Part shown: positions 1 to 64,000 of the stretch, piece after piece | How the letters are laid out: each line of letters opens with the position of its first letter | How positions within the stretch are numbered: position 1 is the first letter of the stretch | Source: Anaeramoeba ignava BMAN | Taxonomy: Eukaryota; Protista; Anaeramoebae | NCBI GenBank assembly: GCA_028826165.1 | Contig: JAPDFW010000125.1 | Coordinates: forward strand, 868,001-932,000 | Direction: 5' to 3' | Length of the DNA: 64,000 nucleotides | Notes under the pieces: model-generated | Databases searched by the model: none | What the model was told of the DNA's origin: nothing | Seen by the model: only the letters and a program-made list of their open reading frames with translations | Program-made: the position numbers and the translations under genes

Positions 1-3000
1 GAATCAATTCTAAAAAAATAAATAAATTTTGAATATAAATTTTAAATAAATTTTAAATAAATTTTTAAATAAATTTTAAATAAATTTTGAATATAAATTT
101 TAAATAAATTTTGAATATAAATTTTAAATAAATTTTAAATAAAAAAGTGGAATAAATTTTATATAAATTTTTAAATAAATTTTTAATAAATTTTTAAATA
201 AATTTTGAATAAATTTTAAATAAATTTTAAATAAAAAAGTGGAATAAATTTTTAAATAAATTTTAAATAAATTTTAAATAAATTTTTGAATAAATAAATT
301 TTGAATAAAAAAGTGGAATAAATTTTAAATAATTTTTGAATAAAATTTAAATAAATTTTGAATATAAATTTTAAATAAAAAAGTGGAATAAATTTTAAAT
401 AAATTTTAAATAAAAAAGTGGAATAAAAAATTTTTTCTTTTATTTTATAATTTACTCATCTGGTGTGAAATTTGTTAATAATTCAGTAATTTGATGAAAT
501 GTAAGATTTGGACAAATTGATTCACAAATTTCAAATTTTGGTTTATCTTCAATAATTGCTTTATTCATAACAAGACAATCAGCAGATTGTCTAATATGAG
601 ATAATTGCTCTCTATTTTATAAATTATAATTTTGATTTTGATTTTGATTTTAATTTTGATTTTCAATTTTGATTTTTATTTTGATTTTGATTTTGATTTT
701 GATTTTGATTTTGATTTTGATTTTGATTTTGATTTTGATTTTGATTTTGATTTTGATTTTGATTTTGATTTTAATTTGAATTTTAATTTTGGTTTTAATT
801 TTGATTTGAATTTTAATTTTAATTTGAATTTTGATTTTATTTGAATTTTGATTTTATTTTGATTTTGATTTTAATTTTGATTTTCAATTTGATTTTGATT
901 TTGATTTTAATTTTGATTTTCAATTTGATTTTGATTTTGGTTTTAATTTTGATTTGAATTTTAATTTTAATTTGAATTTTGATTTTATTTTGATTTTGAT
1001 TTTAATTTTGATTTTGATTTTGATTTTGATTTTGATTTTAAATTGGATTTTGATTTTGATTTTGATTTTGATTTTGATTTTGATTTTGATTTTAATTTTG
1101 ATTTTAATTTTGATTTTAATTTTAATTTTAATTTTAATTTTAATTTTAATTTTAAATTTTGATTTTGATTTTAATTTTGATTTTGATTTTGATTTTAATT
1201 TTGATTTGGATTTTAATTTTGATTTTCATTTTAAATTAAGTTTTAAATGATTTTTAAATTAATTTTAAATTGAATTGAAAAAAAAAAATACTTTTGAGAA
1301 TCAAAACCAGCAGTATCAATCCATTGCTCAAGTTGAGAAATTGCTATTTTAATTTCTAAAGCATTACTTAAAGTGCAAAGATCTTTTCTTGAAAGTAAAG
1401 TATTAAAAAGTAGAGTATCGATAAAATATAAAGTCTGTTTAAGAAGAGAAGTAATTAAATCATTAGGTAAATGAAAAGAACGAGGAAGAGAAAGAAGTCT
1501 ATAAAGTTCATGAATAACTTTCAAAGGCGTATTTTCAGAAACAGAAGTTTTTGGATTGCGAATTCCAAGATTTTTGTTTGAAGATTGTTCAAGAAAAGCT
1601 TTAACACAAATGGGTCGAATTTTTTCAGTTGTGAAATCAACAAGTAAAGTGAAAATATGAAGGAAAACGAGATTGAGTTGGTTGTAGAAATTTGATTTTA
1701 AATCTAAATTGGAATCATTTATAGAAATTTCATCGTTTGAATTATTTGAATTATTAGGTTCTTCAAGTTGATTTTCTGCTTTTGGATCAACTTTCTCAAT
1801 TTTAACCAATAAATTCATAATGAATAATATATTTGATATAAACCATAATAATTGATGAGGTTCTTCTCGATTTTTTTCAACAAGAAGATTAAACGAATTG
1901 ACGATATGCTCTAAAAGATAAGAGCGTTCAGGATCATCGAATGCCTTTTGGTACTTCAAAAACTTGAATATTAAACAAGCAGGAACAGGAGATGTGTTTG
2001 AAAACAAAACTTCGCTAAAGAAAAGCACACGTTCAACAAGAAAAGTTTGACTTTGGAAAATATTCAAAATTTCGAGTTTGTTTTTGAACTCGTTTTGCGT
2101 ATTTTTCACTACCTCATTGAGCTGCTTTTTCTCTTGTTCGAGTTGTATTTTGAGCTCGTTTTCATGCTGCTGAGATGAAAGAACTTGCTCTTCAAGTTGG
2201 ATTTTGTAAAGATTTTCCAATTCTTGTTTTTCTTTCATGAAAATTTCCTCTTTTTGATTTAATTCAGATTTGAGTTTCTGAATTTTCACTTTTTTACTCT
2301 TCAGAATTTGTTGGTTTTCATCCATTTTGGATTTGGATTGCTGGTAAATACTTTGTGAAGAATCAATCTCATTTTGTTTTTCTTTGAGTAATTCTTCGTT
2401 TTCTTGCAAATTCTTTTCGCGTTGTAAAAACGCGTTTTCTTTTTGTTCAATTTCTTGTTGATGATTTGAGATCAGGATATTAAGTTTTTCCTTTTTTTTC
2501 TGAATCTTGGCTTCTTTCTCTTCAAGTTCCTTTTCTCGAATTTCAAGACTTTCTTGGTCTGTTTGCAATGTTTCTGTTTGATTTTGAAGCATTTTCTCGA
2601 TTACTGCTTGTTCTTGCTTTGTTTTTTCGACCATTTCCTTTTCTAACAAAATATTCTGTTCCATTTCTTGTTTTTCCTGTTGATAATTTTGCGTTTTCTT
2701 TTCAATTTCCGTTTTTTGTTCTTGAATTTCCTTGATCACAATCTTCAAAGTTTCTTGTAAATTTTGTGCTGGTTTTTGAGTGAAACTTTCAATATCTTTG
2801 CGCAAACTTTCTAGTATTTGAGATTCTTGATTTGATGAATTTTGCTGTTCTTGTAATTGATTTGCTAATGATTCCAATTTTTGTAAATTTTCTTGGTGCT
2901 GTTTTTCATGTATTTTGATAAGACTTTCCTTCTCAATTCTAAGTTGTTCAATTTGCGAATTTAGTTGATCTTTTTCTGAATTTAATTCATCAAGTTTTTT

Positions 3001-5482
3001 TTGAGTTTCCGTTTTTTCGGATTTATTATTCTTGATTGTTTTCTTCATTTCTTCCATTTCTTGATCTTTTTCTTCCATTTTTTTCTGGAGATTGTTCAAT
3101 TCAAGTGTTTGGATTTGGAGATTTTTTTGGAGTTGTGATTTGTTTTCTGTTGATTTCTTTTCTGAATCACTTGTTAAAATTTGGAGCTTTTGGATTTCTT
3201 CTTGATTTTTTTGGAGTTCCTTTTTTTGGGAAGTAATTTTATCCTTTTTCTTTTGGATTTTTTGTGTTAATTTTTGATTTTCTTCATTTAATTGGGATTT
3301 TTCGTTTTGGAGTTGATTTTGAATTTCTTTGAGTGTTGAAATTTGCTGCATTTTTTCATTTTCTTGATTTTGGTTTTGCTGGTTGATTAATAAGACTTTT
3401 GATGTATTTTGCTCTTCAATATTTTGGATATTTTGAGTGAGCTGTTGAATCTGATTCAATAAATCAGCTTTTTCATTTTCCATATTTACAATTTTGGAGG
3501 TATTTTCTTGCTTATTTTTTTGGATTTCCAAATTTAATGAGTTGATTTCCTGCTCCTTAAACAAAATTAATTTCTCTTTTTCTTCAATAGCATTTGCTTT
3601 CTGTTGAATTTCTTGTTTGTGATTGATTTTTAATTGGGATATTTCTTCTTTTTCATTGACAAGATCCTTTTGCAAAGTTGAGATTAACTCCTGCGATGAT
3701 TTTGATTGCAAATCAAGTTTTTCCTCGAGTTTTTTGTTTTTTTCCTTCAATAAATTGTGTTTCTCAACAATTTTTCTTTGCTCTTTTAGCAACGCTTCTG
3801 TTCTTTTCTTTTCAACATTTAATTGAATATTTGCTTCTTTTAAAGAAACTTCCATTTCACTAATTTTCTTAATCCATGATTCACTTGAATCATTATCCTT
3901 ATTGGCTTCCTTGTCTTGCAGAAGCTCGTTGAGCTTTTGCATCTCAGACATCATTACATTTGTTTTGTGAGTAAGATTTTCAATTTCTTTGTTTTTTTCT
4001 TGGTTTTTCATTGCCAATAATTGCTCAAGTTCGTATATTTTGTTTTGTTTTAATCGAATTTCTAAATCAAATTTTGTTGATAAAAGACCCTTTTCCTTCT
4101 CAAAATTACTCTGATTTTCTTGTGATTCTTTCTCCCTTAATTTATTTACTTCCGACATTTGGTTTTGCAAATCGGAAATTTCTTTTTGATAATTTTCAAT
4201 TTGTTTTTCGAAATTTTGTTTTGATTTGAATTGATTTTCTTTTAATTCTTGGTTTTCTGTTTTGAGTTGAGAAACAAATTCAGGGTTAATTTGGTTTGAA
4301 GGATCTTGGGATAAATTGTTAATTTTCTTTTTTAATTCTTCATTTTCTTGTTGAATTGAATTGAAATTTTTGAGTTTATTTTCAAGTTGTCTAATTTGAT
4401 TTCGATACTTTTTTTTTTTTAAAAGAAAAAAAAAATTTAATCAAAAAAAAAAGTGGAACAAAAAAAAAAATTTTCTTTTCCGTTATTTTTTTTAAATTTC
4501 TTACTTGAACAATTTTAGCTTTAAGTTCACGATCTTGATAATGATGAGGAATATTAACCTTAATTTTAAAAGAAAAGAAAAGAAAAAAGAAATTAAAAAA
4601 ATAAATTAAAAAAATAAATTATAAAAATGAGTTTATCAAAAAAGATCGAAAATAAAAAAAACAATCACCATTGCATCATTTTTGAACTGTTCTTTAAGAG
4701 TAGTCGACTCATCTATTTTATCCATTTCGGGGACATTAACTGAATTTATAAACTCAGAATCGGAGTCGGAAATAACAGTAGAACGAATAGAAAAATCTTC
4801 GTAATCTTCTTCAGTCATACTTGAGTTTTTGCGGGCGTTTTTGAGCTCGAGTTGTGAGTCTTGGTTTTCTTTGGGGGTTTGTCGAATTTCTGGATTTGTT
4901 CGACAATTTCAAAGACGCCTAAAAGTGGAGGTGCATGTTCGATATTACCTTCTTTTAGCAGAAAGCACAACAAGATTTTGGGTTTGTGCTCATGCTTCTT
5001 ATCGTTCTTAATCATTAGAGAATATTCCTTTACTAAGGCTTTGGGTTCTCCATAAAAGGGGGAGATATTTGTTTGCAATTTGGCGATTACTGAAGGCTTT
5101 TGTTTTGATAAACCTTCTCGTTCCTGCAGTTATGAAAACAAAAGCATTAGTTTGTGAATTGTTGTTTTTGGGTTATTTAGAGCTTGTTTTATTTTCCACT
5201 TCAAATGCTATTTTAACTTACAACTTGTATTTCCATTTTCAAAATTTTTGGATCAAATTTTTTTGTTTTTTTATCTTGAAATAAATTCGACTGAATTTTG
5301 AACTCTTCATTAAATTTGGCTGACCCATTTGTACTTAACAACACTTTTTTCGTTGTTCCTTGTTGCTCTCCTCGTTTCCATTTTATCGAAATTTTTCCTT
5401 CACGAAGAGCTAAATCAGAAACGGAAATAATTGCACATGAAAAAACTGCTTGAATTTTTTTCTTTCCTTGATGTTTAAACAT
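1..5482 (-). CDS. Multi-exon protein: N-terminal NT-type C2 domain, long coiled coil, C-terminal DIL (dilute) domain; 3' end runs out of the window
   Basis: Exon 1 (ATG at 5482) reads ISIKWKRG...AKFNEEFKIQSNLFQDKKTKKFDPKILKMEIQ, typical of NT-C2. GT-AG introns link it to the 1243..4170 coiled-coil ORF (acceptor at 4408 is in frame). LLFNTLLSRKDLCTLSNALEIKIAISQLEQW plus exon 611-456 (LSHIRQSADCLVMNK...CPNLTFHQITELLTNFTPDE) form a DIL domain. The next exon starts at 9. One apparent frameshift near 4820-4900. Confidence 0.8.
612..1291. repeat. Intronic (TTTTGA/TTTTAA)n microsatellite
   Basis: Fills a GT-AG intron of the DIL-domain gene. Confidence 0.9.
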
Positions 5483-5726
5483 TTTATTTTTCCAAATTAA
5501 ATTTTAAAAGAATAAAGATTGAAAAATGAAAAATGAAAAATCAAAAAAAAATCCAAAACAAAAATACAAAAAAAGCGAAAAGAAAAAATTTTTCCTTTTT
5601 TAATTTTTTGATTTATATTTTGATTTTAATTTTGATTTTAATTTTAATTTTGATTTTGATTTTAATTTTAATTTTAATTTTGATTTTAATTTTAATTTTA
5701 ATTTTAATTTGAATTTTATTTTAATT

Positions 5727-7560
5727 TTAATTATTAAATTTATTAATTAATAAATCAAATAAATTTGGATTTGTTTGATTTAATTGTAAATAATCAATTC
5801 CTATTTGAATTTCTTCAATTATTTCTTGTGTAATTTGAATTTCTTCTTTAATTTGATTTGAATAAATCCAATATTCTAATATTTGAAATGATTTATTACT
5901 TAATTCACTATAATCTGTAACTTTATTAGATTTATCTTCAGTTACAGATAAAAACATTCCTCGATATAATTCACTTCTCATTATTAATATTAATTTTGGA
6001 AATTTATATTGTTTTTCTTTTCTTTCAATTATAAAATCTTTTTCATTTTCATTTTCATTTTCATTTAAATAAATTCTTTTAATTGTTTCTTCAATTTTTT
6101 CATTTGAATTTATAATTTCTTTAATTTCAGAATATAATTTTGGATTTATTTTGGAATTGTTTGAATAAATCATTTCAAATATTTGATTTGATTCTTTAAT
6201 TGATTTTTTTGAAATAATTTCTTGAAGTTTTTCAATTTGATTTTGATTTTGTTTTAATCTATATTTCAATATTAATTTATGAGCTTCAATTATTTCTCCA
6301 TTTTTGGTTTTAAATGAAATATCACAAAATTCTTTTCTTCTAAATAATTTTATCAAATCTTCTTCAAGATTGGAAAAAGAAGGAGAATAATAAAGAAATG
6401 ATTTGAAATCTCCACAAGAAATATGATAATTAGAAATATTTTCATTAAATCTTAATTTAGGAAGTTTAATTTGAATAAGAGTTGATTGACACCAATATGT
6501 AGTTCCAGCTTCTAATTCACCATAAAAATTATCTCCAAATTCTATTAATTTTGATTTGAATGTTAAAATCAAAGTATGAGCATATCCACAAGAAATTTCA
6601 AGAATATTATCATAATCATTTTCAAATAAATATGATTTGATTTCAGTAAATTTATAAATATTTTGATATTTGCCAAGTCCATTATATAGATGATTTCCAC
6701 ATGAATAAAGTTTTCTTTTTTGATTTTCATTTTGATTTTGATTTTCAATCAACATTATTGAATGAAACATTCCACATTGAATATCAATTATTTTGCCTTT
6801 TGGAATATTTTGGATTTTGGTTAATTTATGGATTTCTGCTTCTTCTTTTCTTGATTTTCCTAATCCAATTTGATTATCTTCATTATTTCCGCATCCAAAT
6901 AATTCTTGATTTGAATTTAAAATAAAAACATGATTTGAAGAATTTCCTGAAAATATTTTAGAAACATTTTTCATCATTAAAATTGGTTTTTGTGTTTCTT
7001 CAAGTGTTTCAGAATCAAAACCAAGTTGACCATATTTATTTGAACCAATTCCATAAACATTATGATTTGAAGTTAATAAATAAATTGAACCATCTCCAGA
7101 AACAATATCTTGAATTATTCTATCATTTGTATCTTCAATTAATAATGAAATATTGATAAATTCATTTAGATTTTCTGAACTAATATTATATCCTTTGGCA
7201 AATACATTTCCTTCTAACGTTAAAATTGCTTCATTATGATAACCAACAGATACTTTTTGAATATTTTCTTCAATTTGGATTTTTGAAGGATTTTGTTTTG
7301 AATTATTTTGATTTAAATATTCTACTGCTTTTCCATTTTTAAAAAGGAAAATTGTTGAGAAACCTCCTGATGAAATTTGTTTAATTTGTTTTTCATTTTC
7401 AATTTCATTTTCATTTTCATTTTCATTTTCATTTTCAATTTCATTTTCATTTTCATTTTCATTTTCAAATTTTAAATTGAATTGGTTTTTTTATTATTTC
7501 TGGTTTATTTTTGATAAGTTTTGGATTTTTATTTAAACCAAAAAATATAATTTCATTCAT
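5727..7560 (-). CDS. RCC1-repeat + BTB domain protein, copy 1 (intronless; +1 frameshift at ~7470)
   Basis: Near-identical to 7646..9409. ATG at 7560 (MNEIIFFG). One extra A in tttAAAAtttgaa at ~7470 breaks the frame, which is then open through the 5727..6977 ORF. RCC1 motifs (GNNEDNQIGLG, ISCGYAHTLIL) and BTB motif (FCDISF...AHKLILKYR). Confidence 0.8.
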
Positions 7561-7645
7561 TTTTAAAAAGAAAAAAATGAAAAAATAATTTTAAATTTTA
7601 ATTTTGATTTTAATTTTAATTTTAATTTTAATTTTAATTTTAATT

Positions 7646-9409
7646 TTAATTATTAAATTTTTTAATTAATAAATCAAATAAATTTGGATTTGTTTGATTT
7701 AATTGAAAATAATCAATTCCAATTTCTAATTCATCAATTATTTCTTGTGTAATTTGAATTTCATCTTTAATTTGATTTGAATAAATCCAATATTCAAATA
7801 TTTGAAATGATTTATTACTTAATTCACTATAATCTGTAACTTTATTAGAAGTATCATTTGTTACAGATAAAAACATTCCTCGATATAATTCACTTCTCAT
7901 TATTAATATTAATTTTGGAAATTTATATTTCTTTTCTTTTCTTTCAATTATAAAATCTTTTTCATTTTCATTTTCATTTAAATAAATTCTTTTCATTGTT
8001 TCTTCAATTTTTTCATTTGAATTTATAATTTCTTTAATTTCAGAATATAATTCTGGATTTATTATTCTGTTTGAATAAATCATTTCAAATATTTGATTTG
8101 ATTCTTTAATTGATTTTTTTGAAATAATTTCTTGAAGTTTTTCAATTTGATTTTGATTTTGTTTTAATCTATATTTCAATATTAATTTATGAGCTTTGAT
8201 TATTTCTCCATTTTTTGTTTTAAATGAAATATCACAAAATTCTTTTCTTCTAAATAGTTTTATCAAATCTTCTTCAAGATTGGAATAAGAAGGAGGAGAA
8301 TAATAAAGAAATGATCTTTGATTTGCACAAGAAATATGATAATTAGAAATATTTTCATTAAATCTTAATTTAGGAAGTTCAATTTGAATTGGAATTAATT
8401 GATTATTTGTATCTCCAGTTCCTAACTGACTATAAGAATTATTTCCAAATCCAATTAATTTTGATTTGGAAGTTAAAATCAAAGTATGTTCATGCCCAAT
8501 AGAAAAATCAAGAATATTATCATCATTTTCAAATAAAGATGATTTGATTTCAGTAAATTCATAAGTATTTTCATTTTTGCCAAGTCCATTATATTGATAA
8601 TCTCCACATGAATAAAGTTTTCTTTTTGGATTTTCATTTTCATTTTCAATTAACATTATTGAATGAGACATTCCACATTGAATATCAATTATTTTGCCTT
8701 TTGGAATATTTTGGATTTTGGTTAATTTTTGGATTGTTTCTTTTCTTGATTTTCCTAATCCAAGTTGACCATTTCTATTATTTCCGCATCCAAATAATTC
8801 TTGATTTGAATTTAAAAGAAAAACATGATCTGAAGAATTTCCTGAAAATATTTTAGAAACATTTTTCATCATTAAAATTGGTTTATCTGTTTCTTCAAGT
8901 GTTTCAGAATCAAAACCAAGTTGACCATGATCATTTGAACCAATTCCATAAGCATTTTGATTTGAAGTTAATAAATAAACTGCGCAATATCCAGAAGCAA
9001 TATCTTTGATTACTCTATCATTTGTATCTTCAATTAATGATGAAATATTGATGATTTTAGATGTATCAATATCTTTTCCTTGAGCAAATACATTTCCTTC
9101 TTTTGTTAAAATAGCTTCATTTCCCTCACCAGAAGTTACTTTTTGAATATTTTCTTCAATTTGGATTTTTGAAGGATTTTGATTTGAATCATTTTCATCT
9201 AAATATTCTACTGCTTCACCATTTTTAAAAAGGAAAAATGCTGCAAAATAACCTGCTAAAACTTGTTTAATTTGTTTTTCATTTTCATTTTCATTTTCAT
9301 TTTCATTTTCAAATTTAAGTTTAAATTGAATTGGTTTTGTTATTATATCTGGTTTATTTTCGATAAGTTTTGGCATTATATTTTCACCAAAATATAAAAC
9401 TTCATTCAT
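7646..9409 (-). CDS. RCC1-repeat + BTB domain protein, copy 2 (intact, intronless, 587 aa)
   Basis: RCC1 repeats (GSNDHGQLG, GNNRNGQLGLG, GNNSYSQLGTG) followed by BTB-like motifs (FCDISFKT...AHKLILKYR; ILIMRSELYRGMF...FEYWIYSN). Confidence 0.9.
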   Translation of the reverse strand: MNEVLYFGENIMPKLIENKPDIITKPIQFKLKFENENENENENEKQIKQVLAGYFAAFFLFKNGEAVEYLDENDSNQNPSKIQIEENIQKVTSGEGNEAILTKEGNVFAQGKDIDTSKIINISSLIEDTNDRVIKDIASGYCAVYLLTSNQNAYGIGSNDHGQLGFDSETLEETDKPILMMKNVSKIFSGNSSDHVFLLNSNQELFGCGNNRNGQLGLGKSRKETIQKLTKIQNIPKGKIIDIQCGMSHSIMLIENENENPKRKLYSCGDYQYNGLGKNENTYEFTEIKSSLFENDDNILDFSIGHEHTLILTSKSKLIGFGNNSYSQLGTGDTNNQLIPIQIELPKLRFNENISNYHISCANQRSFLYYSPPSYSNLEEDLIKLFRRKEFCDISFKTKNGEIIKAHKLILKYRLKQNQNQIEKLQEIISKKSIKESNQIFEMIYSNRIINPELYSEIKEIINSNEKIEETMKRIYLNENENEKDFIIERKEKKYKFPKLILIMRSELYRGMFLSVTNDTSNKVTDYSELSNKSFQIFEYWIYSNQIKDEIQITQEIIDELEIGIDYFQLNQTNPNLFDLLIKKFNN

Positions 9410-9444
9410 TTTTAAAAAAGAAAAAAATGAAAAAATGAAAAAAA

Positions 9445-11525
9445 TTAAAACAATTTTCTTGATTTTTTGATTTTGACTTTTTTTCCAATTTGGTAAATTT
9501 CTTTCAACATTCTAAAGTAATATTTGCTTCTAAAGAAATTCAAATATTGGTCATTTGACATGAGTTCATAAATTTGTTTTTCAGCAGCATCAAATAATTG
9601 AGGGTTTGGAATTCTTCTAATCTTTTTTAACTGCTGAGCAATTCTTCTTCTAACATCACCTGAAATATTGACTTGTTTGTTTGATTCATCCTCAATAAAC
9701 GTTTGCGATATCAAATTCGCATAACGGATTGCAATTTCATTCTCTCCCAAAATGCATAATTGTTTGAACTTATTCACACTGAACCAAAATAGTACGTTTT
9801 CTTCATTATGTTCATTTGATGAAAATTCAACTAAATATTTCATATATCGATCAATAAAAATTTGCAACTCAAACAAAATGGATGATTCGGTTAGATAAAT
9901 CATCTCGTTTTTGAGATTGCTATTATTATGAGTGCCGCTGTTGCTATTTTTCCTTGGATTTGATTTCCTCGAACTATTTCTTTTTTGATTCTGTTTTTTA
10001 TGTCTTTTTTTTCGCTTTTTTTCTTCCATCACTTTTTTCTCTCTTTCCTTTTCTTCCTCTTCAAGTTGCCTTAATATTTCCGCTTGTCTCATCATTTCGT
10101 TTGGATGATCACTTTGGATTTCATATTGTTGATTTAATTTTCCTTGTCGATTTCCAAATGGTTCTTCATACGAAAAAAACCGATTTTGATTTTTGAAAAA
10201 TGATTGAGACGTGCTTAACGAAGTTTGGAGCGGTTGCGGTTGCGGTTGGATTTGGGGAACGCGAAAACTAAACGTCTTCGCAAAATTCGACTGCGTTGCT
10301 TTAAACTCTTCCGCTTTGCTTTTGTCTCGATCGATTTTTATTCTGTCTAATCGAAGAGACAATACTCTTGATGGTCCTTGTTGGATTTGCTTTTTTTTCA
10401 TTGATCTGAATAACGACCAAACTGAAAATCTCTTTTTCATTTGAACTGGTTTTTTCGGTGTTGTGTTTGCTTTTTTCGGTCTTGTTTTTTTTGCCGTTTT
10501 TTTCGGCGTTTTTTTGGTATTTTTTTTTGACGTTTTTTTTCCGTTATTTTTTGGTTCTTCTTTTTTTTCCAAATTTTCCTTTTTGATATCTTGATTATTC
10601 ATTTTGACTTCATTTTTTGTTGGTTTTTGTTCATTTTTTTCAGTAGATTCATTGTTTTTGAACTGGTGAATAATATTTGTAACATTTGATAAAGGTGAAA
10701 TATTTCTTGTTTTTTTTTTGCGTTCTAAAAAAAAGTTTTCATTTACAGATTGATTTTTTTTGAGTTTTTCTTTTAGTTTTTCTTTTGGTTTTTCTTTTAT
10801 TTTTTTCTGTTCATTTTTTTTTGGTTTTTTCTGTTCATTTTTTTTTGTTATTCCAACTTTTTGTTGAAAAATGGAAAGAATAATATTTTCTTTGATTTCT
10901 TGACATCTTGTGTCTAAAATTGGTTTTAATTTAAATTCTTTATCTTTTTTATCAATATTTCCATCAGTTCTTTTTTAATTTTAAATTGATTTTAATTTTT
11001 AATTTATAAATTAATTTTAATTTATTCTTTTTTTTTTTTTTTTTACTGTTTAAATATTCTTTGAAGATCTGGATGTTTTGAAGCTCCAATTTTAGAATTT
11101 AGTATAAAATTTAAACTAATTGATCTTTTGGCTTTTTCAGGTTTTGATTCAAGAACGACTTTTTAATTAAAAAATCAATTTAAAATTTTTAATTCAAAAA
11201 ATTTCAATTCAAAAAATTTTTAATTCGAAAAATTCTTAATTCGAAAAATTCTTCGTTTTTTTTTACCTTCTTCCCATTGTTGTTTGCTATTTTCAATTGG
11301 TTTTTCATTCATTTTCTTTCGTGTTTTTTCCATTTCTTCTATTTTTTGTGATTTTTGTATTTTTTCTTTTTTCTCAATTTCAATTTGTAATTTTTTTATA
11401 ACTAAATTTTGTTCTGTATTTTCTTTTTGTAATTTTCTTAATTTTTCAATAAGTTCTTGTCTTTTTTTTGAAATTGCTATTTGTTTTTTGATAAAATTTG
11501 AATTGAATTGATTTTTTAAATTCAT
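9445..11525 (-). CDS. RGS (regulator of G-protein signalling) domain protein with N-terminal coiled coil; 3 exons
   Basis: C-terminal RGS motifs (EHNEENVLFW, VNISGDVR, LFDAAEKQIYELMSNDQYLNFFRSKYY). The 11220..11525 ORF splices (GAA G|gtaaaa; aag|TC GTT CTT; CA|gtaaaa; aag|A ACT at 10969) into a frame that I read as open and continuous with the 9445..10602 ORF. Confidence 0.8.
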
Positions 11526-11604
11526 TTTATTTGATTAAAAGAAAGTGAAAAAAAAAAATGAATTTGAAAAAAATGAATTTTAAAAAAAATTTGGAAAAAT
11601 GATT

Positions 11605-13510
11605 TTAAATGAAATGAGTCTCAAGTTCATCAACAACCCATTTATAATAAGAACCAGCTAAATAACTCTTTGCTTCTTTTGATCCTTGTATAATTCCATT
11701 AGGCAGATTATAAGTAGCTCCAAAATTCGAATAACCAGGTTGTAAATTAGAATTTAAGGAAAAATCTGCTTCTCCAAAATAAGTTCCCCAATCTTTATTA
11801 TAAAAAATAGCTTTGGTTTCCTTTGTGTTTTTGATTGGGAATTTTTCTGGTTTGCGATCTCCTTTATCATTTCTTAATGAGAAAATAAATGCATTTGAAT
11901 CACGAATGAAATCTTGAGGAAAAGTATGTAATCTTGAATATTTTGATTTATCTTTTGTAAATCCAACTTCAGTAAATCCTCCAAAAATATAATTATCTTT
12001 TGTTTTGATAATAACTAATGTTTTTCCTTTTCCATCACAAATATCATGCCATTTATAACAATCAAATCCATCTCTTTTGGCTGAAAATCCTTTTTTCATT
12101 TTAAAAAAGAAATCATCATCATTTATCCACTCTCTTAATTTCTTAGCATATTCAATATCTTGAATAATTTCTGAATCTGAAACAAAGGGAGTTGTTTGAT
12201 CATTGGATTCGGTCTCTTTTTCTTTGCCAAATCCTGACATCAAATTTTGGATCAACTCATTTTGCTCTTCAATATCGTCATATTTCGATCCCAATTCATA
12301 TAATAATTTTTCATTTTCCGATTTTAAATTTTCATTCTCCTTTTTTTGTTTTTCATTTTCAGATTTCAGATTTTCATTTTCAGATTTCAGATTTTGATCT
12401 TGATTTTCTTTGATTTTTTTCATTTTCTTCCTTTCTTTCCTCAAATGATGATTTAAGATTTTGAATTTCTTCCTCTTTTTGTTTCAGGATCTTCTCTTTA
12501 TTCTCCTTTCTTTGTTTTTCATTTTCAGATTTCAAATTCATAATTTCCTTTCCTTGTTTTTCAATTTCCTCTTTTTGTTTTTGATTTTCTGATTCAAATG
12601 ATTTGATTCTTTTATCTCTTCTTTCAATTTTCTTTTCTTTCTCTTGAATTTGTTTATCTTTTTGATTGATTCTCTTTTCCTTTTCTTGATCTTGAATTTC
12701 AAAAATAGTTCTTTCAAAATTAATTAAAAAAGAATTTGGAAGAAAAAACTCGAATTGATTTAATTTATCAAAATCTTGTTTTGAAATTGAATCTTTATCA
12801 AATAATGAAAAAAAAGAATGAAATAATCTTTTCTTTGCATTCGCTTGGTTCTTAAATTTCCTTAATCTTAATGATTCAACTCTTTTCTCAATCCAATTAT
12901 TTAAAAATTGAAAAAAATCAAATTGAAAAATTTCTTTTTTTTCTTGTTTAAATTGAATAAATTTGATAATTTCTTCTTTAGTTAAATTGAATAAATTCTC
13001 ATTATTCTGAATTTGGGAAAAATTTTGATTTATTAATTCAAAACATTTCATCTCAATTTCTTTTAATTTTAAATTTCGATTTTGGAATAAAAATTGGAAA
13101 AAATTTGAATAATTAATTGAATTTGAAATTTTTTTTTGAATAATTTCTTTCAATAAATTTAATTTAAAATAAATTGAAATTTCCAATAATTCGAGAAGAT
13201 TTTCTTTATTCTCAAAAGAAATATTTCCATAATAAATATAACTCAAAATTGATTCCATTTCTTTTTTATTAAATTGATTTAAAGAAATAGAAAGAGATTC
13301 TTGCCTTAAAAACTTATTAAAAAAAGGAGATCTTGAACATAAAATTGATTTATGAACTTTAATTTCAAAAGGATTTGATTTATTCTCAACAAAAATTGAA
13401 AAATCTTTAAATGAATTTTCTTTTAAAAGGTTTGAATAATCTTCAATTAAATTTTTTGTTACTTTTTTTTCTAAATTTTTCATTTCGTTTTCATTCTTAT
13501 TCTTCTTCAT
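11605..13510 (-). CDS. BTB/BACK-like + coiled-coil + TLDc domain protein (intronless; +1 frameshift at ~12414-12420)
   Basis: BTB motif (FKDFSIFV...VHKSILCSRSPFF) and TLDc motifs (FSAKRDGF...CDGKGKTLVIIKTKDNYIFGGFT...VDELETHFI) lie in two overlapping ORFs. Removing one A from a 7-A run joins them. Confidence 0.8.
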
Positions 13511-13676
13511 TTTTGTTTTTAAAAAGAGAAAGAAAAATGAAAAATAAAAAATAATTAATTAAATTAAATAAAAAATTAAATAAAAATTAATTAAAGGAAG
13601 GCAAAAAAAAAATGAATAAAAAAAGTGGATTTTGAAAATAAATAAAAATATTGAAATGAGAATAAATCTAATATTC

Positions 13677-13922
13677 AAAACAATAAATTATTATTTCAAT
13701 AATAGAATTAAATATTAAATTATATTTTTAAATTAATTTATAAATTAAATATTAAATTAAAGTTATTCTCATTTTTTTATATTTTTATGTTTAATATTTA
13801 AATAATAAAAAATTTAATTCTAAAACAATAAATTATTATTTCAATAATATAATTAAATATTAAATTATATTTTTAAATTAATTTATAAATTAAATATTAA
13901 ATTAAATCTATTCTCATTTTTT
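13677..13922. repeat. Direct repeat of ~100 bp with ~145-bp period (intergenic)
   Basis: aaacaataaattattatttcaataat...taaattaaatattaaattaaa..tattctcatttttt occurs at ~13677 and ~13822. Confidence 0.7.
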
Positions 13923-13956
13923 TTATTTTGATTATGGAAAATTTGAAAAAATGATT

Positions 13957-14112
13957 TTAAATGAAATAAGTCTCAAGTTCATCAACAATCCATGATTTAT
14001 AAGAACCAGCTAAATAACTTCTCGCTTCTTTTGCTCCTTTTTGAATTCCATCAGGCATATTGTAACTATAACCAAAATCAGAGCAACCAGGTTGTAAATT
14101 AGAATTCAACCA
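13957..14112 (-). pseudogene. Truncated 3' remnant of a TLDc gene (last ~50 codons)
   Basis: Reads WLNSNLQPGCSDFGYSYNMPDGIQKGAKEARSYLAGSYKSWIVDELETYFI*, paralogous to the end of 11605..12444, including its 3' flank. Upstream it runs directly into an (AAAATT)n tract with no start codon or AG acceptor. Confidence 0.8.
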
Positions 14113-14371
14113 AAATTAAAATCAAAATTAAAATTGAAATTTAAATTAAAATTAAAATTAAAATTAAAATTAAAATTAAAATTAAAATTAAAATTAAAAT
14201 TAAAATTAAAATTAAAATTAAAATTAAAATTGAAATTAAAATTAAAATTAAAATTAAAATTAAAATTAAAATTAAAATTAAAATTAAAATTAAAATTAAA
14301 ATTAAAATTAAAATTAAAATTAAAATCAAAATTAAAATCAAATTCATTTTTTCATTTTTTTCTTTTCAAAA

Positions 14372-16136
14372 ATGAATGAAATTTTATTTTGGGGTGAAAA
14401 TGATCCAATTCTTTTCAAAAATGAAGAAGAAAAAATAAAAAAACCAATTCAATTTAAATTTGAAAATGAAAATGAAAATGAAAATAAAAAACAAATTAAA
14501 CAAATTTCATCAGGAGGTTTCTCAACAATTTTCCTTTTTAAAAATGGAAAAGCAATAGAATATTTATATGAAAACGATTCAAAACAAAATCCTGAAAAAA
14601 TCCAAATTGAAGAAAATATTCAAAAAGTAACTGTTGGTGATGATAATGAAGCTATTTTAACAATAGAAGGAAATGTATTTGCCAAAGGAGAATATATTAA
14701 TCCAAAAAATCCAAAATAAATTTATCAATATTTCATCATTAATTGAAGATACAAATGATAGAATAATTCAAGATATTGTTTCTGGAGATCGTTCAATTTA
14801 TTTATTAACTTCAAATCAAAATGCTTATGGAATTGGTTCAAATAAATATGGTCAACTTTGTTTTGATTCTAAAACACTTAATAACACACAAAAACCAATT
14901 TTAATGATGAAAAATGTTTCTAAAATATTTTCAGGAAATACTTCATTTCATGTTTTTCTTTTAAATTCAAATCAAGAATTATTTGGATGCGGAAATAATA
15001 GAAATGGACAACTTGGATTAGGAAAATCAAGAAAAGAAGAAACAGAAATCCAAAAATTAATCAAAATCCAAAATATTCCAAAAGGCAAAATAATTGATAT
15101 TCAATGTGGAATGTCTCATTCAATAATGTTGATTGAAAATGAAAATGAAAATTCAAAAAGAAAACTTTATTCATGTGGAGATTATGAATATAATGGACTT
15201 GGCAAAAATGAAAATACTTACGAATTTACTGAAATCAAATCATCTTTATTTGAAAATGATGATATTATTGATTTTGATAGTGGAAATAGACATACTTTGA
15301 TTTTAACATCCAATTCAAAATTAATTGGATTTGGAAATAATTTATATGGTGAATTAGGAACTGGAGATACAAAAGATCAATCAATTCCAATTCAAATTAA
15401 ACTTCCTAAATTAAGATTTAATGAAAATATTTCTAATTATCATCTTTCTTGTGGAGATTACAAATCATTTTTTTATTATTTACCTCCTTCTTATTCCAAT
15501 CTTGAAGAAGATTTGATAAAATTATTTAGAAGAAAAGAATTTTGTGATATTTCATTTAAAACAAAAAATGGAGAAATAATCAAAGCTCATAAATTAATAT
15601 TAAAATATAGATTAAATCAAAATCAAAATCAAATTGAAAAACTTCAAGAAATTATTTCAAAAAAATCAATTAAAGAATCAAATCAAATATTTGAAATGAT
15701 TTATTCAAATAATTCCAAAATAAATCCAAAATTATATTCTGAAATCAAAGAAATTATAAATTCAAATGAAAAAATTGAAGAAACAATTAAAAGAATTTAT
15801 TTAAATGAAAATGAAAATGAAAAAGATTTTATAATTGAAAGAAAAGAAAAACAATATAAATTTCCAAAATTAATATTAATAATGAGAAGTGAATTATATC
15901 GAGGAATGTTTTTATCTGTAACAGAAGATACTTCTAATAAAGTTACAGATTATAGTGAATTAAGTGATAAATCATTTCAAATATTTGAATATTGGATTTA
16001 TTCAAATCAAATTAAAGAAGAAATTCAAATTACACAAGAAATAATTAATGAAATTCAAATTGGAATTGATTATTTTCAATTAAATCAAACAAATCCAAAT
16101 TTATTTGATTTATTAATTAATAAATTTAATAATTAA
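14372..16136 (+). CDS. RCC1-repeat + BTB domain protein, copy 3 (intronless; +1 frameshift at ~14713-14716)
   Basis: Two overlapping ORFs (14372..14719 and 14673..16136) together match copies 1 and 2 end to end. Extra A in cca AAA taa a. Confidence 0.8.
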
Positions 16137-16371
16137 AATTAAAATTAAATTTAAAATTAAAATTAAGATTAAAATCAAAATCAAAATTAAAATTAAATTT
16201 AAAATTAAAATTAAAATTAAATTTAAAATTAAAATTAAGATTAAAATCAAAATTAAAATTAAAATTAAAAAATTATTCTTTTGTTTTCCATTTTTCTTTA
16301 AAAAAAACAATTTTATAAAGAAAAATGAAATTTAAATTTTTAAAAGAAAAAGAATTTTTTTAAAAAATATC

Positions 16372-18504
16372 CTATAATAGATAATCTTTATAAACTTCTA
16401 AATATTTTTCATCTTCTTTTTCTTCATTAACATTTGCTTGATCAAATTTTTCAATTTCAGATTTAACAATTTTTTGGAAAAGTTCTTTTTTTTGAAAATT
16501 TGAAGCAGAAGAAATAATATTATCGATATTAAAATAATAATATTTTTTATTAGAACAAGTATCTTCTAGTTTAACTGTTCTCAAAATTTTAAAATGTGCA
16601 AAAATTTGATCAACTGATAAAACTTTAGAAAGAATATTTTGTGAACGATGAAAAATTGCCAAAGTAAAACTTAAAATCGAAATTTCCGGATCATGTTCAA
16701 AAATAAACATATCCCAAAAACGAATTCCAAACCACAAAGCAGAATTTGATAAAAATAAAGAGGGAAGCCAACTTCCCGCTATAAATTCAACTAAAAATCC
16801 AATTTCTTCAAATTTTTTATAAACTTTAGGAAGAAATGCTTGAATTAATTGATTTAAAACTGTTGTTAATTTTCTTAGTCCATAAACATTATTTTTGTAA
16901 ATTTCTATCAATCTATATTCAGACATCACATGATTTAATAACCAAAATGCATCTTCTGTTGAAAGATACAGTAAAAATAAAGCTGCAATAAAAGCCATTC
17001 CTTGAGCATATTGAACATCATTTCGATGTGAAGAAAACGCTAATAAAACTGTTCTTAATTCTTCAATTCTTTTAATTTTGAATTTTAATTTAATTTTTAA
17101 TTTTTAATTTTGAATTTTTGAATTTTAATTTAATTTTTAATTTTGAATTTTAATTTAATTTTTAATTTTTAATTTTAATTACCCTTTTTTGAATTATTTC
17201 AGGAAATGTTCTTGACCATGAAAATATTGAATTTTTCAAGGAAATGTTCTATTTAAATCTTATTTAATTGAAAATTCATGATCTGAAGGCCATTTTATAT
17301 TTAATATTTAAATAATTTTAATATATAATTTTGATTTCCATATTTAAATCAAATATTTAATATTTAATTTAATATTCGATATTTAATATTTAATATATTT
17401 AATATTTAATATTTAATATATAATTCTAATATTTAATATTTAATATTTAATATCTAATATTTAATATTTAAATCAATTTATTTAATATTTAATATTTAAT
17501 ATTTAATATTTAATATTTAATATTTAATATTTAATATTTAGTATTTAATATTTAATATTTAATATTTAATATTTAATATTTAAATCAATTTATTTAATAT
17601 TTAATATTTATTTATTTAATATTTAATATTTAATATTTAAATCAATTTATTTAATATTTAATATATATATTTAATTTAAATATTTAATAAATCGATTTTC
17701 ACTTCAAATAATTCAGGACTTTTCTCTTTAGCAATAACAGCACCAGAAATATTCATCCAAATTTTCCCTCTTAAAGAAGAAGGAACACCTTTTCTTGCCA
17801 ATACTTTCAATTTCTCTAAATTTCCTTGAATAATACTTAATGGTTGATTAACAATATTACTCCATTTTTTCATAACTTTTTTTTTCTCTTCTTCTGGTTT
17901 TACAATTCCATCGACTTCAATAAGTCTTTTTTCAACTTGAATTCTTTTAAGATGTTTTTCACGTGATTTATCAATTGCATCAACCCAAATATTTCTTTCT
18001 TCCTCAGTTTTTTGCTTCCAATGTATAAACACGAGTTGGGATTCGAACAAAAAATCTTGTGTTTATTTCTTTATTTTGTTCAACTTCTGATTTTGTTAAA
18101 TCAATTACTCCTCTTGGTGTGCAATCCTTAATATATTTTTGTTTTTCATTCCATTTGATTTTTTTTTGTTTATTTTTTTAATTTCATTTTTCAACTTGAT
18201 TTTTTTTTTTAAAATTTTTTTTTTACTTCTTTTGCAACAAAATATAAAAGTACTCCATCATTTAAAACAAAAAATCGACTTTTAAAAATATTTTAAATTT
18301 AATTTTCAATTTAATTTTCAATTTAATTTTCAATTTAAATTTTAATTTAATTTTCAGTTAAATTTTTTCAATTTAATTTTTCTTTTACTTTTTCCAATTC
18401 TTTACAACTCCTCCTAATTTGGTTAAAAAACCAGTTTTTTCATTTTCTAAATCTTTTGCTTGTTTTTGAGATTGATTATTATTATTATTATTTTTTGGAT
18501 TCAT
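16372..18504 (-). CDS. PH domain + TBC (Rab-GAP) domain protein, multi-exon
   Basis: Exon 1 from ATG 18504 reads KTGFLTKLGGVVKNWK|RFFVL...RGVIDL...EEERNIWVDAI (PH). Then RKGVPSSLRGKIW, DLNRTFP (garbled exon ~17182-17292) and YAQGMAFIAALFLL...EDAFWLL (TBC). Frameshift at ~18010. Confidence 0.8.
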
Positions 18505-18709
18505 TTATCTCATCAAAAAAAATGAAAAAATGAAAAAATGAAAAAATGAAAAAAAATTTTAATTTTGTTTTTGTTTTCTGGTAAATTTTATTAGAAAATT
18601 TAAATGAAAATTATTAAATTGAAAAAAGTAAAAGTAAAAGTAAAATAAAGAAAGAAAGAAATGATTATTATTTTCAAAAATACAAAATTGCCAAGTCATT
18701 AAATTTTTT

Positions 18710-19148
18710 GTTGAATAAATGTTTTTTGTTTAATAAATGTTTTTGTTGAATAAATGTTTTTTTATTGCTAAATGTTTTTGTTGAATAAATGTTTTTGTTT
18801 AAATAAATGTTTGTTAAATAAATGTTTGTTTTTATTGAATGTTTTTTGTTGAATATTTGTTGAATATTTTTTGTTGAATAAATGTTTTTGTTTAATAAAT
18901 GTTTTTTTTTAATAAATGTTTTTGTTGAATAAATGTTTTTGTTTAATAAATGTTTTTTTATTGCTAAATGTTTTTGTTGAATAAATGTTTTTTGTTTAAT
19001 AAATGTTTTTGTTGAATAAATGTTTTTTGTTGAATAAATGTTTTTTGTTGAATAAATGTTTTTTTAAATAAATGTTTTTTTAAATAAATGTTTTTTAAAT
19101 AAATGTTTGTTTAAATAAATGTTTGTTTTTGTAAATGTTTTTTTATTG
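18710..19148. repeat. Intergenic minisatellite, unit ~aataaatgtttttgttg
   Basis: Visible tandem iterations of aataaatgttttt(t)gttg/ttta. Confidence 0.85.
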
Positions 19149-19398
19149 CTAAATGTTTTCATCCATATTTTCAGTTGATGACGTTTTTATTTCATGTTTA
19201 GGAAAGAAATCAATAGGAGTTGAATGGAAATAACGAATTGCAACCAACATTAAAAAAAGAATTACACACTTTTTTTTTGTAATTAAAATTTAATAATTTT
19301 TGTTTTATTTTATTTAATTTTTTGTTTACAATTAAAGCTGCAATAATTGAACGTTTAACACAATTTGTTCGATTTCTTCGATTTTCAAAAAAAAGCAT
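19149..19398 (-). CDS. Putative 62-aa single-pass membrane microprotein (2 exons)
   Basis: Exon 19398-19330, then a 61-nt GT-AG intron, then exon 19268-19149. Product: MLFFENRRNRTNCVKRSIIAALI|CVILFLMLVAIRYFHSTPIDFFPKHEIKTSSTENMDENI*. Splicing completes one hydrophobic helix after a basic N-terminus. Confidence 0.5.
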
Positions 19399-19663
19399 TT
19401 TAAATTTTTAATAAAAAAGAAAAGAAATCAAAGAAAACAAATGATGTTTTTATTGTTTTAAAAAAAAAAAGGAAAAAATGAAAAACAAAATTTTTTTTAA
19501 ATTAAAAATTTTTAAATAAAAAAAGGAGAAAAAATTTTTTTTCATTTTTTTTCTTCATTTCAATTTTCCTTTTTTTTTTTCAAAACAAAACCAAAAACAA
19601 AACAAAACAAAAAACAAAAACAAAATTAAATATAAAATAAATTAAACAAAAATAAAAAAGAAA

Positions 19664-22031
19664 ATGTCAATTATAAAGTTTATTCTTTTTACAAGTTTTC
19701 TTTTTTTAACTTTTTCAATGAAATTAGATTCAGATTTTAAAAAGGATGCACATTGGACATTTTATACTAAGTTTTGTTTTGATAAAAGTTCAACACGTTA
19801 AGTTTAAAATTCTTTTATTTTTAACAAAAAAAAAATTTTAATTTTTTATTATTATTTTTATTTTTTAGATTATGGAAATTTTACTTGGGATGTTGTTGTT
19901 AACCATGATGCTTATCAATGGGCATTTTATGATGATAATTCTAACTCTTGGCCTGCAGTAAGCTTACAAATCCTTTTCTCCATTTTCATTTAATTTCAAT
20001 TTTAATTCTCAATTTTTAATTTAAATTTTAATTTTAATTTTAATTTTAATTTTAATTTTAATTTTAAGTTTTAATTTTAATTTTAATTTTAATTTTAATT
20101 TTAATTTTAATTTTAATTTTAATTTTAATTTTAATTTTAATTTTAATTTTAATTTTAATTTTAATTTTGATTTTATAAATGAATTTAATTTTAATTTTAA
20201 TTTTAATTTTAATTTTAATTTTAATTTTAATTTTAATTATAATTTTAATTTTAATTTTAATTTAATTTCAATTTAATTTTTAATTTTAATTTTATAAATA
20301 ATTTTTTTAAATGAATTTTAATTTTAATTTTAAATGAATTTTAATTTTAATTTTAATTTTATAAATGAATTTTAATTTTAATTTTAATTTTAATTTTGAT
20401 TTTAATTTTAATTTTAATTTTAATTTTAATTTTCAATTTTAATTTTAATTTTAATTTTAATTTTAATTTTAATTTTAATTTTAATTTTTATAAATTTTGA
20501 AATTTAATTTATTTATCTAGGTTTATGATTCAAATGAAAATTGTAACACTAAAGTATCTAAAGCACTTGCAACATCTTATATTGATACATTTATTCCAGG
20601 ATATTATGAATTTTTTGATCAATCAAGACCAAGATTTTGGTATTTTGCACTTGCTAATTGTCAAAACGATCAGCTCGATATGACTTATGTTGATATTCAT
20701 ATTTGGAATCCAGAAGCCTCAAAATGGAATAAAGAATTTTCTTGCAATGAACAAGGTTTTTATCGAATACTAAAAACAATTTAATCAAAAATCATATAAT
20801 TTGTTTTTATTTAAAATTTTTTTTTTTGATTTTAAAAGGATTGGTTGCTTTGTTTTTAGTTTTTATGATATTTTTCTTGATTCTATTGATCATCTATTCT
20901 ATTGCAGCTATAAAAATTTATAAAAAAGATAGTTTGCATGCTGTATAATTTTATATTTATTTAAAAAACCAATTTTTATTATTAAAATTTACTTATTTTT
21001 TTTATAAATCATTTTTTTTTAAGTTGGCTCGTTTATTTTTATTGACTATTTATCTTCAAACACTTGGTTTAATTGCTATTTTTGCTCATTTTGCTGCATA
21101 TGCAAAAGATGGAAAAGGATCTTTTGGACTTAGAGTAATTTAAAATTTTTAAATTTTTAATTCTAATTTTTTAAATTTTATTTTTTAATTTTTTGATTTT
21201 TTAGGTTTTTGGAGAACGTAATTATTTCTTTATTCCAAAAAATATTTTTTATATTTTTTATATTTTTACATGAAAACAAAGAAAATATTTTAAAAAAAAT
21301 TTTTAAAAAAAATTCTTATTTACATGAAAATAAAATTAAAACTTCATTTTAGTTCTTGAAGTTGTTTCCGCAGTTCTCCTCATGTTTTTTGTTTTATTAG
21401 TTGCTAAAGGATGGTTGATTTCAAGAAATTTCATTACACGCAAAAAAATATTATTTGGAGTTATTGTTGTTCTTTTATTACTTTACATAGCAATGCATAT
21501 TGTTGGTTATGCAACAATGAATAGAGCAACAACTACTTATATTTGGGAGACTGTACCTGGAATTATTATTCTTTGTTTCCGAGTTTTAATTATGATTTGG
21601 TTCATTTTTGAAATTATTCGAACTTTTAAATTTGAAGAAGATCCTGATAAAAAGCGTTTTTATAAATTGTTCGGCTTTATTTTTTCAGTTTGGTTTCTTT
21701 GTCTTCCTGTTATTGTTATTATTGCTTCAATAATTTCTGCAACTTATAGAGAAAAAGTAATTTAATTTATAATTTAAAATTTATAATTTATTTATAATTT
21801 TATTTCTTTTTTCATGTTATTGGAAATTTATTTATAATTTTATTTTTTATTTTTTAAAAGACCGCAACAGCTTTAATTCTTGTTTTTGAAATGGTTTTTT
21901 ATTCTATCTTGATTTATTTAATGTGGCCTTCAAGAACAGATAAATTTTTCAAAATTAGACTTTATGGAACTGAAGAAACAATGACTCTTTCTTCAAATCA
22001 AACAGCAGAAAGAGCTTTTGATGAATTATGA
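19664..22031 (+). CDS. TMEM145/GPR180-like (intimal-thickness-related receptor, GOST family) 7-TM protein, multi-exon
   Basis: Signal peptide; family motifs WTFYTKFCF, RPRFWYFALANC, EFSCNEQG, HFAAYAKDGKG, LLVAKGW, YREK, LMWPSR. Includes a 13-nt exon at 21205-21217. Confidence 0.8.
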
Positions 22032-22269
22032 TTTAATTCTCAATTTCATTTTCTTTTATTTCCTTACAATTTAAATTCATTCCAAATTAATTCTAAAAAG
22101 AAAGAAAAAGAAAATTTTTTTTCATTCATTTTTTTTTTTTTTTGATTTTGGTTTTAATTTACTTTTTCAAATAAAGTTTGGAACAGAAAATAAAAGTTCC
22201 ATTTCTAAAAAATTTGATCAAAGAAAAATTTTTCATTTTTTTTTCATTTTTTTCATTTTTCTTTTTACT

Positions 22270-25108
22270 ATGTCAGTTAAAGAAACTGAATATTATGATA
22301 TTTTAGGTGTTTTACCAAAAGCAAGTGAAGTAAGTAAACAATTTAAAAAAGAAAAAAGAAAAAAGAAAAAAAAAAAGAAAAAAATTTATTATAATTTATT
22401 TATAAAATTAAGAATTCTATTAAAAGAGCTTATAGAAAACTTGCATTAAAATATCATCCTGATAGAAATCCAATTGGAAGTGAGATGGTAATTTTAATTT
22501 ATAAAGGATATATTTTTTTTCCAATTTAAAATTCAACTTGTTAAAAAATTTATAATAAAAAATTCAAGTTTAAAAAAGTTGCAAAAGCTTATGAAATTTT
22601 AAGTAATCCAGAAACAAGAAAAAAATATGATAAATATGGAAAGAAAAAAGTTGAATTTAAAGTTGATCCTCATAGAGTTTTTTCTTCATTTTTTGGAGTT
22701 ACTGGTTTTGATGGATTATGTTTGCTTTTATAATTAAATTCCAAAACCAAATTCAAATTCAAAACAAAATCAAATTTAAAATCAAAATCAAATTCAAATT
22801 CAAATTCAAATTCAAAATTCAAAATTCAAATTCAAATTCCAAATTCAAATTCCAAATTCAAAATCAAAACCAAATTCAAATTCAAATTCCAAATTCAAAT
22901 TCAAAATCAAATTCAAAATCAAAATCAAAATCAAAATAAAAATCAAAATCAAAATCAAAATCAAAATAAAAATCAAAATCAAATTCAATATAAAAATGAA
23001 ATTCAAATTTAAATTCAAAATCAAAATTCAAATTCAAATTCTAAATCAAAATCAAATTCAAATTCAAATTCAAAATTCAAATTCAAAATCAAATTCAAAA
23101 TCAAAATTCAAATTCAAATTCAAATTCAAAATCAAATTCAAATTCAAAATTCAAAATCAAATTCAAATTCAAATTTAAATTCAAATTTAAATTCAAATTT
23201 AAATTCAAATTCAAATTCAAATTCAAATTCAAATTCAAATTCAAATTCAAATTCAAAATTAAAATCAAAATCAATATAAAAATTCAAATTCAAAATCAAA
23301 ATCAAAATCAAATTCAAATTCAAATTCAAATTCAAATTCAAAACTCAAATTTAAATTCAAATTCAAATTCAAAATCAAATTCAAATTCAAATTCAAATTC
23401 AAATTCAAATTCAAATTCAAAATCAAATTCAAATTCAAAATCAAAATTCAAATTCAAAATCAAAATCAAATTCAAATTCAAATTCAAATTCAAAATCAAA
23501 TTCAAAATCAAATTCAAAATTAAAAATCAAAATCAAATTCAAATTCAAATTCAAAATCAAATTCAAATTCAAAATCAAAATCAAATTCAAAACAAAAAAT
23601 CAAAATCAAAACCAAAATCAAAATTCAAATTCAAATTCAAAATCAAATTCAAATTCAAATTTAAATTCAAATTCAAAATCAAATTCAAAATCAAATTCAA
23701 ATTCAAATTCAAATTCAAATTCAAAATTAAAATCAAAATCAAATTCTAAATCAAAATTCAAAATCAAAATTCAAATTCAAAAATCAATATAAAAATCAAT
23801 ATAAAAATCAATATAAAAATCAATATAAAAATCAATATAAAAATTTAAAATATTTTAGCTAAAAATAATCAACTTGAATCAAGAACAATAAGAGGAGAGG
23901 ATCTTATACATTATTTTCTTGTTTCTTTAGAAGATTTATATAAAGGGAAAAGAACACAAATTTCTATTAAGCGTAAAATAATTTGTGATGTTTGTGATGG
24001 GTTAGTTTGCATTTTAAATTATTATTTAAATTAAATTAATTTTTTTATTGATTTAAAATAATATTTAAATAATAGAAAAGGAACTGATAAAGAAAATGCT
24101 ATTCAAACTTGTGAAACTTGTGCGGGAAGAGGTGTTATTTTAGTTTCAAGGCAATTTGGTCAAGGAATAGTTGAACAATTTAGTGAAAGATGTCATGCTT
24201 GTAATGGAAAAGGTACAACAGTTCTAAAAGGTTTTGAATGTGAAAAATGTAAAGGAAAAAAAGTTATTGCTCAAGAAAAAGTATTGGATGTTTTCATTGA
24301 AAGAGGAATGAAAGAAGGTGAAAAAATTATATTTCAAGGAGAAGGTGATCAATATGTAAGTTTAATTTTTCATTTTTTAAAAAAAAAAATTTTCCCTAAA
24401 AGTAAAAAATTTTTTTTCCCTCATTTTAAAAAAAAACAAAACAATAAAAAAACCGTTTTTTTTTTTTAATTTTTTTCTTTCAAATCTTTCCTTAAAAAAG
24501 CCTGGTGTAATTCCTGGTGATATTATAGTTATTATCCAAGAAAAACCTCATCCAATTTTTAAAAGAAGTGGAACTGATCTTTTTATTAGAAAACAAATTA
24601 CTTTAGTTGAAGCACTTTGTGGATTTAAAATATCAATTGATCATTTAGATCAAAGAAGATTAGTTGTTAAATCAGTAAAAGGTGATGTAATTTCACCAGG
24701 AGATATAAGAGGGGTTTTAGGACAAGGAATGCCTTTAAGGGAAAATAACTTGCAATTTGGAAGATTATTTATTCGATTTTCAGTTAAATTTCCTGAGAAA
24801 GGATGGATTGATTCAACTAAACAATCTGTAATAAATAAAAAGAATTTTTCATTTTAAAAAAAAAAAATTTAAAATTTAAAATTTTCCTTCCTTTTTTCTT
24901 TTTTCTTTTTTCTTTTTTCTTTAAGTCTTTAATTAAATTACTTCCTAAACCTCAAGAACCAAATGATTTTGAAGATCAACCATTAAGAGTTGAATTTGGA
25001 AAAGCTATTGAAATTGATGTAAATGAAAAATCTACAAATCAAAAAGATCTTGAAAAGATTTCTCAAATGAAAGAAAATGAAGAACATGGAGCTTGTGAAC
25101 AATTTTAA
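22270..25108 (+). CDS. DNAJA: Type I Hsp40/DnaJA co-chaperone, multi-exon
   Basis: J domain (VKETEYYDILGV...AYRKLALKYHPDRN), four CxxCxGxG repeats, C-terminal domain (ITLVEALCGF...GQGMP), ending in CaaX-like CEQF*. Confidence 0.9.
22740..23850. repeat. Intronic (AAATTC/AAAATC)n microsatellite
   Basis: Fills a DnaJA intron. Confidence 0.9.
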
Positions 25109-25231
25109 TTTTTCAAAATGAGAACAAAAATAAATTCCACTTTTTTTTTTTTTAATCCAATTTTCCCAAAAAAAAAAAAATTCTTTTTTTTTAAAATTTA
25201 AAATGATTAAAAAAAGTGGAAAATAAATTAA

Positions 25232-28200
25232 TTAATTTTCTTTCTTTTCTTCTTGATTATTGTTATTGTTATTGTTATTGTTATTGTCTTCTTTTGGATT
25301 TAATTTCTTTAATTCTTCATTTTCTTTTGTTAATTCTTCAATTTTTAATTTTTGTTGATTTACTTTAGTTGTTAAACTTTTATTAAGTGATTTCATTAAA
25401 CCAATTTCAAATATATGTTGATTTTCTGTTTTAACTGCTTCATTTTTTAAATCTTCAATTTGTTCTTGTAATTCTTTAAGTTGATCTTCTAAATTTTTGA
25501 TTCTTGGATTTTCAACTTGATTTTCAACTTCAAGTTCATTTTCTTCAATTGATTTCGTTTGATTTCTTGAATTTGAAGAAAGATCAAATTTTGGAGAATT
25601 TGCAGGTGAAACAAGTGTTCTAGCTTGATTTATAATAGAACGAACATCTAAAACAGGTTTTTTATTTTCAATTCTAAAAGGGTACTTTTTAAAGAAAATC
25701 ATTTTAAAAATTAAAATTAAAATTCATTTAAAAATTGAAATTAATATTAATATTATAATTAAATTCCATTTTGAAATTATTGTTAATACTGATTTTTCTT
25801 CGCTATTTTCTTGCTTCCAAACATAATCTTTGAAAAGAGAAGTTTGACAAAAATCAAAAACAAATTCTTCTTTTTTAGAAGGAAATTTCTTTTCTTTAAC
25901 ACTAAATAAGAAAATTTCTGTAAATTTTCTAAATTGATTTCTAACCCATTTTTCATCAACACTTTCTTCTTCAATTTTTTGGATCATTTCTTGAATAAAA
26001 ACTTTATCATCAGAATTTAATTTAATTTCTGAAAAATTATTATGAGATTGAATAACTTTTCCTTGTTTAAAAGAAACAAGAAAATCCCATAAATCTGTTT
26101 TTTCTTCCAAAATAAAATTAGAAGTTCCAGCAATAAAAGTGTTTTTTTTAATTGGAGAAATATCAGTTAAAGAAAAATAAGGAATTAAAAATTTTCTAAG
26201 TCCTTTGATTGGTAAAATTAAAGAAGGAGTAGAAATAACAGATGAACCAACAATATTTGCTTGATCTGCAACAAAAATCACACGTGATTCAAGAAGAATA
26301 GCATGCCATATTATCATCACATCTTCTTTAAAACTCTTTATAAGTCGAATAAGTGATGATCCTAAAATTTCATCATCTTGTAAAATTGGTAAACTAACTG
26401 GAAAGCTTTGTCCCCATATTTTTACACTTTGTTTCTTAAATAACATCGAATTTAATGATGAATGCAATGTTTTTAATGAATTAATGCTTTTTGTTTTCAA
26501 ATAATCATCTAATCCTCCTCGTAAAAATGGTAAAAATAATGTAAAATATGGATAATAACTTAGTAATAATATTGATATTTGTATCGCTCCTCTTGTTGTT
26601 TCTTTTGATGGAATTGATTTAAAGTAAGCTAATCCATACAGAAATGGTTCTTTTTCATTTTTGAATTCTATTTTAAATAAATATTAAAATTAAATATTAA
26701 AATAAATATTAAAATAAATATTAAAATAAATATTGAATTAAATATTAAAATATTTAAATAAATATTAAAATAAATATTGAATTAAATATTAAATTAAATA
26801 TTAAAATAAATATTAAAATAAATATTAAAATAAATATTAAAATAAATATTAAAATAAATATTAAAATAAATATTAAAATAAATATTAAAATAAATATTTA
26901 AATAAATATTAAAATAAATATTAAAATAAATATTGAAATAAATATTAAATTAAATATTAAATTAAATAAAAATTAAAATTAAAATAAATAAAAAAAAATA
27001 AATATTAAAATTAAATATTTAATTAAATATTAAAATAAATATTAAAAATAAATAAAAAAATAAAATTAAAATAAATATTAAAATAAAAATAATAAAAAAA
27101 TAAATATTAAAAATAAATATTAAAAATAAATATTAAAAATAAATATTAAATTAAATATTAAATATTAAAATAAATATTAAAATAAAATATAAAAACAAAA
27201 TTGAAATAAAATTGAAATAAATAATATAAAAATAAATAAATTTAAATAAATAATTAACATTTAATTAAAATTAAAATTAAATATTAAAAATAAATATAAA
27301 AAATAAAATTAAAATAAAAATATTAAATAAACATTAAATATTAAAATATTAAAATAAAATTAAAATTAAAATAAATAAAAATAAAATTAAAAAAAAATTA
27401 AAATTAAATAAAATTAAAATATTAAAAAAAATATTAAAAATAAAATATTAAAAAAAATATAAAAATAAATATTAAAAAAAAAAACATTAAAAAAAAAATA
27501 AAATAAATATTAAAAATAAAATTAAAATAAATATTAAAATAAATATTAAAATAAATATTAAAAAAAAAAAAAATAAATAAAAATAAAATAAAAAAAATTA
27601 AAATTAAATAAATATTAAAATAAATATTAAAATAAATATTTAAAACAAATATTAAAATAAATATTAAAATAAAATAAAACAAATATTAAAATAAATATTA
27701 AAATAAAAATATTAAAACAAATATTAAAAAAATAAATATTAAAATAAATATTAAAAATAAAATAAAATTAAATAAATAAAAAAAAATAAATATTAAAAAT
27801 AAAAAAATTAAAATTAAAATTAAAAAAATTAAATATTAAAAATAAGCTTATTAAAAATAAAATTAAATTAAATTAAATATTAAAATAAAATATTAAAATT
27901 TAAATATTAAAATTGTTCAAATATTAAAAATAAATAATAAAAATAAATATAAAAATAAAAATAAATAAAAATAAAATAAAATTAAATATTAAAATAAATA
28001 TTAAAATAAATATTAAAATTAAATATTAAAATAAATATTAAAATAAATATTAAAATAAATATTAAAATAAAATTTAATAAAATAAATATTAAAATATTAA
28101 AATTAAAATTAATAAAATAAATATTGAATTAAATATTAAAAATCATTTAAAATAAATATTAAATAAATATTAAAATAAATATTAAAATAAATATTAAATT

Positions 28201-28548
28201 TAAATATTAATATAAATATTTAATTAAATATTAAATTAAATATTAAAATAAATATTTAATTAAATTTACCTTCTTCATTTTCTAAATTTAGGATCATATA
28301 ACATAAATCTTCTTCACGAGAATGACCACCATCTGGTATTGATAAACTTGCTAAATTTTTTATATCATAATCTTTAAATGTAAATTCAGGATATCTTTGA
28401 GTTAAATTATTTCCAAGAGAAATATCAAATTCTATTTAAAAAAAAAAATTTATTTTTTATTATTTTTTATTATTTTTTATTATTTTTTAATTTTAAAAAA
28501 CAAACCAGCAATAGAAATTGAATGAACTGGTTTTTTTAAATTTTGCAT
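25232..28548 (-). CDS. Afi1/MesA-like DENN-related protein (uDENN/longin + SPA domain) with C-terminal coiled coil
   Basis: N-terminal SIA|EFDISLGNNLTQRYP...LASLSIPDGGHSREED; central WHAILLESRVIFVA...IPYFSLTDI...FIAGTSN...DLWD. Exons are joined by GT-AG introns, one a ~1.6-kb satellite. Confidence 0.7.
26670..28268. repeat. Intronic (AAATAAATATTA)n satellite
   Basis: Fills an intron of the Afi1-like gene. Confidence 0.9.
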
Positions 28549-28747
28549 TTTATATTCTTTTATTTTGATTAAAATTAAGGAAAAAAAATGAAAAAAAAAA
28601 AAACTGAAAAAAAAAAAAATTTTTTTAATTAATTTTATTTATTTTTTTTTTTGATAAAGTAAACAAAAAAGAGGAAAAAAAGGAAAAAAAGGAAAAAAAA
28701 AAGTGGAAAAAAAGTGGAAAAAAAAAGAAAACAAAAAAATAATAAGA

Positions 28748-31700
28748 TCACAAATTTTTGTGATTTTTTTCATTTGGAAAAGAAAAAGAAACCAATTTTT
28801 TCATTAAATCTTGAGAATTACAAGAAAGAAACCATTGATGATTTTCTTTTTCAATTACAAAAATATTTTCTTTTCCAAATTTTTCTGATTCTTCTTTTGA
28901 AAGTGGAAAAATTTTAGTTTCAAAAAGATTAAATTTTTTTTGACCTGAATCTTGTTGAGAATCTTGATAAAAATATAAACGATTATTTGTAATTGTAACA
29001 AAAACAAATTTCCAAATTTTTTCATCAGGAAAATATAATTCAAAAACACCACCAATATCTATTTTAAATTTTTAATTGAATTTAAATTGAATTTTATTAA
29101 TTAATATTTTTGTTCCACTTTTTTTTGAATTGAATTGAATTGAATTTTAATTTTGAATTGAATTGAATTGAATTTGAATTTTATTTTTAAATTTAATTTA
29201 AATTTTTAATTGAATTTAAATTGAATTGAATTGAATTTGAATTTGAATTGAATTTTAATTGATTTTTGAATTTTGATTTGAATTTTATTTTAATTTTAAT
29301 TTTGAATTGAATTTTAATTTTGATTTTAATTTTAATTTTGAATTTTAATTTTAATTTTAAATTGAATTTTGATTTTTTTGAATTGAATTTTTATTTTGAA
29401 TTTATTTTTTTACCTTCATTTTGTGAAATATTCTTTTCTGTTTTCTCAAAATTCTTAAGCATCGATAATGTCGGTTTTCGACGATAATCATATGTTCTTA
29501 TAGTTTCTCTTCTTTTTTCAGGAACAGAAAATTCAAATATAGGAATTTTTTTTTTCGGATTCAAATCTTGAAAGAAAAAATAAGCATCAATTGAATTTTG
29601 TTCCCAAAAATTAATAACAGACATAATTTTTTCACTTCCATCAAATCTTCTTAAGGAATTCTTAAACTTTTCAAAAAGATAATATTGCGGTTTATTTGGG
29701 TCAAAATTTGAATTTAAAGCCAATTTTTGTTTCAAAGAAAACACACAGTCATTGCAAGTAGTTTCGTTTGTAATTTTGAGAGAAATAAATGAATAGTCTT
29801 CAAGTAAAAATCGAACTACCATACTTGTTTCTGATCTAACAAGAGTTTTGTCAGAAATTCCTGAACGAGATTTATAAACAAGCCTGTAAAAATCACCCTT
29901 GTTTTCACCTGCCCATTTACTTTTAATAAACCAGACTTTAATATTATTATCCAAAATTCTTTCCTCTTTTCCAATTTTTTCCACTAATACAAAATCTGGT
30001 TGTATTTTGAATTCTTCTTCTAATCCATATTTCTTAATTATTCCTTTTACTAAACAACACACATCATATACAGTATGATCTTCTGAAATGGGAACAGTTT
30101 TGAATACTGAATCTGAGAAAAAAATTCGTACTATTTGTTTTAGTGCTTTTTTATATTGAGCTTCGTGTGTCTCCAATTTATTCATTGAAGATATTCTTCT
30201 TGATTGCATAAAAATATGATGTATTTTCTTTTTCCTAATTTCGAAATTGTCTTCTTTTGACAAGTTTAATTGAATTTTTTGAAATGTTTCAAGTTTTTGA
30301 TAATCAATTTTAACTTTTTCCAAAAAATCCTTTAATTTTTTCTTCATTTCTTGAATTGGTTTCATAATTTGGTTTTTTTGATGAATAAGGTTTACTTTCG
30401 CTTCATTCTTAATTGTCATTGTTTCTTGGTCTAAATTTTCTTCATATATTGTAAGTAATTTATTAATTTCTTCTCGAAATGTATCATTTTCTTTTAAGAT
30501 TTCGAGTTTTTCCAATCTTGATCAAAAACAGTTTTATTTTTATGAAAAGTAAAATAAAACTTATTAATTTCATTGTTTGAATTAGTGATTAAATCTGATT
30601 CTTCGTCAATAATATCCACAAGAGTTAGTAAAAGAATATGAGCATCTTGAATTAGATTCAAATCGAAATAGTTGATAATTTGATTCAAAATTGTCTCTAT
30701 TGTGTCTAATTTTATAAAAAACTCTTCGTGATTTTTTGTATATTGTTGATTTGGATCTTCTTTTGAAAATGTATATTTGATGAAATCTTCTTTTTCTAGT
30801 TGAATTAATAGATCCAAAAGTCTCAATTCTCTTAATGTGAGTGTTTGTACTAAATTTTGTCTGTTTCTTGCTACTTGGAATATGTCATAATGTTGATTGA
30901 ATAGAAAAAATAAAAATGTTTGTAATTGAAGATCAGTTGCTTTTTCTTGTGGTTTATTTACTGAGATATCTATTTTATTTTGTTTTTGTTTTTCAATTTG
31001 ATTTTCAATTTTATTTTGATTTTCATTTTGATTTTCAATTTTATTTTGATTTTCATTTTGATTTTCATTTTCATTTTCATTTTGATTTTCATTTTGATTT
31101 TCATTTTCATTTTCATTTTGATTTTGATTGTTATTTTCATTTTGATTTTGAATTTGATTTTCATTTTCAATTTTATTGTTATTTTCATTTTCATTTTCAA
31201 TTTGATTTTTATTTTCATTGTTATTTTTATTTTGATTTTCATTTTCATTTTCATTGTTATTTTTATTTTCATTTTGATTTTGATTTTGATTTTGATTTTG
31301 ATTTTCATTTTCATTTTGATTTTCATTTTCATTTTGATTTTGATTTTGATTTTGATTTTCATTTTCATTTTCATTTTGATTTTCAATTTGATTTTCATTT
31401 TCATTTTCATTTTGATTTTCAATTTGATTTTTATTTTCAATTTCATTTTCAATTTGATTGTTATTTTCATTTTCATTTTCAATTAGATTGTTATTTTCAA
31501 TTTGATTTTGATTTTGATTTTCATTTTGATTTTGATTTTCAATTTTATTTTCATTTTCAATTTGATTTTCATTTTCATTTTCATTTTGATTTTGATTTTG
31601 ATTTTCATTATCATTTTCATTTTCATTTTCATTTTCATTTTCATTTTCATTTTCATTTTCATTTTGATTTTCAATTTGATTTTGATTTTCATTTTGATTT

Positions 31701-33060
31701 TGATTTTGATTTTCAATTTTGATTTTGATTTTGATTTTCATTTTGATTTTGATTTTGATTTTGATTTTCATTTTGATTTTCATTTTCATTTAGATTTTTA
31801 TTTTCATTTTGATTTTGATTTTGATTTTGATTTTGATTTTTATTTTGATTTTCAATTTGATTTTCAATTTGATTTTGATTTTGATTTAGATTTTCAATTT
31901 GATTTTCATTTTGATTTTGATTTTCAATTTGATTTTCATTTTCAATTTGTTTTTCAATTTGTTTTTCAATTTGATTTTCAATTTGATTTTCAATTTGATT
32001 TTCAATTTGATTTAGATTTTCAATTTGAATTTGATTTTGATTTTCATTTTGATTTTCAATTTGATTTTCAATTTGATTTTGATTTTCAATTTGATTTTGA
32101 TTTTGATTTTTGATTTTTTGATTTTAGATTTTGATTTTTTTCATTTTGATTTTCATTTTGATTTTGATTTTTGATTTTTTTTGATTTTGATTTTGATTTT
32201 TCATTTTGATTTTCATTTTGATTTTTTTCAATTTGATTTTCAATTTTTGATTTTCATTTTGATTTTCAATTTGATTTTCAATTTGATTTTTCAATTTGAT
32301 TTTTTTCAATTTGATTTTCAATTTGATTTTTTTGATTTTCAATTTTTTTCATTTTCATTTTCATTTTGATTTTTGATTTTGATTTTCAATTTGATTTTCA
32401 ATTTGATTTTCATTTTGATTTTGATTTTGATTTTGATTTTGATTTTCAATTTGATTTTCAATTTCATTTTCAATTTGATTTTCAATTTGATTTTCAATTT
32501 GATTTTCAATTTGATTTTCAATTTGATTTTCAATTTGATTTTCATTTTGATTTTGATTTTCAATTTGATTTTCAATTTGATTTTCAATTTTATTTTCATT
32601 TTGATTTTCAATTTTATTCTTGATTTAGATTTTCATTTTGATTTTGATTTTCAATTTGATTTTCATTTTCATTTTGATTTTCATTTTCAATTTGATTTTC
32701 ATTTAGATTTTCATTTTGATTTTCAATTTGATTTTCAATTTGATTTTCAATTTGATTTTCAATTTGATTTTCATTTAGATTTTCAATTTGATTTTGATTT
32801 TCATTTTCATTATCACTTTCAACTTCATCAATATCATCTAAAAATTGAAAAGTATTCTTGATTAAATTTTTCTTTTGATTTTTATTTAGATTTTTCTTTT
32901 GATTTTTATTTAGATTTTTCTTTTGATTATTTGTTTTTGAAGAAAGTAAATTTTGATCACTCTTTGTAAAAGATTTTAAGTTATTTTCATTTAAATTTGA
33001 TTTTGTTAAATTTATTTGTAAGTCATCATAATTTTTTGAGTTCTGATTTAATTCATCTTT
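28748..33060 (-). CDS. Protein with very long Asn/Gln/Glu low-complexity region, tandem Ras-association-like domains and C-terminal PH domain (start uncertain, several frameshifts)
   Basis: Two RA-like segments ([26 protein letters not shown]...[12 protein letters not shown]; [25 protein letters not shown]). Donor at ~29413 joins an exon from ~29058 reading [34 protein letters not shown]...NIFVIE...WFLSC (PH-like). Confidence 0.6.
30970..32820 (-). repeat. Coding hexamer/dodecamer microsatellite (GAAAAT/CAAAAT) encoding NE/NQ/QIEN repeats
   Basis: Entered in frame from [15 protein letters not shown] and exited into [16 protein letters not shown]. Internal indels near 31717 and 32100-32370. 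Confidence 0.7.
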
Positions 33061-34299
33061 AGGTTTTTTTTGAGATTTGAATTTAAGATTTGAGAGATTT
33101 TGATTTTAAATGAGATTTTAAATTTTTCTTATTTTGTTTAATTTTTCAAAAATATCAATGAATGATCCATCAAAAATGATAGAAAAATGAAAAATAAAAA
33201 TTAAAAATTAAAAATTTTTGTTTTTGTTTTTCATTTTTTCTTGTTTTTGATTTTTATTATTTTTTTTATTTTTAATTGATTTGAATTTTTTTGAAATTGA
33301 ATCATTAATTGAATTTTCATCCATCTTTGATAATCAATTAAAAATTTTAAGTTATTTTCATTTAATTTTTGAGTTTTTACAAAACAATCAAAAATATAAA
33401 TGCAAATTTCCATTTGTTTCTGAATTAATTAAATTTTTGAGTTCTGATTTAATTCAAATCAAAAACAATTTAGAGAGGTTTTAATTGAGATCTCAAAAAA
33501 TAAAAAATCTAAATGAGATTTTGTTTTTAAAAAATGACAAAAATTTTTCTTAAATTTTTCTTTTTTTCTTTTAATTTTTCCTTTCTTTTTTATTTTATTG
33601 TAAAAAAATATAAATGATGAATGATCCATATTATTTTGTTAAAATCTGGAAAATTTTAGAAAAATTAAAAATAAAAATTAAAAATTAAAAATTTTAACAA
33701 ATTTTTGTTTTTCATTTTTAATTGTTTTTCTTTAATTTTATTTTAATTTTTAATTATTTAATTTTATTTTTAATAATTGATTATTTTAATAATAATTTTC
33801 GATGACAAACAACAATTTTTTAATAAAATTGAATAATTAATTTAATCGTAATTTTAATCCATCATTAATAATAATCATTTTAATAATAATTTTAATAATA
33901 AAAAATAATTTTAATAATAATTTTAATAATAATTTTTATAAATAATTCCATAAAACTTGAAATTTTTTTTAGAGTTTTTAAAAACAATCAAAAAAATTAA
34001 ATAATAATTTTCCATTTTTTTTAATAATTTTAATAATAATTTTAATAATAAAATCGATTTTTTGATTTGATTTTAATAAAATTTAAAAATAAATTTATAA
34101 AGAATTTTTTTAATTTCTTAATAATTTAATAAAATTTTAATAATAATAAATTTAATAATTTTAATAATAAATTTTATTTTTGTTTTTAAAAATTTTTTTT
34201 GACAAAATTTTTCTTTCTTTTTAATAAATTTAATTTCTTTTTCTTTTTATTCTTTTTCTTTTTTTAATTTTTTTTTTCTTTTATTTTATTTAATAAAAA

Positions 34300-35750
34300 T
34301 TAATTTTTAAATAATAATTTTAATAATAATTTTAATAATAATTTTAATAAAAATTTATAATAATTTTGTTAAAATTTCGTTAATAATAATTTTAATAATA
34401 ATTTTATTTAAAAATAATTTAACAAATTTTTTTAAAATTTTAATAATAAATTTTATAATAATTTTATAATAATTTTTATAATAATTTTAATAATAATTTT
34501 AATAATAATTTTAATAATAATAATTTAATAATAATTTTAATAATAATTTTAATAATAATTTTAATAATAAATTTTAATAATAATTTTAATAATAAATTTA
34601 ATAATAATTTTAATAATAATTTTAAATAAATTTTAATAATAAATTTTAATAATAAATTTAATAATAAATTTTAATAATAAATTTAATAATAATAATTTAA
34701 TAATAATTTTATTAATAATTTAATAATAATAATAATTTTAATTAATTTTAATAAAATAATAATTTTTAATAATTTTTTAATTTAATAAAATTTTTAATAA
34801 TAATTTTTAATAATTTAATTTTAATTAATTTTTTTAATAATAATTTAATAATAATTTTAATAATAATTTTAATAATAAATTTAATAAATTTAATAATAAA
34901 TTTTAATAATTTTTTAATAATAATTTTAATAATAATTTTAATAATAAATTTAATAATAAATTTTAATAATAATTTTAATAATAATAAATTTTAATAATAA
35001 TTTTAATAATAAATTTTAATAATAAATTTAATAATAAATTTAATAATAAATTTTAATAATAATTTTAATAATAAATTTTAATAATAAATTTAATAATAAA
35101 TTTAATAATAATTTTAATAATAATTTTAATAATAATTTTAATAATAATTTTAATAATAAATTTTAATAAATTTTAATAATAATTTTAATAATAATTTAAT
35201 AATAAATTTAATAATAAATTTAATAATAAATAATAAATTTAATAATAAATTTAATAATAAATTTAATAATAAATTTAATAATAATTTAATAATAATAATT
35301 TTAATAATAATTTTAATAATAAATTTAATAAATAATTAATAATAAATTTTAATAATAATTTTAATAATAATTTTAATAATAAATTTAATAATAAATTTAA
35401 TAATAAATTTAATAATAAATTTAATAATAAATTTAATAATAATTTTAATAATAATTTAATAATAAATTTAATAATAATTTTAATAATAATTTTAATAATA
35501 ATTTTAATAATAATTTTAATAATAATTTTAATAATAATTTTAATAATAATTTTAATAATAATTTTAATTAATTTTAATAATAAATTTATTAAATAATTTA
35601 TTAAATAATTTTATAAATAATTTTATAAATAATTTTATAATAATTTTATAAATAATTTTAACAATAAATTTAATAATAAATTTAATAATAATTTTAATAA
35701 TAATTTAATAATAATTTTAATAATAAATTTAATAAATAATTTAATAATAA
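34300..35750. repeat. (TAATAATTT)n-type satellite, almost pure A/T
   Basis: Visible ~11-12 nt tandem units; ends at an AG acceptor (35751-35752) of the exportin-T exon. Confidence 0.9.
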
Positions 35751-35752
35751 AG

Positions 35753-38700
35753 TTTTAAGAAATAAAGTTGCTTATTTATTTATTGCACAAGTAAAACATG
35801 AATATCTTACTGATTGGCAATCTTGTTGGGAAGAATTATTAAATATAATACAAGAATCACAAGAAAATAACAAAATACTAATAAATATAGATTTTCTAAC
35901 AAGAATAATTGAAAGTTTTGATGAACAAATGATTTCAGAAGCAAAAAAAACAAGAAATCAACAAACAAATAAAGATAAAGATCAAATCATTCCAAAAATG
36001 ATTTCAGAAAATATTGACAAAAAATTAATATATTTATTATATTCAACAATTACAACATTTAACGAAACACAATCACCAACAATTAAACGATGTATTCAAG
36101 CAATCTCATTATTAATTAAATGGGTGGATATTTCTTTGATTTTAAATGAGGAGATTCTTGATTTACTTTTCAATTTTATTTCGTTGGAAAATTATCAAGA
36201 AGATGTTTGTGATTGTTTTTTTGAAATGTTAAATAGATCAATGAATTCAACAGAAAAAATAAATTTAATTCGCAATTTGAATTTGCAAGAAAAATTGGCA
36301 GGAATTAATAACGAAAATAATCAATTCAATTTAAATTTCAAATGTGCACTTTCTCACGTTGTAAATGAAATGGGAATCCAATTGTTTTTTTCAATGGAAA
36401 ATTTATCAAACGTTCATACAAAAGGAAGAAAAGTTGATTTTGTTCAATTTGTTAATATTTGGCAGGAAATTTCCATTTTTTTCCCTTTGTTGTTTGAATA
36501 CTCATCCAATAGCCATTTCATGGTTGCAAATGAAATGATCCCATTTCTTGAGGAATTTGTGTGGTGTTTTGATTATATTGACACAAAAATAAAAGATTAT
36601 GAAAAAAGCAAAGATAGTTGTGAATACCAAGATGAATATCAAGATGAATACCAAGATGAATATGATTATGATGTGGATTATAATGAAGATGATGATTATA
36701 ATTACAGTTTTAATTACAACGATTTTCGTTTTAATTCTGATTATGGAAATCAAAATTCAAATCAAAATTCAAATCAAAATTTAAACGAAAATTCAAACCA
36801 AGAAATTGACGTTTCTCAATTAAATCAATTCATCCAAAACCAAATGAATTACATTTCCCAAATATTAGGGATTATCATTTTCAATTCAAGATATCCAGAA
36901 GACTTTGATTTTGGAGACAATCCGCCTGAGTCAAGTGAAAAATTCAAAATATATCGGGCAAATTTATTAAGAATATTTCGATCGATACATTACTCATGGA
37001 GCGATCTTGTGCAAGAGTTCACACAAGAATCAATCACACAAGTTGTAGATGCACTAAATAGAGGAGAAAATGTGAGTTTTTCAGACGTAGAAATTGCGCT
37101 AGAATTGGTGTATATCCTAGGAGAACGCGCATATCTAGAAGATTTCCAGAAGGTCGATGATAGGCCTTTCCTAAACAAAGTCATTACGCTTCTTCTCGAA
37201 AGCAACATTTCTGAATTTCCTCATAATATTGTTGTTTCCCGATATTTCTGGGTTCTTATCAAATATTCTCCATTTTTGGGATCCAACCCCAAATACATAC
37301 CAAAGGTTCTTCAGGCTTTTCTCGACGATCGCGGTATTCGCAACGAGGATCTTCATCAACGCAAGGTATGCTCCTCGCTTTTCTTCCGCATGGTGAAGGA
37401 TCTTGGGTCGCAATTAGAACCGTTTGTCGAAAAAATTATAGAAAATATTGTGCCCTTAATACAAATACAGTCTCCGCAACTCCAGCAAATTTCACAAGTC
37501 TCCCAATCACCACAAACATCGCCTCAAAGCAAAATACACAACCTGAAAAAACAAGCATATGATATAGCTCAGTCGAATGCGTATTATTTGCCGATAACTG
37601 AATTGGGATTTTTATACGAATCTGTTGGAATCTTACTGAAAGTTCTTTACGGAAATGATGCACAACCTCAAATAGCAGTCGAGGATCAAAACCAATCACA
37701 GAAATTGCAACAGAGAGAAAAAGTACTTGCACTTCTGCAAATGGCTATTTCTCCTGTGTTTAAAATGCTGAGCGAATTTGTCGAAAATCTCGACCAAAAT
37801 GAACTATCTCCTCATCCTTTTTATCTTTCCTTTATTACACAATCTCTCTCCGTTCTTAACTCATTATTCAAAGGATTATCAACCTTCAGAACACTTCTTC
37901 CTCTCGATATTTTCCACAACATCTTTGCCGATATTTCTCAGCTTTTCTTGCAAATTGTCAACAAAATCCCAAGTAGTTCAGAAATTCGCGGACTTGTTGT
38001 TGATTACTGCAACAGATTGGAAAGTGTTTTTGGGGAATCTGCCTTTAATTTCTCATCCGAAATCATTCTCGCTGTTTTTCATGCCATGAAATACTTGCCT
38101 GATTGCATTGAGATTTTGGATCTTTTTGGCGGACTTCTTTCTAGATTTGGCTGCAAAATTTACTCTTTTTTAAATTCTTTATTTGGGGAAATTTTATCCA
38201 AAATTTTCGAGATTTTTGAACAAGCAAAAGAAGAAAGAGAACGAGAATATCAAATACAACAGAAACAACTCGAACTTCTTGGAGAAGATACTCGCGCAAC
38301 ACGTAATTTGGAATTGACAAGAAGCGAAATTTTGAGAGAATTTCGAGATCTTCGAGAATCTTACTTTCGATTTTTAGTTCAAATTATTAACACTTGCGAC
38401 CAACTCTTGATAAGTGAGCAAAATAAGCAAAACCTCTCAATTGTTTTAGACTCTGTTGTAGACGGATTTGCTCAAGCTGATGACGACTACCCTATTCTTA
38501 AACTTTGCTTGGAGTTTGTTCTTCTCGCTGTTGATAAATGGTCCTCCATTTACTCAGAATTCGAACCCTTTGTGGTTCAAAATATCGTTCCTTTGCTCTT
38601 TGAAATACCCATCAAAGAAGCATTCGATCTTCAGGATGCTCAAGCAAACACCGTTCTTTTTCTGATTTCACGCTTGATTGCTTTTCTGTTTCAATTGCCC

Positions 38701-38913
38701 AGCAAAAGATTGCAAAATTTTCTTATTCAGGATTTTTTCCCTAATTTCTTTCAAAATGATCCAAATTTTTCCCAAATTTCTAATCAATTTTTTGTTTTGG
38801 TTTCTGATATTATTGATGAAAAAGATGATCAAAAACGTCGAGCATGTGAAAGGAAATTCAAATCTTTTCTTCGAGATTTATTTAAAGATTTAAGATTGAA
38901 GTTTAATAATTAA
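35753..38913 (+). CDS. XPOT: Exportin-T (tRNA exportin, Los1/XPOT); 5' exons not found
   Basis: RNKVAYLF...EYLTDWQSCWEEL, WVDISLILN, FLDDRGIRN...CSSLFFRMVKDL and FDLQDAQANTVL resemble conserved XPOT segments. The frame is open upstream of the ORF-track start back to an AG at 35751-35752. Confidence 0.8.
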
Positions 38914-39064
38914 AAATACAAAATACAAAATACAAAATAAAATACAAAATAAAATTTATTTCCGAAATTTTTATTTTTATTTTTTTAGCTTTTAACAAGA
39001 AATGTATGAAAAAATTTGGAAAAAATTTAAATCAACATGAAATTTCTTTTTCTTTTTATTTAAA

Positions 39065-39469
39065 TTAATAAAATTCAGGAATCGAATCATAAGAATAACC
39101 TGGATAACCTTTATAAGAATAATAAGCTATCATTGATTCATAAAATCCAGGTAAAAACATAAGAGAACCAAGTATAATTAAAGGAATTCCTCGATCTTGA
39201 AATTCTTCTGAAAATTTTTCTAAATGAAATAAAACTCCAAAAACAATTAAAATAGATCCTCCAACTAATAAAAAAATTGCAAGATAAATTGCTTTTTTAA
39301 CTTAGAAAATAAAGAAAAGAAAAGAAATTTTTTTAATTTTTTATTTTGTTTTTTATTTTGTTTTTTATATAAAACCTTGTGGAGGAATTTTTTGTTTAAA
39401 AGTTTTAGTTTTGTTTTTTTCATTTGATTTATGTTTTGGAAGTCTTTGATAAGGATTTTGAGATTTCAT
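39065..39469 (-). CDS. TMEM230/TMEM134-like (DUF872) two-TM protein, 2 exons
   Basis: MKSQNPYQRL...KIPPQ|VKKAIYLAIFLLVGGSILIVFG...RGIPLIILGSLMFLPGFYESMIAYYSYKGYPGYSYDSIPEFY*. Confidence 0.85.
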
Positions 39470-39624
39470 ATTTTTTTTAAAAAAAATGAAAAAAAAAAAA
39501 TGAAAAAAAAATGAAACAAAATTTTTATTTTTCATTTTTTTTTTGGATCTTAATTTTTTTTCCAATTTTTTCCTTTTTTTTGTTTAAATCATTTAATTTT
39601 TAATCAATTTATTTTTCAAAAATA

Positions 39625-42600
39625 ATGGATAGCCTTTCATCACAAGAAGAATTAAAAGAAAGTGATATAGAAAAACCAAAAAAAGAAACTGAAAATTTAA
39701 ACGAAAATGAAATTGAAAATGAAATTGAAAAAGAAAATTCACAAGAAAAACCAGAAAAAGAAACTGAAGAACAAAAAAAGAAAAAATATTGGGATCGAAG
39801 TAAAATTCGAAGAATGAGACAATTAATGAAAGAAAAACGATTTGAAGTAATGATTCAAGCGTTTACATCTTCATTGAAAAGAATATTAATTCCAGTTTCA
39901 ATAACGATGATATTAACTGTTATTTTGATTAAAACTTTATATTCAGATCAAACAATGAATAATCAATTTCAAGATGTTTCAGTGTATAATGAAAACTCTT
40001 CTGATTCTGGTGGTAAAAAGTTCGCTGGTTCTCTTTTAAATGCTTTGATAATTGTTGGTGCTATTGTTGTTATGACTTTTCTTATTGTCCTTTGTTTCAA
40101 ATTTGGTTGCATGAATTTGGTGTTTGCTTATATAATCTTTTCCACTTTTATCATGTTAGGGATTATTGGTGCTGTGACTTTTATGTAATTATAATAAAAA
40201 AAAATTTTTTTTCATTTCAACAAAAAATTTCAACAAAAAATCAAATTAAATTTTATTTAATTAAATTTCATGTTAAAATATTATTTAATTAAATTTCATT
40301 CCAAAATATTATTTAATTAAATTTCATTCCAAAATATTATTTAATTAAATTTTATTTAATCAAATATTATTCCAAATTTTATTTAATTAAATTTAATTCC
40401 AAAATATTATTTAATTAAATTTCATGTTAAAATATTATTTAATTAAATATTATTTAATCAAATTTCATGTTAAAATATTATTTAATCAAATATTATTTAA
40501 TTAAATTTATTATTTAAAATATTATTTAATTAAATTTCATTCCAAAATATTATTTAATCAAATTTCATTCCAAAATTTTATTTAATTAAAATATTACTTA
40601 ATCAAATTTCATTCCAAAATTTCATTTAAAATATTATTTAATTAAATTTCATTCCAAAATATTATTTAATTAAATATTATTTAATCAAATTTCATTCCAA
40701 AATATTATTTAATCAAATTTCATTCCAAAATATTATTTAATAAAATATTACTTAATCAAATTTCATTCCAAAATATTATTTAATTAAATATTATTTAATT
40801 AAATTTCATTCCAAAATATTATTTAATTAAATATTATTTAATCAAATTTCATTCCAAAAATATTATTTAATTAAATATTACTTAATCAAATTTCATTCCA
40901 AAATATTATTTAATAAAATATTATTTAATAAAATTTCATGTTAAAATATTATTTAATCAAATATTATTTAATTAAAATTCATGTTAAAATATTATTTAAT
41001 AAAATTTCTGTTAAAATATTATTTAATTAAATTTCATTCCAAAAATATTATTTAATCAAATATTATTTAATTAAATTTCATTTAAAATATTATTTAATTA
41101 AAATTTCATGTTTAAAATATTATTTAAAAATATTATTTAATTAAATTTCATTCCAAAATATTATTTAATCAAATAATTATTTAATAAAAATATTATTTAA
41201 TCAAATTTCATTCCAAAATATTATTTAATAAAATATTATTTAATTAAATTTCATTCCAAAATATTATTTAATCAAATTTCATTCCAAAATATTATTTAAT
41301 CAAATATTATTTAATCAAATTTCATTCCAAAATTTTATTTAATAAAATATTATTTAATAAAATTTCATTTTAAAATATTATTTAATCAAATATTATTTAA
41401 TTAAAATTTCATGTTAAAATATTATTTAATAAAATTTCATTCCAAAATATTATTTAATCAAATTTCATGTTAAAATATTATTTAATTAAATTTCATTCCA
41501 AAATATTATTTAATCAAATTTCATTCCAAAATATTATTTAATCAAAATATTATTTAATTCAATTTCATGTTAAAAATCGTTTTCTCTTTTATTAGTGAAC
41601 TTCTTGTTGCTGAAAATCTTGGTATGGATTGGCTTTCTTTTGTTATTTTTATGTTGAATTTTGCAGTTGTTGGTGTTACAGTTATTTTTTGGAAAGGACC
41701 TGAAATTTTCAATAAAATGTATTTAATTGCTGTCAGTGTACTTGTTGCAAAGGTTTTTGCTTCACTTCCTGAATGGACTGCTTGGATTCTTCTTGGTGCA
41801 ATTGCTATTTGGGGTTTGAATTTAATTTCCAAAAAACAAATTCTATTTTTAATAATTTTAATTTTAATTTTAATTTTAATTTTAATATTAAATTTTTCAG
41901 ATATTTTTGCTGTTTTATCTGCTCGTGGTCCTTTAAAAGTTTTAATTGAAACTGCTCAACAAGAAGATAAACCTATTGCTGGACTTCTTTATAATTGTAA
42001 TTTATTTTTTTCAATATTTAATATTCAATATTTAATTCAATTCAATATTCAATTCAATTCAATATTTAATTCAATTCAATATTTAATTCAATTCAATTCA
42101 ATTCAATTCAATATTCAATTCAATTCAATTCAATTTAATATTTAATTCAATTTAATATTTAATATTTAATTCAATTCAATATTTAATTCAATTCAATTCA
42201 ATATTTAATATTCAATATTCAATTCAATTTAATATTCAATATTCAATATTCAATTCAATATTTAATATTCAATTCAATATTCAATTCAATTCAATTTCAA
42301 TTCAATTCAATATTTAATTCAATTATTTTATATTTATTCAATTCAATTCCAATATTTAATATTCAATATTCAATATTCAATTTAATATTCAATTCAATTC
42401 AATTTAATATTTAATTCAATTCAATTTAATATTTTAATTCAATTCAATATTTAATATTTATTCCAATTCAATTCAATTATTCAATATTCAATTCAATTCA
42501 ATATTCAATTCAATTCAATATTCAATTCCAATTCAATATTCAATTCAATTCAATATTTAATATTCAATTTCAATATTCAATATTCAATTTAATATTCATT

Positions 42601-44064
42601 TAATATTAATATTTAATATTAATATTCAATTTTATTCAATAATATATTTAATATTCAATATTCAATATTCCATTTTATTCCAATTCAATTCAATATTTAA
42701 TATTCAATTCAATTCAATATTTAATATTTAATATTCAATTCAATTCAATATTTAATTCAATTCAATTCAATATTCAATATTTAATATTCAATTCAATATT
42801 CAATTTTAATAAATTCAATATTCAATTTAATTCAATATTTAATTCAATTCAATTTAATATTCAATTCAATTCAATATTCAATTCAATATTTAATATTCAA
42901 TTCAATTCAATATTCAATTTCAATATTCAATATTCAATTCAATATTCAATTTATTCAATTCATTATTCATATTCAATTTAATTCAATTTAATTATTTAAT
43001 TCAATTTAATATTTAATATTTAAATTTAATTATATTTAAATTTAATTCAATTCAATATTTAATATTCAATTCAATTCAATATTTAATATTCAATATTCAA
43101 TTCAATATTCAATTCAATATTTAATATTTAATATTTAATTCAATTCAATTTAATATTCAATTCAATATTCAATTCAATTCAATATTTAATTCAATTCAAT
43201 TTAATATTCAATTTAATTCAATATTCAATTCAATTCAATTTAATTCAATAAATTAGCAAGTCTTTATTTTGAAAATGATTATGATAATGATGATAATGAT
43301 AATGATGATGAAAATTCAGATAAAAATCATGAAAGTTCATCAGATAAAGATCACAAATTTGTTGATAATCCATATTCAACAAGTTCAGATGAAGACAATT
43401 TTGAAAATGATACAAATCAACCCAAAAAAAATGAAGAAATTGAAAATAAAACTGAAGATAATAATGAAACAAAAAAGGAAGATCAAGATGATGATTTGAT
43501 TAAAATTCCAAAAGAAGTTTTTCCAGAAAGGAAAAAAAGACCTGAAACTAAAAAACCAGGTTTTTTTCTTTATAATTTTCAAAAACAAAATCAAAAAAAA
43601 TATTCAAAAACAAAAACAAAAACAAAAACAAAAACAGAAAAAGTTCAATATCAATATCAATATGAAGATGAAGATGAAGGAGGTATTAAATTAGGTCTTG
43701 GTGATTTTATTTTTTATAGTGTTTTAATTGCAAAAGCTTCTTTAAATGATTATTCAACTGTATTTACTTGTTTTATTGCAATTTTAACTGTAAATTTTAA
43801 ATTTTAAAAAAATCAAAAAATTTATTTGCTTTTTTTTATTTAAATTTTAAAAAAACAAAAAATTTATTTGCTTTTTATTATTTAAATTTTAAAAAAATCA
43901 AAAAATAGGGTTTATCTTTAACTTTATTCTTTTTAATTGTTTACCAAAAAGCTCTTCCTGCTTTACCAATTTCTATTTCTTTTGGAATTATTTTCTATTT
44001 TCTTACAAAATTGGTTTTGGATCCTTTTATTGAACAACTTGGAAATTCAAGTGTTTTTGCTTAG
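39625..44064 (+). CDS. PSEN: Presenilin (gamma-secretase catalytic subunit), 5 exons
   Basis: [22 protein letters not shown]|DIFAVL..RGPLKVL (first catalytic Asp), [15 protein letters not shown] (GxGD), [10 protein letters not shown] (PAL motif). Confidence 0.95.
40240..41570. repeat. Intronic minisatellite (aaatttcattccaaaatattatttaatc/t)n
   Basis: Presenilin intron 1. Confidence 0.9.
42010..43250. repeat. Intronic (ATTCA/ATATTCA)n satellite
   Basis: Presenilin intron 3. Confidence 0.9.
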
Positions 44065-44234
44065 TTTTTAATGGTTTAATTTCAAAAAAAATTTTTTCAA
44101 TCCAAAAACAAAACTTACAAAAAACATTTTTTCCATTTTTTCTTTCATTTTTTTTCTTTCATTTTTTTTCTTTCATTTTTTTTCTTTTCGAATAAATTTT
44201 GTTTTTCATTTTTTCATTTTTTCATTTTTTCAAA

Positions 44235-45633
44235 ATGAAATCTTTAGTTCAATCTTATAAATCTGATTCTGAATCTGAAACAGATTCTAATTCAAATAAT
44301 TTAAATGAAGATAATTTAAACGAAGATAATTTAAACAGAGATAATTTAAACGGAAATAATTTAAACAGAAATAATTTAAACAGAAATAATTTAAATGGAA
44401 ATAATTTAAATGAAAATAATTTAAATGAAGATAATTTAAACGGAAATAATTTAAATGAAAATAATTTAAACGGAAATAATTTAAACGAAAATAATTTAAA
44501 TGAAAATAATTTAAATGAAGATAATTTAAACGGAAATAATTTAAACAGAAATAATTTAAATGAAAATAATTTAAATGGAAATAATCAAGAAAAAATGAAC
44601 AAACAATTAATTTTTGATAATCTTTTATCAACATTTCATCAGCACATTCAATCTTATACTAATAATCAAGATTTAAATAAGCAAAATGGAAATTATAATT
44701 TTCTTCAAACAAAAAGAGTTTCTCCATTAAAAGATATTGATTTAGTTTCAAATAAAATCAAGAATTTTATCTCTAGACCTCAAGATTATAATGAAACATT
44801 GAGAAATCATAAATCATTTCGTAATCCTTCTGTTTCTGAAAAACTTGTGAAAAATTTAACAATTAATGAAAATGGAACTTTGTTTTCTTCAAATGTTCTA
44901 GATATTGATAAATTTACTAATATAAGTTACAAACAACTTAGTAAAAATTAAAATTAAAATTAAAATTAAAATTCTAAATCAAAATTAAAATTAAAATTAA
45001 AATTAAAATTAAAATTAAAATCAAAATTAAAATTAAAATTAAAATTAAAATTAAAAATTAAAATTAAAATTAAAATTAAAATTAAAATTAAAATTAAAAT
45101 TAAAATTTAAAATTAAAATTAAAATTTAAAATTAAAATTAAAATTAAAATTAAAATTAAAATTAAAAATTAAAATTAAATTTAAAATTAAAATTAAAATT
45201 AAAATTTAAAATTAAAATTAAAATTAAAATTAAAATTAAAATTAAATTTAAAATTAAAATTAAAATTTAAAATTAAAATTAAAATTAAAATTAAAATTAA
45301 AATTAAAATTAAAATTAAAATTAAAATTAAAATCAAAATTCAAATTAAAATCAAAATTAAAATTAATATCATTTTCGATTTATTTTTTTAGCACAAAAAC
45401 AAAAAGAATTTGTTAAAGAAAAAGAACGACAAAAATTATTAAAAAGGCAAAATCCAGATTTTTCAAAACCAATAATTGAATTTTGTAGTCCAAGAAACCA
45501 ACAAAACCAACAAAATCAACAAAATCAACAAAAATCACAAAAATTAGATGCTTTATCAATATATAAACAAGCTAAAAATCGAAATAAAAGACAAAGAAAT
45601 AAAAAGAAAAAATTTTATAAAAATAATAAATAA
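44235..45633 (+). CDS. HCNGP/SAP30BP-like protein with NNLNx repeat, 2 exons
   Basis: N-terminal SLVQSY-acidic motif and YNETLRNHKSFRNPSVSEKLV...INENGT. Intron 44941-45391. Confidence 0.75.
44295..44585 (+). repeat. Coding 15-nt tandem repeat (AATAATTTAAAY-GAA/GGA/AGA) encoding (N/D)NLN(E/G/R)
   Basis: Directly visible in the sequence and in the translation. Confidence 0.9.
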
Positions 45634-45943
45634 AATTCTTTAATTAAATAAAGATTTAGAATTTCTTTTAAATTTTTGATCAAATTTTGATTAAATTTTT
45701 AATTAAATTTCTTTTAAATTTTGACCAAATTTCTTTTAATTTGATCAAATTTAATTTGATTTAATTTAGATCGCAGTTTATTTTCAGAATTCCTTTTTAA
45801 AATTGATGATTTGGAAAAAAATTTTGTTAAAAATTAAAAATCATTTTTTTTCTTTTTTAATTTTATTTTTTCTCATTTATTTTCTCATTTATTTTCTCAG
45901 TTATTTTAGTGAAAGTTTTTTTTTTATTGAATTGAGAATTCAA

Positions 45944-48900
45944 ATGACAAATTTAGAAAATCAAAATAATTTTGGAAATGTTGAAAATTTTGGAAATGTT
46001 GAAAATTTTGGAAATGTTGAAAATTTTGGAAATGTTGAAAATTTTGGAAATGCTAATGATTTTGGAAATGCTAATAATTTTGGAAATGCTAATGATTTTG
46101 GAAATGCTAATAATTTTGGATTTGGTGATACTCAATATGTTTCTGATATGCCAACTGGTAATTTGGGTGTTGATGGTGCTAATGGTGTTGATGGTGTAGA
46201 TGGAATAGAAATGGGTGCTTTATCTCCTCAACCTCCTCCTCATTCAAATACTAAACCTATTAAAAATGATGGAACTGGACAAAGTTATACTAATTCTGGA
46301 GGTTAGTCCTGCAAATTCAAATTCAAATTCTAATTATAATTCTAATTTTAATTTTAATTCTAATTCTAATTCATAATTCTAATTTTAATTCTAATTCTAA
46401 TTTTAATTCTAATTCAAATTCTAATTTTAATTCTAATTTTAATTCTAATTCTAATTCAAATTCTAATCCAAATTTAAATTCTAATTCTAATTCAAATTCT
46501 GATTTTAATTTTAATTCTAATTCAAATTCTAATCCTAATTCTAATTCTAATTCTAATTCCAATTCTAATTCTAATTCAAATTCTAATTCTAATTCTAATT
46601 TTAATTCTAATTCTAATTTTAATTTTAATTTTAATTTTAATTCTAATTCTAATTCTAATTCTAATTCTAATTCTAATTCTAATTTTAATTTTAATTTTAA
46701 TTTTAATTCTAATTCTAATTAAAATTCTAATTCTAATTTTAATTCAAATTCAAATTCCTAATTTTAATTCTAATTCTAATTCAAATTTAAGCTTATGATG
46801 GTGGTAGTTCAACTTCAGTTTCTAATTTTAATTTTGTAATTTAAGCTTATGAGTAATTTTAATTTTGAATCTTTAATTTTAATTTTTAATTTTGAATCTT
46901 TAATTTTAATTTTTAATTTTTAATCTTATTCCACTTTTTTTTTTACTTTTATTGATAAATTAGTGATGGATGGTATTGATAAATAATTTAAAAAAAATAT
47001 TCAATTTATTTCAAAATTTATTAATTCCTTTTTATTTATTTATATTATTTTCAAAAAATTTTTTGTGATTATTATCAAAATTTAGTTGTGATTGTTGGTA
47101 AGTTTTTATTTTAAATATTTGGAAATTTTCATTTTATTCCACTTTTTTTTTTACTTTTATTGATAAATTAGTGATGGATGGTATTGATAAATAATTTAAA
47201 AAAAATATTCAATTTATTCAAAAATTTATTAATTCCTTTTTATTTATTTATATTATTTTCAAAAAATTTTTTGTGATTATTATCAAAATTTAGTTGTGAT
47301 TGTTGGTAAGTTTTTATTTTTTATTCCACTTTTTTGGATCATATTAATAAATTAATTTAAAAAAAAATAATCAATTTATTCCAAAAATTTATTAATTCCT
47401 TTTTATTTATTTATATTATTTGGAAAATTTTTTGTAATTGATTGTGATTATTATCAAAATTTAGTGGAGATTGTTGGTAAGTCGTTATTTTTGAAATAAT
47501 TTTATTTTATTCCACTTTTTTAATTCCACTTTTTTTTTTACTTTTATTGATAAATTAGTGACAGATGGTATTTAGAAATAATTTAAAAAAAAATAATCAA
47601 TTTATTCCAAAAATTTATTAATTCCTTTTTATTTATTTATATTATTTGGAAAATTTTTGTAATTGATTGTGATTATTATCAAAATTTAGTGGAGATTGTT
47701 GGTAAGTCGTTATTTTTGAAATAATTTTATTTTATTCCACTTTTTTAATTCCACTTTTTTTAATTTTATTTAGTGAAGACTTTTGGTAAAATATTTTCAT
47801 TCCAAAAAAAAATAATTTCAATATTAAAAATATTTATTTATTTATTGTTTTATTTTCTGATTATCTCTGAATACAACTTTTTTTTAGGAGTTGCAAGTAA
47901 GTTTTTGCTCTTTTTTTTTAAACAAAACATTTTTTTTTAATTTCTAATTACTTTTTTTTAGTTGCCTGTAAATATTCTCTTTTTAAAAAACAAAAATTGA
48001 AATTCATCTTTTCATTCCAATTTTAAAAATTTTATTTAATTAATTATTTTCATTTTATTTAGTAATTGCGAGTAATTTAATTTTAAAAAATTTGATCCAA
48101 AAATAGAATTTAAATTTTTTAATTTTAATTTTAATTTTAATTTTATTTGTTATTTAGTACTTGCGAGTAATAATTTTATTTTAAAATTCTTCAATTTAAT
48201 TAATAATTTTAATTTTTTTTATTTTCATTTTATTACTTTCTTATCAATTTAGATGTTGTGGAGGGTAAGTATTTTTAAATATTAATTAAAGAAAACTAAA
48301 ACTAAAACTAATTTTGAAATTTATCTTTTATTTATTTAGATTTTGCGAGTAATTTTTTTATTTTAAAATTTTTTTTTGAATTTTCCCTAATTCCACTTTT
48401 TTTTTCTGTTAAAATTTTTCTTTTAATGAATTTAGTTCTTGTGGAAAGTAAGTATTTTTTTAAAAATTGATTAAAGAAAACTAAAACTAAAACTAATTTT
48501 GAAATTTATCTTTATTAATTTAGATGTTGCGAGTAATTTTTCTATTTTAAAATTCTTCAATTTAATTAATAATTTTAATTTTTTTTATTTTCACTTTATT
48601 ACTTCTTATCAATTTAGATGTTGTGGAGGGTAAGTATTTTTAAATATTAATTAAAGAAAACTAAAACTAAAGCTAATTTTGAAATTTATCTTTTATTTAT
48701 TTAGTTGTTTGCAGTAATAATTTCTTTTTTAAATTTTTTTTGAATTTTCCCTAATTCCACTTTTTTTTAAAATATTAATTTAGATGTTTGGAGTAAAAAT
48801 TTTCATTTTAATTAATTTTATTTTAAAGAAAACTAAAAAACCTTTATTCTTTTTATTATTCTTATTATAAAAAAATAAAAATTCCTTTCTTTTATTAATT

Positions 48901-49096
48901 TAGTGCTTGCGGGTAATTTATTAATTAATTAATTAATTTATTCAATTCATTTTTTGATAATTCATTTTTGATAATTTTTTAGAGAGTAAATTAATTTCAT
49001 TTTCAATTTTCATTTTAATTTTCAATTTAATTTTTATTTTTAATTTAATTTTCATTTTAATTTTTAAAATATAGTTGTAATTGTTCAATTTTTTAA
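45944..49096 (+). CDS. Micro-exon gene A: FGN-repeat N-terminus + Cys-rich tail + CaaX (predicted 196 aa)
   Basis: Exon 1 45944-46301; 7-nt exon 46846-46852; 21 AG/GT-bounded micro-exons starting at 46964(9 nt), 47086(12), 47172(9), 47294(12), 47465(12), 47559(9), 47690(12), 47774(12), 47888(9), 47962(6), 48063(9), 48158(9), 48253(12), 48340(9), 48436(12), 48524(9), 48618(12), 48705(9), 48784(9), 48904(9), 48983(3); last exon 49075-49096. Tail: AYDDGCCDCCDGCCDCCGDCCDRCGDCCEDFWSCNCLNCDTCECCGGFCDSCGKCCECCGGCLQCLDACGDCNCSIF*. Confidence 0.8.
45971..46120 (+). repeat. Coding 18-nt tandem repeat x8 (FGNVEN/FGNAND/FGNANN)
   Basis: Directly visible in exon 1 of micro-exon gene A. Confidence 0.9.
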
Positions 49097-49616
49097 GTTT
49101 TATGATCCAAAAATAAAGGAATTTAGGATCGTATTTGGCTTCAATTCTCAAGCAAAATCAAAATCAAAAATAAAATTAAAATCTAATTTTAATTTTAATT
49201 TTAATTTTAATTTTAATTTTAATTTTAATATTTAATTCCTTATTCAATTCTTTCATTTTAAAGAGATCAAAACAAAAAGAGTAAAAGAATAAATGGAGGG
49301 ATTATCTCAATTACAATTTTTCTTCTAAAATAATTATGAAATTTATTTCTTAGATCTCTTCAAAAAAAAAGAAATAAAAAAATAATGATTCTTATTAAAT
49401 TAATCCATTTAACAACTTTTTGCTTTTGTTTCGTTTGATTTCCTATTAAAAAAAAATGAGATCAAAAATATTTGAAAAAATGGCAAATAATTTTTTTTTT
49501 TGGCATTTTGATGAAAGGATTTTGATGAAAGAATTTTATTTGAGTTCATTTTTTTTTTTCTAAATTATTTTTGATTTATTTAGTGAAACAATTTATTTTT
49601 TTTTTCAATTAAAATT

Positions 49617-52600
49617 ATGCAAGGAAATAATAATAATATTATTCCACAAACAAACCCTGCAATCAATCAATTTATGCCTCAACCTCAACCTCAAATTATG
49701 CCTCAAGCTCAATTTATGCCCCAAGCTCAACCCCAAATGATGCCTCAAACTTTTTCACCTCAAATTACTACTCCAGTTGATCCAAGTATGACACCTAATC
49801 AAAACCCAAATGTTTTAGCTCAACATAATCAAGCTCATTCAAATCTAGGCAATACTGGAGGAATGGGTGGTGGTGGTACTGGACAATCTTATGTAAATTC
49901 AGGAGGTAATTAAATATTTAATATTCAAATAAATATTCAAACAAATATTTAATATTCAAATAAATATTCAATATTCAAATAAATATTCAATATTCAAATA
50001 AATATTCAATTAAATATTCAATTCAATATTCAAATAAATATTCAAATTAATATTCAAATAAATATTCAAATAAATATTCAAATAAATATTCAAATAAATA
50101 TTCAATTAAATATTCAATTAAATATTCAATTCAATAAATATTCAAATAAATATTCAAATAAATAATCAATTCAAATAAATATTCAAATAAATAATCAATT
50201 CAAATAAATAATTAAAATAAATATTCAAATAAATATTCAATTAAATATTCAAATAAATATTCAATTCAATATTCAATTAAATATTCAAATAAATATTCAA
50301 ATAAATATTAAATATTCAAATAAATATCCAAATCAATTGAATTAAATTGTGATCATTTTTTTTGGTTTTGATTTTTCTTTTAGTTTATGATGGAGGCAAT
50401 GATTGTTGTTGTTGTTATTGTTATTGTTGTGCTTGCAAGTAAGTTATTTTAAATTAAATTTTCAAATATGTTTTTAATTTTGTTTTAATTAATTTTATTT
50501 TTATTTTTTTTAGTGGAGATCCGTAAAGAAAAAAAAAATTTTTTTTTCTCTTCTTTGAAAAATTAAAATTAAAATTAAAATTAAAAATTAAAATAGTGTT
50601 TTTGGATGGTAAAAACAATTTTTTTTTTCCTTCTTTATTGAAAAATTTTTTTTTTGTGAAATTTCTTCAATTTTCTACTTTTTTTTTCTTTTCTTTTATT
50701 TATTAAATATTCCTTTTTAATTTCAAAATAGTAATTGTGGATTGTAAGTTTTTGTTTTTTTTTTAAAGAATAAAAATAATTAATTTACTGATTTATTAAT
50801 TTAAATTTCTTACTTTAAAAATTTAAAATTAAAATAGATGTTCTTGTGGGTTAGTTCTTATTTTTTTTCTAAATCTTTTTTTCTATTTTCTAAAATTTAA
50901 ATAATTTTATTTTAATTATTTAACAAAAAAAAATATTTAAATTTCAGCGATTGTAATTGGTAATTAGTTCATTTGATTTTTTTTTTGATTAAAAAAAAAT
51001 AATTTAAAATGTTCCACTTTTTGTTCCACTTTTTTTTAAAATTATTTGCAAAAAAAAAAAATTAAATTTTAATTTAGTGATGGATGTTGGTAAGTTATAT
51101 ATTTAATTTATTATTTGATATATTTATAAATTTAATCATTTTTATTATTTTCTTCTTTTTTTTTTAAATAGTCATCGATGGTAAATTTCTTTCATTTCCT
51201 TTTTCAAAAAGAAATAATAAATAAAAATCATTTTCAAATTCATTTTTCAAATTAATTTTATTATTTGGAAATTAAGTGGTATTTGGTGGTAAGTTAATAG
51301 AAAAAATACAAATCCAAATCTTTTTCTAATTAATTCCAAATTTGATTTCAAAATTAAATTAATTCAAATTAGTGATCATTGTTTGTAAGTTAATCGAAAA
51401 AAATTAATTCTAAATCTTTTTTCTAATTAATTCCAAATTTAATTTCAAAATTAAATTCATTCAAAATTAATTGAAATTAGTGAAAATTGTTGGTAAGTTA
51501 ATTAAAAAAAAAAACTAATTTCCAAAATGAATAAAATGCAAAAAATTTTTATTCCACTTTTTTATTAAAATCAAAATAAATTAGTTACGGATGGTAAATT
51601 TTAATTTGAATTTTTTATTTCTTATTTATTAAATTGAATTTATTTTAATTTAAATTTCTTTTTGAAATTTATTATTTGAAATTAGTAATGCTTGTGGGTA
51701 AGTTAATTCAAAATCAAAAATAAAATTTTCTAATTAATTTTTTTATTCCACTTTTTTTTTTATTTATTCCACTTTTTAAGTCAATGCTGGTAAGTTATTT
51801 ATTTCTTTTTTTAATAAATATTAAATTTAATTATTTATTTATTTTAATTTTTTGAAATCAATTCAATTAGTCAAGGATGGTAAATTATAATTTTATTTTT
51901 TATTTCTGTTTTATTAAATTAAATTAATTTCTTTTTGAAATTATTTCAAATTAGTGATACTTGTTGGTAAGTTAATTTAAAATTTAATTCAAATTTGAAT
52001 TTAATTATTTATTTATTTTAATTTTTTAAAATCAAATTAATTAGTCAAGGATGGTAAATTATAATTCTATTTTTTATTTCTTATTTATTAAATTAAATTA
52101 ATTTCTTTTTGAAATTATTTCGAATTAGTGATGCTTGTTGGTAAGTTAATTTAAAATTAAATTCAAATTTGAATTTAATTATTTATTTATTTTAATTTTT
52201 TAAAATCAATTCAATTAGTCAAGGATGGTAAATTATAGTTCTATTTTTTATTTCTTTTTTATTAAATTGAATTAATTTTAATTTAAATTTCTTTTTAAAA
52301 TTTATTATTTGAAATTAGTGATGCTTGTGGGTAAGTTAATTTAAAATTAAAAATAAAATTTTCTAATTAATTTTTTTGTTCCACTTTTTTTTTTATTTAT
52401 TCCACTTTTTAAGTCAATGCTGGTAAGCTATTTATTTCTTTTTTTAATAAATATTAAATTTAATTAATTATTTATTTTAATTTTTTAAAATCAATTCAAT
52501 TAGTCAAGGATGGTAAATTATAATTCTATTTTTTATTTCTGTTTTATTAAATTGAATTTATTTTAATTTAAATCTCTTTTTGAAAATCAAAATAAATTAG

Positions 52601-53126
52601 TCAAGGATGGTAAGATAAAATTTTGATTTAATTTAATTTAATTTTGATTTGATTCGTTTTTATTCCTTTTTTAATTCCATTATTTTTTAGTGATTGTGGA
52701 GGATGGTAAGTTTAAATTTTAATTTAATTTTATTTCAAATTAATTTGATTTATTTTTTATTTATTTTTTTAGTAATTGTGGAGGATGGTAAGTTTAAATT
52801 TTAATTCTATTTTATCTCTCATTTCTTTTTTCTTATTTCTTTCTATTTTTTTTAAATTCCATTATTTTAGTGATTGTGGAGGATGGTAAGTTTAAATTTT
52901 AATTGAATTCTCATTTTTAATTAATTTATTTTATTTTTGATTTTATTTTTTTTAGTGATTGTGGAGGGTAATTTTTTTAGATTAATATTTTGATTTGATT
53001 TTATTTTTGGATTGAAAAATCCACAAAAAAAAAAGTGGAACAAAATCAAAAAAAATTTTTTTTAAATCAAATTTTTTTTTTCTTTTTTAAATAATAATTG
53101 ATTAATTTAGATGCACAATTAATTAA
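49617..53126 (+). CDS. Micro-exon gene B: Pro/Gln/Met-rich N-terminus + Cys-rich tail + CaaX (29 exons, predicted 216 aa)
   Basis: Exon 1 49617-49905; exon 2 50384-50438; 26 micro-exons starting at 50514(9 nt), 50597(12), 50732(12), 50838(12), 50948(12), 51078(12), 51172(9), 51277(12), 51373(12), 51481(12), 51585(9), 51686(12), 51781(9), 51871(9), 51955(12), 52045(9), 52129(12), 52219(9), 52319(12), 52414(9), 52504(9), 52601(9), 52691(15), 52773(15), 52871(15), 52956(12); last exon 53111-53126. Tail: VYDGGNDCCCCYCYCCACNGDPVFGCNCGLCSCGDCNCDGCCHRCGIWCDHCFENCCYGCNACGQCCQGCDTCCQGCDACCQGCDACGQCCQGCQGCDCGGCNCGGCDCGGCDCGGCTIN*. Confidence 0.88.
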
Positions 53127-53390
53127 GTTTGATTTATTTCCAAACAAATTTTTAGCAAAGAAATGGATACTTTTAAACCAAAAAACAAGAATAAGAACGA
53201 AATGAATTTTTCTTTTTTTTTTTTTTTTAATTTTATTTTTCTCCTTTTAATTAAAAAATTTTTTTTAATTATTTTTCTCCTTTTATTTTTATTTTTTTTT
53301 TAAATTAAAAAAAAAATTTTTTTTCTTTTTTTCTTTCTTTTTTTTTTTTTCATTTTTTTACACTTTCATTTTTAGATTCATAAACTTAAC

Positions 53391-55770
53391 ATGGCTAGAG
53401 GACCAAAAAGACATTTAAAAAGATTAAACGCACCACATAAATGGATGTTGAATAAACTTGGTGGAAGATATGTGTGTTTTACAAATAAAAATCAATATAA
53501 ATTTAAATTTTAATTTAAATATCAATATAAATTTCAATATAAATTTCAAAATCAATTTCAATATCAATTTCAAAATCAATATCAATATCAATATCAATAT
53601 CAATATCAAAATATAATATTAATATCAATTTCAATATCAATTTCAAAATATAATATTAATATCAATTTCAAAATATAATATTAATATCAATTTCAAAATA
53701 TAATATTAATATCAATTTCAAAATATAATATTAATATCAATTTCAAAACAAATTAATATAATTATAAATATAAATTTCAAAATCAATTTCAATATAAATT
53801 TCAAAATCAATTTCAATATCAATTTCAAAACAAATTAATATAATTATAAATATAAATATAAATATAAATATAAATATAATTATAAATATAAATCTCAAAA
53901 TCAATTTCAATATCAATTTCAATATCAATTTCAATATCAATTTCAATATCAATTTCAATATCAATTTCAAAATAAATTTCAATATCAATATCAATTTCAA
54001 AATCAATTTCAATATCAATATCAATATCAATATAAATATCAATTTCAATATCAATATCAATTTCAATATCAATATCAAAATATAATATAAATATCAATAT
54101 CAATTTCAATATCAATTTCAAAATATAAAATCAATTTCAAAATCAATTTCAAAATATAATATAAATATCAATTTCAATATCAATTTCAAAATATAATATT
54201 AATATCAATTTCAAAATATAATATTAATATCAATTTCAAAACAAATTAATATAATTATAAATATAAATTTCAAAATCAATTTCAATATCAATTTCAAAAT
54301 CAATTTCAAAATCAATTTCAATATCAATTTCAATATAAATTTCAATATCAATATCAATTTCAAAATCAATTTCAATATCAATATCAATATCAATATAAAT
54401 ATCAATTTCAATATCAATATCAATTTCAATATCAATATCAAAATATAATATAAATATCAATATCAATTTCAATATCAATTTCAATATCAATTAATTTCAA
54501 AATAAATTTCAAAATAAATTTCAATATAAATATCAATATCAATTTCAATATCAATATCAATATCAATTTCAATATCAATTTCAATATTAATTTCAATATA
54601 AATTTCAATATCAATTTCAAAAATATAAATATAAATATAAATTTCAATATCAATTTCAAAATATAATATTAATATCAATATCAATTTCAATATCAATATC
54701 AATTTCAATATCAATTTCAATATAAAATATAAATATTAATATAAATATAAATATAAATATAAATATAAATATAAATATAAATATAAATATAAATATAAAT
54801 ATAAATATAAATATAAATATAAATATAATTATAAATATAAATATAAATATAAATATAAATCTAAAAATAAATATAAATATAAATTTAATTAAATTTAATT
54901 AATTATCTTTTTTATTAGGCTCCAAGACCTTCAACAGGTCCACATAAATTAAGAGAATCTTTACCTTTAATTATTCTTCTTAGAAACAAACTCAAATATG
55001 CATTAACAAGTCGAGAAGTTATGCTGATTCTCAAACAAAGACTTGTCAAAGTTGATGGAAAAGTTAGAACAGATTCAAATTATCCAGCAGGATTTATGGG
55101 TTAGTTTTGAATTTTAATTTTTTAAATTAAAAATTTATTTATTTATTCATTTTAATTTTTAAAAATATAGATGTTATTTCAATTGAAAAAACAAATGAAC
55201 ATTATCGTTTATTATATGATACAAAAGGACGTTTTTTCATTCATTCAATTCCACAAAAAGAAACAAAAGTAAAAAATATTTATTTTAAATATTTAAATTT
55301 ATTTTATTTAATTTTAAATATTTATATTTTATTAGTTCAAACTTTGCAAAGTTAAAAAAATCCAACTTGGACAAAAAGGAATTCCATTCCTTATTACAAA
55401 TGATGGAAGAACAATTAGATATCCAGATCCACTTATTAAAGCTAATGATACAATTAAACTTGACGTTACAACAGGCAAAATTACAAATTTCTGCAAATTT
55501 GATATTGGAAATTTAGTAATGGTCACAGGAGGAAGAAACACAGGCAGAATGGGAGTAATTACAAAAAGAGAAAAACATCAAGGATCATTCGATATTGTTC
55601 ATATTAAAGATGCTAAAGGTCATGACTTCGTTACTAGAGCTACTAATGTCTTTGTTATTGCTAAAGGAAAAAAACCTCTTATTTCAATCCCTAAAGATTT
55701 TGGAGTTAAATTATCCATCATAGAAGAAAGAGATAAAAGACTGGAAAAATCTCAAAAGAAGAAAAAATAA
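53391..55770 (+). CDS. RPS4: 40S ribosomal protein S4 (eS4), 4 exons
   Basis: [20 protein letters not shown]...|[17 protein letters not shown]...[15 protein letters not shown]|DVISI...[12 protein letters not shown]...[11 protein letters not shown]. Confidence 0.97.
53490..54900. repeat. Intronic (ATATCA/ATTTCA/ATATAA)n satellite with higher-order duplication
   Basis: RPS4 intron 1 (53472-54918). Confidence 0.9.
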
Positions 55771-56016
55771 TCAGTTTTTCACTTTTTAATTCAGTTTCTA
55801 ATTTCATTCCTCTTTTTTTTTGCAATTTTTTTTTTTCTTCTTTTTCTTTCGTTTTTAAAATTCAAAATTCAAATTTTAAATTTCAAATTCAATTCAAAAC
55901 AAAAAGAAAAACAAAAAAATTTTTTTTTCTCTTCATAAAAATAAAACAAAATCAATTTAAACTTTAATCAAAAATATTTTATAATTTTTAATTTAATTTT
56001 TAATTTTTATATTATT

Positions 56017-56117
56017 TTTCAGTTCAGATACTATGACCAATGCCTCATAGAAAAAAATTTAACACATTAAAACAAGTGTCTTCCTTTCATCAGTTTGGTC
56101 TATCATCATAACTGAAA
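56017..56117 (-). ncRNA. Putative box C/D snoRNA
   Basis: Minus strand: 7-bp terminal stem tttcagt/actgaaa enclosing box C ATGATGA (56109-56103), a D'-like CTGA (56093-56090) and box D CTGA (56027-56024). Relatively GC-rich island in an AT-rich spacer. Confidence 0.65.
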
Positions 56118-56296
56118 TTTTTATTTTTTAAATAAAATGAAAAATGAAAAAATAAAAAAATAAAAAAATAATTTTTTTTTCTCCTTTTATTTTTTTTCTC
56201 CTTTTTAATTTAAAAATAAAAATAAATTTTTTTTTCTCTTTTTTTTTTTCATTTTTATTTTTTTTTTTTATTTTATTTTTATTCATTTATTGAAAA

Positions 56297-57212
56297 ATGA
56301 CCACGTCAACTCATTTAAATTTTGGAAACAATCCAGAAATATCAAGTTATTTACAACAAATGATTTTTCCAACAACACCACTTAATAACAATTTATCTGA
56401 TCTCAAAAACAATACAAGAAGAAACATGCCCCCAACAAAACAAGTTTCACATTCACATTCAAATTCAAATTCAGCAATTGTCAATGCCTTATCACAAATG
56501 AAAGACACTGGCAGGTCACATAAAGTAACAAATCCACAAGTTTCATTGGCATTGACAGAACCAGTAGCAATTCCAGTTAATATGGCAGTGACATTACCAG
56601 TACAACAAGTTTCTTCAAGATTTGGAACAGTTAATTTTCCAGTTGTTCCAAATAATGTTTCACCACAAAATCCACAAAAAGAAAGATATAAAACGGAAAT
56701 GTGTCGTTCTTGGGAAGAAACTGGTACTTGTAGATATGGTTCTAAATGTCAGTTTGCACATGGTTATCATGAATTAAGGTAAAAAATTTTAAAAAAAAAA
56801 AAAGGAAAAAAAAAATTTAATTAAAAAAAAAGGGGATAAATAAAAAAAAAACACGAATTCTTTTGTTTTAAAAATAAATTACATTGACATTAACAATAAA
56901 AATACCTTTTTATTTTAACAACAACTTTAAACAAAAAAAACAACAATTCTCAATTTATTTTTTTATTAATTTTTTTATTTAATTTTTTTATTTAATTTTT
57001 TTAGACCAATTCTAAGACATCCAAGATATAAAACTCAAGTCTGTAAATCTTTTCATGAAAATGGTTTTTGTCCTTATGGAAAAAGATGTAGATTTATTCA
57101 CAGTTTTATTGGTTCTCTTCCTTTTTCTTCTCAACAACCTCAATTTCAAGAAATCAAAGATGATTCAATTAAAAGATTACCAGTTTTCGAAAAACTTGCT
57201 CAATCTAATTAA
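56297..57212 (+). CDS. Tristetraprolin/ZFP36-family tandem CCCH zinc-finger mRNA-decay protein, 2 exons
   Basis: [30 protein letters not shown]|[32 protein letters not shown], plus a C-terminal RLPVF motif like the TTP CNOT1-binding site. Confidence 0.92.
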
Positions 57213-57612
57213 AAATTTCTAAATGAATTTGAAATGAATTCGAAACAAAATTCCAAAAAAATTCCTTTTATTTTTTTCTTTTCTTTTTTTTCATTATTGT
57301 TTATATTATTTTTTTTTTCTTTTTAAATTTGTTTTTTTTGCTTTTTTTTTTGCTTTTGATTGGTTTAATAAGAAAAGGAAAGAGTAATATTTGAAAATTT
57401 AACACAATTCCAAAAAAAACAAAACAAAACAATTTCTAATAACATCAAAAGCAAAAGAACAACAAATTTTTTTTTTTGAAACAAAAACATATTTTAAAAA
57501 AAAAAGTAATTCTAAATAAATTACCAAAAAAATTTCAAAAAAAAAATTTATTATTTAAAAAATTCAAAATTAAAAATTCATTTTTTTTTTCTTTTAAAAT
57601 TCAAAATTAAAA

Positions 57613-60600
57613 ATGGATTTAACTCAACAAATTCAAGAAGAAGCAGATAATATTACAAAATATATGGGTTATAATAATAAAAAAATTTCAAATGAACCAT
57701 TATCAATAGAAAAATATATGGCTTGTTTAAAAATACAACAAGATACTGTTATTTATGATAATATATTAACATATAATATTGCAGAAACCTCTTCACAAGC
57801 TTATGAAGAAAGTTATTCTTCACTTTTTAAATGGGTTTCTAAAGCCACTGATAAAATTAAAGTGGAGAAAATAAAAAATTTTAATTTTCAAAATGAATTT
57901 TAATTTTAATTTTCAAAATGAATTTTAATTTATTTAGGTTGAATTGGAATTATTATTATATCCCATTTTTATTCATTGTTTTCTTGATTTAATGGAGAAT
58001 GAAAATTTTATAGAAGGTTTTAATTTATTTTTAATATTAATTTTTTAATCAAAACAAAATTCATTTCAAATTTTTTATTTTAAATCTTTTTAGCTCAAAA
58101 TTTCTTTACAAAACATCAAATATTTCATCAAAAAATACATGGAAAAGAATTAAAAGAAATTTATTCTAATTCTAATTCTGATCCTTCAGAAATTCAAAAA
58201 CGTTTTAGAACACAAAAATATAAAGTTTTAATATCACTTGTTTCTTTTGAACTTTTTGTATCTTTTTTACAAAAAAAGAGATTTATGTTATTATTAAAAA
58301 TTGCTAAATTATATTTAAACATTACAAGTAAATCTAAAATAATAAATTAAATATAAATAAAAATATAAATTAAATATAAATTAAATATAAATTAAATTAT
58401 AAATAAAATTATAAATAAAATTATAAATAAAATTATAAATAAAATTATAAACTAAATTATAAATTAAATTATAAATTAAATTATAAAATAAAATATAAAT
58501 TAAATTATAAATAAAATTATAAATAAAATTATAAATAAAATTATAAATTAAATTATAAATAAAATTATAAATTAAATTATAAATAAAATTATAAATAAAA
58601 TTATAAAATAAATTATAAATTAAATTATAAATAAATTATAAATAAAATTATAAATATAATTATAAATTAAAATATAAATAAAATTATAAATAAAATTATA
58701 AATAAAATTATAAATAAAATTATTTTTAGTTGTTGATATTCATTGGACAGATTCTCCTCTTGAAAAATCAATAATTGATTATGAATCACCAGAATTATTT
58801 CAAAAATGGTTAACAGAGATTGAAGATCCGCCATTATTTGAATTATTAAATTTTCATGAAAGAAAATTTCCTTTAGAAAAGCTTAATGAGTAAAACAAAT
58901 TCAATTCAAAAAATTTAATTCAAAAAATTTAATTCAAAAAATTTAATTCAAAAAATTTAATTCAAAAAATTCAATTCAAAAAATTTAATTCAAACAATTT
59001 AATTCAAAAAATTTAATTCAAACAATTTAATTCAAAAATTTAATTCAAAAAATTTAATTCAAAAAATTTAATTCAAACAATTTAATTCAAACAATTTAAT
59101 TCAAACAATTTAATTCAAACAATTTAATTCAAAAAATTTAATTCAAAAAATTTAATTCAAACAATTTATTTCAAACAATTTAATTCAAACAATTTAAATC
59201 AAAAAATTTAAATCAAAAAATTTAATTCAAAAAATTTAATTCAAACAATTTAATTCAAACAACTTAATTCAAAAAATTTAAGTATTGCCCAAAAATTTGA
59301 AAAAATTTCGGAAAGAATTTCTCTTTTGAATAAAAATTTCCCATCAGTTTTCTTTTCCTCACTTCCAAATTTTCAGAACAAAATTAGTTGTGCTCAAATG
59401 GCTCCAAATCAAACTTGTATTGTTGCTGGTTTTTCTGATTCAACTATTAAAACTTGGAAACTTTCTGAAGATCCTTATCTTTTTTATCTTAAAAAGAATA
59501 AAAATCAAAATAAAAATCAAAATCAAAATAATATTAAGAATAAAAATGAAGAAAAATCTGAAGTAAAAGAATCAATTGAAATTGAAGCAGAAGTTGAAGA
59601 TGTTCCAAAAATGGAAATTGAAGAAAATAGTAATTTATTTTAATTTAAATTGATTTATATTAAAATTTATTTTGATTGAATTTTATTTGATTTAGTATAT
59701 GAAGAAACACCATCATTTACTATGGTTGGTCATCATGGTCCTGTTCATGCTATTCGTTTTAGTGAAAATAGTGAATTAATTTTGAGTTGTTCACAAGATA
59801 AAAGCGGTAAATTAATTTAATTAAATTGAAGAAAAGGAATTAATTAAATTTAAAGAAAAGGATTTAATTAAATTAAATTGAAAGAAAAAGATTTAATTTA
59901 ATTTAAAGAAAAGGATTTAATTAAATTAAATTGAAAGAAAAGGATTTAATTTAATTTAATTTAATTGAAAGAAAAAGATTTAATTTAATTTAATTGAAGA
60001 AAAGAATTTAATTTAATTTAATTAAAGAAAAGGATTTAAATTAATTTAATTTAATTTAATTTAATTGAAGAAAAAGATTTAAATTAATTTAATTTAATTT
60101 AATTGAAGAAAAGAATTTAATTTAATTTAATTAAAGAAAAGGATTTAATTTAAAGAAAAAGATTTAATTTAATTTAATTTAATTTAATTTAAATTAATTG
60201 AATTGAAGAAAAAGATTTAATTTAATTTAAATTAATTTAGAGAAAAGAATTTAATTTAAATTAATTTAATTGAAGAAAAAGATTTAATTTAATTTAAATT
60301 AATTTAATTGAAGAAAAGGATTTAATTTAATTTGGAGAAAAGGATTTAATTTAATTTAATTGAAGAAAAGGATTTAATTTAATTGAAAGAAAAAGATTTA
60401 ATTTAGTTTAATTTAAAGAAAAAGATTTAATTTAATTTAATTTAATTGAATTGAAGGAAAAAATGTTAATTTTAATTTCAAATTTAATTATTTAGTTCGT
60501 TTATGGAAATATGGAGAAAAAACAAATCTTGCTGTTTATAAAGGACATCATTATGCAGTTTGGGATGTTCAATTTTCACCTTTAGGATATTATTTTGCAA

Positions 60601-61454
60601 CAGGATCTTTTGATAAAACAGCACGATTATGGGCAACTGATAGAACTTTTCCAATTAGAGTATTTGTAGGACATTTAGCAGATGTTGATGTATGAAAATG
60701 AACTTAAAATTAAAATTAAAATTAAAATTAAAATTAAAATTAAAATTAAAATTAAAAATTAAAATTAAAATTAAAATTAAAATTAAAATTAAAATTAAAA
60801 TTAAAATTAAAATTAAAATTAAAATTAAAATTAAAATTAAAATTAAAATTAAAATTAAAATTAAAATTATTATTAAAATTAAAATTAAAATTATTATTGA
60901 AATCAAAATTAAAATTAAAATTGAAATTAAAATTAAAATTAAATTGATTTCAAAAAAATAAAAAGTGTGTTACTTTCCATCCTAATTGCAATTACATAGC
61001 ATCAGGATCGTCAGATTGTTCTATAAGAATATGGGACATTCAGAGTTCTAATTGTGTTCGTATTCTTAACAACGAACATAAAGTAGGTGTTACATCAGTA
61101 GCATTTTCACCACAAGGAAATTTCTTAGCAAGTGGAGATGAGAATGGAGAAGTTGTAGTATGGGATATTGGTCAAGGAGAAGCAGTTTACAAATTTGGGA
61201 GCAAAAAACCAATAATTTCAAATTCGCTACAAATTGGTTCAAAAAAGCAGGCAATTTGGTCGTTACAATTCAGTCCATTTGACGGCAATATTTTGGTTGC
61301 TGGAACTCAAGATTCTTCAATCCGTTTTTTTGATCTTTCTTCATATATTAGTGACCCTTCTCATGATTTGTCTACTCCTAATAATTCTCTTGTTCATGTT
61401 GGTTTTTCTAGTAGAGAAATACTTAGAGCTGTTGGAATAAGAAATGTTGATTAA
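57613..61454 (+). CDS. TAF5: TFIID subunit TAF5 (NTD2 + WD40), multi-exon
   Basis: ELELLLYPIFIHCFLDLM (NTD2); YKGHHYAVWDVQFSPLGYYFATGSFDKTARLWATDRTFPIRVFVGHLADVD|CVTFHPNCNYIASGSSD. Confidence 0.9.
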
Positions 61455-61499
61455 TTCTAAAAAAATTGAACAAACTTGATCAGAATTTTTTTTGACATT

Positions 61500-62265
61500 T
61501 TTTTTTAAATAAATTTTATATCAATTTTAAATAAATTTTATATCAATTTTATATCAATTTTATATTAATTTTATATCAATTTTAAATCAATTTTATATCA
61601 ATTTTATATCAATTTTAAATCAATTTTAATTCAATTTTAAATCAATTTTATATCAATTTTAAATCAATTTTATATCAATTTTATATCAATTTTAAATCAA
61701 TTTTAAATAAATTTTATATCAATTTTAAATCAATTTTATATAAATTTTAAATAAATTTTAAATCAATTTTATATCAATTTTAAATAAATTTTTAATCAAT
61801 TTTTAATCAATTTTTAATCAATTTTAAATCAATTTTAAATCAATTTTAAATCAATTTTATATCAATTTTAAATCAATTTTTAAATAAATTTTAAATCAAT
61901 TTTATATTAATTTTAAATCAATTTTATATTAATTTTAAATCAATTTTAAATCAATTTTAAATCAATTTCAAATCAATTTTATATCAATTTTAAATCAATT
62001 TTATATCAATTTTATATCAATTTTAAATCAATTTTAAATAAATTTTATATCAATTTTAAATCAATTTTATATAAATTTTAAATAAATTTTAAATCAATTT
62101 TATATCAATTTTAAATAAATTTTTAATCAATTTTTAATCAATTTTAAATCAATTTTAAATCAATTTTATATCAATTTTAAATCAATTTTAAATAAATTTT
62201 ATATCAATTTTAAATCAATTTTAAATAAATTTTAAATCAATTTTAAATTAATTTTAAATAAATTT
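61500..62265. repeat. Intergenic satellite (atcaatttta-a/t)n
   Basis: 11-nt tandem unit between TAF5 and the BUB2-like gene. Confidence 0.9.
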
Positions 62266-62312
62266 TTTTCATTTTTTTTTTCATTTTTTTTTTTTTGTTT
62301 GTTTATTTTTTA

Positions 62313-64000
62313 ATGGAAATTGATCCAATTAATTTAAGAAAACGTTATGAAGAAATTATTAAAAAAGGAAACGAAGATGAAAAAAATATTGAAAATTATA
62401 TTTCTGAGTTAAGAAAACTTGTACTTTTACATGGTTTACCAGATGAGAATGAAGTAAACAAATTTTAAAAGGAAATTTAACGAAAATTTTAAAAACAGAT
62501 GGAAAAAAACAAATTTACAATCGATTTTACAAAGATTTACAAAGAATTTTTACACAAATTTATTAACAAATATACTAACAAATTTATTAACAAATTTATT
62601 AACAAATTTATTAACAAATATATTAACAAATATATTAACAAATATATTAACAAATATATAATTAAATATATTAACAAATATATTAACAAATATATTAACA
62701 AATTTATTAACAAATATATTAACAAATTTATTAACAAATATATTAACAAATATATTAACAAATATATTAACAAATATATTAATAAATATATAATTAAATA
62801 TATTAATAAATATATTAACAAATATATAATTAAATATATAATTAAATATATAATTAAATATATAATTAAATTTATAATTAAATATATTAACAAATATATT
62901 AACAAATATATTAACAAATATATTAATAAATATATTAACAAATATATTAATAAATATATTAACAAATATATTAACAAATATATTAACAAATATATTAACA
63001 AATATATTAACAAATATATTAACAAATTTATAATTCAAATTATAATTAAATTTATAATTCAATTTATAATTAAATTTATAATTAAATTTATGATTAAATT
63101 TATAATTAAATTTATGATTAAATTTATAATTAAATTTATGATTAAATTTATAATTAAATATATGATTAAATTTATAATTAAATATATAATTAAATTTATA
63201 ATTAAATATATAATTAAATTTATAATTAAATTTATAATTAAATTTATAATTAAATTTATGATTAAATTTATAATTAAATTTATGATTAAATTTATAATTT
63301 TATTAGGAAGATGAAAATAATATGAAAGATGGAAGTGGTTGTACTTTAAGAGGTTTAATTTGGAAAATATTTTTACAAGTTGATAATATAAATGCAAAAG
63401 AATATATATCATTAATTGAAAAAGGAAGATGTGAAAAAAGATTATTTTGGAAAATTAAAGATGATACATGTAGAACATTTAAGAATGATGAAATATTTCA
63501 TAAAAGAGTACCAGAAGAACAATTAGTGAGATTATTGAATACATTTTTAAATAAATGTGGTAAAGGAATGAACAAAGGAATAATAATTAAAACTTTTTCT
63601 AAAATATTAATTTCAAAATATTTAATTTATTTCAATATATTTAATTTATTCCAATATATTTATTTTATTTCAATATATTTAATTAATTTCAATATATTTA
63701 ATTTATTTCAAAATATTTAATTTATTCCAATATATTTATTTTATTTCAAAATATTTAATTTATTTCAATATATTTAATTTATTCCAATATATTTAATTAA
63801 TTTCAATATATTTATTTCAATATATTTAATTTGTTTCAATTTATTTAATTTATTTCAATTTATTTAATTTATTTCAAAATATTTAATTTATTTCCAATAT
63901 ATTTAATTTATTTCAAAATATTTAATTTATTCCAATATATTTAATTTATTTCAATATATTTATTTCAAAATATTTAATTTATTCCAATTTATTTAATTTA
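62313..64000 (+). CDS. BUB2/Cdc16-like TBC GAP, partial (continues beyond window)
   Basis: ELRKLVLLHGLP|...CTLRGLIWKIFLQV...YISLIEKG...KIKDDTCRTFKNDEIFHKRVPEEQLVRLLNTF. Exons ~62313-62453 and ~63308-63559. Confidence 0.8.
62540..63300. repeat. Intronic 12-nt satellite (attaacaaatat / ataattaaattt)
   Basis: Intron 1 of the BUB2-like gene; source of the spurious INKY/LLIY ORFs. Confidence 0.9.

Follow-up and report, generated by a model that had tools for sequence, protein, structure and literature searches.

Two genes, designated A and B, lie in tandem on the plus strand of the 64,000-nt stretch of DNA from the anaerobic amoeba Anaeramoeba ignava analyzed here (the window, to which all positions refer). 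Their parts are as follows.

45944-49096, plus strand: gene A, with 21 internal micro-exons
45944-46301, plus strand: gene A exon 1, 358 nt, phase 0-1, encoding an Asn/Gly/Phe-rich low-complexity N-terminus
46302-46845, plus strand: gene A intron 1, 544 nt, with a hexamer repeat over most of its length (46314-46787) and an alternative acceptor at 46792
46846-46852, plus strand: gene A exon 2, 7 nt, phase 1-2, the least certain exon
46964-48985, plus strand: gene A micro-exon array, 21 exons, phase 2-2; start (length in nt): 46964 (9), 47086 (12), 47172 (9), 47294 (12), 47465 (12), 47559 (9), 47690 (12), 47774 (12), 47888 (9), 47962 (6), 48063 (9), 48158 (9), 48253 (12), 48340 (9), 48436 (12), 48524 (9), 48618 (12), 48705 (9), 48784 (9), 48904 (9), 48983 (3)
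49075-49096, plus strand: gene A last coding exon, CaaX box CSIF and stop
49617-53126, plus strand: gene B, with 26 internal micro-exons
49617-49905, plus strand: gene B exon 1, 289 nt, phase 0-1, encoding a Gln/Pro/Asn/Met-rich N-terminus
50384-50438, plus strand: gene B exon 2, 55 nt, phase 1-2, encoding a YD motif and 8 Cys
50514-52967, plus strand: gene B micro-exon array, 26 exons, phase 2-2; start (length in nt): 50514 (9), 50597 (12), 50732 (12), 50838 (12), 50948 (12), 51078 (12), 51172 (9), 51277 (12), 51373 (12), 51481 (12), 51585 (9), 51686 (12), 51781 (9), 51871 (9), 51955 (12), 52045 (9), 52129 (12), 52219 (9), 52319 (12), 52414 (9), 52504 (9), 52601 (9), 52691 (15), 52773 (15), 52871 (15), 52956 (12)
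53111-53126, plus strand: gene B last coding exon, CaaX box CTIN and stop

The original prediction of 47 micro-exons with AG/GT ends, lengths divisible by three (3n) and phase 2-2 was recovered in full, each exon at its claimed position. The sizes proposed for them (3, 6, 9 or 12 nt in A; 9, 12 or 15 nt in B) and for the introns (about 65-160 nt) agreed with measurement, the introns between micro-exons being 65-159 nt in gene A and 67-143 nt in gene B. Joined in order, the exons give coding sequences of 591 nt (196 residues) and 651 nt (216 residues) without internal stops, and the predicted Cys-rich tails ending in CSIF and CTIN were reproduced in length, Cys count and terminus. Micro-exons supply about a third of the coding sequence of A and 45% of that of B. 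The tails hold 30 Cys in the 77 residues downstream of exon 1 in A and 45 Cys in the last 113 residues of B; the latter count is correct, although 8 of the 45 come from the ordinary 55-nt exon 2 and not from micro-exons. Of the Cys codons, 26 are assembled over exon junctions. Exon 1 of A, which carries an 18-nt repeat in 8.7 copies, ends in the family motif GQSYxNSG; exon 1 of B has the same end motif, and both are free of Cys, as had been claimed.

The layout of A and B is not due to chance. A fixed mechanical micro-exon rule was applied to both strands of the 6.4-kb array region and to a 242-kb background. The arrays gave 43 hits on the plus strand and 3 on the minus strand, against 0.61 per kb per strand in the background, so that rule-defined exons are 11-fold denser in the arrays. 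Lengths of 3n were found for 41 of the 43 array hits but only 85 of 297 (29%) in the background; of the two array hits with other lengths, one is the 7-nt exon predicted to shift the phase and the other marks the start of the last exon of gene A. GC content is 41% in the micro-exons versus 12% in the introns, and the predicted frame holds 38 of 44 internal TGY triplets (p=5e-13). Random shuffles of exon order are stop-free in only 3% (A) and 6% (B) of cases, while the actual order is stop-free in both genes. GTAAGT donors occur in 22 of the 51 introns, and the introns of the neighboring RPS4 and presenilin genes (67-119 nt) have splice sites matching those of A and B. The acceptor at 46792 is a rival start for exon 2 of gene A, as its first 7 nt are identical to the exon at 46846; no in-frame phase-2 donor follows it ahead of a stop. 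Splicing of A and B as predicted is very probable.

RNA and protein records were searched for both genes. RNA run X1 contains 73% of the sampled words of 45900-46320, the region of gene A exon 1, and yielded a 163-nt contig at 49708-49870, within gene B exon 1. The X1 read assembly covered 48770-49915, an interval chosen so as to leave out the long simple repeats in intron 1 of each gene, and passed over repeats at 48909-49239 and 49360-49397; in this single run and interval, no read or contig spanned a junction of A or B. For the protein searches, A and B were used exon by exon and were joined in scripts solely for frame and composition. Searches with exon 1 of A, or with the aligned exon-1 frames of both genes, found no homologue in the protein collection, which also had no record of the exon-1 read-through products of A and B; no family homologue outside A. 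ignava came from the collections searched. The suggestion that the family had not been described is in line with A and B being unmatched in the collection searched.

A third member, gene C (NCBI M0811_04704), lies on another contig. It has the same phases as A and B (exon 1 ending in phase 1, then 1-2 and 2-2), followed by a CTIN last exon that is identical to that of gene B at 15 of 16 nt. Its NCBI model equals the present model minus one 3-nt exon; the EukProt transcript protein matches the present model over the last 56 residues, including that 3-nt exon, and retains every downstream exon. The public A. ignava proteome misses or mis-splices genes of this kind. At exon 2 the transcript has 9 residues not found in the assembly, where the genome model has 3, which points either to alternative exons or to an error in one of the assemblies; a test of whether these residues come from a corrupted island within intron 2 gave no support. 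The comparable tail in gene C is mostly carried on one 102-nt exon. Membership of C is based on the exon-1 end motif, the phases and the last exon, the similarity of its head to that of A or B being not significant by shuffling. Genome patterns for the exon-1 end motif, the micro-exon motifs and the CaaX last exon returned only A, B and C, a lower bound of at least three members. Atlas structure searches gave no usable match, and the Atlas model of C had a pTM of 0.10. The proposal of an independently evolved protist micro-exon family gains from this third member, whose splicing has transcript support. Judged by sequence, A and B appear to be tandem paralogues in a small family so far found only in A. 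ignava.

Both arrays contain tandem duplications of intron+exon units.

46918-48768, plus strand: duplications in gene A, periods 208 (97%), 225 (99%) and 185 (78%)
51597-52975, plus strand: duplications in gene B, period 174 (88-94%), with periods of 82-98 at the 3' end

In gene B, a 300-nt block recurs 633 nt downstream at 94% identity, and in a supporting comparison the duplicated units of A and B were 93-99% identical. The tails of A and B have lengthened through tandem copying of intron+micro-exon units of about 80-225 bp. Because such duplication must preserve the frame, only 3n, phase 2-2 units persist, and this process is sufficient alone to account for exon symmetry. Metallothioneins likewise grow when pieces made up of exon and intron are duplicated within the gene (PMC12508003, PMC8283569). 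Diversifying selection, with exons changing faster than introns, was also considered; no significant excess of exon changes over flanks was found (A, 8/72 versus 36/586, p=0.13; B, 2/60 versus 21/516, p=1).

The family shares one architecture: a head of 64-124 residues, disordered and free of Cys, encoded by exon 1; a conserved hinge consisting of QS[YF]xxNS, a phase-1 intron and YD; an acidic tail rich in Cys, Gly and Asp; and a CaaX box on a separate last exon. The tails of A, B and C are 32-42% Cys, arranged in CC, CxC and CxxC motifs, with 1-6 aromatic residues. Hydropathy maxima for A and B are 0.83 and 1.02 over 19 residues, and 0.04 and 0.34 over 7 N-terminal residues; as the original prediction held, neither N-terminus has the hydrophobic stretch of a signal peptide, and the product has no hydrophobic helix either. 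CSIF and CTIN both scored positive for prenylation in yeast screens (PMC9231725, S1 File), the A. ignava genome has three loci for the prenyltransferase beta-subunit, and four of its Ras-like GTPases, identified by eye, end in CSIL or CSIM. These observations favor the earlier view of the CaaX ends as prenylation signals, predicted here for the amoeba, and the products of A and B are probably prenylated. Some Cys near the anchor would probably be S-acylated as well, with 30-45 thiols displayed on the cytosolic face of the membrane, most likely as a trap for soft metals (Zn/Cu/Cd).

The favored reading as a whole, in which constitutively spliced genes encode prenylated, membrane-tethered, thiol-rich proteins that probably trap metals, stands at an even balance; metal binding as the main role is near even, if anything slightly below. 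A precedent is the Cys-rich tail of rice DEP1, which confers Cd tolerance and was proposed to be a Cd trap (PMC3808331). The metallothionein link drawn earlier holds for Cys density and motifs but not for spacing and charge: A. ignava has its own intronless, Lys-rich classical metallothioneins, which share no more than composition with the tails (z 0.1, 1.5, -1.0), and a pure metal-buffer role is thereby weakened. A possible but rather unlikely alternative with the same gene structure is a CYSTM/CYSPD-like protein, held at the membrane by prenylation and multiple S-acylation and acting as a scaffold or as a signal for trafficking, its Cys serving lipidation or redox/sulfide chemistry instead of metal storage. 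The head, Pro/Gln-rich in B and Asn/Gly-rich in A, with a Cys-rich C-terminus fits this, as do the 9-10 CC pairs per tail, of which the amoeba's metallothionein has none, and the palmitoylation by which yeast CYSTM proteins are membrane-bound (PMC10840359). However, CYSTM domains have 5-6 Cys compared with 19-45 here, and 30-45 thiols are more than an anchor requires. The CYSTM likeness drawn earlier is one of resemblance only: at E<=1 there was no Pfam match for complete C, for exon 1 of A, B or C, or for single exons.

How the micro-exons are used bears on the number of proteins made. With AT-rich introns of 65-159 nt, an ordinary size nearby, removal would most likely proceed by intron definition, by which the tiny exons would normally all be retained and one main protein made; inclusion is probably constitutive for the most part. 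The competing suggestion, that of a system resembling the micro-exon genes (MEGs) of schistosomes in which variable skipping yields many tails differing in length and Cys spacing, is unlikely. It can point to the symmetry of all 47 exons, to the exon-2 segment of the C transcript that is unlike the genome model, to the two exon-2 starts of A, and to gene A, which would tolerate skipping: none of its 21 single skips creates a stop, and even at 50% inclusion 95% of its isoforms remain open. Yet duplication by itself yields symmetry; gene B at 50% inclusion keeps an open frame in only 44% of its isoforms; TGA arises at 48 of 253 possible skip joins in A and 20 of 378 in B; and short introns with strong donors would favor intron definition. 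Of the earlier claim, then, the symmetric arrays stand, whereas combinatorial diversification so far does not; the one transcript-derived protein of the family, that of C, keeps all downstream exons. Two single skips in gene B, of exon 5 and of exon 28, each create a TGA; the exon 28 skip joins TG to A, placing the stop just before the CaaX box, and under variable skipping it would convert an anchored protein to a soluble one. It is quite doubtful that this protist evolved its own MEG-like diversifier, in which skips give ladders of thiol-rich tails with differing metal or lipid capacity and the exon-28 stop of B or an alternative exon 2 toggles the prenyl anchor.

That the islands are decayed, non-functional duplicated DNA or an assembly artifact, with exon 1 alone expressed, is very improbable: the RNA run showed no A/B junction, its sole contig stops within B exon 1 and no A or B product is in the protein collection searched, but 47 of 47 exons are 3n, Cys codons keep to the frame (p=5e-13), the order is stop-free, the CaaX ends are intact, the duplicated units show graded divergence, and a sister gene of like layout is spliced.

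Together, A, B and C make up a protein family not described before, thiol-rich and likely prenylated. The arrays of A and B offer a compact test of how the spliceosome orders many tiny exons, and they clearly illustrate how a repeat protein can grow by duplication of intron+exon units. Since A. ignava hosts sulfate-reducing symbionts, the family may also bear on the handling of metal or sulfide at membranes.

Several known systems share parts of this design. The modular metallothioneins Tremella TmMT, Agaricus AcMT1 and Oikopleura OdiMT2 have 30-40% Cys in CC/CxC/CxxC motifs (PMC4755600, PMC12508003, PMC8283569), expand by exon+intron duplication and are often mis-annotated; TmMT exons, however, are 63-105 bp (PMC4755600), compared with 3-15 in A and B. 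The A. ignava metallothionein pair lacks CC, aromatic residues, a head and a CaaX box, whereas A, B and C have a CaaX end, a Cys-free head and an acidic, Gly-rich tail in which aromatics occur. Metallothioneins are typically Cys-rich over the entire chain, with few aromatic residues or none and without further domains. CYSTM/CYSPD proteins (yeast Cpp1-3, rice CDT1) are also small, with a low-complexity head and a Cys-rich lipidated C-terminus, lipidation being predicted in A and B, and are linked to metal tolerance; they differ in having 5-6 Cys in a short C-terminal motif and S-acylation with no described CaaX (PMC10840359). The plant Cys-rich G-gamma protein DEP1 has a similarly long Cys-rich tail (PMC3808331), and HIPP metallochaperones, at least as outlined in PMC10459601, pair metal-binding thiols with isoprenylation. 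These are analogies of design only, as neither exon 1 of A, B or C nor full-length C matched a Pfam domain, G-gamma and HMA included. A parallel in gene structure is that of the schistosome MEGs, in which very small symmetric 3n exons flanked by longer terminal ones carry most of the coding region, a share that in A and B, with all 47 exons symmetric, is about a third to 45%; MEGs, too, are overlooked by gene finders. MEGs are restricted to flatworms, with introns of 0.1-5 kb, 10-20 exons and documented alternative splicing (PMC4350168, 10.1101/2023.06.21.545858), and every MEG product carries a signal peptide, being either secreted or anchored at the surface (PMC4350168). In contrast, A and B belong to a free-living metamonad and have introns of 65-159 nt, a CaaX end in place of a signal peptide, 40% Cys and no sequence link to MEGs; the 21 (A) and 26 (B) micro-exons in a row, 3-15 nt each, outnumber the exons described for schistosome MEGs. 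A and B are MEG-like by convergence, and are not MEGs.

Genes A, B and C of Anaeramoeba ignava form a real, undescribed gene family with an extreme gene structure. A. ignava is a free-living anaerobic metamonad with an AT-rich genome of 42.8 Mb in 147 contigs, and the literature searched, coverage of which was incomplete, yielded no account of micro-exon genes from Anaeramoeba. The window spans positions 868001-932000 of contig C115. The genes, their neighbors and the loci compared with them are as follows.

Window 5727-16136: RCC1-repeat and BTB gene cluster, plus an RGS gene and a BTB gene (Pfam)
Window 39625-44026: presenilin gene, upstream of A and B, with two introns >1.2 kb of simple AT repeat (by eye)
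Window 45944-49096, plus strand: gene A, 24 exons
Window 49617-53126, plus strand: gene B, 29 exons
Window 53393-55770: ribosomal protein S4, downstream of A and B, with a 1.4-kb repeat intron (by eye)
Window 56298-57211: tandem CCCH zinc-finger gene (by eye)
C35:625134-626582 (L016:1261-2709), minus strand: gene C (M0811_04704), first met through a relaxed micro-exon pattern
L067:649-1137 and 2163-2687 (C115, ~158-160 kb), minus strand: tandem pair of classical metallothioneins, intronless, Lys-rich, 47 Cys in ~153 aa

In both A and B, exon 1 ends in phase 1 and exon 2 (7 nt in A, 55 nt in B) shifts the frame to phase 2. Micro-exons of 3-15 nt follow, 21 in A and 26 in B, and all 47 are multiples of three in the symmetric phase 2-2. 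Joined, the coding sequences (591 nt in A, 651 nt in B) contain no internal stop and end in CSIF and CTIN; exon joining creates 26 Cys codons across junctions, 7 of them in A and 19 in B. GC content is 41% in the micro-exons versus 12% in their introns. A search rule set beforehand gave 43 candidates on the plus strand and 3 on the minus strand of the 6.4 kb array region; the background rate, taken from 242 kb of A. ignava DNA elsewhere, was 0.61 per kb per strand. Multiples of three made up 41/43 candidates at the array and 85/297 in the control, and the gene model predicts both exceptions. Internal TGY triplets lie in the predicted frame in 38 of 44 cases (p=5e-13), and the real exon order of both genes is stop-free, whereas shuffling the exons gives a stop-free order in just 3% of cases for A and 6% for B. 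The exon check, rule scan and frame statistics thus uphold the original prediction of 47 symmetric micro-exons encoding stop-free, CSIF- and CTIN-ended tails.

The weak point of the model is exon 2 of A. A second acceptor lies upstream at 46792 with identical first 7 nt, in a region resembling exon 2 of B, but it has no in-frame phase-2 donor ahead of a stop. The start of exon 2 is duplicated at 46792-46852; pairing the upstream acceptor with the usual donor would truncate the protein ahead of its first Cys. The hexamer TTCCAC, possibly a branch-point or splicing signal, occurs 17 times within micro-exon introns (46850-53110), mostly 25-49 nt ahead of the acceptor and partly multiplied by the duplications; the plus strand of the window as a whole has 27 copies.

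One public run (type not on record) contains part of exon 1 of A. Over 48770-49915, where the 3' end of A was passed over as repeat, it gave a single 163-nt contig of depth 3 entirely within exon 1 of B; this contig crosses no A or B junction and fits a shallow RNA run. Database searches for A and B used single exons. No relative was found beyond A. ignava, by searches that are weak for low-complexity pieces.

The genome-wide search proposed with the original prediction returned, by motif scan and relaxed pattern, at least one further member, gene C, on another contig of 722,773 bp. The relaxed exon-1 end motif matched 12 times, including A, B and C, and 4 times in the control; the other nine matches had no such exons downstream. 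Exon 1 of C is phase 1 and ends in the QS-x-NS motif common to A and B, exon 2 (phase 1-2) carries YD, and phase 2-2 exons of 3, 102, 12 and 21 nt precede a last exon that ends in CTIN and is identical to that of B at 15/16 nt. The NCBI protein equals our model minus the 3-nt exon (L016:1797-1799). A EukProt transcriptome-derived protein matches the model over the first 59 and last 56 residues, indicating that splicing includes the 3-nt, 12-nt and 21-nt exons. Where genomic exon 2 encodes 3 residues, this protein has 9, which were not found in the assembly; they may come from an alternative exon absent from the assembly, from a different allele or paralogue, or from an error in transcript assembly.

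The symmetry proposed as a basis for combinatorial variation holds throughout, but combinatorial skipping is so far unsupported. Whole intron+exon units are repeated in tandem in A (periods 208, 225 and 185) and B (periods 174 and 82-98, plus a 300-nt block) with 77-99% identity, and paired duplicate exons show no significant excess of differences over their flanks. Since unit gain or loss preserves the frame only with a symmetric exon of 3n length, alternative splicing is not needed to explain the symmetry. An exon ending in TG joined to one starting with A creates TGA. By computation, no single skip in A makes a stop, and the frame remains open in 95% of isoforms with random half-inclusion. 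In B, loss of exon 5 or of exon 28 makes a stop, the latter right before the CaaX, and only 44% of such isoforms remain open. The transcript protein of C keeps every downstream exon. Intron definition makes exon length largely irrelevant and exon skipping rare; the short introns and strong donors of A and B (GTAAGT at 22 of 51) suggest this mode from general splicing knowledge. Substantial exon skipping in A and B is rather unlikely.

Hydropathy revealed no evident signal peptide or membrane helix in the A or B products. All three genes keep a CaaX end, each on a last exon of its own. Yeast screens score CSIF as well as CTIN as prenylation-positive (PMC9231725, S1 File), and the genome has three prenyltransferase beta-subunit loci and four Ras-like GTPase genes (by eye; L043, L044, L045, L049) with a basic stretch followed by CSIL or CSIM. 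The products thus likely carry a prenyl anchor, in keeping with the signal originally proposed. Cys makes up 32-42% of the tails, which are also acidic and rich in Gly and show CC and CxxC spacing; the original prediction had called their CC/CxC/CxxC density metallothionein-like. The species' own metallothioneins, however, have CxC spacing without CC or CaaX and show no alignment with the tails beyond composition; these differences, with that of charge, indicate that the family is not those metallothioneins. The main rival is a CYSTM-like S-acylated scaffold (PMC10840359), but 30-45 thiols exceed what lipidation could use. Our leading guess, modelled on the DEP1 tail (PMC3808331), is that the products would act as a membrane-tethered metal trap.

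The genes flanking A and B are of ordinary types (RCC1-BTB, RGS, RA-domain, exportin-T; Pfam). Their GT-AG introns are short (67-119 nt measured) or long with simple AT repeats, and intron 1 of A and of B resembles the long ones. Tandem gene repeats also occur at C5:33-42 kb (L009-L011; unit ~4.5 kb), C2:439-443 kb (L041-L042; ~3.9 kb) and C35:627-636 kb (L068; 3-4 kb). In C the comparable tail lies mostly on one 102-nt exon, which may reflect either intron loss in C or expansion of A and B from a few small exons. Metallothionein genes, likewise Cys-rich, grow by internal exon and intron duplication (PMC12508003, PMC8283569), but their exons, where sizes are given, are far larger (63-105 bp in TmMT; PMC4755600) than the 3-15 nt of A and B. 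As to the claimed independent counterpart of schistosome micro-exon genes (MEGs), A and B lack the signal peptide and homology that define MEGs and are thus not members; their layout nevertheless works like that of MEGs, and the resemblance is convergent.
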